Part shown: piece by piece, positions 1-59,235 of the stretch | Numbering within the stretch: position 1 is the stretch's first letter | Layout: every line of letters begins with the position of its first letter | Source of the DNA: Crocinitomicaceae bacterium | GTDB taxonomy: Bacteria > Bacteroidota > Bacteroidia > Flavobacteriales_D > Crocinitomicaceae | DNA length: 59,235 nt | Direction of reading: 5' to 3' | NCBI GenBank assembly: GCA_044341975.1 | Contig: JBIIQP010000001.1 | Span: 1 to 59,235, forward strand | Notes under the pieces: model-generated | The model's input: the letters and a program-made list of their open reading frames with translations, nothing else | Told to the model about the DNA's origin: nothing | The model's database searches: none | Position numbers and translations under genes: made by a program

Positions 1-12
1 AATTTAATTAAT

Positions 13-735
13 ATGAGCACAGCCGCGGAAAAGGTCAAGTTATCACTAAAAAAATGGTTGAAAGACACCTCTCATGTTTTATTTCCTGCACAATGTTTGA
101 TATGCGAGGATGAGCTTCCGAGCAACAATTTAATATGCTCCTTTTGCGAACCTGAACTTTTGTATACACATTTTGAGAAATACAGTGAACCAACTTCTCT
201 GGATCAACTGTTTTGGGGAAGAGAACAAGTAAGCACAACGTATGCTTTGTTATTTTACAAAGAGGGCTCCTCGACTCAGCAAGTATTGCATCAATTGAAA
301 TACAATAACAAACCTGAAACTGGGAGCCTATTCGGTGAGAAAATAGCTGAAAAATGGGGCAAAAATCTCATCACTGAAAACGTAGACTTGCTCTTGCCTG
401 TTCCTATTCATCCTAAAAAGAAGTTTCTTCGTGGTTACAACCAAAGTACGATGATCGCTGAGGGAATAAATAAACTTACAGGCATTCCCATAGCCAAAAA
501 CCTTTCAGGCAAGCTGCAACACACAGGAAGTCAAACAAAACGTGGGCGTTTTTCTCGATGGGACAACGTTTCTGGCAACTTTACCATTTCCAATAAAATA
601 AAACAGTACAAACACATTGCACTCGTCGATGATGTTATAACAACGGGTTCAACATTGGAGGCGTTTATTCAGGCAATTCGCAATGTTCACCCAACAGTTC
701 AAATAAGTATTGTTAGCTTAGCAGTTACAAAATGA
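13..735 (+). CDS. comF: ComF/GntX-family phosphoribosyltransferase-domain protein
   Basis: 240 aa. It has N-terminal paired-Cys motifs (CLIC...CSFC) and a C-terminal PRPP-binding loop 'ALVDDVITTGSTL', which is the ComF architecture. Confidence 0.8.
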   Translation: MSTAAEKVKLSLKKWLKDTSHVLFPAQCLICEDELPSNNLICSFCEPELLYTHFEKYSEPTSLDQLFWGREQVSTTYALLFYKEGSSTQQVLHQLKYNNKPETGSLFGEKIAEKWGKNLITENVDLLLPVPIHPKKKFLRGYNQSTMIAEGINKLTGIPIAKNLSGKLQHTGSQTKRGRFSRWDNVSGNFTISNKIKQYKHIALVDDVITTGSTLEAFIQAIRNVHPTVQISIVSLAVTK

Positions 736-1781
736 AAAAGAATCAGCATTTTTTGGTCGTCGGTGGTGGAGTAGCCGGCATCGCTGTTTCTAAACACCTC
801 ATCGATCAAGATCAGCATGTTACGCTGGTTGAAAGCGGTCAAAACAAAAGTTCCACTGTGGCTGCTGGGATGATCAATCCTATTGTTTTTCGTCGCATGA
901 CAAAGTCTTGGCGAGTCGATGAATTTTTGCCCTACTGTAAAGTGTTTTATCGCTTTTTTGAAACTATTGCTCAACACCAATTATTTTGTCCGATTACGAT
1001 CCGTCGCTTTTTTTCATCGGATCAAGAGCGTCAATTCTGGCTAGACAAACAAGATCAGTCTGACTTTTCAAACTACCTTAATAGCATTTCGACTGAAGAT
1101 CTGCATTTTTCTCGGGCGAATAATCCATTTGGTTCGGGCCGTTTAAATGGTTCCGCTTATGTACAAACAATTCCATTTGTAAATGCAGGGATTAGTTGGA
1201 TAAATATGAACGGAAATGTCATCCAAGAAAACTTTGATTTCATGCAATTCGATCCTTTCCTGCTGCAATACAAACAAACAACTTACGACGGTGTAATTTT
1301 TTGTGAAGGCGTTGGGATCGTCAATAACCCCTATTTCAAAAGGTTACCTGTTCAACACACAAAAGGTGAGACAATTACAGTTTCGTCAGAAGGATTAAAA
1401 ACCATTGAATCATACAATCGAAAATGTTTTATTCTGCCACAGGGAAATGACACATATCGTGTTGGGGCAACATATGTTTGGAACACGCTCAACGATACGA
1501 TTACTCCAGAAGGACGAAAAGAATTGGAAGAAAAATTTCAGGTTGTAACAGACGCGGCCTATTCCATCATTGATCAGCAAGCAGGAGTTCGGCCAACAAC
1601 TCCAGACCGACGTCCCATTGTAGGTGAACATCCAGAATTTGAAGACGTATACATTTTCAATGGGCTAGGAACGAAAGGATATATGATTGCTCCATTGTTG
1701 GCAAAAGAATTTGTCAATCAACTTTTAAATGGTCTCCCATTCGACCCAGAAACAGCGCTTAATCGATTTAAAATTCTTTAA
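732..1781 (+). CDS. FAD-dependent oxidoreductase (DAO-type), substrate unknown
   Basis: 349 aa. The N-terminal Rossmann dinucleotide motif is 'VVGGGVAGIAVS...VTLVES'. An ATGA start/stop overlap with the upstream gene (732-735) suggests translational coupling. Confidence 0.75.
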   Translation: MKKNQHFLVVGGGVAGIAVSKHLIDQDQHVTLVESGQNKSSTVAAGMINPIVFRRMTKSWRVDEFLPYCKVFYRFFETIAQHQLFCPITIRRFFSSDQERQFWLDKQDQSDFSNYLNSISTEDLHFSRANNPFGSGRLNGSAYVQTIPFVNAGISWINMNGNVIQENFDFMQFDPFLLQYKQTTYDGVIFCEGVGIVNNPYFKRLPVQHTKGETITVSSEGLKTIESYNRKCFILPQGNDTYRVGATYVWNTLNDTITPEGRKELEEKFQVVTDAAYSIIDQQAGVRPTTPDRRPIVGEHPEFEDVYIFNGLGTKGYMIAPLLAKEFVNQLLNGLPFDPETALNRFKIL

Positions 1782-1808
1782 GTCCTTGATAAGGGCGTTG
1801 AACTTTCT

Positions 1809-1816
1809 TAATTTTG
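1809..1816 (+). promoter_or_regulatory. Candidate Bacteroidota -7 promoter box (TAATTTTG)
   Basis: Matches the TAnnTTTG consensus, 35 nt upstream of the ATG at 1851. Confidence 0.35.
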
Positions 1817-1850
1817 TAAAAACAACATAACACAAATAACACAACTTAAT

Positions 1851-2264
1851 ATGTATCCACCAGAATTAGTAAAACCAATGAAAGACGATCTTACAAACGT
1901 TGGTTTTCAACAATTGACAACACCAACTGAAGTAGATCATCTAATCGAAGAGAGCAAAGGAACCTTGCTTTTGGTAGTTAACTCTGTTTGCGGATGTGCA
2001 GCAGGAAATATGCGCCCTGGCGTCAAACTATCCTTGAACAATGACAAGGCTCCAAGCACATTGGGAACTGTTTTTGCAGGTGTGGATGGTGAAGCAACAA
2101 CGCAAGCTAGAAAGTACTTTTTACCTTATCCTCCATCATCACCTTCCATTGCCCTTTTCAAGGATGGCAAATTGGTGCATTTTTTAGAAAGACACCATAT
2201 TGAGGGAGGAACAGCGCAAATGATTGCTGAAAATCTTGCAGAAGCCTACAACGAATTTTGTTAA
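1851..2264 (+). CDS. Bacilliredoxin (BrxA/BrxB, YphP/YqiW family)
   Basis: 137 aa. Carries the redox CGC motif in 'LLLVVNSVCGCAAGNMRPG', typical of the DUF1094 bacilliredoxin family. Confidence 0.8.
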   Translation: MYPPELVKPMKDDLTNVGFQQLTTPTEVDHLIEESKGTLLLVVNSVCGCAAGNMRPGVKLSLNNDKAPSTLGTVFAGVDGEATTQARKYFLPYPPSSPSIALFKDGKLVHFLERHHIEGGTAQMIAENLAEAYNEFC

Positions 2265-2273
2265 AATTTAAAG

Positions 2274-2297
2274 AGCATCCACCAGGGTGCTTTTTTT
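2274..2297. terminator. Rho-independent terminator between convergent genes
   Basis: Stem AGCATCC/GGGTGCT (one G-U pair) with loop ACCA, followed by a T7 run. It lies directly after the bacilliredoxin stop and overlaps the stop codon of the 2296..9951 gene. Confidence 0.6.
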
Positions 2298-5200
2298 ATG
2301 GTCTTCCGCCTCGCAATAACGAAACATGTCCGACATACTCTTTTATTTCGTCTGTATACGATTTTCCAACATTCAATTTCCATGTATAGACACCGTCCTG
2401 GCATTTCTTATCGCGATAGGTGCCATCCCAACCCTCACCCATCTCGCTCGATTCATAGATCAATTCACCCCAACGATTAAAGATCAAAAAGCTATAATTT
2501 TCTGTTGTATACCCACCGCTTATTACAGGGAAAAATGTATTGTTATAGATGTCTCCGTCCGGTGTAAACGCATTAGGTACGTATACTATTAACTCGGGCA
2601 ACATTGTAATTCTTCGCGAGGTAGAATCAATGCAACCGTATTGTGATACAGCATATAGAATCACCGTATAATCTGTTACACCGAATTCGTCTCCACCCGT
2701 AAACTCATGGTAAACGTTTATGGTAGAATCATAATAAGAAACATCACTGTAATACCAATAATAAGAGTCGGCACCCGTTGAAGTATTAATAAATACAACA
2801 CCAGGTTCAACATTACTAATCTCATAATTATCTGCATAAAAAGAGGCGACGGGATTTGGTTCAACACAAATGAAATTAGATGAAAATGCTGAGCCCATGC
2901 AGCCTTCGGCGCTCAAAACTGTTAGCTGTAAACTATAACAACCCGCACTGTCAAATGAAGTAACAAATGGATCACATTCTGTAAAATTCTGACCATCTGA
3001 AAACGTCCAAGAGCAGTACTGCCAATCTCCCTGAACCGCATTTATCAAAATGTTAGAACCTATACATCCTAAACTTGGCGGTGGTAAAACAGGTTGTGGC
3101 GAAGGATTAGCAATAAGCGTAATCGTGTTGGTTGACGTACATCCATTCAAATCTGTTACCGTTACAGTATATGTTCCAGCTGAAAGTCCGGCAGCAAGCG
3201 ATGTGTTTTGGATAGGGGTGGTATTCCAGGAATAAGTATACCCCGGCAATCCTCCTGATGCGTTTGCGTCCACGATGCCATCAGAAGCATAGTCACAACT
3301 CACTGCTGCGCCAAAATAGAACGACACAATTGTTGGTGAAACAGTCAAAGCTGGTGGTTCTTGCACAACAATAGAATCAATAAACACACAGCCATTCAAG
3401 TCTGTGGCAACCATGTAATATTCACCAGCCGGAATATCATTCACATCTTGTCCATTGCCCACTATATTTCCGGATTGATCTGTCCAGGTATAACTATAAT
3501 CAGGCACACCACCCTGAGCAAAACCATTCAAAGAACCGTCAGATGACCCAAAGCAACTCACATTTTGTCCATTGTAATCGGAGGTAATTGTAATCTGACC
3601 TACCAAAGGTGTTGGTTGATCCAGAATTATTGTCGTATCCGCGGGGCACCCATTTAAATCTGCTGCACTTACAAAATATTGCCCGGCAACCAAACCTGTT
3701 GGGTCTTCTATATTTGAAACAACCACCGCATTAGAATCAGACCACTGGTACGTATATCCAGGTGTACCACCTGTAATCAAGAAGTCAATCATTCCGTCTG
3801 CTGCACCGAAACAAGAAATATCCCATCCATTGTAATTCGAAAGCACGGATATATCGTACTGAACAAGTGTTGGTTCTTGTAAATTGACAACGCTTGTGTC
3901 TAAGCAGCCATTTTGATCTTGAACAATCACTGTATAAGTCCCGTCAGGTAAACCATTTAGAGCTGCTTGGTCTCCCAGAAAGTTTTCCAATGAATCAAAC
4001 CATTGAATAATATAGGCTGGTGCTCCACCTGAAATAGTTGCTATAATACCTCCATCCGATGCATTAAAACAGGAAATATCGGAACCATTGTAGTCTGTTG
4101 TCACAGTTGTCACAGCTGTAAGCGGTGCAGGCTCGATCAATACTGTATCAAGAATAAATTGACAGCCATTAATATCTGTGATTTCAACTGAATATGGTCC
4201 TGCAGCCAATGAGTCAATGTCTTCCGTAGTTTCTGAATTACTCCATAGAATGGTGTAGCCTGGGCTTCCTCCTGATACAGTAAGGTCGATGGACCCATTT
4301 TCAAGACATCCCGCCACATTGTATCCACCCAAATCAGGAACAACTGCTGAAGCCTGTATGCCTACAGGCTGACTCAAATTTATACTGGTTGTCACCGTAC
4401 AACCCGTTTGATCTGTAATCGTAACGATATAATTTCCAGCAGTAACACCATTTGGATCTTGCACTATTTCTTGTCCTGCGGGAATTAATGCAGTTGGAGT
4501 AGCCGGATCCGCAACCCACGAATAAGCATAAGGAGATGTTCCTCCATTCACTGTCAAATCAATAGCGCCATCACTGAAATTAAAGCAGCTGATATTATCT
4601 CCTGAAGGAAAAACAAAAGATTGTGCAGATGCCGTTACTAAATTAAAATCAAACGTCATAAAAACGCTGTCATCCGCTTGACAACCATTCAAATCTTGTG
4701 CAACCACATAAAGCCATCCGCCAGCTAGATCTATAACCTGGGTTGGATCATTAAAATCCCCTACTCCGTCATTGCTCCAATCAAAAGTGTAAGCTGGAAC
4801 ACCGCCAATTGCTGTAACGTCTGCGAAACCATCTGGACTACATCCAGAAATATTTAGCCCGTTCGGATAAAGTGAAGGGACTAGACTACTGATTTGAAGC
4901 TCTGATGGTTCGGTCACCAAAATCTGATCGTTGATAGAACAACCATTGTTGTCTGTTACGGTAACCAAATAATTTCCTGCAGTGAGACCATTAGGATTCA
5001 TTAACCCTTCTTGTCCAACAGGAACTATTGCAGAAGGTGTTGCAGGATCTGCCGTCCAGCTATAACTATAAACACCGCCCGGGAATTGAACTCCACCGCC
5101 GACAACTGCCAAAATTGCAGCATCAGAAAGTTGATAACAAGAAACTCCATAGCCATTATAATCCGTCGTGACAGATGTAGTAATCGTTAAAGGTGTAGGT

Positions 5201-8200
5201 TGTTGAATTGTCACATTCAATGATGAAGCACATGAACCAACAGCCCCATTCGCATCAGTCACAATTAAACTATAATTTCCCGCTATAAGTCCCGATAAAT
5301 CTTCGTTGTTCGAAACAAACCCTCCAGGCCCTGACCAACCATATGTGTATGGCGCTGTACCACCTGAAACAGATATAGTTATTGCACCATCGCTATTTCC
5401 AAAACATAAAACATTTTGCTGACCATCAAGGACTGCAACCACAGGATTTGCTGGTTCTACTATGCTAACTGTTAAACTAGCCAAACATCCTCCAGTTGAT
5501 CCATTTGCATCGGTCACTGTTAAATTATAGGTGCCTACAAAAAGTCCAACAGGGTCTTCTGTATTCGAGGTATAACCATTCGGTCCCGTCCATGAATAGG
5601 AATAAGGGGCTGTTCCGCCACTAGCTGTTACACTGATTGAGCCCGTTGAATTACCAAAACAGAGAATATCCACTTGACTATTTAAAACAACCGATAAAGG
5701 TGTTGAAGGTTCAGAAATACTTACAGAAGAGGAAGCTTGGCTACAGTTATTTGCATCTATGATTGAAACACTATACGCAGGAAAACCTCCGTTAGGCACT
5801 CCACTCAATCCGTTAAAATCGAAACCTCCCCCATCACTTCCCACAACTTGTGTGGCTCCGTTTTGATCCAATGTAACAGTATAAGGCGCTACACCTCCTG
5901 TAACTGTGCCGATAATATTACCATCTTCATCACCAAAACACGCGATTGCATCACCATTAATAGAAGCATTTAATTGAGCTGGCTCTAATATAGATACGTT
6001 CAAAATAGCAGTACAGTTTCCATTCCCCGTATTTGCATCACTTACAGTTAGAGAATAATTCCCAGCCGCCAACAGCGTAATGTCATCTAAGGTGGCGGTG
6101 AAGCCATTCGGGCCAATCCACGAATAAGTATATGGGGCTGTTCCGCCAGATGCTGTTACGTTTATTGATCCTGAGGCATTGCCAAAACAATCCACATTTT
6201 GTTGATTATCCAAACTAACGATCAATCCACTCGTTGGTTGCGTTAAAGTAACACTCAAAGAAGAGGCGCAACCGCCTGTCAATCCATTTATGTCAACTAC
6301 TTGCAAAGAGTAGGTTCCTGCAACCAACCCAGAGAGATCCTCCAAAGAAGACGTAAAACCATTCGGGCCTGTCCATGAATAAGAATAAGGAGCTGTTCCT
6401 CCGCTGGCTGTTACATTGATTGAACCTGTTGCGTTTCCAAAACAAATGATGTTTTGCTGTGCATCTATTACCACTGAAACGGGTAAAGAAGGTTCCGTAA
6501 TATTGACCGCTGCAGAAGTGACACTGCACAGGGAGCCCGATGCATCTGTTAACGTAACTGTGTATGAAGCAAATCCCCCGCTTGGAACTCCACTCAATCC
6601 TCCAAAATCAAAACTACCACCATCAATAGCAATCGCTTGAGTTGTTCCTGTTTGATTAAGGGTAACAACATAAGGCGCTGCCCCTCCAGTAACTGTTCCT
6701 GTTATATTTCCATCTGCCGAACCATGACAAAGAATTACATCCCCTAGCGCATTAATGGAAAGTTGAGGCTGAGTAAGCGTAAACGGGCCTAAAGGATAAA
6801 TTACTTGACAATTGTTAGCATCGTAAACCGTTACAAATGGCTCATAGGTACCGGGCACGGAGTAGATATGTGTCACGCTGTTTTGATCATTGACGATTGA
6901 ACCGTCATCTAAATTCCACACATTCGAAGTCACATTTTGGGTAACACCGATTTCCAATGAAACATTTAAGCCACAGGCATTTACAAAATCTGACCATGTG
7001 GGGGATGCTGTTGGACCAAAAATCGTCAGAAAATCGATCAATACTGTATCACTTGTGCAACCAAACTCATCTGTTATCGACAATGAGGCGCTGTATGTTC
7101 CCGGAAAAACATATGTGTTACTAGGTGATTGAAGATTGGATGTTTTACCATCTCCGAAGGTCCATGACCAGGTTGAAATAGATCCATAACTTAATGTTTG
7201 ATCTGTAAAATCCGCAAATACAGGTGGACAAACAAAATCGCCGTTGGCATTAGTAGCGGCACCATCTAGCAAATAACTCAAGGCTGCAATAGGCGTTGAA
7301 ACAACTATCGTTTGCTGCATGGTATCTTTACAGCCATTTGCATCTGTTGTTATCAACATTAAATCATGTGAAGCACTGGATGAAAGTGGGTCAAACGGTT
7401 CATTAAAAGAAGAAGAATAATTTGTGTTCGTACTCACTTGTGTCCCATCAACGAACCATTGATAGGTCATAGGTTCCAATCCAATCGAATTATTATTTGC
7501 TGTGAAACTTTCATTATTACAAACAACATTCTGGACATTAAAATCTGCAAAGGGCTTCGTCACGGAAATTATTGCGGAAGATGGTGGTGAAACGCAGCCA
7601 AATTGATCTGTCGCAATTATTTCAACCGCAAACGCGCCTGAAGAATTGAAGGTATGATCCACGGTTGTCAGTACATTGTTTGTATTAACAATGGAGCCAT
7701 CATCAAAAAATGTAAATTGAAAACTGTCTAGTGGAACTCCATTCCCTTGTACTAAAGAATTATTGGAAAAGGTCACTAGAAAGGGGGAACAACCCATGTA
7801 GTCATTTGCTGATATCCCTGCTGTTGGCGGCTGCAGAACCGTTATGGGTGTCAGTGTTTCTGTGTCCGCGCATCCTAAGGCATTGGTGGCAGTTAGTGTG
7901 ATCGAATAATTACCCGAAGTGCCATAAACATAAGGGAGGTTATTACCATTTAGAAATTGCCCATCACCCATGTTCCAATTAAAAGTTCCAAATGGGTGAG
8001 TTGATGTCGATGTTGATGTAACCGTCAATGGAAAGCCTAAACACAAACTGTCCGTATCAGCTGATAGCTCTGCTATGGTTTGAGAAATATTTATGACTGT
8101 ATTTGAACTATCAACGCACCCTGTCGTGTAGTTGTTAATTATTTGAGTAATCGTATAGGAACCATATGCGGAGTAATCATGACTCGTTGAACCCTGATCC

Positions 8201-9951
8201 GGGTCATCAAAATCAGGATCGTCATAGCTTGTTGAGGTGCCGTCTCCCCAATTCCAGGTCATATCTGCATCATCAGACAAGATCCCAATAATTGAATTAT
8301 CGTTCACTGCAACTGTAATTGGAAAAGATGCTGGATTGCAAAACAATGATTGCGAGGGTTGAAATATTGAAATTGGCGCAAGTATATATACAGCGTTCGG
8401 TTCAATTAAAGTATCTAAGCAACCCCTAAATTCAACAACGAGCTGCACATCAAAGTACCCGGTGTCTGCAGAATACGGATAACTTGGGTCTTCTAACGTA
8501 GAAGTGCCTCCATCTCCAAAATCCCATGAATAGGTCACCTCACTAGGGTCGTGCGGCGCAGAAATGATACTTTCATCAACAAAGTCAATTGGCTCATTGG
8601 CACATGAAACAGGTGGGTTCCAACTGAAATCAACCAAATCTATTTGACCTACTTGTATGTAACTTGGAATTGTCACAGTTTCCACACAGCCGCCTTGGGT
8701 TGTAATTGTTAATGTCACCGCGTATGTACCTACAGCATAATCATGAGGAGGTGGTACTTCGCCATTGAATGATGTTCCGTCTCCAAAATCCCATTGCCAA
8801 TCAACGATAGGGTCTATTGCGGAAACAGAAGTTGATGCCAACTGAACGGAAAGCGGCGCGCAGCCATTCAAAACAGGTGCTGTGAATGAAGCGATTGGAG
8901 ACGTGAGGTTAATATAATTATTTAAAAGTGTTGAGCCGAAACATCCATTCGAATCCGTATATGTCAGTCCAACCGAGTAGGAACCATCGGCAGAATAGGT
9001 GTGGGGCGGAGGTGTTGTGCCGTTGAAAGAAGAGCCATCGCCAAAGTCCCAAATATAAGTTCCAGGCGAACCTGTTGTATTTGTAAAGTTGACTGCTTGG
9101 GGTGCACAACCTGATGTTGGTGTTCCTGTAAATGTTGGCGTTGGAGTAGGAAGAATAGTAATAATCTGGTTCGTATTATCAGAACAACCGGCAATTGTAT
9201 TTTGAGCAGTTAATTGAATCGTGTAAACACCAGGCGACGGATAGGTCACAACTTCATTCTGATTGGTTGATCCAGCTGGATTTCCACCTGCAAAGGTCCA
9301 GTTCCAAACATTTACACCAACAGTTGAATTATCAGTTATGTTAATCGGCGCGCCCTCACATGCCGTCGCGGGGGCCGTAATTCCAGCTTGGAAATCAGAA
9401 ATTACAATATTCTGAGTAATGGTGTCCTTACAACCAAAGGAATTGGTTGAAATTAATGTAACAGAATAATTTCCTGCAACAGCATAGGTAACCATCGCTG
9501 GATTTTCCAAAGTTGAGGTTTGGCCATTTCCAAAATCCCATTCATAACTTTGGCCACCAATCGTAATGTTTGTAAACGTAACGCCTACGGGAAGTGCACA
9601 TCCATCTGCTGTAGAGGAAAAATCGGGGATGGGTTTTGGATTAATCGTTATGTAAGCAAACTTTACCTCAGAGTCCGCCTGACCATTAGCCGCTGATACA
9701 ACAAGAATTATGGTGTAGTTTCCAGCTGTAGAATAACTGTGAGATGGATTCACTGCAATAGAGGCATTGCCATCACCAAAATCCCATGACCAACCGATGA
9801 TGGGTGAACCGTTTGCAACTGAAAGATCTGTGAAATTAACGGCTTCTCCTACGCACGCGACAACATTTCCACTAACAAACTGGGCCGTAGGTGGTTGTGA
9901 AAGGCCAATAAGTGGCACTATCAGTAAAACATATGTCAGCAGCAAACGCAT
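2296..9951 (-). CDS. Giant cell-surface adhesin with PKD domains, SprB-type repeats and a T9SS type-B (gliding motility-associated, CHU_C) C-terminal domain
   Basis: 2551 aa with signal peptide MRLLLTYVLLIVPLIGLSQ. It has about a dozen PKD signatures (W.WDFGDG...) and about 14 'C.G..DG.I...GG..PY.Y.W' SprB-type repeats. The C-terminus reads 'VYVPNAFTPDGD..NNTFFP...IFNRWGELIYES...GWDGTY...DGVYTWKL'. Confidence 0.9.
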   Translation of the reverse strand: MRLLLTYVLLIVPLIGLSQPPTAQFVSGNVVACVGEAVNFTDLSVANGSPIIGWSWDFGDGNASIAVNPSHSYSTAGNYTIILVVSAANGQADSEVKFAYITINPKPIPDFSSTADGCALPVGVTFTNITIGGQSYEWDFGNGQTSTLENPAMVTYAVAGNYSVTLISTNSFGCKDTITQNIVISDFQAGITAPATACEGAPINITDNSTVGVNVWNWTFAGGNPAGSTNQNEVVTYPSPGVYTIQLTAQNTIAGCSDNTNQIITILPTPTPTFTGTPTSGCAPQAVNFTNTTGSPGTYIWDFGDGSSFNGTTPPPHTYSADGSYSVGLTYTDSNGCFGSTLLNNYINLTSPIASFTAPVLNGCAPLSVQLASTSVSAIDPIVDWQWDFGDGTSFNGEVPPPHDYAVGTYAVTLTITTQGGCVETVTIPSYIQVGQIDLVDFSWNPPVSCANEPIDFVDESIISAPHDPSEVTYSWDFGDGGTSTLEDPSYPYSADTGYFDVQLVVEFRGCLDTLIEPNAVYILAPISIFQPSQSLFCNPASFPITVAVNDNSIIGILSDDADMTWNWGDGTSTSYDDPDFDDPDQGSTSHDYSAYGSYTITQIINNYTTGCVDSSNTVINISQTIAELSADTDSLCLGFPLTVTSTSTSTHPFGTFNWNMGDGQFLNGNNLPYVYGTSGNYSITLTATNALGCADTETLTPITVLQPPTAGISANDYMGCSPFLVTFSNNSLVQGNGVPLDSFQFTFFDDGSIVNTNNVLTTVDHTFNSSGAFAVEIIATDQFGCVSPPSSAIISVTKPFADFNVQNVVCNNESFTANNNSIGLEPMTYQWFVDGTQVSTNTNYSSSFNEPFDPLSSSASHDLMLITTDANGCKDTMQQTIVVSTPIAALSYLLDGAATNANGDFVCPPVFADFTDQTLSYGSISTWSWTFGDGKTSNLQSPSNTYVFPGTYSASLSITDEFGCTSDTVLIDFLTIFGPTASPTWSDFVNACGLNVSLEIGVTQNVTSNVWNLDDGSIVNDQNSVTHIYSVPGTYEPFVTVYDANNCQVIYPLGPFTLTQPQLSINALGDVILCHGSADGNITGTVTGGAAPYVVTLNQTGTTQAIAIDGGSFDFGGLSGVPSGGFASYTVTLTDASGSLCSVTSAAVNITEPSLPVSVVIDAQQNIICFGNATGSINVTASGGTAPYSYSWTGPNGFTSSLEDLSGLVAGTYSLQVVDINGLTGGCASSLSVTLTQPTSGLIVSLDNQQNVDCFGNASGSINVTASGGTAPYTYSWIGPNGFTATLDDITLLAAGNYSLTVSDANTGNGNCTAILNVSILEPAQLNASINGDAIACFGDEDGNIIGTVTGGVAPYTVTLDQNGATQVVGSDGGGFDFNGLSGVPNGGFPAYSVSIIDANNCSQASSSVSISEPSTPLSVVLNSQVDILCFGNSTGSISVTASGGTAPYSYSWTGPNGYTSNTEDPVGLFVGTYNLTVTDANGSTGGCLASLTVSIVEPANPVVAVLDGQQNVLCFGNSDGAITISVSGGTAPYTYGWSGPGGFVSNNEDLSGLIAGNYSLIVTDANGAVGSCASSLNVTIQQPTPLTITTSVTTDYNGYGVSCYQLSDAAILAVVGGGVQFPGGVYSYSWTADPATPSAIVPVGQEGLMNPNGLTAGNYLVTVTDNNGCSINDQILVTEPSELQISSLVPSLYPNGLNISGCSPDGFADVTAIGGVPAYTFDWSNDGVGDFNDPTQVIDLAGGWLYVVAQDLNGCQADDSVFMTFDFNLVTASAQSFVFPSGDNISCFNFSDGAIDLTVNGGTSPYAYSWVADPATPTALIPAGQEIVQDPNGVTAGNYIVTITDQTGCTVTTSINLSQPVGIQASAVVPDLGGYNVAGCLENGSIDLTVSGGSPGYTILWSNSETTEDIDSLAAGPYSVEITDINGCQFILDTVLIEPAPLTAVTTVTTDYNGSDISCFNASDGGIIATISGGAPAYIIQWFDSLENFLGDQAALNGLPDGTYTVIVQDQNGCLDTSVVNLQEPTLVQYDISVLSNYNGWDISCFGAADGMIDFLITGGTPGYTYQWSDSNAVVVSNIEDPTGLVAGQYFVSAADLNGCPADTTIILDQPTPLVGQITITSDYNGQNVSCFGSSDGSLNGFAQGGVPDYSYTWTDQSGNIVGNGQDVNDIPAGEYYMVATDLNGCVFIDSIVVQEPPALTVSPTIVSFYFGAAVSCDYASDGIVDANASGGLPGYTYSWNTTPIQNTSLAAGLSAGTYTVTVTDLNGCTSTNTITLIANPSPQPVLPPPSLGCIGSNILINAVQGDWQYCSWTFSDGQNFTECDPFVTSFDSAGCYSLQLTVLSAEGCMGSAFSSNFICVEPNPVASFYADNYEISNVEPGVVFINTSTGADSYYWYYSDVSYYDSTINVYHEFTGGDEFGVTDYTVILYAVSQYGCIDSTSRRITMLPELIVYVPNAFTPDGDIYNNTFFPVISGGYTTENYSFLIFNRWGELIYESSEMGEGWDGTYRDKKCQDGVYTWKLNVGKSYTDEIKEYVGHVSLLRGGRP
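5196..6775 (-). repeat. In-frame tandem segmental duplication (2 x ~789 bp, 3 SprB repeats each) inside the adhesin gene
   Basis: The block 'LSINALGDVILCHGSADGN...LSVTLTQP...' is repeated as 'LNASINGDAIACFGDEDGN...'. The identical 14-mer ACTCCACTCAATCC occurs at 6587 and 5798, an offset of 789 nt (263 codons). Confidence 0.6.
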
Positions 9952-10164
9952 CGCTCATCAAATGGACATTGATTTTACTAAAAAAGAAGGTGATTTCAAA
10001 ATTGAAAGGTAAATTTTCCAAAGTTCAGTTGTGTCGCCTTCTTTATTTCAAAACGCAAAGAAATACAATTCGTTGCCTTTGTGCAAGCTTAAAAAAGAAA
10101 CTTAATATTAACCTTAGAAATTCCCTTCGAATAGATGCCTTTGTAGACTTTAAATTTATTGTTT

Positions 10165-10611
10165 TCAAACCGCATAAACATTCAACGAAAGAGCAACACA
10201 GAGCCATAAAACATAGGGCAAAAGCAGAAGAGTGGTTATCCAAGCTTTTGATGAAAACATTTTGTGTTTGTATAGCAGAATGATAATCAATGAAAAAATC
10301 ACGAAACAACCCAATAACGTTTGGTGCCAAGCGAAAAAAACAGGATTCCAAACCACATTCAATAACCATTGAACGCTATAGAGAAATATTAGTTGTTTTT
10401 TATTCTCCGCAGTTTTCCAAAGCTGATTCATGTAAATGGAATAACAAATCATTATCGTTGTCCACGCCAGTCCGAAAAACCATCCCGGCGGCGTCCATGG
10501 CGCTTTATCTAATTGCTGATACCATTCATTTGTTGCGGGACTACCATTCATCAAAAGAGCCCCCACGTAGAGGGCTCCAAAATTGAGAACAAAGAAAAGA
10601 AGTAATCTCAT
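10165..10611 (-). CDS. tspO: TspO/MBR tryptophan-rich sensory protein
   Basis: 148 aa, five hydrophobic segments, Trp-rich, with 'APWTPPGWFFGLAWTTIM' and 'WNPVFF'. Its ATG overlaps the TGA of the upstream esterase gene by 1 nt (TGATG). Confidence 0.85.
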   Translation of the reverse strand: MRLLLFFVLNFGALYVGALLMNGSPATNEWYQQLDKAPWTPPGWFFGLAWTTIMICYSIYMNQLWKTAENKKQLIFLYSVQWLLNVVWNPVFFAWHQTLLGCFVIFSLIIILLYKHKMFSSKAWITTLLLLPYVLWLCVALSLNVYAV

Positions 10612-11909
10612 CAGTTAAAAATCAATTTCTTTACCAAAGTGTATCCACTCTTATCAGTAAGCTTTAGAATATATGTTCCTGACTGCAAATTGCCTCTTCT
10701 AAGCGTATAGCCGTCTGACAAAACATTTTCGTTCACTAATTTTCTTCCAGCAAAATCATACAGTTCAATGTTCATATTCAAGGTCGCTCCCCACTTTACC
10801 TGCACATCATTCTTAGCAGGGTTTGGATAAACCAACAATTTCATTTCTTTGTTTTCAGCCAATCCTGATGTAGCACATACCTCATTAACTGCTGATTCAT
10901 TACAGTAATTGATAGCATAAAGTGTAGCAGTTTCCAACCACGCATTTTCAGGTTGTAGCACTGCATCTGTACAACCAAGTTGCTTTATTAAAAAATCTCT
11001 GAAGAAATTAACCGTTGTGTCCATATAAGCAGCACTACTCGCATAAGGGACATGTGGCGCACCTTTGAACGTATAAAATTGATTTTCAACACCAACTGCA
11101 CATGCCCTTTCGTGAATCATTCTGCTTCCATCAAGATAAATTATCGGAATACCTGGGTTAACAATACCACGATTATATTTTACCGTTCCATCATTCGTGC
11201 CATGAACAGAGGCAATTGGAACATCACCTGCTTCTAACCAGCTGTAACGAGCTAAGGCCCCGCATCCATTTAATACTCCACGAACTTTTGATGAGTACCC
11301 GGGATTTCCACTGGTGCCCTCTAAGCCACCCAACTGGGTGATTGTGGCCTGACTAAGGTAGTCAGAAACCTCACATTCTTGATTTAGATATGCTAAATGA
11401 AGAGCAGTTATAGCTCCTGCGGAACTTCCCCCTACATAAATATTGTTGGTATCAATTTTATATGTATCCGTCGTTTTTTTATCTTTATAGAAAAAGCGCA
11501 CTGCTGCACGTAAATCTTGCACTGCTCGAACTACTGCCTTAATGGCATTCGCAGAATCAAACGCGTTACCTAATCTATAATCAATAGAGGCTGTTACATA
11601 TCCTTTTTTAGCAAAACGCTGACACATTGTAACCATATCCCCATCCGTTTTAGTTCCAAAAAGGAAACTTCCTCCATGAACAAAAATTACAAGGGGTCTT
11701 TTTGTTACAGTGTCCCCCGCTGGTTGGTAAACATCAAGTTTTAAAGTATTAGATGCCCCATTCCATGACGTGTTTTCACCATAGACAATATTACTTTCCG
11801 TTGTGAAGTTAGTAAACACATCAGTAGCATATCTTCCAGTAGAACATGGTGATTGCGCCCAAATGGTTACAGCAATTAAACAGCTAAATATTAAAGTGAT
11901 TTTTTTCAT
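10611..11909 (-). CDS. Secreted alpha/beta-hydrolase (carboxylesterase/lipase-type) with a T9SS type-A C-terminal sorting domain
   Basis: 432 aa with a signal peptide. It has the oxyanion motif 'FVHGGSF', the nucleophile elbow 'GGSSAGA' and a C-terminal 'LLVYPNPAKNDVQV...GTYILKLTD...KKLIFN' CTD. Confidence 0.8.
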   Translation of the reverse strand: MKKITLIFSCLIAVTIWAQSPCSTGRYATDVFTNFTTESNIVYGENTSWNGASNTLKLDVYQPAGDTVTKRPLVIFVHGGSFLFGTKTDGDMVTMCQRFAKKGYVTASIDYRLGNAFDSANAIKAVVRAVQDLRAAVRFFYKDKKTTDTYKIDTNNIYVGGSSAGAITALHLAYLNQECEVSDYLSQATITQLGGLEGTSGNPGYSSKVRGVLNGCGALARYSWLEAGDVPIASVHGTNDGTVKYNRGIVNPGIPIIYLDGSRMIHERACAVGVENQFYTFKGAPHVPYASSAAYMDTTVNFFRDFLIKQLGCTDAVLQPENAWLETATLYAINYCNESAVNEVCATSGLAENKEMKLLVYPNPAKNDVQVKWGATLNMNIELYDFAGRKLVNENVLSDGYTLRRGNLQSGTYILKLTDKSGYTLVKKLIFN

Positions 11910-11920
11910 AATTATTAGAT

Positions 11921-13219
11921 TTAGGGAAATAAAGTTGCATTGAACGCATTAGAATTCAACTGTGGAATGCGGGATTTATAGTTAAGATTTATTGATTTTA
12001 TAAATTCATTTGCCAACAAAGCATTTCCTTTGGCATTAAAGTGGATTGCATCAATAGAATAGGCACCACCAGAAACAAATTTAGCACTCATTGAAACGCC
12101 GTTGTATGTAAAGCCCGGTTTTAAGTTAGAACAAAATTCATCCACCCTAACCAGGGCTAAATTGTATTGGTTTGCAATTGAAATTATCGCATTATTGTAT
12201 TGAGCTAACCTAGTTCTAAGCAGTTGGATTTCAGATTGGTCTAACACAAACTCATCACGAATTGGAACAAAAACCCCCATTAGATTGCATTTAACAGAAT
12301 CAAGCGGTAGACTTAATAACATTAATTCATTTGGTTGTACTTGACGCTGAAAAAATTCATTAGCAGTTGAATCAACAATCAGAAATGGATTACTCCCCTC
12401 TGAATAATAGAACAGGGGATTAAAATTAGAATTCAATAATGCAGTATTTGCTGCATCCAATGTTAGTCCATTCCAAGGAATTGTATTGAAATAAGGCATT
12501 TCTGTCACATCAGGAATCGTTGCCAATACTCCCTTTGCTCCTGATGAAATAAGCTCCTCGACAACAGCCGTATAATCCGATTGAAATTCTAATACTGTTG
12601 GTAATGTTTGATCTTTTCCCCCCGCCTTTGCGTAGGCCATAACATCATCCAAGCCTAAAAATAAGGAGAAAAAAGTTGGATTTTGCGCCATGGCATCTTC
12701 CATTACTGAGGCAGAAATGGCGGATTTCATTCGGTTGAAATAATTGTTTTGAGCGGCATAATTTGCAGTAAACGCATCGCTCACTTTTAAACCAGGCACA
12801 CCATAGTTTCCAAAGTGGGAATTGGCATTGTACAAGTTATCAGACCATATTGACAGATCTCCCGTCGCTGCAACCCGCAAGGGAGATAGTGATGCTACAT
12901 TTTCACAATCTGTTTTGTATCCTAATTTTAATTTTGAAAGTCCATTAAGATTCACCCCCACAGAGTTCGCACTAACCAGTGGCTGATAAAAACTTCCTCC
13001 GCCTACTTTTTCCAATTGACCAGCAATCAAATTGGCCAAGGAATTTTCCTGGCCATCAAAGTACAATGCATCATCCATGTAACCCGCGGTGTGGGCGCCA
13101 CCTACCATAACAAAACGAGTAGGATTGATTTCTCCCGCCGACATTTCCGGTTCTTCAAATTTCGGTTTACAGGAAGTGATTCCTAAACCAATAAATGCGA
13201 TTAAAAAATAATATTTCAT
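11921..13219 (-). CDS. SGNH/GDSL-fold lipoprotein (block I nucleophile apparently not conserved)
   Basis: 432 aa with lipobox 'LGITSC'. The GDSL-like blocks are 'VMVGGAHTAGY' (block I position), 'FLGLDDV' and 'DAIHFNAKGNALLANEF' (DxxH block). A 7-nt gap separates it from fadL-like upstream and an 11-nt gap from the esterase downstream. Confidence 0.55.
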   Translation of the reverse strand: MKYYFLIAFIGLGITSCKPKFEEPEMSAGEINPTRFVMVGGAHTAGYMDDALYFDGQENSLANLIAGQLEKVGGGSFYQPLVSANSVGVNLNGLSKLKLGYKTDCENVASLSPLRVAATGDLSIWSDNLYNANSHFGNYGVPGLKVSDAFTANYAAQNNYFNRMKSAISASVMEDAMAQNPTFFSLFLGLDDVMAYAKAGGKDQTLPTVLEFQSDYTAVVEELISSGAKGVLATIPDVTEMPYFNTIPWNGLTLDAANTALLNSNFNPLFYYSEGSNPFLIVDSTANEFFQRQVQPNELMLLSLPLDSVKCNLMGVFVPIRDEFVLDQSEIQLLRTRLAQYNNAIISIANQYNLALVRVDEFCSNLKPGFTYNGVSMSAKFVSGGAYSIDAIHFNAKGNALLANEFIKSINLNYKSRIPQLNSNAFNATLFP

Positions 13220-13226
13220 ACGTTTA

Positions 13227-14450
13227 TTACCATTTATAAACCAAAGAAAAGCCTGGTGCTATTGCCTTTGTGGTGAATGTACCTGCTAGATTTGTTTCTA
13301 AATTTCTGTCGCCGCGTTTTATTTGGGTATAATACACTGATACATCCATTGAAAAATGTTCTCCGAATCGGTATGTCCAACCGAAAGTATAGTACGCTCT
13401 GTTTTTGTCGGGTGTTTCTGGGGTTACATACCCATTTTGAACTGGAGAAAACCCGTATCCACCACCTAAACGCACATCCATTTCTTCCATTACGCGATAG
13501 GAAAATCCACCTCTAAAGGCAAAAATATCTTTGTAATTCCTTGCCGATTTTGTATCCGCTAAGGAAGCCGTGTTTTGTTCGTAATCAAACGCCAACATGT
13601 CATAGGCCTTCCACCCAACATGATTAATATCGAGCACTGCAGCAAATTTTTCTGACGGTGTGAATGCCAATCCCACTGTCGTTACGCTTGGCAATGGCAA
13701 AGAAGAGGTGAACTTCCCAGAGGGGAAATTTGGCTCCAATGAGCTTGGCACGGTAAAAGTTGCATATCCATTATTGAGGTTCATGTTTACTTGGGATCGA
13801 TAGGTCAAACCAAGCGCCAACTGTTCTGAAAGTTTAGCATGAATTCCTGCATTAAAGCCATACCCAATTGCTTTACCGGAAAGCTCAACATGAGCATAAG
13901 ATCCATCTGCAAATTGCACTGGAATATCCTTTTGCAAATTCACATTGCCAGTTGTTAAGATTGGTCCGCCACCAATACTCACATAATCATTGAAACGAAA
14001 AGAAAGTGTTGGTTGTATAAATATTGCTTTTAATTCAAGTCTGGTAAGGGCAAAGCGACCAATCCAGCCGTCCTCGTATTGCACTGTGCTGCCAAATGGC
14101 GTGTAAACGGCGATACCGTATTTTAAGCGCGCCTCTTTTTTACACTGAAAAAGGCCATACGCCGAAAAAGGGGTGCCGGTAGGTGAATTTGTTCTGTAGC
14201 CTTGTCCGGTAGCAGAATCCACATACAATACATTTGCTAAAACACCCGTCATTGCAACATTTACTGAATTTTCATTGGAGAAACCTGCCGAACCCGGATT
14301 GTAAAAAAGACTAGCCCCATCCTGAAAAAGTGCCGTTCCAGCACAGCCCATTCCCTGTTGTTTCTGACCTTGGAAATTCACCTGAAAACCTTGTGAAAAT
14401 AGCGCTTGTGAAAAGATAAAACCCGATAAAGCGAGTAAAAGTTTTAGCAT
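13227..14450 (-). CDS. fadL: Outer-membrane transport protein, OMPP1/FadL/TodX family
   Basis: 407 aa with a signal peptide. The N-terminal 'GFQVNFQGQKQQGMGCAGTA' and the C-terminal beta-barrel ending 'GFSLVYKW' are typical of FadL-type hydrophobic-substrate channels. Confidence 0.8.
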   Translation of the reverse strand: MLKLLLALSGFIFSQALFSQGFQVNFQGQKQQGMGCAGTALFQDGASLFYNPGSAGFSNENSVNVAMTGVLANVLYVDSATGQGYRTNSPTGTPFSAYGLFQCKKEARLKYGIAVYTPFGSTVQYEDGWIGRFALTRLELKAIFIQPTLSFRFNDYVSIGGGPILTTGNVNLQKDIPVQFADGSYAHVELSGKAIGYGFNAGIHAKLSEQLALGLTYRSQVNMNLNNGYATFTVPSSLEPNFPSGKFTSSLPLPSVTTVGLAFTPSEKFAAVLDINHVGWKAYDMLAFDYEQNTASLADTKSARNYKDIFAFRGGFSYRVMEEMDVRLGGGYGFSPVQNGYVTPETPDKNRAYYTFGWTYRFGEHFSMDVSVYYTQIKRGDRNLETNLAGTFTTKAIAPGFSLVYKW

Positions 14451-14582
14451 AGTTTAGTTTTAGCAACACTTCGAATGTATGAATTTAATTTGAAAATCTT
14501 CAATGGGCCGAAGCAAAACAAGTTTAAAAAGTCCAGCATCAGTTATTATTTAAGGTAGTTACGCTTCATCAATAAAATCCGC

Positions 14583-17500
14583 TTATTGCCTTTCAACCGA
14601 TAATTTTATTCTTTCAAATGAGGTTTCTGTGTAAATTGTTAAGATGTACATCCCCGTTTGAATTGTATCCAGGTCAACCTTGTTTTTACCTGAATTGAAT
14701 TTATCCTCGAGCACCATCTTTCCATTCATGTCTTGCAAAATATACGTTCCGTTTGCTTTACTTTCAATAAAGATCTCTGATGAGGCAGGATTTGGATAAA
14801 TATGGCATTTATCCTGAAGAGCCTGTGTGATTCCGAGCGTGGAAATTTCGTAACATTCACTTGTTTCAGTACAACCATTCTGAGTCACTTGCAAAGCATA
14901 ATTTCCACTTTCAGATACCGTGAAAGAAACGCCGTTCTCACCAATTAACGGAGCATTTGAATTTCCACAATCAATCCATTGATAGGAAACGTCCGGATTC
15001 GTATTCTGTGCCGTAAGCGTAAACCCGCTTACGGAAACTGAAGCCTCTAATGGGGTGATATTTATATTTTGATAGACAAGCACATAATTACCATTTCCAT
15101 CATCGAATGTCCACATAACAATCGTGGTTCCAGGTGCGGTAACCGGAAAAACGGTAGTAGTGGCGCCAGTGATCAACCCAGTGCAATTATCGGTTGTAGT
15201 AGGAGGAGATAATATCACCTCACAATTGGCCGTTACGTTTTCCAAAACCGGTGTTTCGGGCTCAGTAAAGTCATTAATGATCACTTGTTGATTTACCGAA
15301 GAACTATTTCCATTTCCATCATCAAAGACCCAAATCACTGTATGGATACCCTGCTCCGTTATAGGAAATGGTGTTGTCGTTGCACCAACAATGTTGCCTG
15401 AACAATTATCCGATGCTACAGGCGCGACCAATGTCACCGAACACTCTTCAATTATTGTTAAAACTGTTGGAGTGGACGGTGCTGTGACATCGTCCAACAC
15501 CACATTCTGCGTTTGGGTTGAAACATTGCCATTGCCATCGTCAAAAGTCCAAGTCACTAAATGAATCCCTTCTGATGTTATTGGAAATAGCGCTGTTGTT
15601 GAGCCCGTAATGACTGCTCCACAATTATCTGTTGCTGTAGGAGATTCAATGGAATTAATTGAACACTCTCCCAAAACATCCGGCAGAGTAGCTAAATCAG
15701 GTAACGGCGGCGTGACATCATCCAAGATCACATTCTGCGTTTGGACAGAAACATTACCCTTACCATCGTCAAAAGTCCAGGTCACTAAATGTGTTCCTTG
15801 TGTGCTGATTGGAAATGATGCGGTTGTCATACCAGTAATGAGCGCTCCACAATTGTCTGTTGCTGTGGGAGCTTCAATGGAATTAATTGAACACTCTCCC
15901 AAAACATCCGGCAGGGTCGCGATATCTGGAACAGGTGCATTTACATCATCCAACACCACATTCTGCGTTTGGGTTGAAACATTTCCATTCCCATCGTCAA
16001 ATGTCCAAGTGACTATATGAGTTCCTTGTGTGCTGATTGGAAATGATGCGGCTGTCATACCAGTAATGAGCGCTCCACAATTGTCTGTTGCTGTGGGAGC
16101 TTCAATGGAATTAACTGAACAGTCTCCTAAAACATCCGGCAGGGTCGCGATATCCGGAACCGGTGCGGTGACGTCATCCAAAATCACATTCTGTGTCTGG
16201 GTGGAAACATTACCACTTCCGTCATCAAAACTCCACGTTACTAGGGTAGCTCCCTGAGTGGTAACAGGAAAAATGGTGGTTGTGGTTCCCGTGATAGCAC
16301 CTGCGCAATTGTCCGTGGCAGTGGGGGGTGATAAACTATTGACAGAACATTCACCTATTACGTCAGGCAAAGAGACCACATCAGGTTTTGGCGCCACATC
16401 TACCACCGTGACCTCTTGCTGACACGTCGTGGTATTACCACCACTGTCGGTGGCTGTCCATGTCACAACGGTTGTACCTATCGGAAATAATTGAGGGGCA
16501 TTGTTCGTCGTTATTGTGCCGTCAAAATTATCCGTAAAATAGGGACTCCCAAGATCCATTTGACCTTGATAAATAACATAAACCCTGGCATATCCCTGAA
16601 AAACAGCGGGATTCTCTACAAATCCCAATATCGAACTTCCCGGCAAATCGATTGTGACAGAATTTATGCCCCCAACATTATAATTTTCAATAGAAAGTGT
16701 TTGATAGGAAACAACAGGATCACATGTGCCAATGTAATCAATGTCAGAACCAGAATTGTATACACCATTCTGTACCCCATTGAATGTGGCATTCAATTCG
16801 AGTCCGGCCTCGTTGTATCCTTCAATGTATTCAATGTAAACAGAGGTGGGCGCTTCGGAACCAAGATCCGACCATGAAATTCCAATGGAATCATTAAAAT
16901 ACACCTGTGGATATCCCGGATAGCAGGCGTCCGTCGAGGTAAAATTTGGCCCCGACAATTGTGCAAGAGGAATATCGTAAATCACTGTTCTATTGACCTT
17001 GGCACCACAAAATTCGTCAGAAGAGTTGACCGTAATGTCTGGGGCACAATAATTGAGCTCAGGCGGGGGATCCCCAGAAATTATGATTTGTGGCGACCAA
17101 GCACTAACATCCGTTCCACAAACTGAAGCAACAAATACATAATAACTTGTATTTGCGTTAAGACCAGTTACTACTACTGAAGTTGTGCCTGCGGCAACTG
17201 TTCCTGTTGGTGTAGCACCAACTGCTGGAGATCCAGCTGAAGTAGATACAAAATATTGGTATCCGTTATCAGGAGCTGGAGATGGGGCTGTCCATGAAAC
17301 AGTGACACTAGTTGCTGTTAAATAAGAAGTAGCAAAAGTTGTTGGAGGTAAACAGGTATCGGTAATAACATTGAGAGTATAATCTTCAAAAGATCCCCAT
17401 ACATCATTGCTGCATGGTACTGCAGACTCGTCAGGTTGTCCACCAATTCTCATTCTATGAGCACCTGGCGGAGCTGTTAATGGCACAGTAAATGTTGCCG

Positions 17501-19649
17501 TTAAAGTTGTTGGATCTGCTGCTAAAGAAGTACCTACATAAACTTCTTCTCCAACATCGTTAAAGTCTAAATCATCATTCCAGTCAACCCAAATTTTAGT
17601 ATTGTAAGGGTAACCGGTAGAATAAGTTATTACTAAGGTCGCTGTGGTTGCTTGAGTGACGTTATTTGACTGCGCAGAATAATTACCATAGTTTCCTGGT
17701 TCAGCTCCTGTGGTATTATAAATTGTACCAAAATCAACATTTGTAATTCCTGTTCCATCAACATAGAGAGGCGCAGGAATGCAATAACCAGTATAGAGTG
17801 TCACACTGTTAGACCACGAACTCACCGTTGACCCACAAACGGAAGCAACAAAAACGTAATATGTGGTATTTGGAATTAATCCTGTAAGTACTAAACTTGT
17901 AACACCTGCCGCAACAGTTCCGGTTGGAGTTGCTCCAGCAGCGATTTCATTAGAAAGTTCACCTGGAAAACCAGATGTTGTTGAGACGATATATTGGTAC
18001 CCATTCTCTGGTAAAGGAGTAGGAGCTGTCCAAGAGACCGTTACTCCAGTTGTTGTTAATGAAGAAGTAACCAAAGCTGTTGGAGGAAAACACGAAGGAA
18101 CATCAACAACATTAAAAGTAAAGTCAACAAATTCAGCCTGAATTAATGAGGCACAGGGGTTTGTTGGATTTGATGAATTTTTATCCGCTACTACTCTCAT
18201 TCGATAAGAACCGTTTGGAGTTCCAACAGGAACGATGAATGAACAGTTTGCAGATGTAGCATATGATGTCGTGTTAAAAACCCTTTCGATTGTTTCAAAA
18301 ACAAAGTTATTGTTCCAATCAATCCAAACAGCGAATCCTGCTGAACTAGCAACCATAACACTATCAACAATGTAGCCATAAGATGCTGTAATTGCTAGAT
18401 CGGTTGTTGCTCCTGCATAGTTGCTAGCCGTAAAGTTTCCAAATAGGTTGCGGTAACCCCCTATTCCATAATTAGAAGTGTAAGAAAAGTTTGAGACACA
18501 TGATAAAGTGTGAAAAGCAGATATCCAAAATGGGTTGTCGTTATCTGGTGGCTGAGGCGAGCAATATGCTGTATAAAAACTAGATACAACAGACCAATTA
18601 CTTAAATTTCCTGAGCCACAATTGGAACGAACCCAGACATAATAGCTGGTACTGTCTGTTAACCCAGCGAGAGAAACAGAAGTTGACGTTGTTGATCCAG
18701 TTGGAGAAGTTCCAACAGTTGGAGCAGTATTTACAGTTGACACAAAATAATCATATCCAGAAGAGGCAGACGCTGAAGCGTTCCATGAAAAATTAGCATC
18801 AGTTAAAGAGATAACTGTTGATGATAATCCTTCCGGAGTAAAACATGTATGAGGTGTCCATTCGTAAATCTTACCATTTGTATGAGTTCCTGGGGTAGCG
18901 TTAAGACTTGAAAAAGATTGGATACTTGTATTGGCTATTCCCGAAGTACTTGAATTGATCGATAAGGTTGTACCATTTTGTCTATTATTCACATTCGTTG
19001 GAAATAGATTGGATGAACCCCTCAAACCAACCTGCCGCTGAGCATTAATTTCTCCTCCACCTATTATATGAGACGAAGGGCCATAAACCACACGGATAAC
19101 GTTAGATGTTTCTAACAATCTGATTTGAAAATCTAGTACTGCAGTATTTGTTGTAGAAAGAGAGTAAGCTGGACGAAAATCTTTCCACTGTATTACTATT
19201 TCTCTATTTGGGAAGGTGCCTTCAACTGCCCATGAAATTGTACTAGTTCTACCTTCCAAACTAAAAACACCGTTCAAATCCCCCCCCCAAGCAGCAACGG
19301 CACCGTCATAGGTAGCGGTATCACTTAGTGGAGAATTATTTGTTCCCAAGGGTGCTATTGAACCAAACGTAATAAATCCATTTGACGACACATAAATTTG
19401 ATTGTAAGGCACGCCATTGAAAGAAAAAGCAAATGGCAAGGCATTTAAATTATAAACCTCTGCATCAAGCGAAGGTGTTCCTCCCTCATTTCCCGTTGTT
19501 GTTCCTAAAACAGTACTAGAAGTTAATTCTGTATAGGTCCCTGATAACTGTGCAAACGAATACTCACTAACTTGAGCATGAATTCTCAAACTTACTGTTG
19601 TGAGACCAAACGCTGCAACCACAGATAAAAGTAATCTTCTTTTTTTCAT
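14583..19649 (-). CDS. Large T9SS type-A cargo with 3 x (FN3-like + GEVED-like) units, 6 HYR-like repeats and a C-terminal sorting domain
   Basis: The ORF track gives 1733 aa from 19784. The internal ATG at 19649 (MKKRRLLLSVVAAFGLTTVSLRIHAQ) gives a canonical signal peptide, so 1688 aa is preferred. FN3-like 'SWTAP.P.P.NGYQY.VS...Y.V.V.S.CG' occurs three times. GEVED-like ends are 'FVDFTFNV' and 'FEDYTLNV'. The CTD reads 'HIYPNPASSEIFIE...GMYILTIYTE'. Confidence 0.85.
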   Translation of the reverse strand: MKKRRLLLSVVAAFGLTTVSLRIHAQVSEYSFAQLSGTYTELTSSTVLGTTTGNEGGTPSLDAEVYNLNALPFAFSFNGVPYNQIYVSSNGFITFGSIAPLGTNNSPLSDTATYDGAVAAWGGDLNGVFSLEGRTSTISWAVEGTFPNREIVIQWKDFRPAYSLSTTNTAVLDFQIRLLETSNVIRVVYGPSSHIIGGGEINAQRQVGLRGSSNLFPTNVNNRQNGTTLSINSSTSGIANTSIQSFSSLNATPGTHTNGKIYEWTPHTCFTPEGLSSTVISLTDANFSWNASASASSGYDYFVSTVNTAPTVGTSPTGSTTSTSVSLAGLTDSTSYYVWVRSNCGSGNLSNWSVVSSFYTAYCSPQPPDNDNPFWISAFHTLSCVSNFSYTSNYGIGGYRNLFGNFTASNYAGATTDLAITASYGYIVDSVMVASSAGFAVWIDWNNNFVFETIERVFNTTSYATSANCSFIVPVGTPNGSYRMRVVADKNSSNPTNPCASLIQAEFVDFTFNVVDVPSCFPPTALVTSSLTTTGVTVSWTAPTPLPENGYQYIVSTTSGFPGELSNEIAAGATPTGTVAAGVTSLVLTGLIPNTTYYVFVASVCGSTVSSWSNSVTLYTGYCIPAPLYVDGTGITNVDFGTIYNTTGAEPGNYGNYSAQSNNVTQATTATLVITYSTGYPYNTKIWVDWNDDLDFNDVGEEVYVGTSLAADPTTLTATFTVPLTAPPGAHRMRIGGQPDESAVPCSNDVWGSFEDYTLNVITDTCLPPTTFATSYLTATSVTVSWTAPSPAPDNGYQYFVSTSAGSPAVGATPTGTVAAGTTSVVVTGLNANTSYYVFVASVCGTDVSAWSPQIIISGDPPPELNYCAPDITVNSSDEFCGAKVNRTVIYDIPLAQLSGPNFTSTDACYPGYPQVYFNDSIGISWSDLGSEAPTSVYIEYIEGYNEAGLELNATFNGVQNGVYNSGSDIDYIGTCDPVVSYQTLSIENYNVGGINSVTIDLPGSSILGFVENPAVFQGYARVYVIYQGQMDLGSPYFTDNFDGTITTNNAPQLFPIGTTVVTWTATDSGGNTTTCQQEVTVVDVAPKPDVVSLPDVIGECSVNSLSPPTATDNCAGAITGTTTTIFPVTTQGATLVTWSFDDGSGNVSTQTQNVILDDVTAPVPDIATLPDVLGDCSVNSIEAPTATDNCGALITGMTAASFPISTQGTHIVTWTFDDGNGNVSTQTQNVVLDDVNAPVPDIATLPDVLGECSINSIEAPTATDNCGALITGMTTASFPISTQGTHLVTWTFDDGKGNVSVQTQNVILDDVTPPLPDLATLPDVLGECSINSIESPTATDNCGAVITGSTTALFPITSEGIHLVTWTFDDGNGNVSTQTQNVVLDDVTAPSTPTVLTIIEECSVTLVAPVASDNCSGNIVGATTTPFPITEQGIHTVIWVFDDGNGNSSSVNQQVIINDFTEPETPVLENVTANCEVILSPPTTTDNCTGLITGATTTVFPVTAPGTTIVMWTFDDGNGNYVLVYQNINITPLEASVSVSGFTLTAQNTNPDVSYQWIDCGNSNAPLIGENGVSFTVSESGNYALQVTQNGCTETSECYEISTLGITQALQDKCHIYPNPASSEIFIESKANGTYILQDMNGKMVLEDKFNSGKNKVDLDTIQTGMYILTIYTETSFERIKLSVERQ
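15058..16426 (-). repeat. Six tandem in-frame 228-bp (76-aa) HYR-like coding repeats
   Basis: The unit is 'LPDVLGECS.NSIE.PTATDNCG..ITG.T...FPI...G.H.VTWTFDDGNGNVS.QTQNV.LDDV..P'. The central three copies are nearly identical. The 228-bp period is also visible in the antisense shadow ORFs 15610..16020 and 16030..16257. Confidence 0.85.
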
Positions 19650-20122
19650 TATTCTTTGTTTTAATTCTTTAACATTGGTCAATTTTGTCTTAAGCTTGCC
19701 TTTAAAACCTTGAGAATATGATTTTTGAACAAGCGCAGCAAAGAAGAAGAACATTATTACCCGAAAAAACAGCCTGATCTTCATAGTAGTCTATATTATG
19801 ATTGGAACAAAACCGACTTTAGTATAGGATTCAAACTTAACCTTGGCCAGCTAAAACATTTAAGCACAGACGAAATATATAAAAAAAATTTATACCTTTT
19901 TTCATATTAAATAATTATGAAAAATACGCGGCAAAAATAATTGGGGAACAAAGAAAACACCACACAAACTTAATTCTCCTTTAACAATTTTATGATGTAC
20001 GCTTTCGACCTTTGCCAAGATGAAAGTCGCTACTCTGAATTGTCTGTATCCCTTGAAAAGTGAACACATTGTTTTCAGTTATTTGAAAGGAACAAGAAAC
20101 CACCACTTACAATTATTTATTC

Positions 20123-21007
20123 ATGGAAAATTTTACTAAACGTACACCCGAGGTAGTCGTAATATCTGATTTACACTTAGGCACTTACGGAAGCCGCGCC
20201 AAAGAATTACTGAACTACTTAAAAACTATCCAGCCCAAAACACTTATCCTAAATGGTGATATCATTGACATTTGGCAGTTCAACAAACGCTATTTTCCTA
20301 AAAGTCACATGAAGGTCATCAAATACATAACATCCTTGTTGAGTGAAGGAACAAAAGTGTATTACATTCCAGGAAATCACGACGAAATGCTTCGAAAGTT
20401 CAAGGGCTTTCAAATGGGTGGTTTTGAGATTGCCAACAAAGTAATGCTCAACCTAGACGGCAAAAAAGCATGGGTTTTTCATGGAGATGTTTTTGACGTT
20501 ACAATGAAACATTCCATCTGGCTAGCAAAATTGGGCGGAAAAGGATATGATTTGCTCATTGTTTTAAACACGTTAGTTAACTGGGTGAGTGTAAAACTGG
20601 GTCGCGGAAGACTCTCTTTCTCAAAAAGAATCAAAGACAATGTGAAAAGCGCCATCAAGTTCATCAACAACTTTGAAAGCACTGTTACTGAGATAGCCAT
20701 GGAAAAAAGCTACGATTATGTGATTTGTGGCCATATCCATCAACCTGCAATCAAGTCCTACAAAAACGAGCAAGAACAATCTGTATTGTATCTCAACTCC
20801 GGCGATTGGGTAGAAAACCTAACTGCCCTTGAATATACCGAAGGAAAATGGTCGCTCTATAGTTATGCTAATGACCCATTAGCTAAAAGCCTTGAAAAAG
20901 AAGATGATAATGAGTCTCAAGAATTGAAGCAGGCAGACAAAAACAGCAAAATGATTTTCGCTGATTTATTGGAGGAGTTTCAAATGTCAAACTTTAAAGC
21001 CAACTGA
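20123..21007 (+). CDS. LpxH/YbbF-family metallophosphoesterase (putative UDP-2,3-diacylglucosamine diphosphatase)
   Basis: 294 aa. It carries the calcineurin-like motifs 'VISDLHLG', 'LNGDIIDIW', 'GNHD', 'HGD' and 'CGHIH'. Confidence 0.7.
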   Translation: MENFTKRTPEVVVISDLHLGTYGSRAKELLNYLKTIQPKTLILNGDIIDIWQFNKRYFPKSHMKVIKYITSLLSEGTKVYYIPGNHDEMLRKFKGFQMGGFEIANKVMLNLDGKKAWVFHGDVFDVTMKHSIWLAKLGGKGYDLLIVLNTLVNWVSVKLGRGRLSFSKRIKDNVKSAIKFINNFESTVTEIAMEKSYDYVICGHIHQPAIKSYKNEQEQSVLYLNSGDWVENLTALEYTEGKWSLYSYANDPLAKSLEKEDDNESQELKQADKNSKMIFADLLEEFQMSNFKAN

Positions 21008-21009
21008 AA

Positions 21010-22071
21010 ATGAAAGTGTTGTACGCATTTCAAGGGACAGGCTTCGGACATATCTCAAGAGCAAAGGAAATCGTTCCTTTGTTAAAAGAAAAGGTTGAAA
21101 CCGATGTGCTTATCAGTGGCGCAAACAAAGATCTTGAATTGCCTTTTGAAGTTAAATACAGAATGAAGGGACTTACCTTCTTTGCTGGAAAAACTGGCGG
21201 TATTGATTTCTCCAAAACCTACCATAAAAACAGCCTGTTGCGTCTTGGACAAGAAATAGTTAAGGTGCCCGTAAAACAGTACGACCTTGTTATAAATGAC
21301 TTTGAACCTGTAACGGCGTGGGCTTGTAAATTAAAAGGAACAAACTGCGTTGAGCTTAGTCACCAGGCGGCGGTTATCGATCAAAATGCTCCAAAGGCGG
21401 TCAATAAAGCGCTATTGGGAAAATTTTTGCTTGAGCGCATATGTCCTATCCCCTTCAAATATGGGTTTCATTTTCAAGAATACAATGATTTCATTTTCAC
21501 TCCGGTGATACGAAAACAAGTACGTGAGCTTGATTTAAATGAGTGCAAAAATCATTACACGGTTTATTTGCCTGCATACACTTCCTCTTACCTCATTGAG
21601 CAATTGTCTAGCATTGAATCGGCATTTTGGCACATCTTTACCCCGGAAGTTGAAGAGGTTACCATTGTAAATAATTTTACGCTGTGTCCCTTAAACAATG
21701 AGCGATTCTTAGAAAGTATGGCCACATCTCTGGGGGTTGTTTGTGGTGCTGGTTTCGAAACACCAGCAGAAGCGTTGTACCTTGGGAAAAAATTACTTGT
21801 TGTCCCAATGAAAGGCCAGTATGAACAGCTATGCAACGCAGCTAGTCTCGAAAGTCTTGGTGTGCCGGTAATTGATCACATAAATGCCAATACGATCGCA
21901 AGATTGAGCCAATGGATCGCCTCAAACAAAAGCATACAAGTGAATTATCCAGACAATATTTCATTTATACTCGATGAAGTCCTTGAAACACATTTGAAAC
22001 ACATCAGGAAGGGCCTTCAAGCGAATACCCCAACTCATTTAAATACTGCGCCACTGCGCCAGTATAATTAG
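21010..22071 (+). CDS. Glycosyltransferase (GT-B fold, MJ1255/GT28-like)
   Basis: 353 aa, starting 2 nt after the LpxH-like stop. The N-terminal 'FQGTGFGHISRA' and C-terminal 'GAGFETPAEALYLGKKLLVVP' resemble UDP-sugar GT-B enzymes. Specificity is unknown. Confidence 0.6.
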   Translation: MKVLYAFQGTGFGHISRAKEIVPLLKEKVETDVLISGANKDLELPFEVKYRMKGLTFFAGKTGGIDFSKTYHKNSLLRLGQEIVKVPVKQYDLVINDFEPVTAWACKLKGTNCVELSHQAAVIDQNAPKAVNKALLGKFLLERICPIPFKYGFHFQEYNDFIFTPVIRKQVRELDLNECKNHYTVYLPAYTSSYLIEQLSSIESAFWHIFTPEVEEVTIVNNFTLCPLNNERFLESMATSLGVVCGAGFETPAEALYLGKKLLVVPMKGQYEQLCNAASLESLGVPVIDHINANTIARLSQWIASNKSIQVNYPDNISFILDEVLETHLKHIRKGLQANTPTHLNTAPLRQYN

Positions 22072-23066
22072 AAATTACTTCTGTATGTTTTCTTAGGAGA
22101 GGTATAGACCAGCGAAAACTCCAACCCTCTATTTTTATACTCTATAAGATAACTGTTCACAAAACAATAACTTGTGCGCAGCGTAATACCTTTCACTCTT
22201 AGCCCAAGCTGCACAATAAACGCATTTTTGTTTCGCCAGTTGAAACCAATGATTGCATCATTGTCCTTGTTCAATGAAAAATGAAGCAACGAACCTACAT
22301 TTAATTCCTGGGCTTTATTTTGAGCCATGTATAAGACTTGAGGCTCAAGTAAAACTTTGTCGTCCAACTTATATGAAATACCTAAGTGTGCATTAAAATG
22401 CAAAGGCATGGATAAGTTCACCCCGTTTATTCGCTCTCGATTGCCTGTAATGTTGTACAAAGAAGTTCCTGCATACACCTTCATTTTATTGGGCTTAACA
22501 TTTACCCTGTAGTAAAGTCCAACGTTGGTATTGAACTGTGTAAAAACACTTGTATTAAAGTTCTCTCCGTTTGGAAGTGACAAATCAAAACCTGAAGCTG
22601 AAGCAGCAGAATATTGACTGTCAAACGAATAATCTACCGGAGAATAGCTCTTGTTCAACATACCAAATTGTACACCAACGGCAAGGTTCTGTTTGTCGAT
22701 ACCATCAACATTCTTACCAATTAACTTATAAGATGTTCCAAACATAAAATTGGTTGTGGTAAACACATTGCTCACACTTCTGTCATTGCTGAAATATTGG
22801 CCAACTGTCCATTTATCCCCAACAGGAACATCTAATCCTTCCGAAACACTTCGGTAGTTGCCCGGTCCTGCTGAGTAGTTTGATTTTTGATCCCTGTAAT
22901 TCACATTCAAACGCAAGCCTGTATATTCTGAAGACAAGCGCTCTCCAAGCAACGCGGGATTCAAATATGTAGGATTAGCATCAAATTGAGCATAATGATA
23001 ATCCTGGGAGTATGTCTTCAATGTTGCAAAAATCAACGCGGTTAATGCTAAAGCTATCCTTTTCAT
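22068..23066 (-). CDS. PorP/SprF-family type IX secretion system membrane protein
   Basis: 332 aa with a signal peptide, then 'QDYHYAQFDANPTYLNPALLG', the family-defining N-terminal motif. It is beta-barrel-like and lies 10 nt downstream of a type-B CTD gene. Confidence 0.8.
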   Translation of the reverse strand: MKRIALALTALIFATLKTYSQDYHYAQFDANPTYLNPALLGERLSSEYTGLRLNVNYRDQKSNYSAGPGNYRSVSEGLDVPVGDKWTVGQYFSNDRSVSNVFTTTNFMFGTSYKLIGKNVDGIDKQNLAVGVQFGMLNKSYSPVDYSFDSQYSAASASGFDLSLPNGENFNTSVFTQFNTNVGLYYRVNVKPNKMKVYAGTSLYNITGNRERINGVNLSMPLHFNAHLGISYKLDDKVLLEPQVLYMAQNKAQELNVGSLLHFSLNKDNDAIIGFNWRNKNAFIVQLGLRVKGITLRTSYCFVNSYLIEYKNRGLEFSLVYTSPKKTYRSNF

Positions 23067-23076
23067 AACACTCTTT

Positions 23077-26000
23077 TTAATACCTGTTTAGATGAATGAC
23101 TCCATAAAGGTTCACGTTTTCATTGTCGAGGGTTTCACCTTTAATGATGTATTCATAAGATCCTGAAGGTTGAGGCACGCCTCTATAGTTTCCTGTCCAT
23201 CCAATACTTTGGTCTGTACTTTCAAAAATTAAATTCCCCCACTCATTGAAGATTTGCATACGAATCGTTTTAAATGGTCCGCCACGCACATACAACACAT
23301 CATTTGCACCATCACCGTTTGGCGTAAAAGCACCTGGAATGGCCACATTATTCGTTGCAAGAATGTAAACATTTTCACAAAGTGTATCTGTACATCCATA
23401 TTGACTAACAGCCGTTAAACAGACTTCATAAATACCCGTGTCCGCAAAAATATGTATTGGGTCTTCCTCATTTGAATAGGTGCCGTCACCAAACGACCAG
23501 CTAACTGAAGTTGACAACACTGATTCATTCATGAAGTCAATTTGTGCTTGTGGCACAGCTGCCGTATCATTTGAAACAAGGTACGCGGCAGTTGGGTGTT
23601 TCTCCATTGTAATTGCATCTACTAAAAGCAACGAATCCACACAGCCATAAGGCGTTGTTACCTGCAAAAGCACTGAATAATTAGCGGTTGAAACATAAAC
23701 TTCAGTAGGGTTTTGCAGTGACGAAGTATCTCCATTTCCAAAATTCCATAAATACGTTGAACCCAAAGGGGTTGTTGAAAGATCATCGAACGTGACAGAC
23801 AATGGCGAACAACCTGCCGCAGGCAAAGCAGCAAAGTTGACAATCGGTTTGTCTTCGATCACCACTGGTTTCACAATTGTATCCGAACAACCCTGATCCG
23901 TTGAAACAATGAGGGAAACATCAAAGGTTCCTGCATCTACATAAACATAGACAGGATCGGATAATGAGCTTGAGTTACCGTTGCCAAAATTCCAATTCCA
24001 TGAAGTTGTGGCCCCTGTAGAAGAAGAAGATAAATCAGTAAAGTCAGTGGCCAGTCCTGCACAGTTTTGTGAGTTAGAAAAGTCTGCAACAATACCACTT
24101 AATACATCAATATAATCTGCTATTGTTAATGAATCAGAACACCCACCTGGTGCTGTAACTATTAATTCTACATCATATAATCCTTGATCGCCATAAGTAT
24201 AGGTTGGATTCTGAATTGACGCTGACGAACCATTACCAAAATTCCATTGATACGTTGACCCTGGAGCCGTGGTACTGGTACTGGAAAAGTTTATTGCCAA
24301 TGGCGAACATCCATCCGTTACCGGAGATGTAAAGTTTACAGTTGGTTTACTGTTGACGCTAACCGGCAATGTGACATCATCAGAACACCCAGCAGGGTTG
24401 GTTACAGTTAACACCACTGAATAGGTCCCGGAAGATAAAAAAACTTGTGATGGGTTTTGTTGGTTGCTGGTTTGGCCGTTTGCAAAGTTCCACTGCCATG
24501 ATTGATTTTCAAGCCCAGGCGTCACTATTTCTGAAAACTGTATCGGCGAATTCACACAACCAGCAGAATATGAAAACGCAGCGGTTGGTCCAGCTTGTGC
24601 ATTAATGTAATTGATCTTCGTTGTTGAATCGGTGCATCCCGCAGGACTCGTAACGATTAAACGCACTGAATATTGACCACTGTTGGTGTAAACATGCGCA
24701 GGGTTCACTTGTGACGAAAAATTATCGTCACCGAAACTCCAAAAATAGGTGGATCCAGCGTCAGTAAATGTGATGTTGTTGAAGTTTACCGAAAATGGGG
24801 CACAACCTATTGGTGTTGCTGCAGCAAAATCTACCAGAGGTTTGCTGTCAATGTGAACAATTTGTGTTGTTTGAACAAGTTGTCCAGCGCTACTTAACAC
24901 CTGCAGTGTCACAGGATAATCTCCTGCTATTGAAAAAACATGCACTGGATTTTGAACATTGCTGTTTGTACCATCACCAAAATTCCATTGCCAACCTACA
25001 ATGCTTCCTAGTACATAAGAAGAGGTGTCTGTAAATTGAGTGTTCAATCCTGAACAAGTTTGATCCACTAAAAACCCAGCAACGGGCATATCAATTATGA
25101 TTGTTTGGGTTGCTTGATCTGTGCACGCGCCCGCAACAATTGCAGTTAATATAACACTGTAAGCTCCACCCGCTGCGTATGTGTGAACCGGTTCGAAAGC
25201 CGTTGAAGAGGTGTTGTCTCCAAAATTCCATGAATAAGTAGATCCAACAGGAGAAGACGTGTTTGTAAAATAGATGGAATCCGTGATTGGATCAATCGTA
25301 TAGGTAAACTGAGCGGTTGGCAAAACGTTTACCGTAATATTATCTGAATAGTTGAATACACACCCATCGATGGTGCCATAGTTCAAGTTAATGGTATAAG
25401 TGGCAGCACCATTGTATGTTGTGATCGTGCTTTGCGTGTTGGCAGTTGCGCCGTTTCCAAGGTCCCAAGACCATGCATTAATTGTTCGTCCATTATAGAC
25501 AGTTGGCGTAGAAAAATTAACCAACGAACCATCACAAATTACTGGTGGATTTGTTACAATCAAACCTCCCGATGAAGAAGATGTTTTGAATTTATGCTTA
25601 CAAACCGATCCATTTAAAAGAGTTGTTATAGTATTGAAATCCGCCGTGTCAATTGCAGTACACGCTCCTGCCAATTGAAAACGCAACTTGATCAATGTTG
25701 TATTCATTGGCACCAAGTAACTCGCTGATGGACCCGATGTCGTATTGCTCACAAATTGGTTCATCGGATTGTAATACGTGTATGGATCCAATGGCCCCAC
25801 CAAATTAAAGGTCGTGTCATAGGTCATCTTCGTTAAATCAAACTTAAACCAGAAATCAAATGAACTAATTGGTCCATTTGATTTAATCGAAACAGGTATA
25901 TCATAAAAATAATTTCCTCCTGTAGAGACAACTTGAGCATTGCCAAGGTCAAAAAACATTGAATCATTTGACACATCGTACGTCGGGGGTGGCGTTAATG

Positions 26001-26106
26001 CGCTTTTCTCCACTGTATTCGGTGAATTTGCATATACAATTTTACTGCTGGTCATCAACAGAAAAAACAAGCAGATCTTGACAATTAACCCTTTGTTTTG
26101 TTTCAT
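23077..26106 (-). CDS. Adhesin with an N-terminal cohesin-like module, nine PKD domains and a T9SS type-B (CHU_C) C-terminal domain
   Basis: 1009 aa with nine 'W.(W/F)(N/D)(F/L)G(D/N)G' PKD signatures. The C-terminus reads 'AIPGAFTPNGDGANDVLYVRG...IFNEWGNLIFES...GWTGNYRG...GSYEYII'. Confidence 0.85.
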   Translation of the reverse strand: MKQNKGLIVKICLFFLLMTSSKIVYANSPNTVEKSALTPPPTYDVSNDSMFFDLGNAQVVSTGGNYFYDIPVSIKSNGPISSFDFWFKFDLTKMTYDTTFNLVGPLDPYTYYNPMNQFVSNTTSGPSASYLVPMNTTLIKLRFQLAGACTAIDTADFNTITTLLNGSVCKHKFKTSSSSGGLIVTNPPVICDGSLVNFSTPTVYNGRTINAWSWDLGNGATANTQSTITTYNGAATYTINLNYGTIDGCVFNYSDNITVNVLPTAQFTYTIDPITDSIYFTNTSSPVGSTYSWNFGDNTSSTAFEPVHTYAAGGAYSVILTAIVAGACTDQATQTIIIDMPVAGFLVDQTCSGLNTQFTDTSSYVLGSIVGWQWNFGDGTNSNVQNPVHVFSIAGDYPVTLQVLSSAGQLVQTTQIVHIDSKPLVDFAAATPIGCAPFSVNFNNITFTDAGSTYFWSFGDDNFSSQVNPAHVYTNSGQYSVRLIVTSPAGCTDSTTKINYINAQAGPTAAFSYSAGCVNSPIQFSEIVTPGLENQSWQWNFANGQTSNQQNPSQVFLSSGTYSVVLTVTNPAGCSDDVTLPVSVNSKPTVNFTSPVTDGCSPLAINFSSTSTTAPGSTYQWNFGNGSSASIQNPTYTYGDQGLYDVELIVTAPGGCSDSLTIADYIDVLSGIVADFSNSQNCAGLATDFTDLSSSSTGATTSWNWNFGNGNSSSLSDPVYVYVDAGTFDVSLIVSTDQGCSDTIVKPVVIEDKPIVNFAALPAAGCSPLSVTFDDLSTTPLGSTYLWNFGNGDTSSLQNPTEVYVSTANYSVLLQVTTPYGCVDSLLLVDAITMEKHPTAAYLVSNDTAAVPQAQIDFMNESVLSTSVSWSFGDGTYSNEEDPIHIFADTGIYEVCLTAVSQYGCTDTLCENVYILATNNVAIPGAFTPNGDGANDVLYVRGGPFKTIRMQIFNEWGNLIFESTDQSIGWTGNYRGVPQPSGSYEYIIKGETLDNENVNLYGVIHLNRY
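25600..25971 (-). other. Cohesin-like module (protein residues ~46-169)
   Basis: 'FFDLGNAQVVSTGGNYFYDIPVSIKSNGPISSFDFWFKFDLTKMTYDTT...LIKLRFQL' fits the cohesin pattern (strand with ..PV.., then .DF.F.YD...L). It is clearly paralogous to the module at 26500..26868. Confidence 0.5.
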
Positions 26107-26202
26107 GTGAAAATAGAAAAAGCTTGATGCGAAGGTACTTTTGATATACCACCCTGTTGTTAACTAGATGTTGCCGGTATGTTAAATTAGGGGCGCAAAA
26201 AT

Positions 26203-26943
26203 CTAATTCACCTTAACAATCCGGGATTTACAAATTGTATTTGCCGTAGAAATTTTCAACCAATAGATTGCATTTTCGAGCGTTTCAATATTCAATTGAT
26301 CGTTCTCATTGAACATGCGCGTTTCCATTACCTTGCTGCCATTAAGATCATATACTTCAACAAGTGATTCTTGATTGGAATTTAATTGAACATAATTCGA
26401 TGCAGGATTAGGGTGAATATTTAAATCGCACTCTTTGTACAAATTCAATTCGTTTATTCCAGCACCATTATTGGTTGCGGGCGCTGTCCAGTAATAGTTG
26501 CATGGATTACCATTGAACAGAGCTGTGCATGCAAAGAAATCTGCAGCTTCTATTAAAGTACTCGCTGATGAAAGGATAAAACGCAACTTTAAAAGCGTTG
26601 TGTTTCCAGGGAGCTCATAAGTAAGGCTTGGCCCTGATGTAGTATTGCTTAAATTGTTATTGGAAGTGTTGAAATAGCTGTAAGAATCGAGGTCCGGTTC
26701 AATCACTATTGTTGTATCGTACGTTAATTTAGTTTGATTAAATTGAAACCAAAAGTCAAATGAACTGATTCCTCCCGTTGTAATGGCATAAACGGGAAAC
26801 TCATAATAGGTGGTTCCTGAAGTTGTAGTGGTTGTGGCATTGGCAAGGTCAAAAACCATCGTGTCTAATACACTTTTTGATTGGCTTTGAGCAATTGAAG
26901 CAAAGGCTCCAAATAAGAATAAAAAAGATAAAATTCGTTTCAT
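26203..26943 (-). CDS. Small T9SS type-A cargo consisting of a cohesin-like module plus a C-terminal sorting domain
   Basis: 246 aa with a signal peptide and the cohesin-like 'YYEFPVYAITTGGISSFDFWFQFNQTKLTYDTT'. The CTD reads 'NIHPNPASNYVQLN...VEVYDLNGSKV...AIYWLKIST'. Confidence 0.75.
   Translation of the reverse strand: MKRILSFLFLFGAFASIAQSQSKSVLDTMVFDLANATTTTTSGTTYYEFPVYAITTGGISSFDFWFQFNQTKLTYDTTIVIEPDLDSYSYFNTSNNNLSNTTSGPSLTYELPGNTTLLKLRFILSSASTLIEAADFFACTALFNGNPCNYYWTAPATNNGAGINELNLYKECDLNIHPNPASNYVQLNSNQESLVEVYDLNGSKVMETRMFNENDQLNIETLENAIYWLKISTANTICKSRIVKVN
26500..26868 (-). other. Cohesin-like module (protein residues ~26-148)
   Basis: Alignable by eye over its full length with residues 46-169 of the 23077..26106 product (shared ISSFDFWF.F..TK.TYDTT, SNTTSGPS, NTTL.KLRF). 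Confidence 0.5.
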
Positions 26944-26975
26944 AGTTTTTGATTTTAGATGAGTGTTTTTAAAAG

Positions 26976-27011
26976 AAAGGAAGCCGTAACCACGAGGGCA
27001 CGACTTCCTTT
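26976..27011 (-). terminator. Hairpin terminator downstream of the 27039..30470 gene
   Basis: An 8-bp outer stem AAAGGAAG/CTTCCTTT plus an inner CGT/ACG pairing. On the minus strand it is followed by CTTTTAAAAA. It lies between the stop at 27039 and the next start at 26943. Confidence 0.5.
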
Positions 27012-27038
27012 TTGAATTATTCCGATGAAGAAATAAGC

Positions 27039-30000
27039 TTATTTACCAACTACAACTCTTTCAGTTTTGCTGAATTGACCGTTAGAGATTTGAACGAAGT
27101 AAACTCCGTTAGAAAACTCATTCATGTCGATTGTAGTTTTTTCATTTGCATTCACATCAAATTGTGTCAATACTTGTTGACCAGTGATGTTCATGATTTG
27201 AACAGTTGAATTTTGACTTGCAACGATGTTCAACAATCCTTTTGTTGGGTTAGGATAGATTGAAGCAAAGTTTGAAGTCTCTTCATTGATAGTAAGTGCA
27301 GATTTACTGAATTCAACAGTAACTGGTTTACCATTCAACAATCCAAGTGTATTAATGAAATCATCCGCATTGATTTTACCTGCAACATTGTTGAAAGTAA
27401 CTTTCGCAATAGTGTTGTTTGCAACGAAGTTATCCATGTCGATTGCTGTATAACGTAACGTTCTATCACTTTCATTGAAGAATGCAAATCCGTCTACGTC
27501 TGCATTTACTGCATCAAGTGTAGAATAAGTCATTTTATCTTCGTTGTATTGGAAAGCGATATCCAATGCGTTAACTGGCTCGTTAGAAACGATTGACACA
27601 GGAACCTCAACTGTAGATCCATTCACAACCGCGTTGTCAAGATCAAGGATTACCTTAGATGTAGCGCTTTTCAACACTCCGTCAGCTGTATAAGCAGCAT
27701 AGTTTCCATCAACATCACCCAACATGATACCTTTATAAGTAATAGTATCAGATACTGGACAGTTTGCATATCCTGTTACTCTTGCAGGAAGTACGAAAGG
27801 AACAACCGGCACTTTGTGTTTTGAATAACCAACTAAATCATTTGCAGGGAACGTAGTTGAAATTTGGTAAGCTGGCGTTTGAAGTCTTACAGTATCAATA
27901 AAAACCCAGTCCTTTGAAGGCTGACCGTTAGAAACACCAGCAGCAGAATAGTTCCATGCTTGTTGGTACTCACCAATGTTCAATGTTGCTCTTTGCTTCA
28001 TTTGTGAGATATCCCCAGCAGAAACAACACCATCAAGGTTAACATCCAATGCAAGAATCTGATAGATTGATGGTTCAAAAGTTGCATCGTTCAAAAGAAG
28101 TGTTTTACCTTTTACAGCATCCGCAGCGTTGATGATCAACTGAACTGTTGCTGTGTTACTTACATTTCTTTCGAAATTCAAACCAAGACCATTTGTTAAA
28201 ACATGTGTGAAGCTTCCGTTGACATCTGGAGAAACAAATGTACTGTTGTTAACAACATTTGTTACAGTATCTGCTCCACGCACTTTAGAAATAAGAAACG
28301 CGTTAGGAAGAGCTGCGTTGTATTTGATTGGGCTGTTGTCCAACCAGAACTTCATTAAACCAGCGTAGTTCTCATCTCTGTATGTAATTGCTTTACCTGT
28401 AGAAGATGTCTTCGCAGCAACTCCAATGATATAACTTTCTTGAAGGAAAGATGTTGTAAACAACGATGTGTCAGTTGATGCAAAACTTCCTGTTTTATTA
28501 AACTCTACGCAGAAAATTTTACCTGTACCAAAGAACTCAGCAGTTGAAGGAGCAGATCCTTTGAAATATACAGAAATAGTCATTTTACCATTTACAGCAT
28601 CGATAGCGTGTGATTCTTCAATGTACGCAGTATTGATCAAATCTCCGTAAAGTGTGATGTTGCCTGTAGGTGTAACCTTAGCAGCGTTGTAATTCAACAC
28701 AACATCGTAACCTTTTACGTTGTCAACTGGAGCTGTTACAGCAACTGAAAGAGGAATGCAGAAAGTTGATTCATCACATGGTTGAGAAACGATTCCGATT
28801 TCATAAGGAAGTGCGTTTGGATCAGCGATGTTCAACACAACTGCAGATGAAGTTGTAATTGCACCTTTGTTGTCCGTTGATTTAACTGTCAAACTTGCTG
28901 TTCCTGGAACAGAAGTCCAAGTGTAAGAATATGGTGATGATGCATCAACACCAACAGAAGCACCATTTACAAAGAATTCAACTTGCGTAACTGTACCATC
29001 AGCATCAGATGCTGTAGCATTGATTGTTACTGCTGCTGGAGCAATGTATGTTGCAGAAGCCAATGGAGAAGTAATTGCAGCACTTGGAGGAGTGTTCACT
29101 GCCACTGCGATGTTTGCCACTGAAGAAGTAGCTACCAAACCTAAGTCATCAGTTGCTCTTGCTTTGATTGTATGGCTTCCTGCTGTAGCAGTCCAGCTGT
29201 ATGCATAAGGAGAAGAAGCATCCGTTGAAACGACAACGTCATCGATCAAGAACTCAACTTGTGTTACTGAACCATCAGCATCAGAAGCCGTTGCTGTAAT
29301 ATTTACAACATCTTGTTCGATTGCAGTAGTTGGAGCAGAAACAGCCACCACTGGAGCTTGGTTAGGAGCTACTGTAAAGTTGATTGTAGAAGTTTGAGTT
29401 GTAGCACAGTCACCATCTGTTGCGATAGCATAAAGCGTGTGCGAACCATTTGCAGCAGTGTAAGCAGCAGAATAAGGAGATGTTGCATCAGTTGCGAACA
29501 AAGCACCGTCTAAATAGAACTTAACATCTGTTACAGAAACGTTATCTGAAGCAGTTGCAGTAAAGTTAGTAGCCGTATTCGTGATAATTGCAGCACCATT
29601 TGAAGGGCTAGTCAATGAAATAGTCGGCGGCGTGTTTGCCGTTAATGTTAATGATGGGTGAGTTAAACCACCACTTGGAGGATTATTAGCCCAATAGTTT
29701 TCAACAGCATTCGTTAAAACATTTTGAATTTGTATGTTTAATTCAAAACTCAAGTTTCCATCTGTTGTAAACTGCCCAACCAACACCCTGTTTGTAGAGG
29801 TTAAACCTACGACTCCACCTAGTGCAGCAATTGACCCACCGTTTATTAAAACTGAATTTCCTGGGGTTTGATCTAATGCATCCAATGATGACCCCAAACC
29901 AAGTGAGTTGGGAGCAACATAGTAGGGTGGCGTTGCTGCAGAAAAAGTCATCATACCGTCAGCAGCACCTGTACCATTAATTGGCGCACCAAAACATCCA

Positions 30001-30470
30001 CCTGGATTGTTTGCAAGAATGCTTTGAGCATTACCAACAGACCCGTCTGTGTCTTCGTTTTTAGGAACACCAACCTTCGCACCACCAACACCACCAGTAG
30101 TGAACCATGAATCGAGCATTACTGTGTTTTTTCTAGTGTTTGTTGCAGAAACTGTGTACGGGTTTACTGTAACCCCGAAATTACCTTCATTAAAAAAGTT
30201 GGTTGTTGTGTTAACCTTTAAAGGATTCGAAGCGTTTCCAACCAACAAATTGAATTTCCAACCAGCAGCCATGTCCACATAAACACGGTACGTTACTGAG
30301 TTAGTTGTAAGTGGTGCTGGAGCTCCCTCAGAAACTGAGTTAGCCACATCTGCAGCGTTTGCTTGGTAGTATTTCTCTACGTAAATTCCATCCAAACCTT
30401 GAGCGAACGAAAAGTTACCAATCATTGCCAATCCAAGACCAAGCAATAATTTTTTAGTGTTTGTTTTCAT
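27039..30470 (-). CDS. Modular T9SS type-A surface protein: paralogous N-terminal module, 3 Ig-like domains, cohesin-like, dockerin-like, second cohesin-like, then the sorting domain
   Basis: 1143 aa. The N-module (res ~25-275) contains 'GIYVEKYY...TYRVYVDM...DSWFTTGG...GVPKNEDTDGS...GQFTTDGNLSFELN'. Three ~85-aa Ig-like repeats follow ('...ATASD.DG.VT.VEF......D.SSPY.Y.W'). The CTD reads 'SIYPNPTKGLLNIV...NGVYFVQISN'. Confidence 0.85.
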   Translation of the reverse strand: MKTNTKKLLLGLGLAMIGNFSFAQGLDGIYVEKYYQANAADVANSVSEGAPAPLTTNSVTYRVYVDMAAGWKFNLLVGNASNPLKVNTTTNFFNEGNFGVTVNPYTVSATNTRKNTVMLDSWFTTGGVGGAKVGVPKNEDTDGSVGNAQSILANNPGGCFGAPINGTGAADGMMTFSAATPPYYVAPNSLGLGSSLDALDQTPGNSVLINGGSIAALGGVVGLTSTNRVLVGQFTTDGNLSFELNIQIQNVLTNAVENYWANNPPSGGLTHPSLTLTANTPPTISLTSPSNGAAIITNTATNFTATASDNVSVTDVKFYLDGALFATDATSPYSAAYTAANGSHTLYAIATDGDCATTQTSTINFTVAPNQAPVVAVSAPTTAIEQDVVNITATASDADGSVTQVEFLIDDVVVSTDASSPYAYSWTATAGSHTIKARATDDLGLVATSSVANIAVAVNTPPSAAITSPLASATYIAPAAVTINATASDADGTVTQVEFFVNGASVGVDASSPYSYTWTSVPGTASLTVKSTDNKGAITTSSAVVLNIADPNALPYEIGIVSQPCDESTFCIPLSVAVTAPVDNVKGYDVVLNYNAAKVTPTGNITLYGDLINTAYIEESHAIDAVNGKMTISVYFKGSAPSTAEFFGTGKIFCVEFNKTGSFASTDTSLFTTSFLQESYIIGVAAKTSSTGKAITYRDENYAGLMKFWLDNSPIKYNAALPNAFLISKVRGADTVTNVVNNSTFVSPDVNGSFTHVLTNGLGLNFERNVSNTATVQLIINAADAVKGKTLLLNDATFEPSIYQILALDVNLDGVVSAGDISQMKQRATLNIGEYQQAWNYSAAGVSNGQPSKDWVFIDTVRLQTPAYQISTTFPANDLVGYSKHKVPVVPFVLPARVTGYANCPVSDTITYKGIMLGDVDGNYAAYTADGVLKSATSKVILDLDNAVVNGSTVEVPVSIVSNEPVNALDIAFQYNEDKMTYSTLDAVNADVDGFAFFNESDRTLRYTAIDMDNFVANNTIAKVTFNNVAGKINADDFINTLGLLNGKPVTVEFSKSALTINEETSNFASIYPNPTKGLLNIVASQNSTVQIMNITGQQVLTQFDVNANEKTTIDMNEFSNGVYFVQISNGQFSKTERVVVGK
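27306..27659 (-). other. Cohesin-like module 2 (residues ~938-1055)
   Basis: 'KVILDLDNAVVNGSTVEVPVSIVSNEPVNALDIAFQYNEDKMTYSTLDAV...IAKVTFNNV' is the closest of the four modules to the classical cohesin pattern (G.tv.vPV.......v...dF...Yd...l). Confidence 0.55.
27981..28049 (-). other. Dockerin/EF-hand-like Ca-binding segment (residues ~808-830)
   Basis: 'LDVNLDGVVSAGDISQMKQRATL' matches the dockerin repeat D.N.DG.....D followed by a helix. A second short 'LGDVDGNY' lies at residues ~917-924. Confidence 0.45.
28371..28805 (-). other. Cohesin-like module 1 (residues ~556-700)
   Basis: 'FCIPLSVAVTAPVDNVKGYDVVLNYNAAKVTPTG...GKIFCVEFNKT' has the same strand pattern as the other cohesin-like modules. 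Confidence 0.45.
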
Positions 30471-30654
30471 CTTTTTATTTTTATTTTGTTTTTAAAAATC
30501 ACTGTTCAATAGTCACCCAGATCCGCTTGAAGTGGATTACTATTTTGCTGATATTGTGTGTTTTGACTTTTAGTCGAAGAAACTCAAACTATCCAATTTC
30601 TTTTTTCAAGATCGAATCTTTCAGCAACTATTGAACGATGATTAATAATTCTTT

Positions 30655-32865
30655 CTAATCACAAGACAATCCGAAAGCAGGAGCAAAGATTGTAAAATCG
30701 TTTACATCTGTATCTCCATCCTTATCCAAGTCTGTAGGACACGCTTTTACACCTGAAGTAGAACCAATCACTTGAGAATAAGACCAGTCAGACAACCAGT
30801 TTTGACCTGGTGTTGAAGAGAATGCACCACGGTAAGGAGCAGGCTCAAAGAAACCATCAAGCGGAGGCTGAGGACAGCCCGTGATAGACAGTGCTGGATT
30901 TGGAGTTGCATCATTCTTCGTAACGATGGCATTTGTATTTCCATTGATTGCGAAGGCAAAAGTGAAACCTGGCAATGTGGAAACCACATCATTTTTGTCT
31001 GTTGTTGTAAATTGAGTAAACTCTAAACCGTTTGCAGGACCGGTTGGTGATTGCGTAGACGCTGTAAGGTTGGTTCCCAAGCTTGCGCCTGACGCATTAA
31101 CAGTTAATGGGTTTGTTACTCCCACAAACGTGTTACAAATTACCTTCAAACCTTGTGTTCCATTACCAGAAGTCGCTGAACCCGTTGTTCCCGTAGCATA
31201 CCAGTTGTTCCAAGCTTCACCGACTGGATAAGCACGATTAGAACCAAGTGACTTTTGTAAGTTCAAACCATTACGGAAATTAGAGAATACGGAGTTGTAA
31301 ATTTCACCTTCGGTTAAGTCTTTAGCGTTAATTGCTGCTAAAGCAGAATTGTCACCTCCAACTGTTCCAGTTGTTTTAGAGTTCCCAATGAATGTAGAGT
31401 TATAAATGATTGGATGCGTTCGAGGTAAATTATTTGATCTATTGTCATCTGAATCTGCCTCAATTCCATTGTCATTGTCCGCGCTCACGTTTCCAATACC
31501 TGCTTGATCAGCTTTCATTCCAAAAACAAACTGTGCCTTACCTGTCCAGCCAAGATCGTAATCGAACATGTCGTCGTTACCAAATAGTGTCGTACAATAT
31601 TTTAGATTCACTGTTCCACCGAAAATTTCGATGTTGTCATCCGCACAAGAAACGATCTCAATATGTTCAATTTTAGTACCACGACCAACCGAAGCAAGTG
31701 TAAGACCATTGATCTCAGAACCTACTAAAAGGTTCGCTCCTGAGTGACGGATAGACACATAGGTCATTACACCTGAATTGTCATTGTCATCGAAAGAACC
31801 TGTACTTGTATAGTATGCACCAACATAACTTGCTACGGTTCCACTAGTTCCAGAAGTTGGAGCAGCTCCAGAAGCAGGTGCGACATACGTCATAGAACTA
31901 AAATAACCCGTTGCACCTGGACTTGGATAATCTCCTCCAAAAGTGATTGCGTCACCTGCTGTAACAGCAGCAGTAAGGTTAGCTGAAAGGGTAAGAGTTG
32001 TCGTATAAGGACCAGAACCTGTTTGGGCAATACTTAAAATTGTCGAGCCTGCCGCAACACCTGTTCCAGACACCGTTTGACCCTGAACGACGTAAGCAAG
32101 TGGTGAGGCCGAGCTAGAAAGTGTTAATTTATTCTGTCCGGAAGCATTTGAGCCAGATGCCGCTGCACCCGCTGTCAAACCAAAAGTGTACGAACCTGAA
32201 GGCGAAGTTGAAAGCACCGTACCAACTGGTATGCTCGTAGCCACACCAAACTGGTCTTGAGGATAAGAAGAAGCAAAACCTTCAATTACACCCAAACCAT
32301 CTGCCACAGCCAACTTACCAGCTTGACCAGGCACAAATGGGCCGTTTGCCACGAGAGTTAAATTATTAGTAGCTTTACCTAACAAAAGCACACCGCCCCA
32401 CATACCTTTGTTTGTAACCCCATAGGTTCCACTAAGGTCATCTGCTTGAGCTGTAAAAACGATCGGACAAGACTCAGTTCCCGGAGCCATGATCTTACCA
32501 CCTCTTTCGATGATGAGTGCAGTCGCTGCTGCTAATGATGGTGCAACCGTTCCTTTAATTACAGTTCCCGGTTGAATCGTTAGTGTTGCACCAGATGCTA
32601 CATAAATTTTCTGATCTAATGTCCAAATCTTGTCACATGTTAACGTCAAATTTCCAGTAATTTCACCTCCATAAGCAGACGTTGCAAGGTTAGTCCACAC
32701 ACCATTCGCCTGCGCCAAACTTTGAATCGTTTGCGTAGCTCGTGATGTTGTAGAAGGACAGCCACAAGCTGCACCCAGATTTTGTTGCGCAACAGTTGCG
32801 CTTGTACCTAACACTGTCATTGAAGCCAATGTAAGGAGACTTTTAATTGTCTTTTTTGTTTTCAT
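30655..32865 (-). CDS. Secreted parallel beta-helix-like protein with a C-terminal dockerin-like segment and no T9SS sorting domain
   Basis: 736 aa with a signal peptide (..TSATVAQQ). Beta-helix-type repeats include 'ASGATLTIQPGTVIKG' and 'GTKIEHIEIV...DDNIEIFGGTVNLKYC'. A long Ser/Gly/Thr/Ala-rich insert is present, and the protein ends 'CPTDLDKDGDTDVNDFTIFAPAFGLSCD'. Confidence 0.6.
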   Translation of the reverse strand: MKTKKTIKSLLTLASMTVLGTSATVAQQNLGAACGCPSTTSRATQTIQSLAQANGVWTNLATSAYGGEITGNLTLTCDKIWTLDQKIYVASGATLTIQPGTVIKGTVAPSLAAATALIIERGGKIMAPGTESCPIVFTAQADDLSGTYGVTNKGMWGGVLLLGKATNNLTLVANGPFVPGQAGKLAVADGLGVIEGFASSYPQDQFGVATSIPVGTVLSTSPSGSYTFGLTAGAAASGSNASGQNKLTLSSSASPLAYVVQGQTVSGTGVAAGSTILSIAQTGSGPYTTTLTLSANLTAAVTAGDAITFGGDYPSPGATGYFSSMTYVAPASGAAPTSGTSGTVASYVGAYYTSTGSFDDNDNSGVMTYVSIRHSGANLLVGSEINGLTLASVGRGTKIEHIEIVSCADDNIEIFGGTVNLKYCTTLFGNDDMFDYDLGWTGKAQFVFGMKADQAGIGNVSADNDNGIEADSDDNRSNNLPRTHPIIYNSTFIGNSKTTGTVGGDNSALAAINAKDLTEGEIYNSVFSNFRNGLNLQKSLGSNRAYPVGEAWNNWYATGTTGSATSGNGTQGLKVICNTFVGVTNPLTVNASGASLGTNLTASTQSPTGPANGLEFTQFTTTDKNDVVSTLPGFTFAFAINGNTNAIVTKNDATPNPALSITGCPQPPLDGFFEPAPYRGAFSSTPGQNWLSDWSYSQVIGSTSGVKACPTDLDKDGDTDVNDFTIFAPAFGLSCD
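30658..30747 (-). other. C-terminal dockerin/EF-hand-like segment bracketed by cysteines
   Basis: 'DLDKDGDTDVNDFTIFAPAF' is a D.D.DG.....D Ca-loop followed by a short hydrophobic helix. Confidence 0.45.
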
Positions 32866-32896
32866 AAGATAAAAAATAATTTTCGCGTTTACGATG

Positions 32897-32904
32897 CAAA
32901 GTTA
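32897..32904 (-). promoter_or_regulatory. Candidate -7 promoter box (TAACTTTG on the minus strand)
   Basis: Plus-strand CAAAGTTA is minus-strand TAACTTTG and matches TAnnTTTG. It lies 32 nt upstream of the ATG at 32865. Confidence 0.35.
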
Positions 32905-33035
32905 CGGGGGTAGTTTGCACAATGTATTACGCTTATTTTATCTATCTGATAAACTTTTACTAAGCCAGGGTATTGCTTTTTTTAAGGGAAAATTAAGTTG
33001 TTAAGCCAATGTGAACAACTTCTGGCTAGATTCTC

Positions 33036-33701
33036 TTACAAGTCTCTGGCAATGGCCAATTGAATGCCCGCACTGAACAACCTGCATGCCAAATCACCTT
33101 TTGAAACACTTGTAACCTGCTGCATAGCAAACAGCTGTGCTCTAAGCTTCCAAACCGGATCAAGTTTTACCAACACCCCTGCAGCCAATTGAGCATGCAA
33201 GGTAATAGAACTGGAAGAAGGGTATATTGACATCTTTTGTCGTTCATACGCATTCACCTCTTGATAAACGGCAGTGCTTTTTAAAAGTGTACCTGGAATG
33301 AATGATGGTTGAATGCAGAATTGAAAGCTCTCATTCGTGCGAAAATAAAAATTGGCTCCTACAGGAAACTGAAGGAAATGATAGTTTAAAGCATAGGATA
33401 TAAACCCATTAATAGCCTGTTCGTTGTAACTATAACCTTGCTTGTTATAGGCGATTCCCATGAAAAAAGATCTTTGTTCACTTACACCAAACTCATGGTT
33501 TATTTGGATGCCAAATCCAGCACTTCCTTTTTGCAAACTATCTTGTTCGTTTTTCAACCAATTCAACTCCTCGTTATTTGTTGAAAAAAAGCGGTAGTTA
33601 AAGGCTGGATTGACTGCTATTTCAAAACGTTGCAAGGTGTCCTGTGCAAAAAGTTGCGATCCAGTGATTGCTATAAAAAGTAGAATTAGAATTTTTTTCA
33701 T
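33036..33701 (-). CDS. Small outer-membrane beta-barrel (porin-family/OMP_b-brl-like) protein
   Basis: The ORF track starts at 33719. The ATG at 33701 (MKKILILLFIAITGSQLFAQ) gives a clean signal peptide. Alternating beta-strand pattern, ~220 aa, last gene of the operon. Confidence 0.6.
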   Translation of the reverse strand: MKKILILLFIAITGSQLFAQDTLQRFEIAVNPAFNYRFFSTNNEELNWLKNEQDSLQKGSAGFGIQINHEFGVSEQRSFFMGIAYNKQGYSYNEQAINGFISYALNYHFLQFPVGANFYFRTNESFQFCIQPSFIPGTLLKSTAVYQEVNAYERQKMSIYPSSSSITLHAQLAAGVLVKLDPVWKLRAQLFAMQQVTSVSKGDLACRLFSAGIQLAIARDL

Positions 33702-33705
33702 CTGG

Positions 33706-34419
33706 TTAGTCTTTAACACATCGAATGCTCATGCCATATTGGGCATGGGTATGCTGTCTGAAAATAGTTTTTTTCTTAGAATCAATATAACGGTAATACC
33801 CTTCTTCGCCATTGAGTGTTGATGTCCAGAAGAAAGCTGTGGTGGCATTGATGGAAGAGGTGCCATTGAATACTCTGCATCCTGCTGGTAAAATTCTCAT
33901 TTTGTATTTATCATTTCCAAAAGGCACACTGTTTGTTGGCCATCCTTCCGAATACAATGGCATGAGCAATTCTGCTTCGTTGGTTCCTCGCCATGCCAGT
34001 TTCTCTGTTTCCCCCTTGGCCATGCCAATTGCAAGTTCTAAGGCTTTCCAATCTTCATCCGTTGCCACGTGCCATCCTTCAGGTGCTAGTTGTTTCACGC
34101 TTTGCACTGCTGCCTGATTATATAGACATCCATAAATGGAGTCATTCAGGAAAGTATAACTTGGTAGGGATGCGTTTGCCCAAATCGTATCATTTGCAAA
34201 AATTGGAACGTAATTCAATTCACTTCCATCTGCTAGCCGCTTTGTCTTGAGGTTTTCCGTCATCCACCATTTACCCCCTATTTTTACGGTATTATAGGTA
34301 TTCCCATCTACATCTGTTACAGTTGAAGTTTCTAAAGGCTGTTCCTGTTCCTCTTTTCCGCATGAAGCAATTGAAAAAATAAGGAGCGCCGAAATAGTGA
34401 TAAAACGTAAAGCTTTCAT
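33706..34419 (-). CDS. FISUMP-domain (Fibrobacter succinogenes major paralogous domain) lipoprotein
   Basis: Lipobox 'FSIASC'. The motifs 'VTDVDGNTYNTVKIGGKWWMTENLK', 'APEGWHVATDEDWKALE', 'FFWTST' and the C-terminal 'GMSIRCVKD' are diagnostic of the TIGR02145-type domain. An alternative upstream start lies at 34437. Confidence 0.8.
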   Translation of the reverse strand: MKALRFITISALLIFSIASCGKEEQEQPLETSTVTDVDGNTYNTVKIGGKWWMTENLKTKRLADGSELNYVPIFANDTIWANASLPSYTFLNDSIYGCLYNQAAVQSVKQLAPEGWHVATDEDWKALELAIGMAKGETEKLAWRGTNEAELLMPLYSEGWPTNSVPFGNDKYKMRILPAGCRVFNGTSSINATTAFFWTSTLNGEEGYYRYIDSKKKTIFRQHTHAQYGMSIRCVKD

Positions 34420-34420
34420 A

Positions 34421-35764
34421 TTAATTCGATTTAACAAGGATCATTGTTTCTACTTTCCCCCCAACAGTAACAATCAGGTGATACAAGCCATTTTGTTGGT
34501 TGGAAAATTCCAACACCTCATCAATAACTTTTTCAGTTGCCGATAGATCTTTGCTTATAATCTTCACGCCATATGTGTTTACTATCTCATAATGAATTGG
34601 CTCGTCTGACATTCCAGAAAAAATGTTCAAAGTAAAATCATCATTGGATGGATTCGGAAAAACCTCAAGTTCAAACGACTCTCCCAGAAGAGACGGACAA
34701 ACTTGAGCAATATCTCTTCCGTTGCACAAGCCCGGATAGCAGCACAATCCTTGGACATTGAAATTCGACTGTGGATCAAAGTTACACGCCATAGAATCCA
34801 TGCAACCGTATATTATTGGGGTTATACATGATCCAGCCTCCAAACAACCAACAGTAGGATCGAATTCCAAATAAAGTGGGTCATTACAACCACATTCTAG
34901 TGGATAGATCAAAAAGGGATTATAGGTCTCTCCTGCTAACAAAACACTATCAGAACCAACATAAGTGAATGTCTGTAATTCACCGTTAACCTCTCCTTCT
35001 ATTTCCAGATTTAGATTAAACGACAGCTCTCCTGCGGTTGTTAATTGAGCGATTAATACATGATTACTATCTACAAGCACTCCAACCGTTCCGGTATTTC
35101 TCAATTCAAACTGACGACTATTGAATTCCGTGCCCGAATTGAGGGAACCAAAAATAGTGGTGTCAGCCCCAGTAACAAAATCAGTAACACCAACAGAAAA
35201 CCAAGTAGTTGGAGTATTAACAAGCGTATCCATTCCATCCGCAAGTGTCAATGGGCTGCCACATGAAGGATCTGCATTGGTCAATAGACCTCCTGAAATC
35301 ATTGCGCTTCCTCCGTCATTATTTTCCCCTCCGATAAAAGATCCATCGGTATCATATTCTTTCGGAATTCCAAAAAACGTTTTCCCCCCCTGTGTCTTTG
35401 TCGTCTGCCCAATCGTGAGCCAAGAATCGAGTGCAACGATATTCTCAGAATAACGAGCCTTTACAAAATCCTTCGCGAAGGTTTGTCCATCGGTTGTATG
35501 GTTGTAAAATGTTTCTGTGCTCCGAACAATAAATGGATGATTATCATCACCATATAACTTTTTCAGGCGAAAACCTGGTGCCATATCGACATAAATCCTA
35601 TAAGTGGTAGTGCCAGCAGGCAACGTTCCACCTGTTGTGTCTGTGGCATCATTTGCATCGCTGAGATAATACTTTTCTATGAACACGCGCTCTAATTGCG
35701 CAGATGCCGCTACTCCCGTCAAAACAAAAATTGATGTTAGTATGAAAGCTGTGAAATTCTTCAT
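34421..35764 (-). CDS. T9SS type-A cargo with the paralogous N-terminal module, a Cys-rich linker and a sorting domain
   Basis: 447 aa. The N-module contains 'VFIEKYYLSDA...TTYRIYVDMAPGF...DSWLTIG...GIPKEYDTDGS...AQLTTAGELSFNLN'. The Cys-rich segment is 'CGCNDP...GCMDSMACNFDPQSN...CCYPGLC'. The CTD reads 'LEVFPNPSNDDFTLNI...GLYHLIVTV'. Confidence 0.75.
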   Translation of the reverse strand: MKNFTAFILTSIFVLTGVAASAQLERVFIEKYYLSDANDATDTTGGTLPAGTTTYRIYVDMAPGFRLKKLYGDDNHPFIVRSTETFYNHTTDGQTFAKDFVKARYSENIVALDSWLTIGQTTKTQGGKTFFGIPKEYDTDGSFIGGENNDGGSAMISGGLLTNADPSCGSPLTLADGMDTLVNTPTTWFSVGVTDFVTGADTTIFGSLNSGTEFNSRQFELRNTGTVGVLVDSNHVLIAQLTTAGELSFNLNLEIEGEVNGELQTFTYVGSDSVLLAGETYNPFLIYPLECGCNDPLYLEFDPTVGCLEAGSCITPIIYGCMDSMACNFDPQSNFNVQGLCCYPGLCNGRDIAQVCPSLLGESFELEVFPNPSNDDFTLNIFSGMSDEPIHYEIVNTYGVKIISKDLSATEKVIDEVLEFSNQQNGLYHLIVTVGGKVETMILVKSN

Positions 35765-35768
35765 TTAT

Positions 35769-38700
35769 CTAAAGTTTATAGGCAACCCCCAGTGTGAATA
35801 CTGTCCCGTATCTGAACCGGTCAAAATCCGCATACCCATCGTTAAGTTTGTATTGTCTCAAAACTGGGGCATTGAGTATATCTCGAACTGTAAGACTGGA
35901 GGAGAAATGTTTCCCAAGTGTTTTAGTTACTTTAAAATCTAGGGAGTGCCTTGGCATTTCATAGATGTCCGGGCGACCTTTCAATATCCCTGTGATCACT
36001 AGTCTTGGCCCTTGCACATTGTAACTCACGGTTGCTGTCAAGCCCAAAGAATCAGACTTGTAAGACAACATGCCATTTATAATATAAGGCGCCTGACCAA
36101 ACATCGTTCTTTGTACAGTATCAATTGGTATATATTCAATTTGATTTCCTGGCAGGATAATGAAGTCTTTTCGTACGTATTGAGAATACGATTTTACAAT
36201 CGTGACGTTCGATCTAAATTCCAGGAATTTTCCAATCTGCTTTTTACCTTCCAATTCGACTCCAGCCACATAGGAGTTTTCATTGTTATCCCACGTAATA
36301 CCTGAACTACCAAAGCCCATTTCAATGTGATTCTTAAAGTCTTTGTAGAACAAGCTAAAAGAAATATTATCGTTGCTACGGAAAAAAGACTCTATACGGA
36401 AATCAAAGTTGTTAACCTCTGTCACTTTTAGATTTGGGTTTCCATAGATCAATGTGCGGAATTCATTGTCATAGACAGCAGAGGCGTTCATTTCACGTAT
36501 GTTAGGACGCGCAACAGTCTGGCTGAAATTGAACCTCAAATTCGTAGTAACCTTCTCTTCATTCCCCAACTTCAGAATCACACTTCCTGAAGGCAAAAGA
36601 TCTATTTGATCAATGATGCCTGGATTAATCAGAGGATACCCCGGGATACTTACCCTTCTTCCATCATTGATACCGTATCCCAAAAGGTCGTAAATGTAGA
36701 TATCAGACAATAAACCTGCCTTTTCAACACGAAGCCCTCCATTTATTCTAAGTCTTTTGAAGAACTCGTAATCAATTAAACCGAATCCTGACAAAATACT
36801 GCTATTACCAATCGTTCTGTTCCAGTCCCAGATCTGATCTTTATAGTAATAGCATATTTGTCCGTTAGACATAATGAATTTATCTGAGCCCAAAAAAGCT
36901 GAAATATCATCGTTTTGCAAACCTTGAAAGATAGCATTACCCTGAGCAAGAAAATATTCGTCTTGTTTCGTGGTTCTAGACATGGTTTGAAAAGCGGAAC
37001 CGAATTTGAGTTTTCTAACCAGCTTCTTCTCCGGCTTGATCAAGGGAACCTCAACAGACAAGCGGGTATCCAATAAATTTTCAGTCAAGTATCTGTAATA
37101 GCGCCGTATGCCATCTCCTGCATTTGGAGAAAAAATGTAACTGAGAATTGAATCACCCTCTCTAACGGCATCATACTGGGTTAATTTAAAATCAGGAGCA
37201 ACACTGCTTCCACGGGTATAAGAAGCATTTGCATCGATCTTGATCTTGCTTTTTGGCAAGAGGTGCTGTGATGCCAGCTGATAAATGAGTTGCTTGCGTT
37301 GTTCATAAAAGATATTTTTACGCACAATATATTCCTGCATATATTGTTTATCCCATTGTGAAGAGAAATTAGCCACATCATTGGTTCCAATGTAATTTGG
37401 CATAAACAACAAAGACACTTTATTGTAATCGTTGATCTTGTAAGCCAGATTCGCAAGCATGCTCCAAGAATTGGTTTCTCGGCTGATACGTGCATCGTCA
37501 ATAAATTCAATCGGATAGTTCAACTCTTCTGCTCCTATGCGCTGAGAAACACCATTATCATCGTAACGAATGGAATTGCCATAACGCACACCAAAAATAT
37601 ATCCCAGCGGTTTTCCAAAAAGTTTTACCTGGTCACCAATACTGAAGTTCTGCGTAAAATTCAATGGGGCCTTACGATACCTCACATTCCAATTGTTGGC
37701 AAATCCATTCTCGTAATTAGTTCCTTCGGGATTAATTCGTGCATATGCTTTAGGTGCATAATTCGCATTGTAATTGTTCAAGGCTGTTTGATATGCCACC
37801 GGATCGTTCATTTGGGTTGGATTTAATAAACCAAGTTCCACAAGACCTAAGCGCATGTATGTTTCCTCTTCTGGACTTCCATCAGCCCAACCTGTAACAC
37901 CAATTCCATTGAAATAACTCCCCAACCCAAGCGCCACCATTTCCTGGTAATTCGTTGGTTGGAGTATAGGAGCAGAGATCACTGCCTGGGAATCATCCCT
38001 TGAACGCAACCCGCCATCAAAACCAAGCCAATCGGTAGAGCTTCGTTCAGAAGTAATAAAATCTTTGAATGTACTTTGGGCATTGTATCCGAATTGAGAC
38101 TCTACATTCACCATTAATTTATCTGGATAGTCTTTCGTCTCAACAGAAAGATAAGCACCCGTCCAATCACCTGGTAAATCAGGACTTGCTGTTTTTGTAA
38201 TTACGATATTGTCTACTAAACTTGTTGGAAAAATGTCCAACTTAATATTGTTCGTAAGCGGATCCAATGTCGGAATGCGTGATCCATTCAATGTTGTTTT
38301 TACATATCTATCTCCGATACCTCGAACAGTAATCAACCCTCCACTCGTTGAAACCCCTGAAACCCTTGCTACTGCCGCAGTCACGTTGGCATCCCCTGTT
38401 TTTTTCATTGTTTCAGAGGAAATGTAATCGATTGTAGTTGCAGAGTTGATTTTCAATTTCTCCATGTAATAATCATTGGCCCTTACTTGTTTTACAACAA
38501 CTCTGACCTCTTTGATTTCCCTTACTTTATAGGCCGCCATCGAGAAATCTTTGACCACTACTTCGCCATTCAACAATTGGATGTTTTCGTAAATGGTATC
38601 CATCCCAACATATGCTACCATCAAGACTTTTTTATCGCCTGTCTTGATATTGAGGTTGTAATTTCCGTCAAGGTCACTTTTCGTGCCGGTTGTAGGATCA

Positions 38701-38828
38701 TCTTTTAGAGAAAGTCGGGCACCGATCACAGATTCCCCATTTTCATCTGTCACCTTTCCCCTCAAGACACCTTGAGACAAAACCGATAAGGAAATAAACA
38801 ACCCTATTACAATGAGTAGAATACGCAT
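35769..38828 (-). CDS. TonB-dependent outer-membrane receptor with an N-terminal carboxypeptidase-regulatory-like domain (no adjacent SusD)
   Basis: 1019 aa. The CarbopepD_reg-like segment is 'GVLRGKVTDENGESVIGARLSL...TKSDLDGNYNL'. The plug segment is 'ITVRGIGDRYVKTTLNGSRIPTLDP'. A long beta-barrel ends 'GTVFTLGVAYKL'. Confidence 0.9.
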   Translation of the reverse strand: MRILLIVIGLFISLSVLSQGVLRGKVTDENGESVIGARLSLKDDPTTGTKSDLDGNYNLNIKTGDKKVLMVAYVGMDTIYENIQLLNGEVVVKDFSMAAYKVREIKEVRVVVKQVRANDYYMEKLKINSATTIDYISSETMKKTGDANVTAAVARVSGVSTSGGLITVRGIGDRYVKTTLNGSRIPTLDPLTNNIKLDIFPTSLVDNIVITKTASPDLPGDWTGAYLSVETKDYPDKLMVNVESQFGYNAQSTFKDFITSERSSTDWLGFDGGLRSRDDSQAVISAPILQPTNYQEMVALGLGSYFNGIGVTGWADGSPEEETYMRLGLVELGLLNPTQMNDPVAYQTALNNYNANYAPKAYARINPEGTNYENGFANNWNVRYRKAPLNFTQNFSIGDQVKLFGKPLGYIFGVRYGNSIRYDDNGVSQRIGAEELNYPIEFIDDARISRETNSWSMLANLAYKINDYNKVSLLFMPNYIGTNDVANFSSQWDKQYMQEYIVRKNIFYEQRKQLIYQLASQHLLPKSKIKIDANASYTRGSSVAPDFKLTQYDAVREGDSILSYIFSPNAGDGIRRYYRYLTENLLDTRLSVEVPLIKPEKKLVRKLKFGSAFQTMSRTTKQDEYFLAQGNAIFQGLQNDDISAFLGSDKFIMSNGQICYYYKDQIWDWNRTIGNSSILSGFGLIDYEFFKRLRINGGLRVEKAGLLSDIYIYDLLGYGINDGRRVSIPGYPLINPGIIDQIDLLPSGSVILKLGNEEKVTTNLRFNFSQTVARPNIREMNASAVYDNEFRTLIYGNPNLKVTEVNNFDFRIESFFRSNDNISFSLFYKDFKNHIEMGFGSSGITWDNNENSYVAGVELEGKKQIGKFLEFRSNVTIVKSYSQYVRKDFIILPGNQIEYIPIDTVQRTMFGQAPYIINGMLSYKSDSLGLTATVSYNVQGPRLVITGILKGRPDIYEMPRHSLDFKVTKTLGKHFSSSLTVRDILNAPVLRQYKLNDGYADFDRFRYGTVFTLGVAYKL

Positions 38829-38848
38829 ACCGAATGGTATTAAATAGG

Positions 38849-39952
38849 TTAGTTTTTAATTACCTGGCGAACAATCTGTCGATCACCAATTTTCAGCGTG
38901 ATGAAATAAACTCCCGATTGGTAAGCGGACATATCAAGCGTTTTCGAAAGTTTACCAACACAAACACCCAATTTGTTCTCTTCCAAAATTTGACCGCTTA
39001 AATTAGACACAGTGTATGTGTCTTCATTGTTTGCTGATTTGTAATTGTATATAGTTATGTTTAGTTTGTCATTTGTTGGGTTAGGGTACATCGCAACCTC
39101 TGCATTTTCTGGAAGAAACTCTTCAATTCCCGCAGTAGTGTCTGGTTCAACATACGAAGTGTAGATCAATGAGGAATCTTGAATTTCAGCTCCAACAGGA
39201 TTGCTTGCAACAAAGATCTGACTCTGTCCTGGGGTAGGTGTTCCTATTTGCAGGTTCCATTCAAAACTAAAAATACCATCTGTTGTAAACTGACCTAAAA
39301 GCACCATATTGCTCTCTGTTGCTCCTTGGGCACCGCCGAGCGCAGCAATTGATCCATTGTTCGTTTGAAAAGTATTTCCAGCCGTTTGATCAAAAATATC
39401 CAATTCCGTAGTTATTCCAAGGACGTTTGGAACAATTGGTGTTCCTGGTAACAGTCCATCTTGTGCGCCAACACCAGTGATTGGAATTCCTGCAGTTGCA
39501 TCCGCGTTTGCCAAAATTCCCTGAGTGTTTCCAATAGACCCATCGGTGTCTTCTGTTTTTGGCACGCCCAACAAACCGGAAGCAACCCCTCCAGCTGTAA
39601 AATACGAGTCAATTAACTGCGTGTACTTTTTAGTATTATTCTGGCTCGTACCATTATAATAAGCAACCCCATAATTAGGATCATTGTAAAATGCAGTTGT
39701 CGTGCTTACTTTAAATGGGTGATTTTGATTTCCCAAACTCATAATAAAACTATATCCGGGAAGGAGGTCTGCGTACACTCGATATGTAACAGATCCAACG
39801 TGAAGTGGATAAACCGCTCCGTTTGCATCTGCGTCAGCTGAATCAGCAGCATCAGAGACATAATATTTTTCCACCACAATACCTTCCAAACCATTTTGAG
39901 CCTGCGAATAAAGAGCGAAGAATAAACTTGCTAAAAGCGTAATTTTTTTCAT
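38849..39952 (-). CDS. T9SS type-A cargo consisting of the paralogous N-terminal module plus a sorting domain
   Basis: 367 aa containing 'GIVVEKYYVSDA...VTYRVYADLLPGY...DSYFTAGG...GVPKTEDTDGS...GQFTTDGIFSFEWN'. The CTD reads 'VAMYPNPTNDKLNITI...GVYFITLKI'. Confidence 0.75.
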   Translation of the reverse strand: MKKITLLASLFFALYSQAQNGLEGIVVEKYYVSDAADSADADANGAVYPLHVGSVTYRVYADLLPGYSFIMSLGNQNHPFKVSTTTAFYNDPNYGVAYYNGTSQNNTKKYTQLIDSYFTAGGVASGLLGVPKTEDTDGSIGNTQGILANADATAGIPITGVGAQDGLLPGTPIVPNVLGITTELDIFDQTAGNTFQTNNGSIAALGGAQGATESNMVLLGQFTTDGIFSFEWNLQIGTPTPGQSQIFVASNPVGAEIQDSSLIYTSYVEPDTTAGIEEFLPENAEVAMYPNPTNDKLNITIYNYKSANNEDTYTVSNLSGQILEENKLGVCVGKLSKTLDMSAYQSGVYFITLKIGDRQIVRQVIKN

Positions 39953-39959
39953 ATCGATA

Positions 39960-40790
39960 CTATTTGTTTTTATTTTTTCTTTTTTTAGAACTTGTATATA
40001 TTAGACTTTCTAATAAAATCTCCTCCCCCTCTGGGTTCCGAGCAACAAAGCGCTGGGTCTTTCTGTCTGGACCAACTGTTAAGATGTTTAATTCAAATTC
40101 AAATAGCCCATCCGTTGTGACCTGAGCAATTAACACTCTATTAGTTGAAAGCGAATCTGGTCCAACAGCGCCCAAGCCCATGCAAGCCCACGCGCCATTT
40201 TTGGTGTAAAATAAGTTGCCATCCGACTTTTGATTAAAAACTTGCACCGCTGTATCAATTCCGAAGAAGGTGTGATTCGGCATATATTCACTGGCCTTGA
40301 GACCATCTTTTACTGTCAATGGCTCACCCGCTTTTTTATTCGCATTTATTAAAAACTGATTTGGTCGAGGTGTATTTTCTAATGTGTCGTCATCGCTCTT
40401 TAAAATCCCCAAGGAACCTTCTGATGCGGTTCCAACTGACAACCACGAATCGAGCATCAAGGTATTTTTAGAAAGTTTTCTTTTAATAACTGCACTAGCA
40501 ACTGTAGAACCATTCTCTATGTGATTGTAGAAATATGTGTTCGTTTTAAAAAACAACGGGTGCGTTGAGCTACCGTAGGCCATACTAAAACGGTGTCCGG
40601 GAAGGAGGTCTACAAAAACGCGATAAGTAACGGACCCTGGCGCAAGCTTTCCTGTTAAATTCGGCGCTTCGCTGTCTTTTTCGGAGCTGACATAATATTT
40701 CTCAACAATAATGCCCTCCAGCCCATTTGATTGAGCCATTGAAAACAAACTAATCCCACCAAACACAATTGCCGCTAACAACCCTTTCAT
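39960..40790 (-). CDS. Sorting-domain-less paralogue of the same N-terminal module, ending in a polybasic tail
   Basis: 276 aa with a signal peptide. It contains 'GIIVEKYYVSSE...VTYRVFVDLLPGH...DSWLSVG...AQVTTDGLFEFELN' and terminates 'LIYTSSKKRKNKNK' at the point where the paralogues continue into linker and CTD. Confidence 0.7.
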   Translation of the reverse strand: MKGLLAAIVFGGISLFSMAQSNGLEGIIVEKYYVSSEKDSEAPNLTGKLAPGSVTYRVFVDLLPGHRFSMAYGSSTHPLFFKTNTYFYNHIENGSTVASAVIKRKLSKNTLMLDSWLSVGTASEGSLGILKSDDDTLENTPRPNQFLINANKKAGEPLTVKDGLKASEYMPNHTFFGIDTAVQVFNQKSDGNLFYTKNGAWACMGLGAVGPDSLSTNRVLIAQVTTDGLFEFELNILTVGPDRKTQRFVARNPEGEEILLESLIYTSSKKRKNKNK

Positions 40791-41039
40791 ACTTATTCAC
40801 TTTGTGCCTTCAAAAAAGACAATACATTTCAAAGCGCAAGATTATTGAAATCCTTTAAGCAATAAATTAAGCCTGTGTTATAGTTAGATTAAAATTCTAG
40901 CGCTTTAGCCATTAACAGACCCTGATTTTTATTCGAAGCTTCCATAAATTTTCCGCTGTAGTGTATTTGAATCGTCAAAAAACAAACTATACATAGACAT
41001 AAAATGCTATCATTAAATAGATTAAGTGGTAAATCCGCG

Positions 41040-41070
41040 CTCTTAACAGAGCATTAAAAATCTCTTAACA
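41040..41070 (+). promoter_or_regulatory. Two CTCTTAACA direct repeats, 22 bp apart, upstream of the choice-of-anchor-I gene
   Basis: Exact 9-mers at 41040-41048 and 41062-41070, 55 nt upstream of the ATG at 41125. They share the TTAACA core with the array at 48749-48990. Confidence 0.4.
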
Positions 41071-41124
41071 ATTGCTAAACCTTGGGTTCAAATGGTTTGG
41101 CGACATTCGTCAAAAATTTAAAAA

Positions 41125-44100
41125 ATGAAGAAAAGTTTATTTTTAATACCATTTTTAGCAGTGGGATTTCTATCCCATGCTCAATCTACAATTGCCTATT
41201 GGGATTTTAATTCTACAAGCAATGATGCCACCACCTCAACAGGCGAATTAACTCCGGCAATTGGATCTGGAATATTCTCGCCCATAGGTGGAATTAATCA
41301 AACGTATGCAACGGGCTATTTGGCAGACCCCAACACGACTGACAACTCCGGATGTCAAACAAATGGTTATCCTTCCACTGGCACAAACGCTCAAACGGCT
41401 GGTATAGAATTGGGTATCTCCACTGTTGGTTATTCGAAAGTGGCAATTGATTTTTGGCAACGCCTAAGCAATACAGCTGCCAATACGTGGGTGCTGCAAT
41501 ATACTTTAGACAACACGGGAGCATCTACTGGAGGAACCGTTTTGTGGACAAATGCAACAACTTATTCTTTTACTCCCGCAGCGACTGGAACAGGTGACAC
41601 TTGGTATTTCCGAACTTATGATTTTGCAACTGTAACTGGGCTTGGCAATAACGCAACAGCAGGATTTAGAATAGTATCTGATTTTGACCCAATAGCGGGA
41701 AATTATGTAGCTGCGACATTTGGCGCTTCGTACAGCACAGCTGGAACTTCGAGGTTTGATTTGGTTCGACTACGCGAATCGTATGGCAGTGCATCAATAA
41801 TTGCAGCCAACAATTACCAAGCTATATCCGAAAATGCCGGGACAATAAACGTTCCTGTTACTTATGCAAACGCAAACAATGCGCCTGCAAAATTGGTTGT
41901 TTCAGTTTCATCTTATTCTTCTGCTACCAGCGGAAGCGACTTCAACTGGACAAATGATACATTAACAATTCCTGCTTTGACTAATGGAATTACAAATTTT
42001 CCGATAAACATTATTGACGACACTGAGCAGGAACGAACTGAAACGCTCATTGTAAAAATAGGCGCAGCAGTCAACACTAATGTTTCAGCAACTGATTATT
42101 ACCAGCTGATATACATTAAAGACAACGATTATTATGCTCCAATTGCAACAAACGAAGCGAAGTTGAGCTTATTAACGAGCTTTTCAAACGGCGCATCAGG
42201 AACCAATTCTGCAGAAATTGTTGCACACGACCCAACGACCCAACGGTTATACATCGCAAATAGCATTGGTGCAAAATTAGATATTGTTGATTTTTCAAAC
42301 CCCAACGCACCAGTTTTGTTAAATAGCATTTCTGTAACACCCTATGGTAATATCAATTCTGTGACAGTACACGACGGTTTAATTGCTCTTGCTATTGAAA
42401 GTGTGCCCGCCCAAGCAAACGGTTCTGTTGTCTTTTTAGACGGAAACGGAAACTTTCTGAACCAAGTAACAGTTGGTGCAATGCCAGACATGATTACGTT
42501 CAACAAAGATTACACGAAAGTATTAACTGCAAATGAAGGAGAGCCCTCTGCTGCATATTCTACATTAGCTAGTAATAACATCGACCCATTGATTGACCCG
42601 CTTGGATCAGTTTCAATAATTGACTTGAGCGCTGGTGTTCCTGCTCTCACAAACAGTAATGTCACAACGCTTGATTTTACGGCATACAATGGTCAAGAAA
42701 CATCTTTAAAAAATCAAGGGATTCGAATTTTCTCTTCGGCAGCATCTGTCGCTCAAGATATGGAACCAGAATACATCACTATTTCTGAAGATAACTCAAA
42801 AGCTTACGTTTCTATTCAAGAAAACAACGCATTATTGGTAATTGACTTAGCAACACAATCCATTGATACACTTTATCCGCTTGGTTATGCTGACTATTCA
42901 AACAATAATGGAATGGACGCATCTGACCAAACAACAGGTCAAATTCTAATTTCTTCCGTTCCTGCGAAAGGCGCATACATGCCAGATGCTATCGCCTCTT
43001 CTTCCATCAATGGAACGAATTATGTGTTCTCTGCAAATGAAGGCGATTCTCGAGAGTTTGGAGCTGTTATCGATGCAGCACGCATCAACTCATTAACACT
43101 TGATGCAACTCAATTTCCAAATCAGGAAATCATCAAAAACAACAAGTATCTTGGGCGATTAAGTGCACTTAAGTACTCTGGTGACACAGACAATGACGGT
43201 GACCTTGATGAATTACACACAATGGGAGGACGATCTTTCTCTGTGTGGAATGCAGAAACAGGTGAGTTGGTATATGACTCAAAAGACCTTATCGAACGCA
43301 TTATTTCACAAAACCCTTCTTTTGCTGCAATTTTCAACGCTAGCAATTCAACAGGTACACCCGCTTTAAAAAACAGAAGTGACGATAAAGGTCCAGAACC
43401 TGAAGGAGTTGCAACAGCATTTTTTAATAATACAAACTATTTATTCGTTTCTCTTGAGCGAATTGGTGGATCGATGATCTTTAATGTGAACGACCCTGCA
43501 AATCCGATCTATGTTGGCTACTCAAATAATCGCTCAACAACATCATCTGGTCCTGATCTTGGTGCAGAAGGTATTATTTTCATTTCAGAAGAGAATTCTC
43601 CAAACGGAGAAGCAATGTTAATTCTTGCTAACGAGGTGAGCAGCACTCTTTCCATTTTCCAATTCAATACTTGTTCTGAGTTAGCAAAAACAGAAATCAG
43701 TGCAATAGACAGTGTTTTGTGTGAAGGAGAAAATACGACCATCAGCTTTGAAGGAACCTCTGGAAGCTCTTGGCAATGGTTATTAAACGGCGCGCCTATT
43801 TCTGGTGAAACAACGAATACTTTCAACGCATCCAATGCAGGTTTATATGCGATTTATGTTCAAAGTGACGTATATGCTTGCCGCGACACATCATCAACGC
43901 TTGAACTTACAGTAAACTCCCTTCCAACTGTCATTGCAAACGCAACAGACAACTCACTATGTGAAGGCGAAGAGTTAACACTCTCTGCAACTGGAGCAAC
44001 TACTTATTCATGGGGTTCTGGCGTCGTAAGCAATACCGCCTTCATTCCTGAATCTTCTGCATTATACACTGTAATAGGAACAGATCTTAATGGATGCTCG

Positions 44101-44814
44101 AACAGCGGCGATATTTTTGTAAGCGTGAATGCACTTCCTACAGTTACAGCCAACGTTACTGATTCTGAAATCTGTGAAGGACAAAACATCGTGTTTTATG
44201 GTTCAGGGGCACAATCTTACAACTGGTCAAATGGAATTCAAAATGGACTTTCATCAGCTCCAACGACATCTTCAACGTATATCGTGACAGGCATTGACAT
44301 TAATGGCTGCCAAGACACTGCGTCTGTGGAGGTGACAGTATTCGAAACGCCGATTGTTTTCTTAGGAAATGACACGACCATTTGCGCTTATAACACTCCG
44401 CTTACCCTAACCGCAACTCCGGGTTATGCTTCTTACAGCTGGAATTTTGGTGGAACAACAGCGTCTTTTGACGTGACTCAAACTGGTTCATACCTCGTAC
44501 AAGTAAGCTCTGCCGAAGGTTGTGTTTCAACTGATGAAATTTTTGTAACCGTTGACCCATGCCTAGGTATTGGTGAATTTGATAACACTGTTTCTATTTA
44601 TCCAAATCCTGCAGCTGAAAAAGTAAGCATCGAACTTTATAACGGTGCTGAATTTAGTGCATATCTGATGGATGAAACAGGACGAATTATTGAATACGGG
44701 GTTGCTAAAGGAAATCAATTAGATTTTAACCTTTCTCGCCTTGCGAATGGTATTTATTCTATCACTGTTTTAACAGGAGAAAATACCATTACCAAAAAGA
44801 TTGTGAAGCAATAG
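41125..44814 (+). CDS. Choice-of-anchor-I-type beta-propeller protein with a Calx-beta-like domain, Ig-like repeats and a T9SS type-A sorting domain (possible surface phosphoesterase)
   Basis: 1229 aa. The Calx-beta-like segment is 'SENAGTINVPVTY...TETLIVKI'. The propeller segment has 'AEIVAHDPTTQRLYIANS', 'PDMITFNKDYTKVLTANEGEPS', 'MEPEYITISEDNSKAYVSIQENNALLVIDL', 'SANEGDSRE' and 'GPEPEGV'. The CTD reads 'SIYPNPAAEKVSIE...GIYSITVLT'. Confidence 0.65.
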   Translation: MKKSLFLIPFLAVGFLSHAQSTIAYWDFNSTSNDATTSTGELTPAIGSGIFSPIGGINQTYATGYLADPNTTDNSGCQTNGYPSTGTNAQTAGIELGISTVGYSKVAIDFWQRLSNTAANTWVLQYTLDNTGASTGGTVLWTNATTYSFTPAATGTGDTWYFRTYDFATVTGLGNNATAGFRIVSDFDPIAGNYVAATFGASYSTAGTSRFDLVRLRESYGSASIIAANNYQAISENAGTINVPVTYANANNAPAKLVVSVSSYSSATSGSDFNWTNDTLTIPALTNGITNFPINIIDDTEQERTETLIVKIGAAVNTNVSATDYYQLIYIKDNDYYAPIATNEAKLSLLTSFSNGASGTNSAEIVAHDPTTQRLYIANSIGAKLDIVDFSNPNAPVLLNSISVTPYGNINSVTVHDGLIALAIESVPAQANGSVVFLDGNGNFLNQVTVGAMPDMITFNKDYTKVLTANEGEPSAAYSTLASNNIDPLIDPLGSVSIIDLSAGVPALTNSNVTTLDFTAYNGQETSLKNQGIRIFSSAASVAQDMEPEYITISEDNSKAYVSIQENNALLVIDLATQSIDTLYPLGYADYSNNNGMDASDQTTGQILISSVPAKGAYMPDAIASSSINGTNYVFSANEGDSREFGAVIDAARINSLTLDATQFPNQEIIKNNKYLGRLSALKYSGDTDNDGDLDELHTMGGRSFSVWNAETGELVYDSKDLIERIISQNPSFAAIFNASNSTGTPALKNRSDDKGPEPEGVATAFFNNTNYLFVSLERIGGSMIFNVNDPANPIYVGYSNNRSTTSSGPDLGAEGIIFISEENSPNGEAMLILANEVSSTLSIFQFNTCSELAKTEISAIDSVLCEGENTTISFEGTSGSSWQWLLNGAPISGETTNTFNASNAGLYAIYVQSDVYACRDTSSTLELTVNSLPTVIANATDNSLCEGEELTLSATGATTYSWGSGVVSNTAFIPESSALYTVIGTDLNGCSNSGDIFVSVNALPTVTANVTDSEICEGQNIVFYGSGAQSYNWSNGIQNGLSSAPTTSSTYIVTGIDINGCQDTASVEVTVFETPIVFLGNDTTICAYNTPLTLTATPGYASYSWNFGGTTASFDVTQTGSYLVQVSSAEGCVSTDEIFVTVDPCLGIGEFDNTVSIYPNPAAEKVSIELYNGAEFSAYLMDETGRIIEYGVAKGNQLDFNLSRLANGIYSITVLTGENTITKKIVKQ

Positions 44815-44838
44815 TCACGTTTTTTGAAAGTTTACTAG

Positions 44839-44866
44839 AAGGGCTGTTTTTCAACAGCCCTTTTTT
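44839..44866. terminator. Bidirectional rho-independent terminator between convergent genes
   Basis: Stem AAGGGCTGTT/AACAGCCCTT with loop TTTC, flanked by a T-run (44861-44866) on the plus strand and an A-rich tract upstream. It lies between the stops at 44814 and 44871. Confidence 0.75.
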
Positions 44867-44870
44867 ATTG

Positions 44871-46238
44871 TTACTTCCCGATACAGAACTTACTAAAGAT
44901 GTTGCCCAGCAAATCATCCGTTGAGATATCGCCGGTAATTGAACCGAGATCATACATGGCTTGACGGATATCCATTGCAATAAAATCTGCGGTAACGTTT
45001 TCTTGTAAGTCGCGTTGGGCTTTTTCAAGCGAAAAAATAGTGCGTTGCAAAGCATCATAGTGGCGTACATTGCTTACGATTGTTTCATCGGCCATGTTGA
45101 AATCACCAATAACACTTTCTACAAGTCGCATCTTAAGCAGGTCGATGCCTGTTCCTAGTTTCGCACTTATGTATAATACGTCGCTATCATTGTTCGTGTC
45201 TCCGAGATCTGCTTTATTCGCAATAAGGAAAACTTTTTTGTCTGGATGCGACGCTTGAATTGTTTTGGACCAGTCTTTCACTTTGGCCAAATTTTCGGGA
45301 TGCGTGGCCTCTCCCATACAAAGCACCACCTTCGCCTGACGGATTTTCTCGCGTGAACGTTCGATTCCCATCGCCTCAATTTCCTCTGCGCCTTCGCGTA
45401 TTCCCGCAGTATCAATCAAACGGAAAAGGATGCCGTCAATGTTAAGCGTCTCCTCTATTACATCACGCGTGGTTCCTGCGATGTTACTGACAATCGCCCG
45501 TTCCTCTCCCAATAATTGATTCAAAAGTGTGCTTTTACCCGTATTTGGAGCTCCAACGATTGCAACTGGGACACCATTCTTGATGGCATTACCCAGTTCA
45601 AAAGAACGCGAAAGGCGATTCAGATAAAGGATCACCTCATCAACAAGTATGCGTAGCTCCGTTCGATCGGCAAATTCAACATCCTCTTCAGCAAAATCGA
45701 GTTCCAATTCCACTAGGGAAGCAAAATGAATGAGTTTTTCACGCAAATCTTTTAGTTCGTTCGAAAAGCCACCCCGCAACTGTTTAAGTGCAATGTCGTG
45801 CGCGTTTTTGGATTGTGAAGCGATAAGATCTGCAACCGCTTCGGCTTGGGAAAGGTCCATTTTACCATTCAAAAAGGCACGCATTGTGAACTCCCCAGGA
45901 TCTGCTAAACGACAGCCACATGTTAACAAGGTCTGGATGATTTGTTGCTGAATATAAGGAGATGCGTGACAAGAAATCTCAACGGAAGCTTCGCCGGTAA
46001 AACTTTTTCCTTCGTGAAAAACTGAAACTAGCACTTCATCAATTAAGACTCCTTCTTTTGATGTAAAATTTCCAAAATGAAGCGTATGAGTAGTGGCATT
46101 TTCCAAGTTCTTAGCGAAGCAATCCTTCATTAATTCAAGGGCTCTTGGTCCAGAAATTCGAATCAAAGCGATTGCGCCTATTCCATTGGCAGACGCGAGA
46201 GCGCAGATTGTGTCTTGGTGGACTCCGTTTTGATTCAT
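44871..46238 (-). CDS. mnmE: tRNA uridine-5-carboxymethylaminomethyl modification GTPase MnmE
   Basis: 455 aa. The N-terminal segment is 'DTICALASANGIGAIALIRISGP'. G-domain motifs are 'GAPNTGKSTLLN', 'DTAGIR' and 'NKADL'. The C-terminal motif is the invariant 'CIGK'. Confidence 0.95.
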   Translation of the reverse strand: MNQNGVHQDTICALASANGIGAIALIRISGPRALELMKDCFAKNLENATTHTLHFGNFTSKEGVLIDEVLVSVFHEGKSFTGEASVEISCHASPYIQQQIIQTLLTCGCRLADPGEFTMRAFLNGKMDLSQAEAVADLIASQSKNAHDIALKQLRGGFSNELKDLREKLIHFASLVELELDFAEEDVEFADRTELRILVDEVILYLNRLSRSFELGNAIKNGVPVAIVGAPNTGKSTLLNQLLGEERAIVSNIAGTTRDVIEETLNIDGILFRLIDTAGIREGAEEIEAMGIERSREKIRQAKVVLCMGEATHPENLAKVKDWSKTIQASHPDKKVFLIANKADLGDTNNDSDVLYISAKLGTGIDLLKMRLVESVIGDFNMADETIVSNVRHYDALQRTIFSLEKAQRDLQENVTADFIAMDIRQAMYDLGSITGDISTDDLLGNIFSKFCIGK

Positions 46239-46254
46239 TGTGTAAAAATAGTGC

Positions 46255-46319
46255 TTTTCAGTTTTAGCATAAGGTTCAAGCTGATGTTAAGTTCATACCA
46301 ATGCGAGTTTTCAGTTTTA
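46255..46319 (+). repeat. Exact 12-bp direct repeat TTTTCAGTTTTA (x2) in the mnmE/DUF47 divergent intergenic region
   Basis: Copies at 46255-46266 and 46308-46319, 53 bp start-to-start. Confidence 0.6.
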
Positions 46320-46397
46320 TTATGGTTTCATTAAGTCTTTGTGAAATGGCTGAATTGCTTCAAAACTAGTTGTATTCTTGTCAAAAGAATCAAAACA

Positions 46398-47042
46398 ATG
46401 GCGAAATCGATACTACAGTTTTTAATTCCGCGCAACAATTCCTTATTGGGTTTTTTGAACGAAGAATGTGATAATTTGCATTCCATGTCACTCTTGTTAC
46501 ATGCGTTTAGTCGCGAAGAAATTGCAGCGAAAAAACACGAATACGTATCGAAGATAACCCATATTCACAATGAAAACCAGCAATTGAACCGCAAGTTGTT
46601 TCAGCAATTGAGTGATAACCTCATCTTACCTTTTGATCGGGAAGACGTGTTTAACGTTGCTACCAATTTGAAATCCTTATCTGCCAAATTAGGTTCACTC
46701 GGAAGACATTGTGAACTTTATAATTGTGGCCCTCACACGATTGGTTTGGAACATCACATTGAACTTTTAGAAAAATCACTCGAAACCATTGCAAAAATTA
46801 TAAGTCTCCTAGATAACTTAAAAAAGAGAAAAGAAATCATAGAGCTAACGCTCGACTTACAAGAGTTCTGTAAAAAAATTGACCTCTTGTGCGACACGGA
46901 TTTACTGCAAACATTCGAAACAACCGATGATGTACGCGTGATTCTAATCAACTTCGAAACATATGAGTTTTTTGCAAGCATAAGCAAAAAAATGCGGAAT
47001 CTAAATCTTCTTGCTGAGGGGGTTTTAGTGAAATACAGTTAG
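46398..47042 (+). CDS. DUF47 (PhoU-like, YkaA/PitR-type) protein with no adjacent transporter
   Basis: The ORF track begins at a GTG at 46341. The ATG at 46398 gives 'MAKSILQFLIPRNN...', which aligns with the N-terminus of the second DUF47 protein ('MATGILKFFLPKDR...'). Both share 'LPFDREDV' / 'TPFDREDI'. Confidence 0.7.
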   Translation: MAKSILQFLIPRNNSLLGFLNEECDNLHSMSLLLHAFSREEIAAKKHEYVSKITHIHNENQQLNRKLFQQLSDNLILPFDREDVFNVATNLKSLSAKLGSLGRHCELYNCGPHTIGLEHHIELLEKSLETIAKIISLLDNLKKRKEIIELTLDLQEFCKKIDLLCDTDLLQTFETTDDVRVILINFETYEFFASISKKMRNLNLLAEGVLVKYS

Positions 47043-47136
47043 ACCCATCAATATTTTTTTATATTTGTTTAATTGTTATCACCACCGTTGGTAGGTTTTA
47101 ACCACCAAAGAAAAAAGCACTTAAACTCTATTTTTT

Positions 47137-47448
47137 ATGAAAAAGATCTTTTACGTCGCCCTTTTTGCTCTCCTAGCGTCTTGTTCTATAATGAAAAAAT
47201 ATCCAACAGCTGGTTTTTCGATTGATGGGAATATCGTCTCTTATAAAAACACCCCTATGGCCGAACTCGTAGGCATCGAGTTCGCATTGGATGATAATAA
47301 GTTTGTGCGTGAATTAACATTCAAAGTTTTGCCTGGATCGGATAATAGCGTGATCAATAATCTAATTGTTTTTCTTCACGAAAAGCACCCAGACTACGAG
47401 ATCGAGGTAAATATTGAAATCGAACAGTACGGCGACCCGAATAAATAA
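47137..47448 (+). CDS. Small hypothetical lipoprotein
   Basis: 103 aa with lipobox 'LLASCS'. No recognisable domain. Confidence 0.5.
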   Translation: MKKIFYVALFALLASCSIMKKYPTAGFSIDGNIVSYKNTPMAELVGIEFALDDNKFVRELTFKVLPGSDNSVINNLIVFLHEKHPDYEIEVNIEIEQYGDPNK

Positions 47449-47476
47449 AGGACAGATATCCTGCCCTTTATTTTAT

Positions 47477-48691
47477 TTAGAAATTTATTTGTGCTTGCAA
47501 TCGCAACAGTCTGCCTGTTTGAAAATTGTCTTGATTTTGAAAGTCTTCGAATCTTCGATTAGAAATAGTATACATTGCCACTAATTCAAACGTTTTGTGT
47601 GGTTGCCATTCAAATCCAATTTCATATTCGTTGACCTTGTAACTTCTTGCATCAAGTTCATGTTTTTTACCGCCTTCATAATACTGACCCCTCGCAAATG
47701 GTATTAACAACTGCTTGCCTAATTTCAACATATAGGATATGGTAATATACCCCCCTTGAAGATTTTGCACCTCAATAGAATCGGTAAACTTATTAAATTC
47801 AGGTCCTCTACCGAAATTATATTCTGCTTGTATTCCAAATGGTTTAGGATAAAGAACAAAAGTTCCCGCAACCCGTTCATCCCAATAAGTTGATTCCTCA
47901 TTTTTTTTCACCCCCGAAGATGTACTCAACAAAGTAAATTGTCCGCTATATGCCTGAATAGCAGGTTCTATAATTTGATTTTTAATCTTTATTGGACAAC
48001 TAATTCTTGAAACAAAATGTAGATTATTATTCTTTTCAGATTGATTGGCGGTCTGTCCATTGTACGCTCCAAATGCAAATACCCCATAATCCCCTGAGCC
48101 CTTTAGGCCATCCTTCACGAGTGATGAATAAAGTGCACGAGTTGCCTTAGGCGCCCAGTAAAAGAACGCTCCTAAATCTCGTTCATTCGACACCGCGCTG
48201 TTAAGTGCATCATTACGGTCTAATGGCAATCTATTCTGACTTGATTGCATATTCTCAAAACCATAAGGAACTTTACTCTGACCCAAACGAATCCTAAATT
48301 CGTTATTCTTATCGAGGCCTAAATCAAAATATGCATCACGCAATTGGGCTAAATGCCCCGTACTTCCCGCTGAAGAAGCAAAATCAGGTTGAACATAAAA
48401 ATAAACCCTCTTAGAGATTTGTCCATAAAATATTATCCGCATTCGACGAATAAAAAACCCTCCATCATTTCCCCAAGATTTATCACATTGCTCACATTTA
48501 AGGTCCGGATTTGTTTCAAATAAACGATTGTACCGTGTCTGCAAGTAGCCTCTTATTTGAACACTTTCATACCATTCTTTTTGCTTTTGCACTTCTGACA
48601 AAATAGGTTTCACAGAATTACTACTATCAACTTGAGCATAATCTTTAAACACTATCCCAAATAAAAAAATAAAAACAAATCTAATTTTCAT
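47477..48691 (-). CDS. Phosphate-selective porin O/P-family outer-membrane protein
   Basis: 404 aa with a signal peptide. It has an alternating beta-strand pattern with 'IRGYLQTRYN' and 'LRDAYFDLGL', ends in an aromatic residue (..LQAQINF), and is divergent from the DUF47-PiT pair. The family call is by pattern memory, not a search. Confidence 0.6.
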   Translation of the reverse strand: MKIRFVFIFLFGIVFKDYAQVDSSNSVKPILSEVQKQKEWYESVQIRGYLQTRYNRLFETNPDLKCEQCDKSWGNDGGFFIRRMRIIFYGQISKRVYFYVQPDFASSAGSTGHLAQLRDAYFDLGLDKNNEFRIRLGQSKVPYGFENMQSSQNRLPLDRNDALNSAVSNERDLGAFFYWAPKATRALYSSLVKDGLKGSGDYGVFAFGAYNGQTANQSEKNNNLHFVSRISCPIKIKNQIIEPAIQAYSGQFTLLSTSSGVKKNEESTYWDERVAGTFVLYPKPFGIQAEYNFGRGPEFNKFTDSIEVQNLQGGYITISYMLKLGKQLLIPFARGQYYEGGKKHELDARSYKVNEYEIGFEWQPHKTFELVAMYTISNRRFEDFQNQDNFQTGRLLRLQAQINF

Positions 48692-48713
48692 GCGCTTTAT
48701 AATTTTGAAAGCG

Positions 48714-48721
48714 CAAAACTA
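48714..48721 (-). promoter_or_regulatory. Candidate -7 promoter box (TAGTTTTG on the minus strand) for the porin gene
   Basis: Plus-strand CAAAACTA matches TAnnTTTG on the minus strand, 23 nt upstream of the ATG at 48691. Confidence 0.4.
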
Positions 48722-48748
48722 ACTCATTAACTTTTTGTTCACATTGAG

Positions 48749-48990
48749 TTAACACACAGTTAAGATAAGCTTAATATTCTTAACATTTAGTTAACACTAG
48801 GTCAAGCACTACGATAATCACACATTATTGATTATCAATTACTTATAAAGACTATGCCGCCATGCTTGGTTAAAATGCTTAATATTAAATTAACATTGTA
48901 TATTAACATTGCATGCTAATTATCAGTTTTCCAATGTTTTATATATTAACATTGCTTACTTAACTTGTTAACGTTATGTTTACGTTAACA
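48749..48990 (+). promoter_or_regulatory. Array of seven exact TTAACA hexamers (candidate Pho-box-like response-regulator sites)
   Basis: TTAACA starts at 48749, 48780, 48791, 48890, 48903, 48946 and 48985, all on the + strand. The pairs TTAACA-n5-TTAACA (48780/48791) and TTAACA-n7-TTAACA (48890/48903) stand out. Three copies extend to ATTAACATTG. Related TTAACT/TTAACG hexamers lie at 48727, 48960 and 48968. Confidence 0.5.
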
Positions 48991-49025
48991 ATTATCACGA
49001 AAAAGTTGCTGATTAAAAAATCGGA

Positions 49026-49033
49026 TAACTTTG
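49026..49033 (+). promoter_or_regulatory. Candidate -7 promoter box (TAACTTTG) for the DUF47-PiT operon
   Basis: Matches TAnnTTTG 15 nt upstream of the ATG at 49048. A TTG lies at 49006-49008 at -33-like spacing. Confidence 0.45.
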
Positions 49034-49047
49034 CCAAAAAATCAATT

Positions 49048-49695
49048 ATGGCAACAGGTATATTAAAATTCTTTTTACCAAAAGACAGAGTATTTTATAC
49101 TCTTTTTGAGAGCGCTAGCGCTAACTTAGAAACACTCTCTAAAAAACTTGTACAATTAGTAAATGAGGCTGACTTTAATAAACGTGCTCAATTGGTCAAG
49201 GAAATGGAAGATTTGGAGCATCAAAATGATTTGTTGACACATAATATTTTCCTTGAGTTAGGTAAAAATTTCATCACTCCATTCGATCGCGAGGATATAC
49301 ACAGTTTAGCCTCAGCGTTGGATGATATTGCTGACTACATGTATGCCGCCGGTAAAAAAATTAATTTTTACAAAATTGATCCAACTGTTGATTCTGGCAT
49401 TCAAAAAACAGCAGATGCCATTCAACAAGCGGTACTAGCTGTCAACAGCGCAGTTGTAGAGTTGCGCAACCTAAAAAACACACAAAAAATTGTTGAATGT
49501 GTTATTAAAATCAACAGCATCGAAAATACAGCAGATGAAATTTTTGATTTAAGTATCGAAAAACTATTCGATTCAGATGTAGACGCGAAAGAGTTGATTA
49601 AGAAGCGTGAGATCTACCAAACAATGGAAACGGTAACAGATAAGTGTGAAGATGCTGGGAATGTAATCGAATCGATCGTTGTAAAGTACGCTTAA
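49048..49695 (+). CDS. DUF47 (PhoU-like) protein paired with a PiT transporter
   Basis: The ORF track starts at 48976. The ATG at 49048 (MATGILKFFLPKDRVFY) is the family-typical N-terminus and lies downstream of the promoter box. A PiT gene follows 30 nt later. Confidence 0.75.
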   Translation: MATGILKFFLPKDRVFYTLFESASANLETLSKKLVQLVNEADFNKRAQLVKEMEDLEHQNDLLTHNIFLELGKNFITPFDREDIHSLASALDDIADYMYAAGKKINFYKIDPTVDSGIQKTADAIQQAVLAVNSAVVELRNLKNTQKIVECVIKINSIENTADEIFDLSIEKLFDSDVDAKELIKKREIYQTMETVTDKCEDAGNVIESIVVKYA

Positions 49696-49725
49696 GCCTA
49701 ACATTTACATAACTAATATAATAGT

Positions 49726-51168
49726 ATGTTAACTTTATTATTTGTCGTTATTGCAATAGCGCTCATCTTTGACCTTGTCAATGGGTTTCATGATGCTGCC
49801 AACTCGATTGCAACTGTTGTGTCTACGAAAGTTTTAACACCTTTTCAGGCAGTTATTTGGGCGGCCGTATTCAACATTGTTGCATTTTGGGTTTTTGACA
49901 TGAGTGTCGGAAACACGGTAGCAAAAACGGTTGATAACAGCGCTATTGACCTATGGGTTATCCTGGCTGGATTGCTTGCTGCTACCTTCTGGAACCTACT
50001 CACATGGTGGCTTGGTCTTCCTTCGTCTTCTTCTCACACATTGATTGGAGGTTTTGCTGGTGCCGCAGTTGCTTGTGCTGGGTTTGATGTTCTAAAACTT
50101 GAAGAAATTATAAAACCAGTTTTATTTATATTCTTTGCTCCGGTAATCGGCGGGATTATCGCCTTTGTCATTGCATTGGTTACCATACAACGCAACTTTT
50201 TCATTAAAATGCTGTGGTCTGTTGGTCTGTCTGTTATTACGGTTTACACGACCTACTATTTGAAAGATTCCCTTGACATCAAACCAATTATGATTTGGAT
50301 AGTAGGTATTATGCTCGTAACATTCGTTCTCGTTTACCTTATTTACCAATTACTTTATGCAAAAAAGCCATCGGCTACAAGAGAATCTAGCATGTACAAA
50401 AAGCTTCAATTGCTTTCTTCGGCGGCATTTTCTCTTGGCCATGGTGGTGCGGATTCTCAAAAAGTAATGGGAATTATTTGTGCTGCATTGATGGTCTATG
50501 GAAATATGGCTAGAGACGGAAAAACTGATTCAAATGTCCCACATTACTTGCAGGTTACTGAATTGATTCAAATTGAATACAAAGGCGAAGAAGGTAAAAA
50601 AGAGATGTTTAAGCCAGAAAGAGAAAATGGGGAAAAACTTGAAGTTTACACAAAAGGAAAAAAGATATTCGACAATGAAACTGAAGTTTTGATTTTTGAT
50701 GATAAAAACCTAAATCAAGCATATTCTAAAGCATCCCTTTTTGCGAAGCATGTCGACAAAGCAGGGCATTTACTAGAGGGGCACAAAATCAAAGCAAAAG
50801 TTCACAATGATACAATGCCGTCATGGATTTCCTTCTGTTGTTATTTAATGATTGGTCTGGGAACGTTGATGGGTGGTTGGAAAATAGTAAAAACAATGGG
50901 CACAAAAATCACGAAGGTTACTCCATTGGAGGGTGTTTGTGCGGAAACGGCAGGTGCTTTAACATTGTTTACGGTTAGTCAAATGGGTATTCCTGTTTCA
51001 ACGACGCATACCATCACGGGCTCAATTATCGGAGTTGGTGCAACGAAACGCTTAAGTGCAGTAAGATGGGGTGTTACCATCAATTTGCTTTGGGCATGGA
51101 TACTTACCATTCCTGTGAGTGGATTGTTGGCAGCCATTTTCTACTATTTGATCTTGATGCTTAAATAA
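49726..51168 (+). CDS. pit: Inorganic phosphate transporter, PiT (PHO4) family
   Basis: 480 aa and polytopic. It has the duplicated PiT signatures 'GFHDAANSIATVVST' (N-terminal) and 'STTHTITGSIIGVG' (C-terminal), with a ~100-aa Lys/Glu-rich central loop. Confidence 0.9.
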   Translation: MLTLLFVVIAIALIFDLVNGFHDAANSIATVVSTKVLTPFQAVIWAAVFNIVAFWVFDMSVGNTVAKTVDNSAIDLWVILAGLLAATFWNLLTWWLGLPSSSSHTLIGGFAGAAVACAGFDVLKLEEIIKPVLFIFFAPVIGGIIAFVIALVTIQRNFFIKMLWSVGLSVITVYTTYYLKDSLDIKPIMIWIVGIMLVTFVLVYLIYQLLYAKKPSATRESSMYKKLQLLSSAAFSLGHGGADSQKVMGIICAALMVYGNMARDGKTDSNVPHYLQVTELIQIEYKGEEGKKEMFKPERENGEKLEVYTKGKKIFDNETEVLIFDDKNLNQAYSKASLFAKHVDKAGHLLEGHKIKAKVHNDTMPSWISFCCYLMIGLGTLMGGWKIVKTMGTKITKVTPLEGVCAETAGALTLFTVSQMGIPVSTTHTITGSIIGVGATKRLSAVRWGVTINLLWAWILTIPVSGLLAAIFYYLILMLK

Positions 51169-51190
51169 AACACAACGTATATAGATTTTT

Positions 51191-51211
51191 AGGGGCTTCG
51201 GCCCCTTTTTT
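51191..51211 (+). terminator. Rho-independent terminator after pit
   Basis: Stem AGGGGC/GCCCCT with a TTCG tetraloop, followed by TTTTTT. Confidence 0.8.
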
Positions 51212-51252
51212 ATTTCTTAACGTATGTCAATTAAATGTAATCTGTTAAAGAT

Positions 51253-51260
51253 TAACTTTG
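51253..51260 (+). promoter_or_regulatory. Candidate -7 promoter box (TAACTTTG) for the pirin gene
   Basis: Matches TAnnTTTG 20 nt upstream of the ATG at 51280. Confidence 0.4.
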
Positions 51261-51279
51261 TAACATCTATGCCATAAGC

Positions 51280-52395
51280 ATGAAATACAGAAGAGATTTT
51301 TTAAAACGATTCGCCGCTGGAATATTCTCTTTACCTATAATGGGATGGGGACAGTCTATGCGCAAAGAAACAACAACTATGTCATCGAAAATTAAACAAA
51401 TAAAACCATTGGGATTTCAGTGGGAAACGGCTGATCCATTTCTATTTTGCGTGCACCACGAGGACCAGTATCCCAAAGGAAACGAAAAACTTGGACCAGA
51501 CACATCCTTACAAGGGCGTTATCTCGGACAAGATTTTATTGTAAAGGATGGGTTTCGCATGTATCACGGGACAGAAGTTCCGGGTTTCCCTGGTCATCCA
51601 CACCGCGGGTTTGAAACGATTACAGTTGTTAGAGAAGGTTTGGTTGATCACGCCGATTCTACGGGTGCTTGTGGCCGCTACGGCAACGGGGATGTTCAGT
51701 GGATGACAGCAGGAAAAGGAGTGCAACATTCTGAAATGTTTCCATGCCTCAATTCAGAAAAAGACAACCCGCTTGAGCTATTTCAAATTTGGCTCAACTT
51801 ACCCGCCAAAAGCAAAATGGTGGAACCTCACTTTAAAATGATCTGGAGTGAACAAGTACCTAAGTTCTCCGAGCGAGATGAAAACGGAAATTCGGCAATC
51901 ATTGAGGTTTTGGTTGGAAAATTTAATGATAAAACAACGCTTACTGCTCCACCGGATTCATGGGCGGCAAATCCTTCAAATCATGTGGGAGTATTCAATA
52001 TTCAACTTGATCCCAACACCAAATTCATCCTTCCAAAAGCAGAAATAGGTGTCAACAGAACGGTCTATTATTACAGCGGAAAAGGTCTGAAAATAGAAGG
52101 AATTGAAATTCCAACGTATCATGCGGTTGAAGTTGATGCAGCGCAGCAGCTCGAAATAGTAAATGGAACCGAACCCGGAAAGCTTTTGATTCTACAGGGC
52201 CGCCCAATTAATGAGCCTGTTGTTCAACATGGTCCATTCGTCATGAACAGCAAAGATGAAATATATCAAGCGTTTTCAGATTACCAACAGACACAATTCG
52301 GCGGTTGGCCTTGGCCAAAAAACGATCAGGTGCACGCACGTGAACGGGGAAGATTTGCAAGGCATTCCGATGGAAGAGAAGAAGTGAAAAGTTGA
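51280..52395 (+). CDS. Pirin-family (bicupin) protein with a twin-arginine signal peptide
   Basis: 371 aa. The Tat motif is 'YRRDFLKRFAAG'. The cupin metal-site region is 'GHPHRGFETITVVREGLVDHADSTG...HSEM'. Confidence 0.85.
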   Translation: MKYRRDFLKRFAAGIFSLPIMGWGQSMRKETTTMSSKIKQIKPLGFQWETADPFLFCVHHEDQYPKGNEKLGPDTSLQGRYLGQDFIVKDGFRMYHGTEVPGFPGHPHRGFETITVVREGLVDHADSTGACGRYGNGDVQWMTAGKGVQHSEMFPCLNSEKDNPLELFQIWLNLPAKSKMVEPHFKMIWSEQVPKFSERDENGNSAIIEVLVGKFNDKTTLTAPPDSWAANPSNHVGVFNIQLDPNTKFILPKAEIGVNRTVYYYSGKGLKIEGIEIPTYHAVEVDAAQQLEIVNGTEPGKLLILQGRPINEPVVQHGPFVMNSKDEIYQAFSDYQQTQFGGWPWPKNDQVHARERGRFARHSDGREEVKS

Positions 52396-52454
52396 TTTTT
52401 GAACAAGTAACAAAGATCTCTTCAATAAAGAACCCTATTGTATAGTGGAAACTT

Positions 52455-52498
52455 AAAAAACAAAATCGGCCGACAGAACTATACCTGCAGACCGATTT
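52455..52498 (-). terminator. Hairpin terminator downstream of the 52523..52963 gene (also follows the convergent pirin gene)
   Basis: Minus-strand stem AAATCGGTC/GGCCGATTT (one G-U pair) with further internal pairing, followed by TGTTTTTT. Confidence 0.55.
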
Positions 52499-52522
52499 CT
52501 ATTTAAGTATAAGATCTAATTT

Positions 52523-52963
52523 TTAGTTTTTCGGCACAAAATGAAATTCATGTCGATCGCTGCCGTTCTCATAGAAATACCAAAATTCTTTCTTTTTCAA
52601 TTTAATGATTTCAATATCTGAACTAGAAACAGTACTCGTTTGAGCTGTCAACAGCAAACTACTCACTCCATCAATCTTAATTTGTTTCGTATCAGTTTTT
52701 AACGTCCATCCACCTGTCTGATCCATTTGAGCTCCGTCAAACACATACGATCTCAAAAGAGTTCCATCTTCATTATATGTTTCTTCAAAATTTGAAATTA
52801 ATAACTGCGATGTTTCGTCATTGCCGTTGCGAAGATAGGCATCCAGCACCCAGGTTTGACGTGTTAAATTTTTGTCTGCGCTACTCACGAATCCGCCCTC
52901 ATCAAACTTTTTGCAAGAAGAAAGACTAGCAATAATGAACGCAGTAAATAAAAGATTTTTCAT
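52523..52963 (-). CDS. Small hypothetical lipoprotein
   Basis: 146 aa with lipobox 'SLSSC'. No recognisable catalytic motif. Confidence 0.5.
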   Translation of the reverse strand: MKNLLFTAFIIASLSSCKKFDEGGFVSSADKNLTRQTWVLDAYLRNGNDETSQLLISNFEETYNEDGTLLRSYVFDGAQMDQTGGWTLKTDTKQIKIDGVSSLLLTAQTSTVSSSDIEIIKLKKKEFWYFYENGSDRHEFHFVPKN

Positions 52964-53023
52964 GAAATTGGTTTTAGGTATTTAACCTCTTACAACGCTT
53001 AAAATCAAAAAAGGTTGGTGGGT

Positions 53024-53467
53024 TTATCTTTTTTTCTGAAAGAATTCTATCATCAACTCCGAACAATCTTTCTCAAGAATACCGTTCGTAACGAGTGTTT
53101 TAGGGTGGTAAAGCTGGTTTTGAAATCTACCTGCTCCTCTTTTTTCGTCTCTTGCGCCAAAAACAATTTTGTCAATCTGCGACCAATAAAGCGCTCCGGC
53201 ACACATCACACAGGGTTCGAGCGTTACATATAGCGTGCATCCTGCCAAATATTTTCCACCCAAAGACTCTGACGCAGCTGTTATTGCTTGCATTTCTGCA
53301 TGCGCCGTTACATCATGCAAATGTTCTGTAAAATTGTGTGCGCGGGCAATGATTTGATTGTTCGCAACCACAACTGCACCCACAGGCACCTCATCCTTTT
53401 CAAACGCTTTCTGTGCCTCTTGAAAGGCTTGCTTCATAAAATATTCATCGTTGTATGGAGAAATCAT
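53024..53467 (-). CDS. tadA: tRNA-specific adenosine deaminase TadA
   Basis: CDA zinc motifs 'HAEMQAI' and 'PCVMCAGAL'. The ATG at 53467 (MISPYNDEYFMKQAF) is preferred over the ORF-track start at 53545 because a TAnnTTTG box lies 16 nt upstream of it. Confidence 0.9.
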   Translation of the reverse strand: MISPYNDEYFMKQAFQEAQKAFEKDEVPVGAVVVANNQIIARAHNFTEHLHDVTAHAEMQAITAASESLGGKYLAGCTLYVTLEPCVMCAGALYWSQIDKIVFGARDEKRGAGRFQNQLYHPKTLVTNGILEKDCSELMIEFFQKKR

Positions 53468-53482
53468 GGAGGTCTTTTTTCT

Positions 53483-53490
53483 CAAAAATA
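53483..53490 (-). promoter_or_regulatory. Candidate -7 promoter box (TATTTTTG on the minus strand) for tadA
   Basis: Plus-strand CAAAAATA, 16 nt upstream of the ATG at 53467. Confidence 0.4.
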
Positions 53491-53546
53491 TGCTTTTCTT
53501 CGGAAATGAAAATGTGTTGTATTCAATCGAATTCGAAAGTTTCATT

Positions 53547-53554
53547 TACATTTG
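53547..53554 (+). promoter_or_regulatory. Candidate -7 promoter box (TACATTTG) for ldcA
   Basis: Matches TAnnTTTG 20 nt upstream of the ATG at 53574. Confidence 0.4.
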
Positions 53555-53573
53555 ATCCATCAAGATTCTTTAA

Positions 53574-54467
53574 ATGAATGTTCCTCAACCATTAGCATCG
53601 GGCGATCTTATTTACATCACTGCACCAGCAAAAGCAATCGAAAAAGAGCATGTTGATTTCGCTGTTGCATTTTTTGAAAACGCAGGTTTCAGGGTGTTAG
53701 TGAGTAAGAATTGTTTGGGTCAACACCACTACTTTTCAGGCACAGATGAAGAACGCTTGGAAGATTTACAATATGGTATTGATCATCCGGAAGTAAAAGC
53801 AATTGTATGCGCAAGAGGGGGATATGGTTGTGTAAGAATTGTCGATAGAATTCAATGGGCCAGCATGCTGCGCGAACCAAAATGGATGGTTGGATTCAGC
53901 GATGTAACCGTGTTCCATCAGCATCTTCAACGATTTAACCTGCCAAGCATCCATGGATCGATGGTCTTAAACTTCAAAGACAACTCTCAAGTGGCGTTGA
54001 ACACTCTGTTGATGGCACTCAAAGGTGAGTCATTTTCTGTAGCGGCAACTTCAAACTTCAACAAATCCGGGTCAGCAGAAGGAACAATCGTTGGCGGAAA
54101 TTTGAGCATCGTTTATAGTTTAATTGGCACAAACAATCAACCGGATTATTCAGATAAAATTCTGTTTGTAGAAGATCTGGCGGAACACCTGTACCACATC
54201 GACCGTATGTTTTATGCGCTCAACAAGTCTGGTATATTAGACAAAATTAGTGGCCTGGTCGTTGGTGGGATGACGGAACTTGAAGATACTGCAACACCAT
54301 TTGGAATGTCTGTTGAAGAAATTATTCTAGCACATTTTCAATACAGAAACATTCCTATTGCATTTGGTTTTCCAGCAGGACATCTGAACGATAATCGTGC
54401 ATTAATTTTAGGCAAAAAGGTGCGCTTCAACGTTGAAGGAACAACTTCAGAGTTGCGTTTCCTATAA
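53574..54467 (+). CDS. ldcA: LD-carboxypeptidase (peptidase S66, muramoyltetrapeptide carboxypeptidase)
   Basis: 297 aa. It has the nucleophile motif 'VGFSDVTV', 'FVEDLAEHLYHIDRM' and the C-terminal 'PAGHL' His motif. Confidence 0.85.
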   Translation: MNVPQPLASGDLIYITAPAKAIEKEHVDFAVAFFENAGFRVLVSKNCLGQHHYFSGTDEERLEDLQYGIDHPEVKAIVCARGGYGCVRIVDRIQWASMLREPKWMVGFSDVTVFHQHLQRFNLPSIHGSMVLNFKDNSQVALNTLLMALKGESFSVAATSNFNKSGSAEGTIVGGNLSIVYSLIGTNNQPDYSDKILFVEDLAEHLYHIDRMFYALNKSGILDKISGLVVGGMTELEDTATPFGMSVEEIILAHFQYRNIPIAFGFPAGHLNDNRALILGKKVRFNVEGTTSELRFL

Positions 54468-54824
54468 AACGACAAATCTTTTTACAACCCTGGTTCCATT
54501 GTTGTTCAGGGAACACAAATAACTGCCCTCTGGCAAGTCGGTTATGGCAACTTTTTCTTCAGCATTTATTATCCAAGTGCCGACATACGTGCCCGACAAA
54601 CTGTACAATGTGACTACTGAACCTTCTTTTCCTTTCACAAAAACATTCCCATCTGAAGGATTTGGATAGACCTCTACGGCTAAAACACTGCCTGCAACAA
54701 GTTCGGAAATCTTATCAATGCCATTCATTTCTTTGTCCTTGACTTGGCCTTCTAAATGCTGATCTTCCTGAGAAACAGCGTTCATTGCCACCATCAAAAC
54801 TACTGCTGTCAATAACGTTTTCAT
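54462..54824 (-). CDS. Minimal T9SS type-A sorting-domain protein (signal peptide, ~25-aa linker, CTD)
   Basis: 120 aa containing 'VEVYPNPSDGNVFVKG...VTLYSLSGTYV...GSYLCSLNNNG...KRFVVL'. Its 3' end overlaps the convergent ldcA stop by 6 nt. Confidence 0.6.
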   Translation of the reverse strand: MKTLLTAVVLMVAMNAVSQEDQHLEGQVKDKEMNGIDKISELVAGSVLAVEVYPNPSDGNVFVKGKEGSVVTLYSLSGTYVGTWIINAEEKVAITDLPEGSYLCSLNNNGTRVVKRFVVL

Positions 54825-54943
54825 AACCTGGGTTTTCTTTAAAAACTGAACTTTTTACACAATGTAACAGATAGCGAAAAACTTCCCATTATCTAAAATC
54901 AGTCTAAATAAGAACCTTTTCCTGCAAATTCTGTTCTATCTAT

Positions 54944-54951
54944 TAATTTTG
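54944..54951 (+). promoter_or_regulatory. Candidate -7 promoter box (TAATTTTG) for the sdh operon
   Basis: Matches TAnnTTTG 24 nt upstream of the ATG at 54975. Confidence 0.4.
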
Positions 54952-54974
54952 CGAAAGTTTCTTAAAGAAGAATT

Positions 54975-55847
54975 ATGAGTAAATCTGCTATTTTATCATC
55001 TTCCATTGCGAAAAAATATTGGATGGCCGTTACCGGTTTGTTCCTTTGTCTTTTTCTCGTTGGTCACCTGCTGGGAAATTTGCAACTGGTAATGAAAACC
55101 GGTGAAGAAGGTCGCCGCGCATTTAATGAATATGCGTACTTCATGTCGCACAACATTTTTATCAAAGTACTTTCTTATGCCACTTACATTTCCATTCTCT
55201 TTCATGCGGTGGATGGACTAATGCTTGCGCTACAGAATAAAAAAGCGCGTCCTATAAATTACGCTTACAACAACCCTTCAGCCAACTCTTCAGGAGCGGC
55301 TAGAAAAATGGCTGTTCTCGGCACTGCTATTTTGGTATTCATTGTAATTCACATGGCGAATTTCTGGTGGAAAATGAAGTACTCATCCGAACCAATGCCA
55401 ATACACACGTATGTAGTGAGTTCAACAGATCAAACAGGTCAGGCAAAAACCGATACATTGTATTACACGCATACTCCAAGCTTACAACCCGTTCCAACAA
55501 ACCCAATGATTGTTGTTAAAAATGGAACTGAACTTTATTTCAAAGATGTGAACGTAAAAGTTGGAGATACCTACAAAGACTTGCACAAAATCGTTATGTC
55601 TTTCTTCGGAAAAAGTATCAATGGTGCTCCAACCAACCAATATGCTTTGTTCGCTGTCATTCTTTACGTGTTATCCATGGCTATTTTATCCTTCCACTTG
55701 ATGCACGGATTCTCTTCGGCGTTTCAGTCGCTTGGTTTGAACCATAAAAAGTACACGCCAAGCATCAAATTGTTTGGTAAAATTTTCGCGATTATAGTGC
55801 CTGCGGCATTTGCGATAATTCCGGTACTTATTTTCCTTAGTAAATAG
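54975..55847 (+). CDS. sdhC: Succinate dehydrogenase/fumarate reductase cytochrome b subunit (b558 family)
   Basis: 290 aa with five hydrophobic helices and conserved His residues (..VGHLLGNL.., ..FHAVDG.., ..IHMANFW.., ..FHLMHGF..). It lies immediately upstream of sdhA. Confidence 0.8.
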
Positions 55848-55864
55848 CATTAAACTATTTGATT

Positions 55865-57877
55865 ATGTCAAAATTAGACTCTAAAATACCTGAAGGTCAC
55901 ATTTCTCAGAAATGGACAGACTATAAAAATCATTTGAAACTTGTTGCACCAAACAACCGTCCGAAAATTGACGTTATTGTTGTAGGAACTGGTTTGGCAG
56001 GCGCATCTGCTGCTGCATCGCTTGGAGAAATGGGCTACAATGTAAAAGCATTTTGTTTCCAGGATTCACCGCGTCGCGCACACTCAATCGCAGCACAAGG
56101 AGGAATCAATGCGGCGAAGAATTACCAGAATGACGGTGACTCCATTTACCGTTTGTTCTACGATACCATCAAAGGTGGTGACTACCGTGCACGTGAGGCA
56201 AATGTTCATCGTTTAGCTGAAGTTTCAGGAAATATTATCGACCAATGCGTTGCGCAAGGCGTTCCTTTTGCTCGTGAATACGGTGGTTTGCTCGATAACC
56301 GTTCGTTTGGTGGAACTCAGGTTCAAAGAACATTCTACGCAGCTGGACAAACGGGTCAGCAGCTTTTGTTAGGTGCTTACTCAGCATTATCACGTCAAAT
56401 AGGTTTGGGTCGTGTTGAAATGTTCAATCGCCATGAAATGCTTGACATAGTTAAGGTAGATGGCAAAGCAAGAGGAATTATTGCACGTAATTTGGTTACC
56501 GGTGAATTGGAGAGACATTCTGCACATGCGGTGATCATTGCATCAGGGGGATACGGAAATGTTTATTTCTTGTCCACAAATGCGATGGGTAGCAACGTTA
56601 CTGCAGCATGGAAGATTCACAAACAAGGTGCGCTGTTCGCCAATCCTTGTTTCGTTCAGATTCACCCAACGTGTATTCCTGTTCATGGCACCAATCAATC
56701 AAAACTAACTTTGATGTCCGAGTCTTTGCGTAACTCCGGTAGAATCTGGGTTCCAAAGAAAAAGGAAGACGCCGAAGCAATTCGTGAAGGACGCTTAAAA
56801 CCAACACAGATAGCGGAAGACGACCGCGATTATTTCCTAGAAAGAAGGTATCCAGCATTCGGAAACCTTGTTCCTCGAGACGTTGCGTCCAGAGCGGCGA
56901 AAGAACGTTGTGATGCAGGTTTTGGAATTGAAGCAAATGACACGAATGAAGGTGTTTACCTTGATTTCTCTACGGAAATTCGCAACAAAGGAAAACAAAC
57001 CGCATTTGCGCAAGGAGATCACAACCCTTCTGACGAAAAAATTCTCGAATTGGGTAAAAAATGGGTAGAAGAGAAATATGGTAACCTTTTCCAAATGTAT
57101 GAAAAGATTACTGACGAAAACCCTTATGAAACCCCTATGAAAATCTATCCTGCTGTGCATTACACGATGGGGGGTGTTTGGGTTGATTACAACCTACAAT
57201 CAACTATTCCTGGGTGTTTTGTAGCTGGGGAAGCAAACTTCTCTGATCACGGAGCGAATAGACTAGGTGCTTCTGCTTTAATGCAGGGATTGGCAGATGG
57301 ATATTTCGTATTACCCTACACTGTTTCAGACTACCTTGCTGATGAAATCAGAACGGGTAAAATTCCTACTAATTCAGCTGAGTTTGATGAAGCAGAAAGC
57401 AGAGTAAAAGAATCGATCAATAAGTTTTTAAACAACAAGGGATCCAAGTCAGTTGATCATTTCCACAAACGTTTAGGTTTAATTATTTGGAACAAAGTGG
57501 GGATGAGTCGCAGTGAGAAAGGACTTCTGGAAGCAGCGCAAGAAATCGCACAACTGAAAGAAGAGTTTTACAAAGATGTTTTTGTGCCCGGAAGTGCGGA
57601 TGAATTAAATCCAGAATTAGAAAAGGCAATTCGTGTGGCTGATTTAATTGATCTTGGACATTTGATGGCGATGGACGCATTACAGCGCAAAGAATCGTGC
57701 GGTGGACATTTCCGAGAGGAATACCAAGATGCCGAGGGAGAAACACTTCGCGACGACGAAAACTTTAATTTTGTTGGTGCTTGGGAGTACCAAGGTGACG
57801 ACATCAGCAAAGAAGTTTTACACCAAGAAAAGCTGAAATACGAATTCATAAAGATTGCAGCAAGAAACTACAAGTAA
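55865..57877 (+). CDS. sdhA: Succinate dehydrogenase/fumarate reductase flavoprotein subunit
   Basis: FAD-binding '[15 protein letters not shown]', the covalent-FAD His region '[14 protein letters not shown]' and 'HYTMGGV'. The ORF track begins at a TTG (55859); the ATG at 55865 is preferred. Confidence 0.95.
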
Positions 57878-57900
57878 TTAAACAATAGTAAACAGGCATT
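57878..57900 (+). repeat. Left copy of an imperfect direct repeat flanking the inserted four-helix-bundle gene
   Basis: TTAAACAATAGTAAACAGGCATT lies immediately after the sdhA stop. It aligns with TTAACTAATAACTAGGCATATTC immediately after the inserted gene's stop (shared TTAA..AATA..AAC.AGGCAT). Confidence 0.45.
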
Positions 57901-57917
57901 AGGAAATAGTAACTAGA

Positions 57918-58295
57918 ATGGGAATTCTTTCTTATAAAGACTTATTGATTTGGCAAAAGGGATTAGATCTTGCGGTTAATGTCTATCAACTTACTAAGGA
58001 TTTTCCTGAATCAGAAAAATTTGCACTTTCAAGTCAAATTAGACGCTCTGCTTCATCCATTCCTGCTAACATAGCGGAAGGATATGGAAGACAATCTACT
58101 AAAAGTTATAGTCAATTTGTAAAAATTTCCCGAGGCTCACTTTATGAACTGGAAACGCACTTATTACTTGCGGAAAAATTAGAATACATTGCTTCGAAAG
58201 AATTGTTGAATAAAATAAAAGAGCAACTTTTAGAGGAAAGCAAAATGTTAACCGCATTTATTAAAAAAATAGATAATAAAGATACACTGAAGTGA
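57918..58295 (+). CDS. Four-helix-bundle protein (23S rRNA intervening-sequence protein / Avd-like family)
   Basis: 125 aa. It has the family signature 'IRRSASSIPANIAEGYGRQS' and 'ISRGSLYELETHLLLA'. Confidence 0.85.
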   Translation: MGILSYKDLLIWQKGLDLAVNVYQLTKDFPESEKFALSSQIRRSASSIPANIAEGYGRQSTKSYSQFVKISRGSLYELETHLLLAEKLEYIASKELLNKIKEQLLEESKMLTAFIKKIDNKDTLK

Positions 58296-58318
58296 TTAAC
58301 TAATAACTAGGCATATTC
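58296..58318 (+). repeat. Right copy of the imperfect direct repeat flanking the inserted gene
   Basis: See 57878..57900. Both copies start at the first base after a stop codon. Confidence 0.45.
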
Positions 58319-58375
58319 ATCTCGAGAATCAGCTAATGGCTATTATCTAATCACTAAAAAACTTAAATTAATAGT

Positions 58376-59140
58376 ATGGCATCAAAATTTATCAATATCT
58401 CTTTGAAAGTGTGGCGACAAAAAAACGCCAACGCCAAAGGGGCTATCGAAACGTATAAACTTGACCATGTTTCAACGGATAGTTCATTTCTTGAAATGAT
58501 GGATCAATTGAACGAACAATTGATTAACGAGCGCAAAGAACCTATCGCATTTGATCATGATTGTCGTGAAGGAATTTGTGGCAGCTGCTCTATGTATATC
58601 AATGGTCGCGCGCATGGTCCTGAAACAGGAACTACGACGTGTCAATTGCACATGCGTTCATTCAAAGATGGCGACACAGTTTACGTTGAACCATGGAGAG
58701 CAAAAGCTTTTCCTGTCATAAAAGATCTTGTCGTTGATAGAAGTGCATTTGATCGCATCCAACAAGCGGGAGGATTTGTATCTGTTAATACCTCTGGTAG
58801 AACAATGGATGCGAATGCGATTCCTATTCCGAAAGACGATGCTGACAAAGCCTTTGAGGCGGCAGCATGTATCGGTTGCGGGGCTTGCGTTGCAACATGC
58901 AAAAACAGCTCTGCTATGTTGTTCGTAGGCGCAAAAGTTTCTCAATATGCTTTATTGCCACAAGGAAAAGTTGAGGCGAAAGATCGCGTTTTAAACATGG
59001 TGCGCCAAATGGATGAAGAAGGATTCGGAAATTGCACGAATACTGGCGCTTGTGAAGTGGAATGTCCGAAGGGCATTTCCTTGGAAAACATCGCACGCAT
59101 GAACAGAGAATTCTTGAAAGCAGCACTTTCCGCAGAATAA
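58376..59140 (+). CDS. sdhB: Succinate dehydrogenase/fumarate reductase iron-sulfur subunit
   Basis: 254 aa. The Fe-S cluster motifs are '[16 protein letters not shown]', '[11 protein letters not shown]' and '[15 protein letters not shown]'. Confidence 0.95.
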
Positions 59141-59162
59141 GAAAAAGTTACATTTCATTAGA

Positions 59163-59192
59163 AGGCGCCTACTAAACTGTAGGCGCCTTTTT
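59163..59192 (+). terminator. Rho-independent terminator after sdhB
   Basis: Perfect 10-bp stem AGGCGCCTAC/GTAGGCGCCT with loop TAAACT, followed by TTTT. Confidence 0.85.
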
Positions 59193-59235
59193 AATTTTCC
59201 AACGAAAAGTGATTTTATTTCGTTCAACTGTTTGA

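Follow-up and report, generated by a model that had tools for sequence, protein, structure and literature searches.

Divergent cohesin and dockerin modules on T9SS cargo proteins in a conserved gene cluster of freshwater Flavobacteriales

Results

Genes and features of the locus

The DNA analysed (the window) is a 59,235-nt stretch from a Crocinitomicaceae bacterium (assembly GCA_044341975.1, contig JBIIQP010000001.1, positions 1 to 59,235, forward strand). Four of its genes, here called p1 to p4, make up the downstream half of a cluster kept across freshwater Flavobacteriales (Crocinitomicaceae/Cryomorphaceae-like); the upstream part was read from Pfam matches and an alignment of four paralogues.

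22068..23066 (-): PorP/SprF-family outer-membrane protein gene, directly downstream of p1 (NCBIfam TIGR03519, 1.1e-31, above cut-off)
23077..26106 (-): p1, 1009 aa; signal peptide, N-terminal cohS module, nine PKD domains, type B sorting domain
23122-23343 (-): type B sorting domain of p1 (CHU_C), aa 922-995
25600..25971 (-): m1, cohS cohesin module of p1, aa 46-169
26203..26943 (-): p2, 246 aa; signal peptide, cohS module, type A T9SS sorting domain
26212-26418 (-): type A sorting domain of p2, aa 176-244 (Por_Secre_tail 7.6e-12, TIGR04183)
26500..26868 (-): m2, cohS cohesin module of p2, aa 26-148
27039..30470 (-): p3, 1143 aa; scaffoldin-like T9SS cargo, from Pfam
27048-27260 (-): type A sorting domain of p3, aa 1071-1141
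27306..27659 (-): m3, cohS cohesin module of p3, aa 938-1055; modelled by AlphaFold2 with ten beta strands
27660..27980 (-): conserved region of p3 after the dockerin, aa 831-937, ending in a 'GDVDGN' loop
27981..28145 (-): internal dockerin of p3, aa 776-830
28347..28805 (-): m4, the larger cohesin module of p3, aa 556-708
p3 aa 281-550: three Big_7 domains
p3 aa 24-280: shared N-terminal domain, common to three other cluster genes
30655..32865 (-): p4, 736 aa; Beta_helix_4 (PF28492) protein with a type I signal peptide
30658..30741 (-): single Cys-bracketed dockerin repeat of p4, aa 709-736, C-PT-DLDKDGDTDVND-FTIFAPAFGLS-C-D
33036..40790 (-): upstream part of the cluster
33036-33719 (-): outer-membrane beta-barrel
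33706-34437 (-): Fib_succ_major lipoprotein
34421-35764 (-): gene with the shared N-terminal domain and a sorting domain
35769-38828 (-): TonB-dependent-receptor-like gene
38849-39952 (-): second upstream gene with the shared N-terminal domain and a sorting domain
39960-40790 (-): gene with the shared N-terminal domain only

The gene order matches in L001, L003 and most of 83 related loci, and the p4 gene adjoins a p3-type gene in many genomes. Wherever the sequence extends far enough, the gene directly after p4 encodes the shared N-terminal domain.

Cohesin modules on T9SS cargo

A preliminary description of this DNA had placed four cohesin-like modules on T9SS-anchored proteins. Both halves of that statement are borne out: p1, p2 and p3 are T9SS cargo by their type A or type B sorting domains, and Pfam, profile, HHalign and Foldseek comparisons identify all four modules as divergent cohesins, with the positions first given for them (for m4, aa 556-700) and for two dockerin motifs mapping exactly. 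In p1, Pfam recognizes PKD_4 (6.5e-108) and CHU_C (1e-14), and NCBIfam recognizes TIGR04131, the type B sorting domain. PorP/SprF proteins are the usual partners of type B cargo, and the same pairing is found in L003.

Judged by their profiles, m1, m2 and the C-terminal module of p3, m3, are one cohesin family, which we name cohS. m1 and m2 are 49% identical and match the cohS HMM at E 7.6e-32 and 7.2e-34, respectively, while HHalign joins m3 to the m1/m2 family at 99.4% (E 4e-21). Run over the 59-kb window, HMMs built from relatives pick out the four cohesin modules only. Searched singly, m1 (E 0.017) and m3 (E 0.0059) fall below the Pfam Cohesin cut-off and m2 has no match to this family; searched as a family, 18 of 25 cohS modules match (best E 7e-7), and one homologue, a relative of m2 (P0016), passes the curated cut-off. 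When the cohS profile is compared with the PDB, 13 of its 15 top matches are cohesins (best E 0.0047).

By profile comparison m4 has no significant sequence similarity to the other three modules. In its predicted structure it is nonetheless a divergent cohesin. Five of 15 m4 orthologues match Pfam Cohesin (best E 1.4e-5), and Foldseek aligns the AlphaFold2 model that contains m4 with dozens of solved cohesins (probability 1.0, E about 1e-7, target-normalised TM 0.65-0.77). A query-normalised TM of 0.24 across the 532 residues means that 128 residues or more are aligned, which exceeds the length of m3.

Divergence of this degree, with single modules below the Pfam cut-off, also fits a reading in which the modules with the cohesin fold serve as tips of T9SS stalks, binding ligands or acting as adhesins (for glycans or surfaces), and the dockerin-like segments are structural calcium sites that pair with nothing. 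The position of cohS at the mature N-terminus of p1 and its relatives, at the far end of the PKD stalks, is typical of adhesins, and to our knowledge most non-cellulosomal cohesins have no known function. We nevertheless consider this reading quite improbable: small proteins with no other domain repeatedly fuse cohS to a two-repeat dockerin, the p3 dockerin and cohS proteins are present or absent jointly, and p3 has the cohesin, beta region, dockerin order of a scaffoldin. The best Foldseek matches of the p3 model are components of the Clostridium thermocellum cellulosome, 3kcp and 4fl4, which we take to be the cohesin-X-dockerin segment of the CipA scaffoldin.

The internal dockerin of p3

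p3 is kept at full length, with 50-60% identity, in more than 120 clusters. From its N-terminus it runs through the shared N-terminal domain, the three Big_7 domains, m4, a beta region, the dockerin, the conserved region, m3 and the type A sorting domain. The dockerin consists of helix 1, a linker helix, an intact second calcium loop and helix 3, and has three helices in the AlphaFold2 model. The second loop, D809-x-N-x-D-G-x-x-S-x-x-D820, lies within the motif first noticed here (DVNLDGVVSAGDISQMKQ, aa 809-826), and its residues are invariant in 52 orthologues. p3 alone falls below the cut-off of Pfam Dockerin_1 (E 0.002); all 14 orthologues scanned match that family (best E 1.6e-6) and no other, and all eight PDB matches of the dockerin profile are dockerins. 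The segment first described as dockerin- or EF-hand-like is thus a dockerin, with the qualification that its first calcium loop is degenerate. The region that follows it (aa 831-937) holds the densest invariant columns of the whole protein, and orthologue and profile searches gave it no family or PDB match apart from the dockerin.

The model of p3 aa 546-1077 (pLDDT 85, pTM 0.74) allows a rigid intramolecular packing of the p3 dockerin within this 532-residue, four-domain segment, and the connections between modules are short and conserved. The p3 dockerin might bind a cohesin of its own chain, forming a rigid stalk with no free site for other proteins. We think this unlikely, since it would leave the cohS proteins p1 and p2 and the free-standing dockerin-cohS proteins unexplained.

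p4 and its C-terminal repeat

Family assignment, Foldseek and domain searches confirm that p4 is a beta-helix protein with a signal peptide and neither a T9SS sorting domain (Pfam and NCBIfam) nor a classical lipobox. p4 itself has no Pfam, NCBIfam or PDB sequence match; its homologues carry PF28492, and Foldseek returns parallel beta-helix lyases, GH110 enzymes and phage tailspikes.

The C-terminal motif reported for p4 (DLDKDGDTDVNDFTIFAPAF) corresponds to aa 712-731, six residues before the stop codon, and is bracketed by Cys709 and Cys735. Both cysteines and the D-x-D-x-DG...D pattern are invariant in 30 aligned homologues and 25 locus sequences of the C-terminal alignment. Against the PDB the C-terminal profile matches a dockerin, 2y3n_B, at E 9e-11; the next eleven matches are also dockerins (7e-4 to 3.5e-3), and solved dockerins rank ahead of EF-hand proteins. 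A dockerin repeat is present, as proposed, but it is one repeat, half of a two-repeat dockerin, and clostridial dockerins need both repeats for binding. AlphaFold2 places residues 692-736 at low confidence.

Profile evidence places the p4 repeat in a large family of C-terminal dockerins that are portable between proteins; its profile matches 2,071 protein clusters. Pfam Dockerin_1 is matched by 59 of 89 scanned proteins with the Cys-bracketed repeat. In 107 of 145 representatives the repeat stands at the very C-terminal end, mostly in two copies. Its passengers include GH9, M10 peptidases, PhoX, glucose/sorbosone dehydrogenase and nuclease-type domains, and a T9SS sorting domain is absent from 87 of the 89 scanned proteins, as from p4. 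Seven of the 149 best representatives also carry a cohS module, with E 1e-24 to 1e-30 in five cases; among the seven are small proteins of 204-228 aa built of signal peptide, dockerin and cohS. Two-repeat Beta_helix_4 proteins exist (P0258, P0264), and in L068 a 2210-aa two-repeat protein adjoins a Beta_helix_4 gene.

Co-occurrence across loci

Among 52 related loci with enough flanking DNA, tblastn or HMM searches found no cohesin-like or dockerin-containing p3 module within 10 kb in 13. The p4 repeat is kept in these 13, at least as well conserved (entropy 0.45 versus 0.78 bits elsewhere). Of 44 loci, 39 have both a p3-type cohesin-dockerin-cohesin gene and, following it, a cohS protein; no cohS protein was observed in a locus without a p3-type gene. 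The better co-occurrence signal is thus the one that joins the dockerin of p3 to p1 and p2, the cohS proteins, rather than p4 to the cohesins.

Such observations lend themselves to an account in which cohesin-dockerin pairing is real in this lineage and p4 stands outside the local assembly, its repeat being an intrinsic calcium-binding, disulfide-stapled element of Beta_helix_4 proteins or binding a partner other than p1-p3. The place of action of p4 would then be the periplasm or the inner side of the outer membrane, together with the TonB-dependent receptor cluster. This account, which we hold possible though somewhat doubtful, draws on the 13 cohesin-less loci and on the single repeat. It draws also on the constancy of that repeat, which all the Beta_helix_4 sequences examined possess (30 homologues aligned out of more than 3,600 found, with 580-aa forms among the 30, and 82 loci), on the universal neighbour of p4, which is a protein with the shared N-terminal domain and not a cohesin, and on the missing sorting domain and lipobox. 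Set against it are the portability of the repeat on many unrelated proteins, its fusion to cohS and the full two-repeat version on some Beta_helix_4 proteins; the 13 genomes could, moreover, encode cohesins elsewhere.

Discussion

In Pfam Cohesin and Dockerin_1 searches the single modules of this locus fall below the cut-offs, and relatives of them match both families. Clostridial scaffoldins (C. thermocellum CipA: cohesin, X module, type II dockerin) share with the locus the cohesin jelly-roll (TM up to 0.77), a dockerin with a D-x-N-x-D-G...D calcium loop, and the presence of cohesin and dockerin in one protein. They differ in that anchoring here, in a two-membrane organism, is by T9SS sorting domains, not by SLH domains or sortase. 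The modules here lie below Pfam cut-offs, and the dockerin repeats are Cys-bracketed. The dockerin of p3 sits inside the chain; its first loop is degenerate, and a conserved extension of 100 residues follows it. Linkage to a TonB-dependent receptor is a further difference, and no glycoside hydrolase, carbohydrate-binding module or other CAZyme was identified in the locus.

Also comparable are the non-cellulosomal cohesin and dockerin modules reportedly described by Peer and colleagues in 2009, which likewise are divergent, occur in organisms without sign of a cellulosome and may share one polypeptide; an Archaeoglobus fulgidus cohesin (PDB 2xdh) is among our best sequence-profile and fold matches. 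What distinguishes the present case is a defined, conserved and T9SS-anchored gene cluster, the distinct small cohesin subfamily cohS, and a Cys-bracketed dockerin subfamily that includes a one-repeat form.

The preliminary description knew of no characterised T9SS-anchored cohesin scaffold that recruits a beta-helix enzyme. That novelty is weakened by Ca. Stygibacter (Cloacimonadota), for which a T9SS-anchored cohesin scaffoldin and dockerin-tagged enzymes have been predicted from metagenome-assembled genomes (PMC8542988). Both systems, as predicted from genome sequence, combine a cohesin protein bearing a T9SS sorting domain with signal-peptide proteins that end in dockerins. The Ca. Stygibacter scaffoldin, in contrast, has 3,755 aa, tandem canonical cohesins and CBM2/CBM3, and its enzymes have recognisable catalytic domains (PMC8542988), whereas the present locus shows just one or two cohesins for each protein, no identified CAZyme, a one-repeat dockerin on p4 and linkage to a TonB-dependent receptor. 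Dockerins are also found in Bacteroidota proteins of the rumen (Prevotella, Bacteroides), where they have been read as transfers from Firmicutes in the anaerobic gut (PMC6487960); the Cys-bracketed family, unlike these, is widespread in metagenomes, includes aerobic freshwater Flavobacteriales (the Beta_helix_4 proteins, L068) and co-occurs with the Bacteroidota-specific domains SprB, Ig_7 and HYR_4C.

The proposal that a dockerin-cohesin interaction tethers p4 survives in part. Homologous modules, the adjacency of the p4 and p3 genes and the repeat-cohS fusions speak for it; the 13 of 52 cohesin-less loci that keep the repeat, the single repeat and the lack of a sorting domain speak against it. 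By default, a protein that is exported by Sec and has neither a sorting domain nor a lipid anchor would remain in the periplasm, away from surface cohesins; we know of no route across the outer membrane for a protein that lacks a sorting domain. Export by the T9SS requires that domain (PMC9251779). As a passenger bound through its single repeat, p4 is a tentative candidate, and this is the least supported step of the scheme.

A cellulosome-style "plug and socket" assembly among the modules of p1-p4 is plausible, and to the reading as a whole, a non-cellulosomal cohesin-dockerin set on T9SS cargo that forms a surface assembly, we give roughly an even chance. In such an assembly calcium-loaded dockerin modules would plug into surface-displayed cohesin modules; the most likely pairing would join the dockerin of p3 to the cohS heads carried by p1 and p2 or by a second p3 molecule. 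The remaining cohesins could take up dockerin-tagged enzymes encoded elsewhere in the genome. Pairing of p3 with p1 and p2 would connect the three on the cell surface, in an assembly close to the TonB-dependent receptor.

Results

Four adjacent, co-directional genes encode the proteins considered here:

23077-26106, minus strand: p1, 1009 aa
26203-26943, minus strand: p2, 246 aa
27039-30470, minus strand: p3, 1143 aa
30655-32865, minus strand: p4, 736 aa

[quoted passage not shown] By Pfam and NCBIfam, p1 carries nine PKD domains and a type B domain, and p2 and p3 carry type A domains; all three proteins are thus cargo, with scores that exceed the cut-offs. Three Big_7 domains are also present in p3 (Pfam), a protein conserved from end to end in over 120 clusters that stem from metagenome-assembled genomes of Flavobacteriales and Crocinitomicaceae. 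A PorP/SprF gene (22068-23066) comes after p1. A promoter and terminator scan of 21900-41200 performed at chance level and, since Bacteroidota promoters lie outside its coverage, says nothing about operon structure.

The preliminary description placed four cohesin-like modules in these genes, and they map exactly to p1 aa 46-169 (m1), p2 aa 26-148 (m2), and p3 aa 938-1055 (m3) and 556-700 (m4); scanning the window with HMMs of both module types returned these four only. Taken as single sequences, m1 (15.8 bits, E 0.017) and m3 (17.2 bits, E 0.0059) fall below the curated cut-off of 24.1 bits for Pfam Cohesin (PF00963), and m2 and m4 do not match that family. At the level of families, the profile check proposed earlier gives a consistent picture. 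The m1/m2-type and m3-type modules form one family (HHalign 99.4%, E 4e-21), here called cohS, and Cohesin is the top Pfam family in 18 of 25 diverse cohS modules, with a best E of 7e-7 and no competing family. It is likewise the top family in 5 of 15 orthologues of m4 (best E 1.4e-5), a module in which HHalign detects no sequence similarity to cohS. Only one cohS homologue exceeds the curated cut-off, the p2 homologue P0016 (25.0 bits). It lies on a 1.5-kb contig, its PKD domain is followed by a terminal fragment of Response_reg, and it is probably a chimera of assembly or gene calling. Searched against the PDB, the cohS profile finds cohesins as 13 of its 15 best matches (best E 0.0047), including the non-cellulosomal cohesin of Archaeoglobus. 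The m4 profile found nothing relevant among PDB sequences, so that the assignment of m4 rests on the matches of its orthologues and on a comparison of folds.

That comparison used p3 aa 546-1077, modelled by AlphaFold2 from 52 orthologues (pLDDT 85, pTM 0.74) and searched as a single query. The cohesin fold is a nine-stranded beta jelly-roll, and the model bears out the preliminary description, more than 40 solved cohesin chains in the PDB being matched with a probability of 1.0 and a target-normalised TM of 0.65-0.77. These matches belong to m4, because a query-normalised TM of 0.24 over 532 residues needs at least 128 aligned residues, more than the length of m3. In the same model m3 folds entirely as beta structure, with ten strands; homology to m3 is the basis on which m1 and m2 are called cohesins. 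The best overall structural matches are 3kcp and 4fl4, components of the Clostridium thermocellum cellulosome that we take to be the cohesin-X-dockerin segment of CipA.

The dockerin-like segment noted earlier in p3 is supported by its orthologues. Its motif lies at aa 809-826, and the segment scores 18.6 bits against Pfam Dockerin type I (PF00404, Dockerin_1), under the cut-off of 22.9 bits; all 14 orthologous segments scanned match this family and no other (best E 1.6e-6). All eight PDB matches of the corresponding profile are dockerins, in an alignment that spans helix 1, the linker, the second calcium loop and helix 3, and the AlphaFold2 model has three helices at this point. Read from the sequence, positions 1, 3, 5, 9 and 12 of the calcium loop are D809, N811, D813, S817 and D820, and the loop, D-V-N-x-D-G-x-x-S-x-G-D, is invariant across 52 orthologues. 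In type I dockerins a unit of a calcium loop plus a helix, about 22 residues long, occurs twice in tandem; in p3 the second repeat is intact and the helix of the first is present, but the first loop is degenerate, leaving the protein short of two full repeats. The most conserved part of p3 is the stretch of about 105 residues directly after the dockerin (aa 831-937, window 27660-27980), which matches no family and whose invariant positions include E..QAWNY..G...G..S.D..F.D, C-P and a terminal GD.DG loop.

p4 is, as first described, a beta-helix protein with a signal peptide and without a T9SS sorting domain or classical lipobox. It had no match in the Pfam and NCBIfam sets searched, of which the Pfam set lacked Beta_helix_4 (PF28492); more than 3,600 homologues were found, and all 120 of those listed (52-93% identity) carry PF28492, a family on which a literature search found nothing. 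Single-sequence searches of PDB sequences with p3 and p4 returned no cohesin, dockerin or beta-helix relative. The p4 model (pLDDT 68) shares no more than its fold, at low TM, with parallel beta-helix lyases, GH110 enzymes and phage tailspikes, and confidence is low over the last 45 residues. Within p4, aa ~205-355 (window 31801-32253) form a beta insert rich in Thr, Ser, Gly and Ala that contains the motif 'G[QM]xVSGTGIxxGTTVxSIS...TLSA', predicted confidently by AlphaFold2 (pLDDT 85-92); homologues range from no copies (580 aa) to four or more (950-990 aa).

The C-terminus of p4 had also been described as dockerin-like. The motif maps to aa 712-731 and is of dockerin type, but what is present is one repeat (aa 712-733) rather than a whole dockerin with its two. 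Calcium-coordinating residues occupy loop positions 1, 3, 5, 9 and 12 (D712, D714, D716, D720 and D723), and all aligned homologues keep the sequence C-P-T-D-[LI]-[ND]-x-D-G-x-T-[DN]-x-x-D-F-L-I-F-A-P-A-F-G-x-x-C-N, in which both bracketing cysteines, Cys709 and Cys735 in p4, are invariant. A profile of the repeat matches both repeats of the solved dockerin 2y3n_B (E 9e-11), and the next eleven PDB matches are dockerins as well (E 7e-4 to 3.5e-3), with EF-hand proteins ranking after them; we therefore read the segment as a single dockerin repeat. We reject a plain EF-hand, FG-GAP or thrombospondin repeat, because the match runs on past the loop through the helix and the 'FG', and because twelve dockerins outrank any EF-hand protein.

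A search of 1.84 billion representative proteins with the 30-residue profile of this Cys-bracketed repeat gave 2,071 clusters at E <= 0.001. Among the best representatives with recognisable repeats, 89 of 145 have two, and in 107 of 145 the last repeat is the extreme C-terminus. Dockerin_1 is matched by 59 of 89 scanned proteins, a T9SS sorting domain by only 2 of 89; the alignment covered 89 sequences. The passengers include GH9 (for example the metagenomic P0282, with the same dockerin type as p4), M10 peptidases, PhoX, glucose/sorbosone dehydrogenase, nuclease-type domains and giant Ig-repeat proteins. Among Beta_helix_4 proteins, P0258 and P0264 are examples with a two-repeat C-terminal end; the repeats number two or four in the relatives P0258, P0264 and P0257. 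At one related locus (L068, 3542-10171) the neighbour of the Beta_helix_4 gene encodes a 2210-aa protein that closes with a tandem pair of Cys-bracketed dockerin repeats, C..DLTDDGVTDINDFLIFAPAFGFTC-SN-C..DINHDGSIDINDFLLFAPKFNRVC.

A cohS module is also present in seven of the 149 best repeat representatives, scoring E 1e-24 to 1e-30 in five of them. Four metagenomic mini-proteins of 204-228 aa (P0263, P0272, P0294, P0261) have a signal peptide, a Cys-bracketed dockerin of two repeats and cohS as their only parts; P0257 and P0391 group with them, and the reverse order, cohS then dockerin, is also found. These mini-proteins look like adaptor scaffoldins, and among the indirect evidence the fusion is the strongest sign that cohS and Cys-bracketed dockerins may work together.

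The four genes belong to a longer conserved cluster. In the direction of transcription it comprises a shared N-terminal domain alone; the same domain with a sorting domain; a TonB-dependent-receptor-like protein; the shared domain with a sorting domain again; a Fib_succ_major lipoprotein; an outer-membrane beta-barrel; the Beta_helix_4 protein (p4); the p3-type protein; and one or more cohS proteins (p2, p1), after which PorP/SprF sometimes comes. The corresponding features in the window, which is unusually rich in T9SS surface proteins, and three further large cargo genes are:

39960-40790, minus strand: shared N-terminal domain
38849-39952, minus strand: shared N-terminal domain
34421-35764, minus strand: shared N-terminal domain
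29631-30401, minus strand: shared N-terminal domain
33036-38828, minus strand: TonB-dependent-receptor-like gene, Fib_succ_major lipoprotein and small outer-membrane beta-barrel
2296-9951: large T9SS cargo gene, PKD/SprB-repeat protein of 2551 aa, type B sorting domain
14583-19784: large T9SS cargo gene, 1733-aa GEVED/HYR/fn3 protein
41125-44814: large T9SS cargo gene, 1229-aa choice-of-anchor I protein

The shared domain (~250 aa, 34-43% identity among the four genes) has no Pfam match, and its profile has none in the PDB; p3 holds one copy, two of the genes join the domain to a T9SS sorting domain, and in the remaining one there is only the domain and a Lys-rich tail. The TonB-dependent-receptor-like protein (CarbopepD_reg_2 and Plug, 1019 aa) has no SusD partner; the lipoprotein and the small beta-barrel are kept together with it. 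The lipobox of the lipoprotein, ...SIASC, is followed by GKEEQEQ, possibly a surface-export signal.

We compared 83 related loci, 52 of them with at least 6 kb of downstream DNA. Wherever enough sequence is available, cohesin-free loci included, a gene with the shared N-terminal domain follows the Beta_helix_4 gene. The cohesin-dockerin-cohesin part is present in 39 of the 52; in the other 13, neither a cohesin-like nor a dockerin-containing module was detected within 10 kb (tblastn, 1e-5; HMM, 1e-2). On one complete chromosome, OZ260085.1, whose locus L080 is cohesin-free, the neighbour instead combines the shared domain with Ig-like repeats and a sorting domain. In 39 of 44 loci the p3-type gene has a cohS protein after it, no cohS protein occurs without such a gene, and the p4 repeat is unchanged in the 13 cohesin-free loci, where its mean entropy is lower (0.45 versus 0.78 bits). 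The local signal thus ties the cohS proteins to the p3 dockerin more than to p4, whose partner, if any, need not be encoded nearby.

Discussion

The modules in this window are, we are confident, homologues of cohesins and dockerins. Whether they mediate assembly among the proteins of the cluster is, in our judgment, evenly balanced; what speaks for a calcium-dependent binding of dockerin by cohesin is indirect, namely domain fusion and co-occurrence. The earlier proposal that the repeat of p4 tethers it to p1-p3 fares less well, and we consider it doubtful: the modules it invoked are genuine and dockerin-cohS fusions speak for it, but p4 has a single repeat, keeps that repeat in 13 cohesin-free loci, and lacks a sorting domain.

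This last point raises a problem of export. With no type A, B or C sorting domain (Pfam, NCBIfam), p4 is not itself T9SS cargo. Its signal peptide is of type I; we rejected a lipoprotein, since the first cysteine lies 14 residues beyond the hydrophobic core, in a conserved 'AQ-QNLGAACGCP' motif that fits cleavage by type I signal peptidase. Export by the T9SS is described as requiring a folded C-terminal domain, and the T9SS passages of this review describe no hitch-hiking (PMC9251779). By default, then, p4 would be expected in the periplasm, and the problem extends to nearly all proteins with a Cys-bracketed dockerin. Three explanations are possible: (i) proteins like p4 leave by an unrecognised route, for instance in vesicles or together with cargo that bears cohesins; (ii) the pairing of cohesins and dockerins takes place elsewhere; or (iii) there is no such pairing. 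A bolder reading, which we think improbable, is that Cys-bracketed dockerins constitute a second surface-targeting tag in Bacteroidota. Signal-peptide proteins without a sorting domain would bind the cohesins of T9SS cargo, perhaps already in the periplasm, and be carried out through the translocon, giving a cellulosome-like display of enzymes alongside a TonB-dependent transporter. The Beta_helix_4 protein would be among the passengers, its single disulfide-stapled repeat serving as a minimal dockerin.

The locus does not fit a cellulosome, in which a scaffoldin with several cohesins recruits dockerin-bearing glycoside hydrolases and a carbohydrate-binding module is present; Pfam and NCBIfam detect no glycoside hydrolase or carbohydrate-binding family in p1-p4. 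Non-cellulosomal cohesins and dockerins are reported to be widespread (Peer et al. 2009). Dockerins are present in rumen Bacteroidetes (PMC6487960), and for Cloacimonadota a cohesin scaffoldin anchored by the T9SS, together with dockerin enzymes, has been inferred (PMC8542988). What sets the present case apart is the small cohS subfamily, Cys-bracketed dockerin repeats whose one-repeat form is fixed in a large beta-helix family, free-standing dockerin-cohS mini-proteins, and a conserved link to a TonB-dependent-receptor cluster.

Should the modules fail to pair, a well-defined cluster with conserved genes would remain. If they do pair, aerobic freshwater Flavobacteriales would assemble modular surface proteins from the plug-and-socket parts of clostridial cellulosomes, anchored by the T9SS beside a TonB-dependent transporter, and the cohesin-dockerin principle would reach a large group of two-membrane environmental bacteria. 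Two unannotated subfamilies would thereby be defined, the small cohS cohesins and the Cys-bracketed dockerins (about 2,000 protein clusters), and with them would come the question of how dockerin-tagged proteins that lack a sorting domain cross the outer membrane.

Follow-up and report, generated by a model that had tools for sequence, protein, structure and literature searches.

A conserved SusD-less TonB-dependent receptor operon with T9SS cargo in freshwater Flavobacteriales, and its possible link to phosphate limitation

In the BtuB-BtuG and HmuR-HmuY systems of Bacteroidota, the TonB-dependent barrel is supplied with a scarce nutrient by a surface capture protein other than SusD. SusD-independent receptors also occur in the TonB-Xanth-Caul subfamily (TIGR01782), which is best known for carbohydrate uptake and includes SuxA, MalA, and NagA; we know of no T9SS partners for this subfamily. 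In Flavobacterium johnsoniae, Pi depletion strongly induces SusD-less TBDTs whose Pfam content is Plug and CarbopepD_reg_2. The strong response extends to two functionally uncharacterised T9SS-CTD proteins, a beta-helix-like exoprotein, PlcP, a PF04101 glycosyltransferase, and a MauG-like protein, and PitA lies within a Pi-sensitive cluster of this species (PMC8115612). ElpS of Caulobacter crescentus is a phosphate-starvation-induced surface or released protein tied to extracellular phosphatase activity (PMC2996285), and it is reportedly related to the F. johnsoniae FI/FII/FIII proteins.

The locus described here comes from a Crocinitomicaceae bacterium (GCA_044341975.1, contig JBIIQP010000001.1, positions 1 to 59,235, forward strand). 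This whole 59,235-nt stretch is called the window. The ORF list places six genes, A to F, in one block:

33036-40790, minus strand: the six-gene operon A-F
39960-40790, minus strand: gene A, 276 aa, signal peptide and N-module, without a T9SS CTD
38849-39952, minus strand: gene B, 367 aa, N-module and type-A T9SS C-terminal domain (CTD)
35769-38828, minus strand: gene C, 1019 aa, TonB-dependent receptor
34421-35764, minus strand: gene D, 447 aa, N-module, Cys-rich linker of about 75 aa, and type-A T9SS CTD
33706-34437, minus strand: gene E, FISUMP-domain lipoprotein, likely start ATG at 34419
33036-33719, minus strand: gene F, small outer-membrane beta-barrel, likely start ATG at 33701

A first-pass annotation had listed these six ORFs, and their coordinates and spacings were all reproduced, with neighbors 1-20 nt apart. 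The gaps from the ORF coordinates are 7 nt (A-B), 20 nt (B-C), and 4 nt (C-D). The start codon chosen sets the other two junctions: D and E are either 1 nt apart or overlap by 17 nt, and E and F are either 4 nt apart or overlap by 14 nt. Its domain calls were also upheld by profile matches: PF18962 in B and D, Plug and CarbopepD_reg_2 in C, the FISUMP domain in E, and the barrel in F. We found no paper describing this operon system in a literature search.

The operon shares with SusC/SusD PULs a TBDT with an N-terminal CarboxypepD_reg-like domain and a Plug, which is co-operonic with predicted surface-exposed accessories, including a lipoprotein with a surface-export-like signal. Unlike these PULs, it lacks the SusC/RagA signature, CAZymes, and a SusD-family gene in the window, and its accessories comprise T9SS cargo built on an uncharacterised module, together with a FISUMP lipoprotein and a small barrel. 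SusD Pfam families gave no match among the 32 window ORFs of at least 150 aa, and SusD was likewise missing from the genes annotated around the fetched orthologous loci. The Pfam and NCBIfam profile scans thus bear out the description of the operon as SusD-less.

The receptor C matches PF13715 (CarbopepD_reg_2; 5.9e-10) and PF07715 (Plug; 5.5e-10), the latter with 40.2 bits against a cut-off of 23.9 over residues 128-216. By sequence, its C-terminal region appears to be the 22-strand barrel of the TonB-dependent receptor superfamily, and one orthologue (L004) also matches PF00593. The sole match of C among PDB sequences is the N-terminal domain of a SusC homologue. In the NCBIfam scan, C gave TIGR01782 and two weak unrelated models but not the SusC/RagA signature TIGR04056, and we rejected the assignment to the SusC/RagA type. 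TIGR01782 is the best-scoring family (152 bits, E 2.2e-44), aligning with barrel residues 623-1018 and part of the N-terminus. The score is below the cut-off of 310 bits, and C differs from TonB-Xanth-Caul receptors by its Bacteroidota-type CarboxypepD_reg N-terminal domain; it is related to the subfamily but was rejected as a member.

The receptor-like protein and the small barrel might instead serve the assembly, anchoring, or export of T9SS surface proteins, comparable to the Oar TBDT in PopC secretion, or form an adhesive or structural surface layer. The operon encodes no inner-membrane transporter, and one surface-protein family accounts for 3/6 of the products. There is also a precedent for a CarboxypepD_reg-type TBDT that is needed for protein secretion (PMC6434023). 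However, C has a standard Plug and matched no Oar-type family in the Pfam scan, T9SS cargo already has its own export route, and nutrient uptake better fits promoter motifs held in common with transport genes (see below). We consider a non-importing role very unlikely.

Genes A, B, and D share an N-module of about 250 aa with 34-45% pairwise identity (45% between A and B across the module). The module is beta-rich and belongs to a family of 1176 clusters at 50% identity. For B, 540 homologues were found at E<=1e-3, and all are nameless or named for the CTD alone. The AF2 model of the N-module of B alone has a pLDDT of 90.3 and a pTM of 0.91, and that of full-length B a pLDDT of 85. The system proposed in the first-pass annotation would have lost its basis had the module been a known enzyme unrelated to transport. 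No such identity emerged: the module is covered by neither a Pfam nor an NCBIfam model, PDB sequences gave no match, and a fold search against PDB and BFVD returned no significant match (best E = 0.26).

B and D are, by their C-terminal Por_Secre_tail domain, predicted T9SS type-A cargo. The scores for PF18962 (cut-off 27 bits) and TIGR04183 (cut-off 23 bits) are 47.1 and 40.5 bits in B and 30.6 and 24.3 bits in D. The first-pass annotation called B and D covalently anchored, which is firmer than the CTD supports: a type-A CTD marks T9SS cargo only, and such cargo can also be released. Ten Cys columns are kept across 59 orthologues of D. Gene A has neither a CTD nor a lipobox, gave 0 matches in both Pfam and NCBIfam, and ends in a polybasic tail, SSKKRKNKNK. 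Its orthologues are 268-294 aa long and likewise lack a CTD; they carry Sec-type signals, and most of them finish in a K/R-rich tail. Other T9SS-related genes in the genome include PorP/SprF at 22068-23066 and type-B CTD proteins.

E carries the FISUMP (Fib_succ_major) domain as judged from its profile matches (PF09603, 131.8 bits against a cut-off of 33.9, 4.5e-38; TIGR02145, 93 bits against 41.65). Its signal ends in IASC and is followed by GKEEQEQ. The Cys past the hydrophobic stretch is present in 64/64 distinct orthologue N-termini, and in most of them the residues after it are rich in K/Q/N-(D/E), like the Bacteroidota surface-export signal. F matches OMP_b-brl_2 (PF13568) with 28.7 bits against a cut-off of 27, and NF049866 below its cut-off. 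It is the most divergent member of the operon, with 20-27% identity in most loci.

The order A-B-TBDR-D-FISUMP-(barrel) was recovered in 80/80 GTDB species loci, scored wherever the contig is long enough, and the synteny that the first-pass annotation had proposed to check is thus conserved. The median gaps across loci are 5 (A-B), 18 (B-C), 9 (C-D), -4 (D-E), and 2 nt (E-F). The recurring order and tight spacing are far beyond chance, and the operon is kept in at least 80 freshwater Flavobacteriales species. A to F are one tightly packed, translationally coupled block, as had been proposed, but the limit of six genes did not stand: G, H, and often U travel along.

30655-32865, minus strand: gene G, 736-aa secreted protein, orthologues annotated Beta_helix_4 (PF28492)
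27039-30470, minus strand: gene H, Big_7 Ig-repeat protein with a T9SS CTD
41125-44814, plus strand: gene U, choice-of-anchor-I (MSP130-like propeller), Calx-beta, Ig repeats, and a T9SS CTD

In orthologous operons the six genes are usually followed by the beta-helix gene and the Ig-repeat T9SS gene. G is found in 53 loci, and the F-G gap of 170 nt in the window is close to the median of 171 nt. H is the usual last gene of the conserved block, and Ig-like is the only domain type recognised in it. U (PF22494, 6.8e-143) adjoins the operon in about 15 loci; it is divergent in the window and in tandem upstream of A in other species.

The intergenic regions of this extended locus contain direct repeats and candidate promoter elements:

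40854-40892, minus strand: degenerate repeat array with an 11-bp period, gene A promoter
40837-40844, minus strand: candidate Bacteroidota -7 box of gene A, TAATCTTG
41043-41081, plus strand: TTAACA direct-repeat array (17/18) in the A/U intergenic region, 55-82 nt upstream of the U start
32999-33015, in the 170-nt F-G gap: perfect repeat dimer of gene G, TTCACATTGGCTTAACA
32897-32904, in the same gap: gene G's own -7 box, TAACTTTG

The window holds 8 triple TTAACA arrays against 0.23 in shuffles, and all 8 lie within three intergenic regions: 5 between the phosphate porin Porin_O_P and the PhoU-PiT pair PhoU_div/PHO4, 2 in A/U, and 1 upstream of a PKD/CHU_C gene. The strong array of the A/U region faces U; the repeats beside A are weak in the window (9/12, 13/18). 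In a non-redundant set of 59 orthologous regions upstream of A, ATAA[CT]-N6-TTAAT occurs in 25 (0.94 expected) and a TT[ATC]ACA dimer of at least 11/12 in 17 (1.35 expected), about 95-115 nt before the ATG. Dimers also precede G in 10/42 orthologous regions (1.25 expected), about 148 nt upstream; at both A and G, the placement of the repeats is conserved between species. The 1.33 Mb of loci contain 24 triple arrays, 17 of which adjoin cluster genes; several loci are near-identical, so fewer of these are independent. In locus L014 the motif recurs in the stretch that separates the PhoU/PHO4 genes from the porin. Three further lineages (L009, L014, and L085) have PhoU_div-PHO4 no more than 8 kb away from the operon; in L085 it is directly upstream on the same strand. 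Such PhoU-PiT linkage holds for about 4 out of the roughly 40 loci whose flanks are long enough. The window also carries a pair of genes for a PlcP-like metallophosphoesterase and a glycosyltransferase.

Pho boxes are 11-bp direct repeats (PMC9306846, PMC2275107). The TT[ATC]ACA repeats with their 11-bp period have this architecture and are candidate Pho boxes, but they could also serve another OmpR-family regulator. PiT genes in other bacteria are sometimes PhoB-repressed rather than induced, and because of this the sign of regulation given here is one that we infer.

The promoter motifs suggest phosphorus scavenging, and the operon is probably Pho-regulated. We estimate a probability of roughly 50% that it is a conserved TonB-dependent capture and uptake operon, most likely switched on by phosphate limitation, for a phosphorus-containing substrate. 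The first-pass annotation had held that the substrate cannot be inferred. This is too strict, because Pho-box-like repeats are common to the operon and phosphate-transport promoters; together with the recurrent PhoU-PiT linkage they point to phosphorus limitation. A-F carry no recognisable phosphatase, nuclease, or phosphate-binding domain.

The same operon could be read as a PUL-like locus for uptake of a glycan or organic polymer, unrelated to phosphorus, in which the module and FISUMP bind carbohydrate, G is a lyase or hydrolase, and the TonB-Xanth-Caul-like receptor imports oligomers. TIGR01782 is the best family match of the receptor, albeit at half of the cut-off, and G orthologues belong to a beta-helix Pfam family. 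The FISUMP domain is C-type-lectin-like. Elsewhere, N-modules occur joined to Ig/PKD, DUF4982, MAM, and other surface domains of this kind, and their fold matches include cohesin-like or lectin-like beta-sandwiches, although every one of these is non-significant. No glycoside hydrolase, lyase, esterase, or SusD family was detected in any cluster gene, and the direct repeats shared with phosphate-transport promoters would be left unaccounted for. We regard this explanation as unlikely.

Surface proteins that capture a metal (copper, or calcium/iron) or a metallophore for the receptor would be another possibility. An MbnP and MbnH (CCP_MauG) pair adjoins the choice-of-anchor-I gene in 11-13 related loci, and 'Cu-binding_MopE' motifs occur in adjacent CTD proteins, although PF11617 is a generic Cys-rich motif. 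Modules elsewhere are also fused to the Ca-binding repeats EF-hand, TSP3, and dockerin, and the copper protein YcnI is among the weak fold matches, but only at E about 1. The MbnPH pair is missing from the window and most loci and is on the opposite strand where present, and on these grounds the locus was rejected as an MbnT/MbnP/MbnH copper uptake system. The MauG-like gene is itself low-Pi-induced in F. johnsoniae, and therefore an MbnH neighbor fits the phosphorus reading equally well. The motifs that were found in the promoters are direct repeats. Metal acquisition seems improbable to us.

Among described systems, the operon appears to resemble in composition the 'PUSIII / FI cluster' of F. 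johnsoniae (Fjoh_3853-3859; Lidbury et al. 2021, PMC8115612), as compared by Pfam content and sizes alone. Both have a SusD-less TBDT, with exactly Plug and CarbopepD_reg_2 in PUSIII, clustered there with two Pfam-less T9SS-CTD proteins and a beta-helix-like secreted protein. PUSIII is a member of the Pho response; here, Pho-box-like repeats lie ahead of the operon. The gene order differs, however, and PUSIII has FecR/ECF sigma and an S41 peptidase, neither of which is present in our loci. FI (45 kDa) is smaller than G (about 77 kDa), Fjoh_3854 is a 30-kDa lipoprotein, and FISUMP and barrel genes are not reported for PUSIII. ElpS differs in being a lipoprotein released in a T2SS-dependent manner (PMC2996285). 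With BtuB-BtuG and HmuR-HmuY the operon would have in common the logic of a non-SusD surface partner feeding a TonB-dependent barrel. It differs from them in its accessory folds, in using T9SS cargo and not lipoproteins only, and in the lack of a riboswitch or other Rfam element in an Rfam search.

If the phosphorus reading holds, B and D would be exported through T9SS and E flipped to the surface, where the three would bind substrate and present it to C in SusD's place. A, without a CTD or lipobox, would stay in the periplasm, where the same ligand may be handed on to it once imported. Outside the cell, the substrate could be processed or trapped by the co-regulated neighbors G (beta-helix), H, and U (choice-of-anchor-I propeller). 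Phosphate freed in the periplasm would enter via PiT-type carriers, whose genes lie close by in several species. An OmpR/PhoB-type regulator acting on the 11-bp-period TT[ATC]ACA repeats would govern the A operon, G, and U, as well as the phosphate porin and PhoU-PiT genes. Very tentatively, this may be a new class of TonB-dependent uptake that uses one module, without a PDB or BFVD counterpart, on both sides of the outer membrane. The T9SS-exported B and D and the FISUMP lipoprotein would capture phosphorus-containing material, a polymer or a particle, outside the cell, and the Sec-only, polybasic-tailed A would take over in the periplasm. T9SS would then be an integral supplier of transporter accessory subunits, beyond enzymes and adhesins.

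Phosphorus limits production in most lakes, where Flavobacteriales of the Crocinitomicaceae/Cryomorphaceae type are abundant. Should the cluster be under Pho control, this conserved surface system of eight genes, present in at least 80 species, would amount to a major route for capturing phosphorus that is so far unstudied. If true, the proposal would mean that T9SS cargo replaces SusD in TonB-dependent uptake complexes built by Bacteroidota. It would also give a first functional handle on the large orphan family of the N-module, and provide a context for the low-phosphate 'FI' clusters of plant-associated Flavobacterium, which are just as unexplained.

The operon is real, conserved and undescribed. 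All six consecutive minus-strand genes claimed for it by the first-pass annotation are present in the list of open reading frames (ORFs), at exactly these coordinates:

39960-40790, minus strand: A, 276 aa, module protein
[quoted passage not shown]
35769-38828, minus strand: C, 1019 aa, TonB-dependent receptor
34421-35764, minus strand: D, 447 aa, module and type-A CTD
33706-34437, minus strand: E, FISUMP lipoprotein
33036-33719, minus strand: F, small barrel

The tight spacing described for them is equally accurate. The first three gaps measure 7, 20 and 4 nt in the ORF list; the D–E and E–F gaps are 1 and 4 nt given internal ATG starts at 34419 (E) and 33701 (F), and if the longer TTG/GTG starts apply, these gene pairs overlap by 17 and 14 nt. 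Base composition is even throughout the operon region. In Pfam and NCBIfam, B and D exceed the curated cut-offs for the type-A T9SS sorting domain, CarbopepD_reg_2/CarboxypepD_reg and Plug domains are present in C, and A has zero matches. The last 400 residues of C match TIGR01782 (TonB-Xanth-Caul) with 152 bits, which is half of the cut-off, and a PF00593 match was found in a C orthologue. E is a Fib_succ_major protein (Pfam, E 4.5e-38), and F is assigned to OMP_b-brl_2 barely over the cut-off. Glycan uptake is one rival explanation for such a receptor operon; among the 32 ORFs of the window that reach 150 aa, there is no SusD family, as had been claimed, and no SusC/RagA signature. Searches of PDB sequences with C, E and two genes downstream of F, G (beta-helix) and H (Ig-repeat, T9SS), gave accessory-domain matches at most.

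The first-pass annotation had proposed conservation of gene order across species as a test, and the order is conserved. A pattern scan in which a single genome represented each GTDB species yielded 504 stretches encoding a relative, and the best 80 loci were examined by tblastn with the window proteins. Every locus that was long enough contained A-B-C-D-E. F was mostly present (20–27 % identity), and 53 loci contained G and, after it, a CTD protein. The median gaps inside the operon are 5, 18, 9, −4 and 2 nt, with 171 nt ahead of G. Independent look-ups gave the identical order, including one in a metagenome-assembled genome (MAG) labelled Sediminibacterium. The best 80 of the 504 loci come from MAGs of freshwater lakes, rivers and ponds. 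In most cases, the label is Flavobacteriales, Flavobacteriia, Crocinitomicaceae, Cryomorphaceae or Bacteroidota; roughly a dozen have names at species level or from outside the phylum, which resemble binning placeholders. Some species have extra B-type copies upstream, with runs of three or four B-type genes ahead of the receptor (L054, L083). A search with G returned more than 3635 relatives, all unnamed. No description of the present operon was found in the literature searched.

The core domain of the operon, the module, is an orphan. It aligns among A, B and D over approximately 250 residues at 34–45 % identity, with 60-odd invariant positions enriched for D, E, N, T and G plus R, K and H. 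The 540 homologues of B at E≤1e-3 are, without exception, unnamed or named for the CTD alone. A three-sequence module profile matched 1176 clusters (50 % identity) at a threshold of E≤1e-3, and a threshold of E≤1e-30 left 527; cluster look-ups for the names of relatives gave only metagenome-derived 'hypothetical protein' entries. The module also occurs in two to four tandem copies within single proteins of up to 2182 aa (P0121–P0135). Among 44 long module proteins, 38 have the CTD; the only other recurrent partners were Ig-like and Ca-binding repeats, and no enzyme domain recurred beside the module. The module parts of B and D match no family in Pfam or NCBIfam, and a PDB profile search matched the CTD only. 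Foldseek matches of the full-length B model (AlphaFold2, pLDDT 85) were dominated by the Ig-like CTD; the module was therefore re-modelled alone (pLDDT 90.3, pTM 0.91). This model gave nothing significant against the PDB (best E 0.26, TM≤0.29) or BFVD. As modelled, it would be a novel fold only in the sense of having no solved (PDB) or viral (BFVD) counterpart. The first-pass annotation had raised identity of the module with a known enzyme as an argument against its proposal; the family scans, PDB and BFVD revealed no such identity.

Orthologues of A are 268–294 aa long and have Sec-type signals, with neither a Cys lipobox nor a CTD. Most of them have a conserved polybasic C-terminus, such as SSKKRKNKNK or KKNKSKKK (39960-39990 in the window, at the C-terminus of A), and this tail could bind membranes or polyanions. 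Every E orthologue has the lipoprotein Cys, mostly with K/Q/N and acidic residues, in this order, after it; this pattern resembles the Bacteroidota lipoprotein surface-export signal. Ten Cys are retained in the linker of the D orthologues. Judged from these sequence signals, the probable location of B, D and E is extracellular, and that of A is the periplasm. The CTD on B and D is not proof of covalent anchoring. A surface function other than import is a further rival for the operon.

The regulatory evidence comes from direct repeats in the window and in the relative loci. The features concerned are:

48727-48807 and 48879-48982: dense array of TTAACA-like hexamers with 11-bp spacing, between the porin and PhoU_div-PHO4
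47477-48691, minus strand: phosphate-selective porin gene
48976-51168, plus strand: PhoU_div and PHO4/PiT pair
26158-26185, minus strand: strong repeat array upstream of a PKD-repeat gene whose product has a type-B (CHU_C) T9SS signal
23077-26106, then 22068-23066: this PKD-repeat type-B gene and a PorP/SprF-family gene
20123-22071, plus strand: Metallophos_2 phosphoesterase (weakly LpxH-like), directly followed by a PF04101/MJ1255-type glycosyltransferase

The dense array between the porin and PhoU_div-PHO4 is a probable Pho box for this lineage. We take its hexamer to resemble the Bacillus PhoP consensus TT(A/T/C)ACA. Pho boxes are defined by direct repeats with an 11-bp period (PMC9306846; PMC2275107), and no experimentally defined Bacteroidota Pho box was found in the literature searched. 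Triple arrays scoring at least 15/18 number 8 in the window versus 0.23 in Markov shuffles, and all are intergenic: five in the porin/PiT region, two at 41043-41081, between A and the divergent choice-of-anchor-I gene U, and one upstream of the PKD/CHU_C gene. Dimers scoring at least 11/12 number 13, eight of them intergenic, including a perfect one that precedes G by 150 nt. The repeats that immediately precede A in the window are weak. Across species, a dimer lies approximately 95–115 nt before the ATG of A in 17 of 59 non-redundant orthologous regions (1.35 expected), and approximately 148 nt before the start of G in 10 of 42 (1.25 expected). A proximal ATAA[CT]-N6-TTAAT repeat occurs upstream of A in 25 of the 59 regions (0.94 expected). 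Its fuller form, (TTC)ATAAC-N6-(GA)TTAAT(AT), lies approximately 20 nt upstream of the −7 box (in many loci, for example L015, about 9030-9050; window, 40866-40881). It may be a second degenerate Pho box in place of a −33 element, or a different regulator may bind there. The 1.33 Mb of loci contain 24 triple arrays, 17 of them beside cluster genes; the number of independent arrays is smaller, since several loci are nearly identical. The same motif stands in the PhoU/PiT–porin intergenic region of L014 itself. The PKD-repeat and PorP/SprF-family pair may be co-regulated with the operon. Scans for sigma-70 promoters, terminators and plain TAnnTTTG gave background levels, an Rfam scan of the whole window found no riboswitch or other element, and the Metallophos_2 and PF04101 pair has no strong repeat upstream (best dimer 10/12).

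Phosphate genes also lie nearby. In the window and in loci closely related to it, PhoU_div-PHO4 is no more than 8 kb from the operon; this also holds for L009, L014 and L085, and in L085, it is immediately upstream on the same strand. The Metallophos_2 and PF04101 pair resembles the PlcP-Agt phosphorus-sparing lipid-remodelling pair, and its families are those of low-phosphate (low-Pi) lipid-remodelling genes listed for Flavobacterium johnsoniae (PMC8115612). In 11–13 loci, an MbnP and di-haem MauG/MbnH pair divergently flanks the choice-of-anchor-I gene (for example, L001 2661-4438, minus strand), and the CTD proteins near it contain 'Cu-binding_MopE' Cys-rich repeats and a lamin-tail domain. 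Uptake of a metal (copper) by the operon is another rival and ranks low: MbnP and MbnH are missing from the window and from most loci, and a MauG-like gene of F. johnsoniae is induced at low Pi (PMC8115612).

A phosphatase identity for the choice-of-anchor-I gene, through a possible link with an 'atypical alkaline phosphatase', was not used as evidence. The literature searched gives the function of MSP130 as unknown.

Several F. johnsoniae loci are among the most strongly induced by Pi depletion in the study of Lidbury et al. (PMC8115612). They include SusD-less TonB-dependent receptors with Plug and CarbopepD_reg_2 domains only, two T9SS-CTD proteins without Pfam domains and a beta-helix-like exoprotein, FI; this 'PUSIII/FI cluster' is of unknown function (PMC8115612). 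Judged by Pfam content, its composition agrees well with that of the operon locus. However, gene order and protein sizes differ, PUSIII has FecR/ECF regulators and an S41 peptidase that the operon loci lack, and no FISUMP or barrel genes are reported for PUSIII. The comparison of G and the module proteins with FI and Fjoh_3854/3855 was by mass only. No later work on the PUSIII/FI genes was found in the literature searched.

In kind, the operon probably belongs among the TonB-dependent nutrient-uptake loci equipped with surface accessory proteins and is not categorically new. We propose that it would act as a TonB-dependent surface capture and uptake system. In it, B, D and E would be the binding partners of C outside the cell, and their paralogue A would work in the periplasm; F would be an outer-membrane accessory, and G, H and U would be co-regulated extracellular helpers. 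A PhoB-type regulator would turn the system on, and a phosphorus-containing substrate would be obtained. An uptake operon with surface accessories is likely and the phosphorus link is moderately supported; for both together, we estimate a probability of about 0.5.

Some further genes were observed. In one species, a phosphorus-related Ppx/GppA exopolyphosphatase-family gene (L087 6718-7596, minus strand) is found upstream of the operon, two genes away. A three-gene set at 10611-14450 (minus strand) looks like a unit for lipid or ester uptake: it encodes an outer-membrane channel of the FadL/TodX family, a GDSL lipase-like protein and a BD-FAE/alpha-beta hydrolase bearing a T9SS CTD. Two giant surface proteins are encoded on the same strand: one of 1733 aa (14583-19784) combines a type-A CTD with GEVED, HYR, fn3 and purple-acid-phosphatase-N-like domains, and one of 2551 aa (2296-9951) combines a type-B CTD with SprB and PKD repeats.
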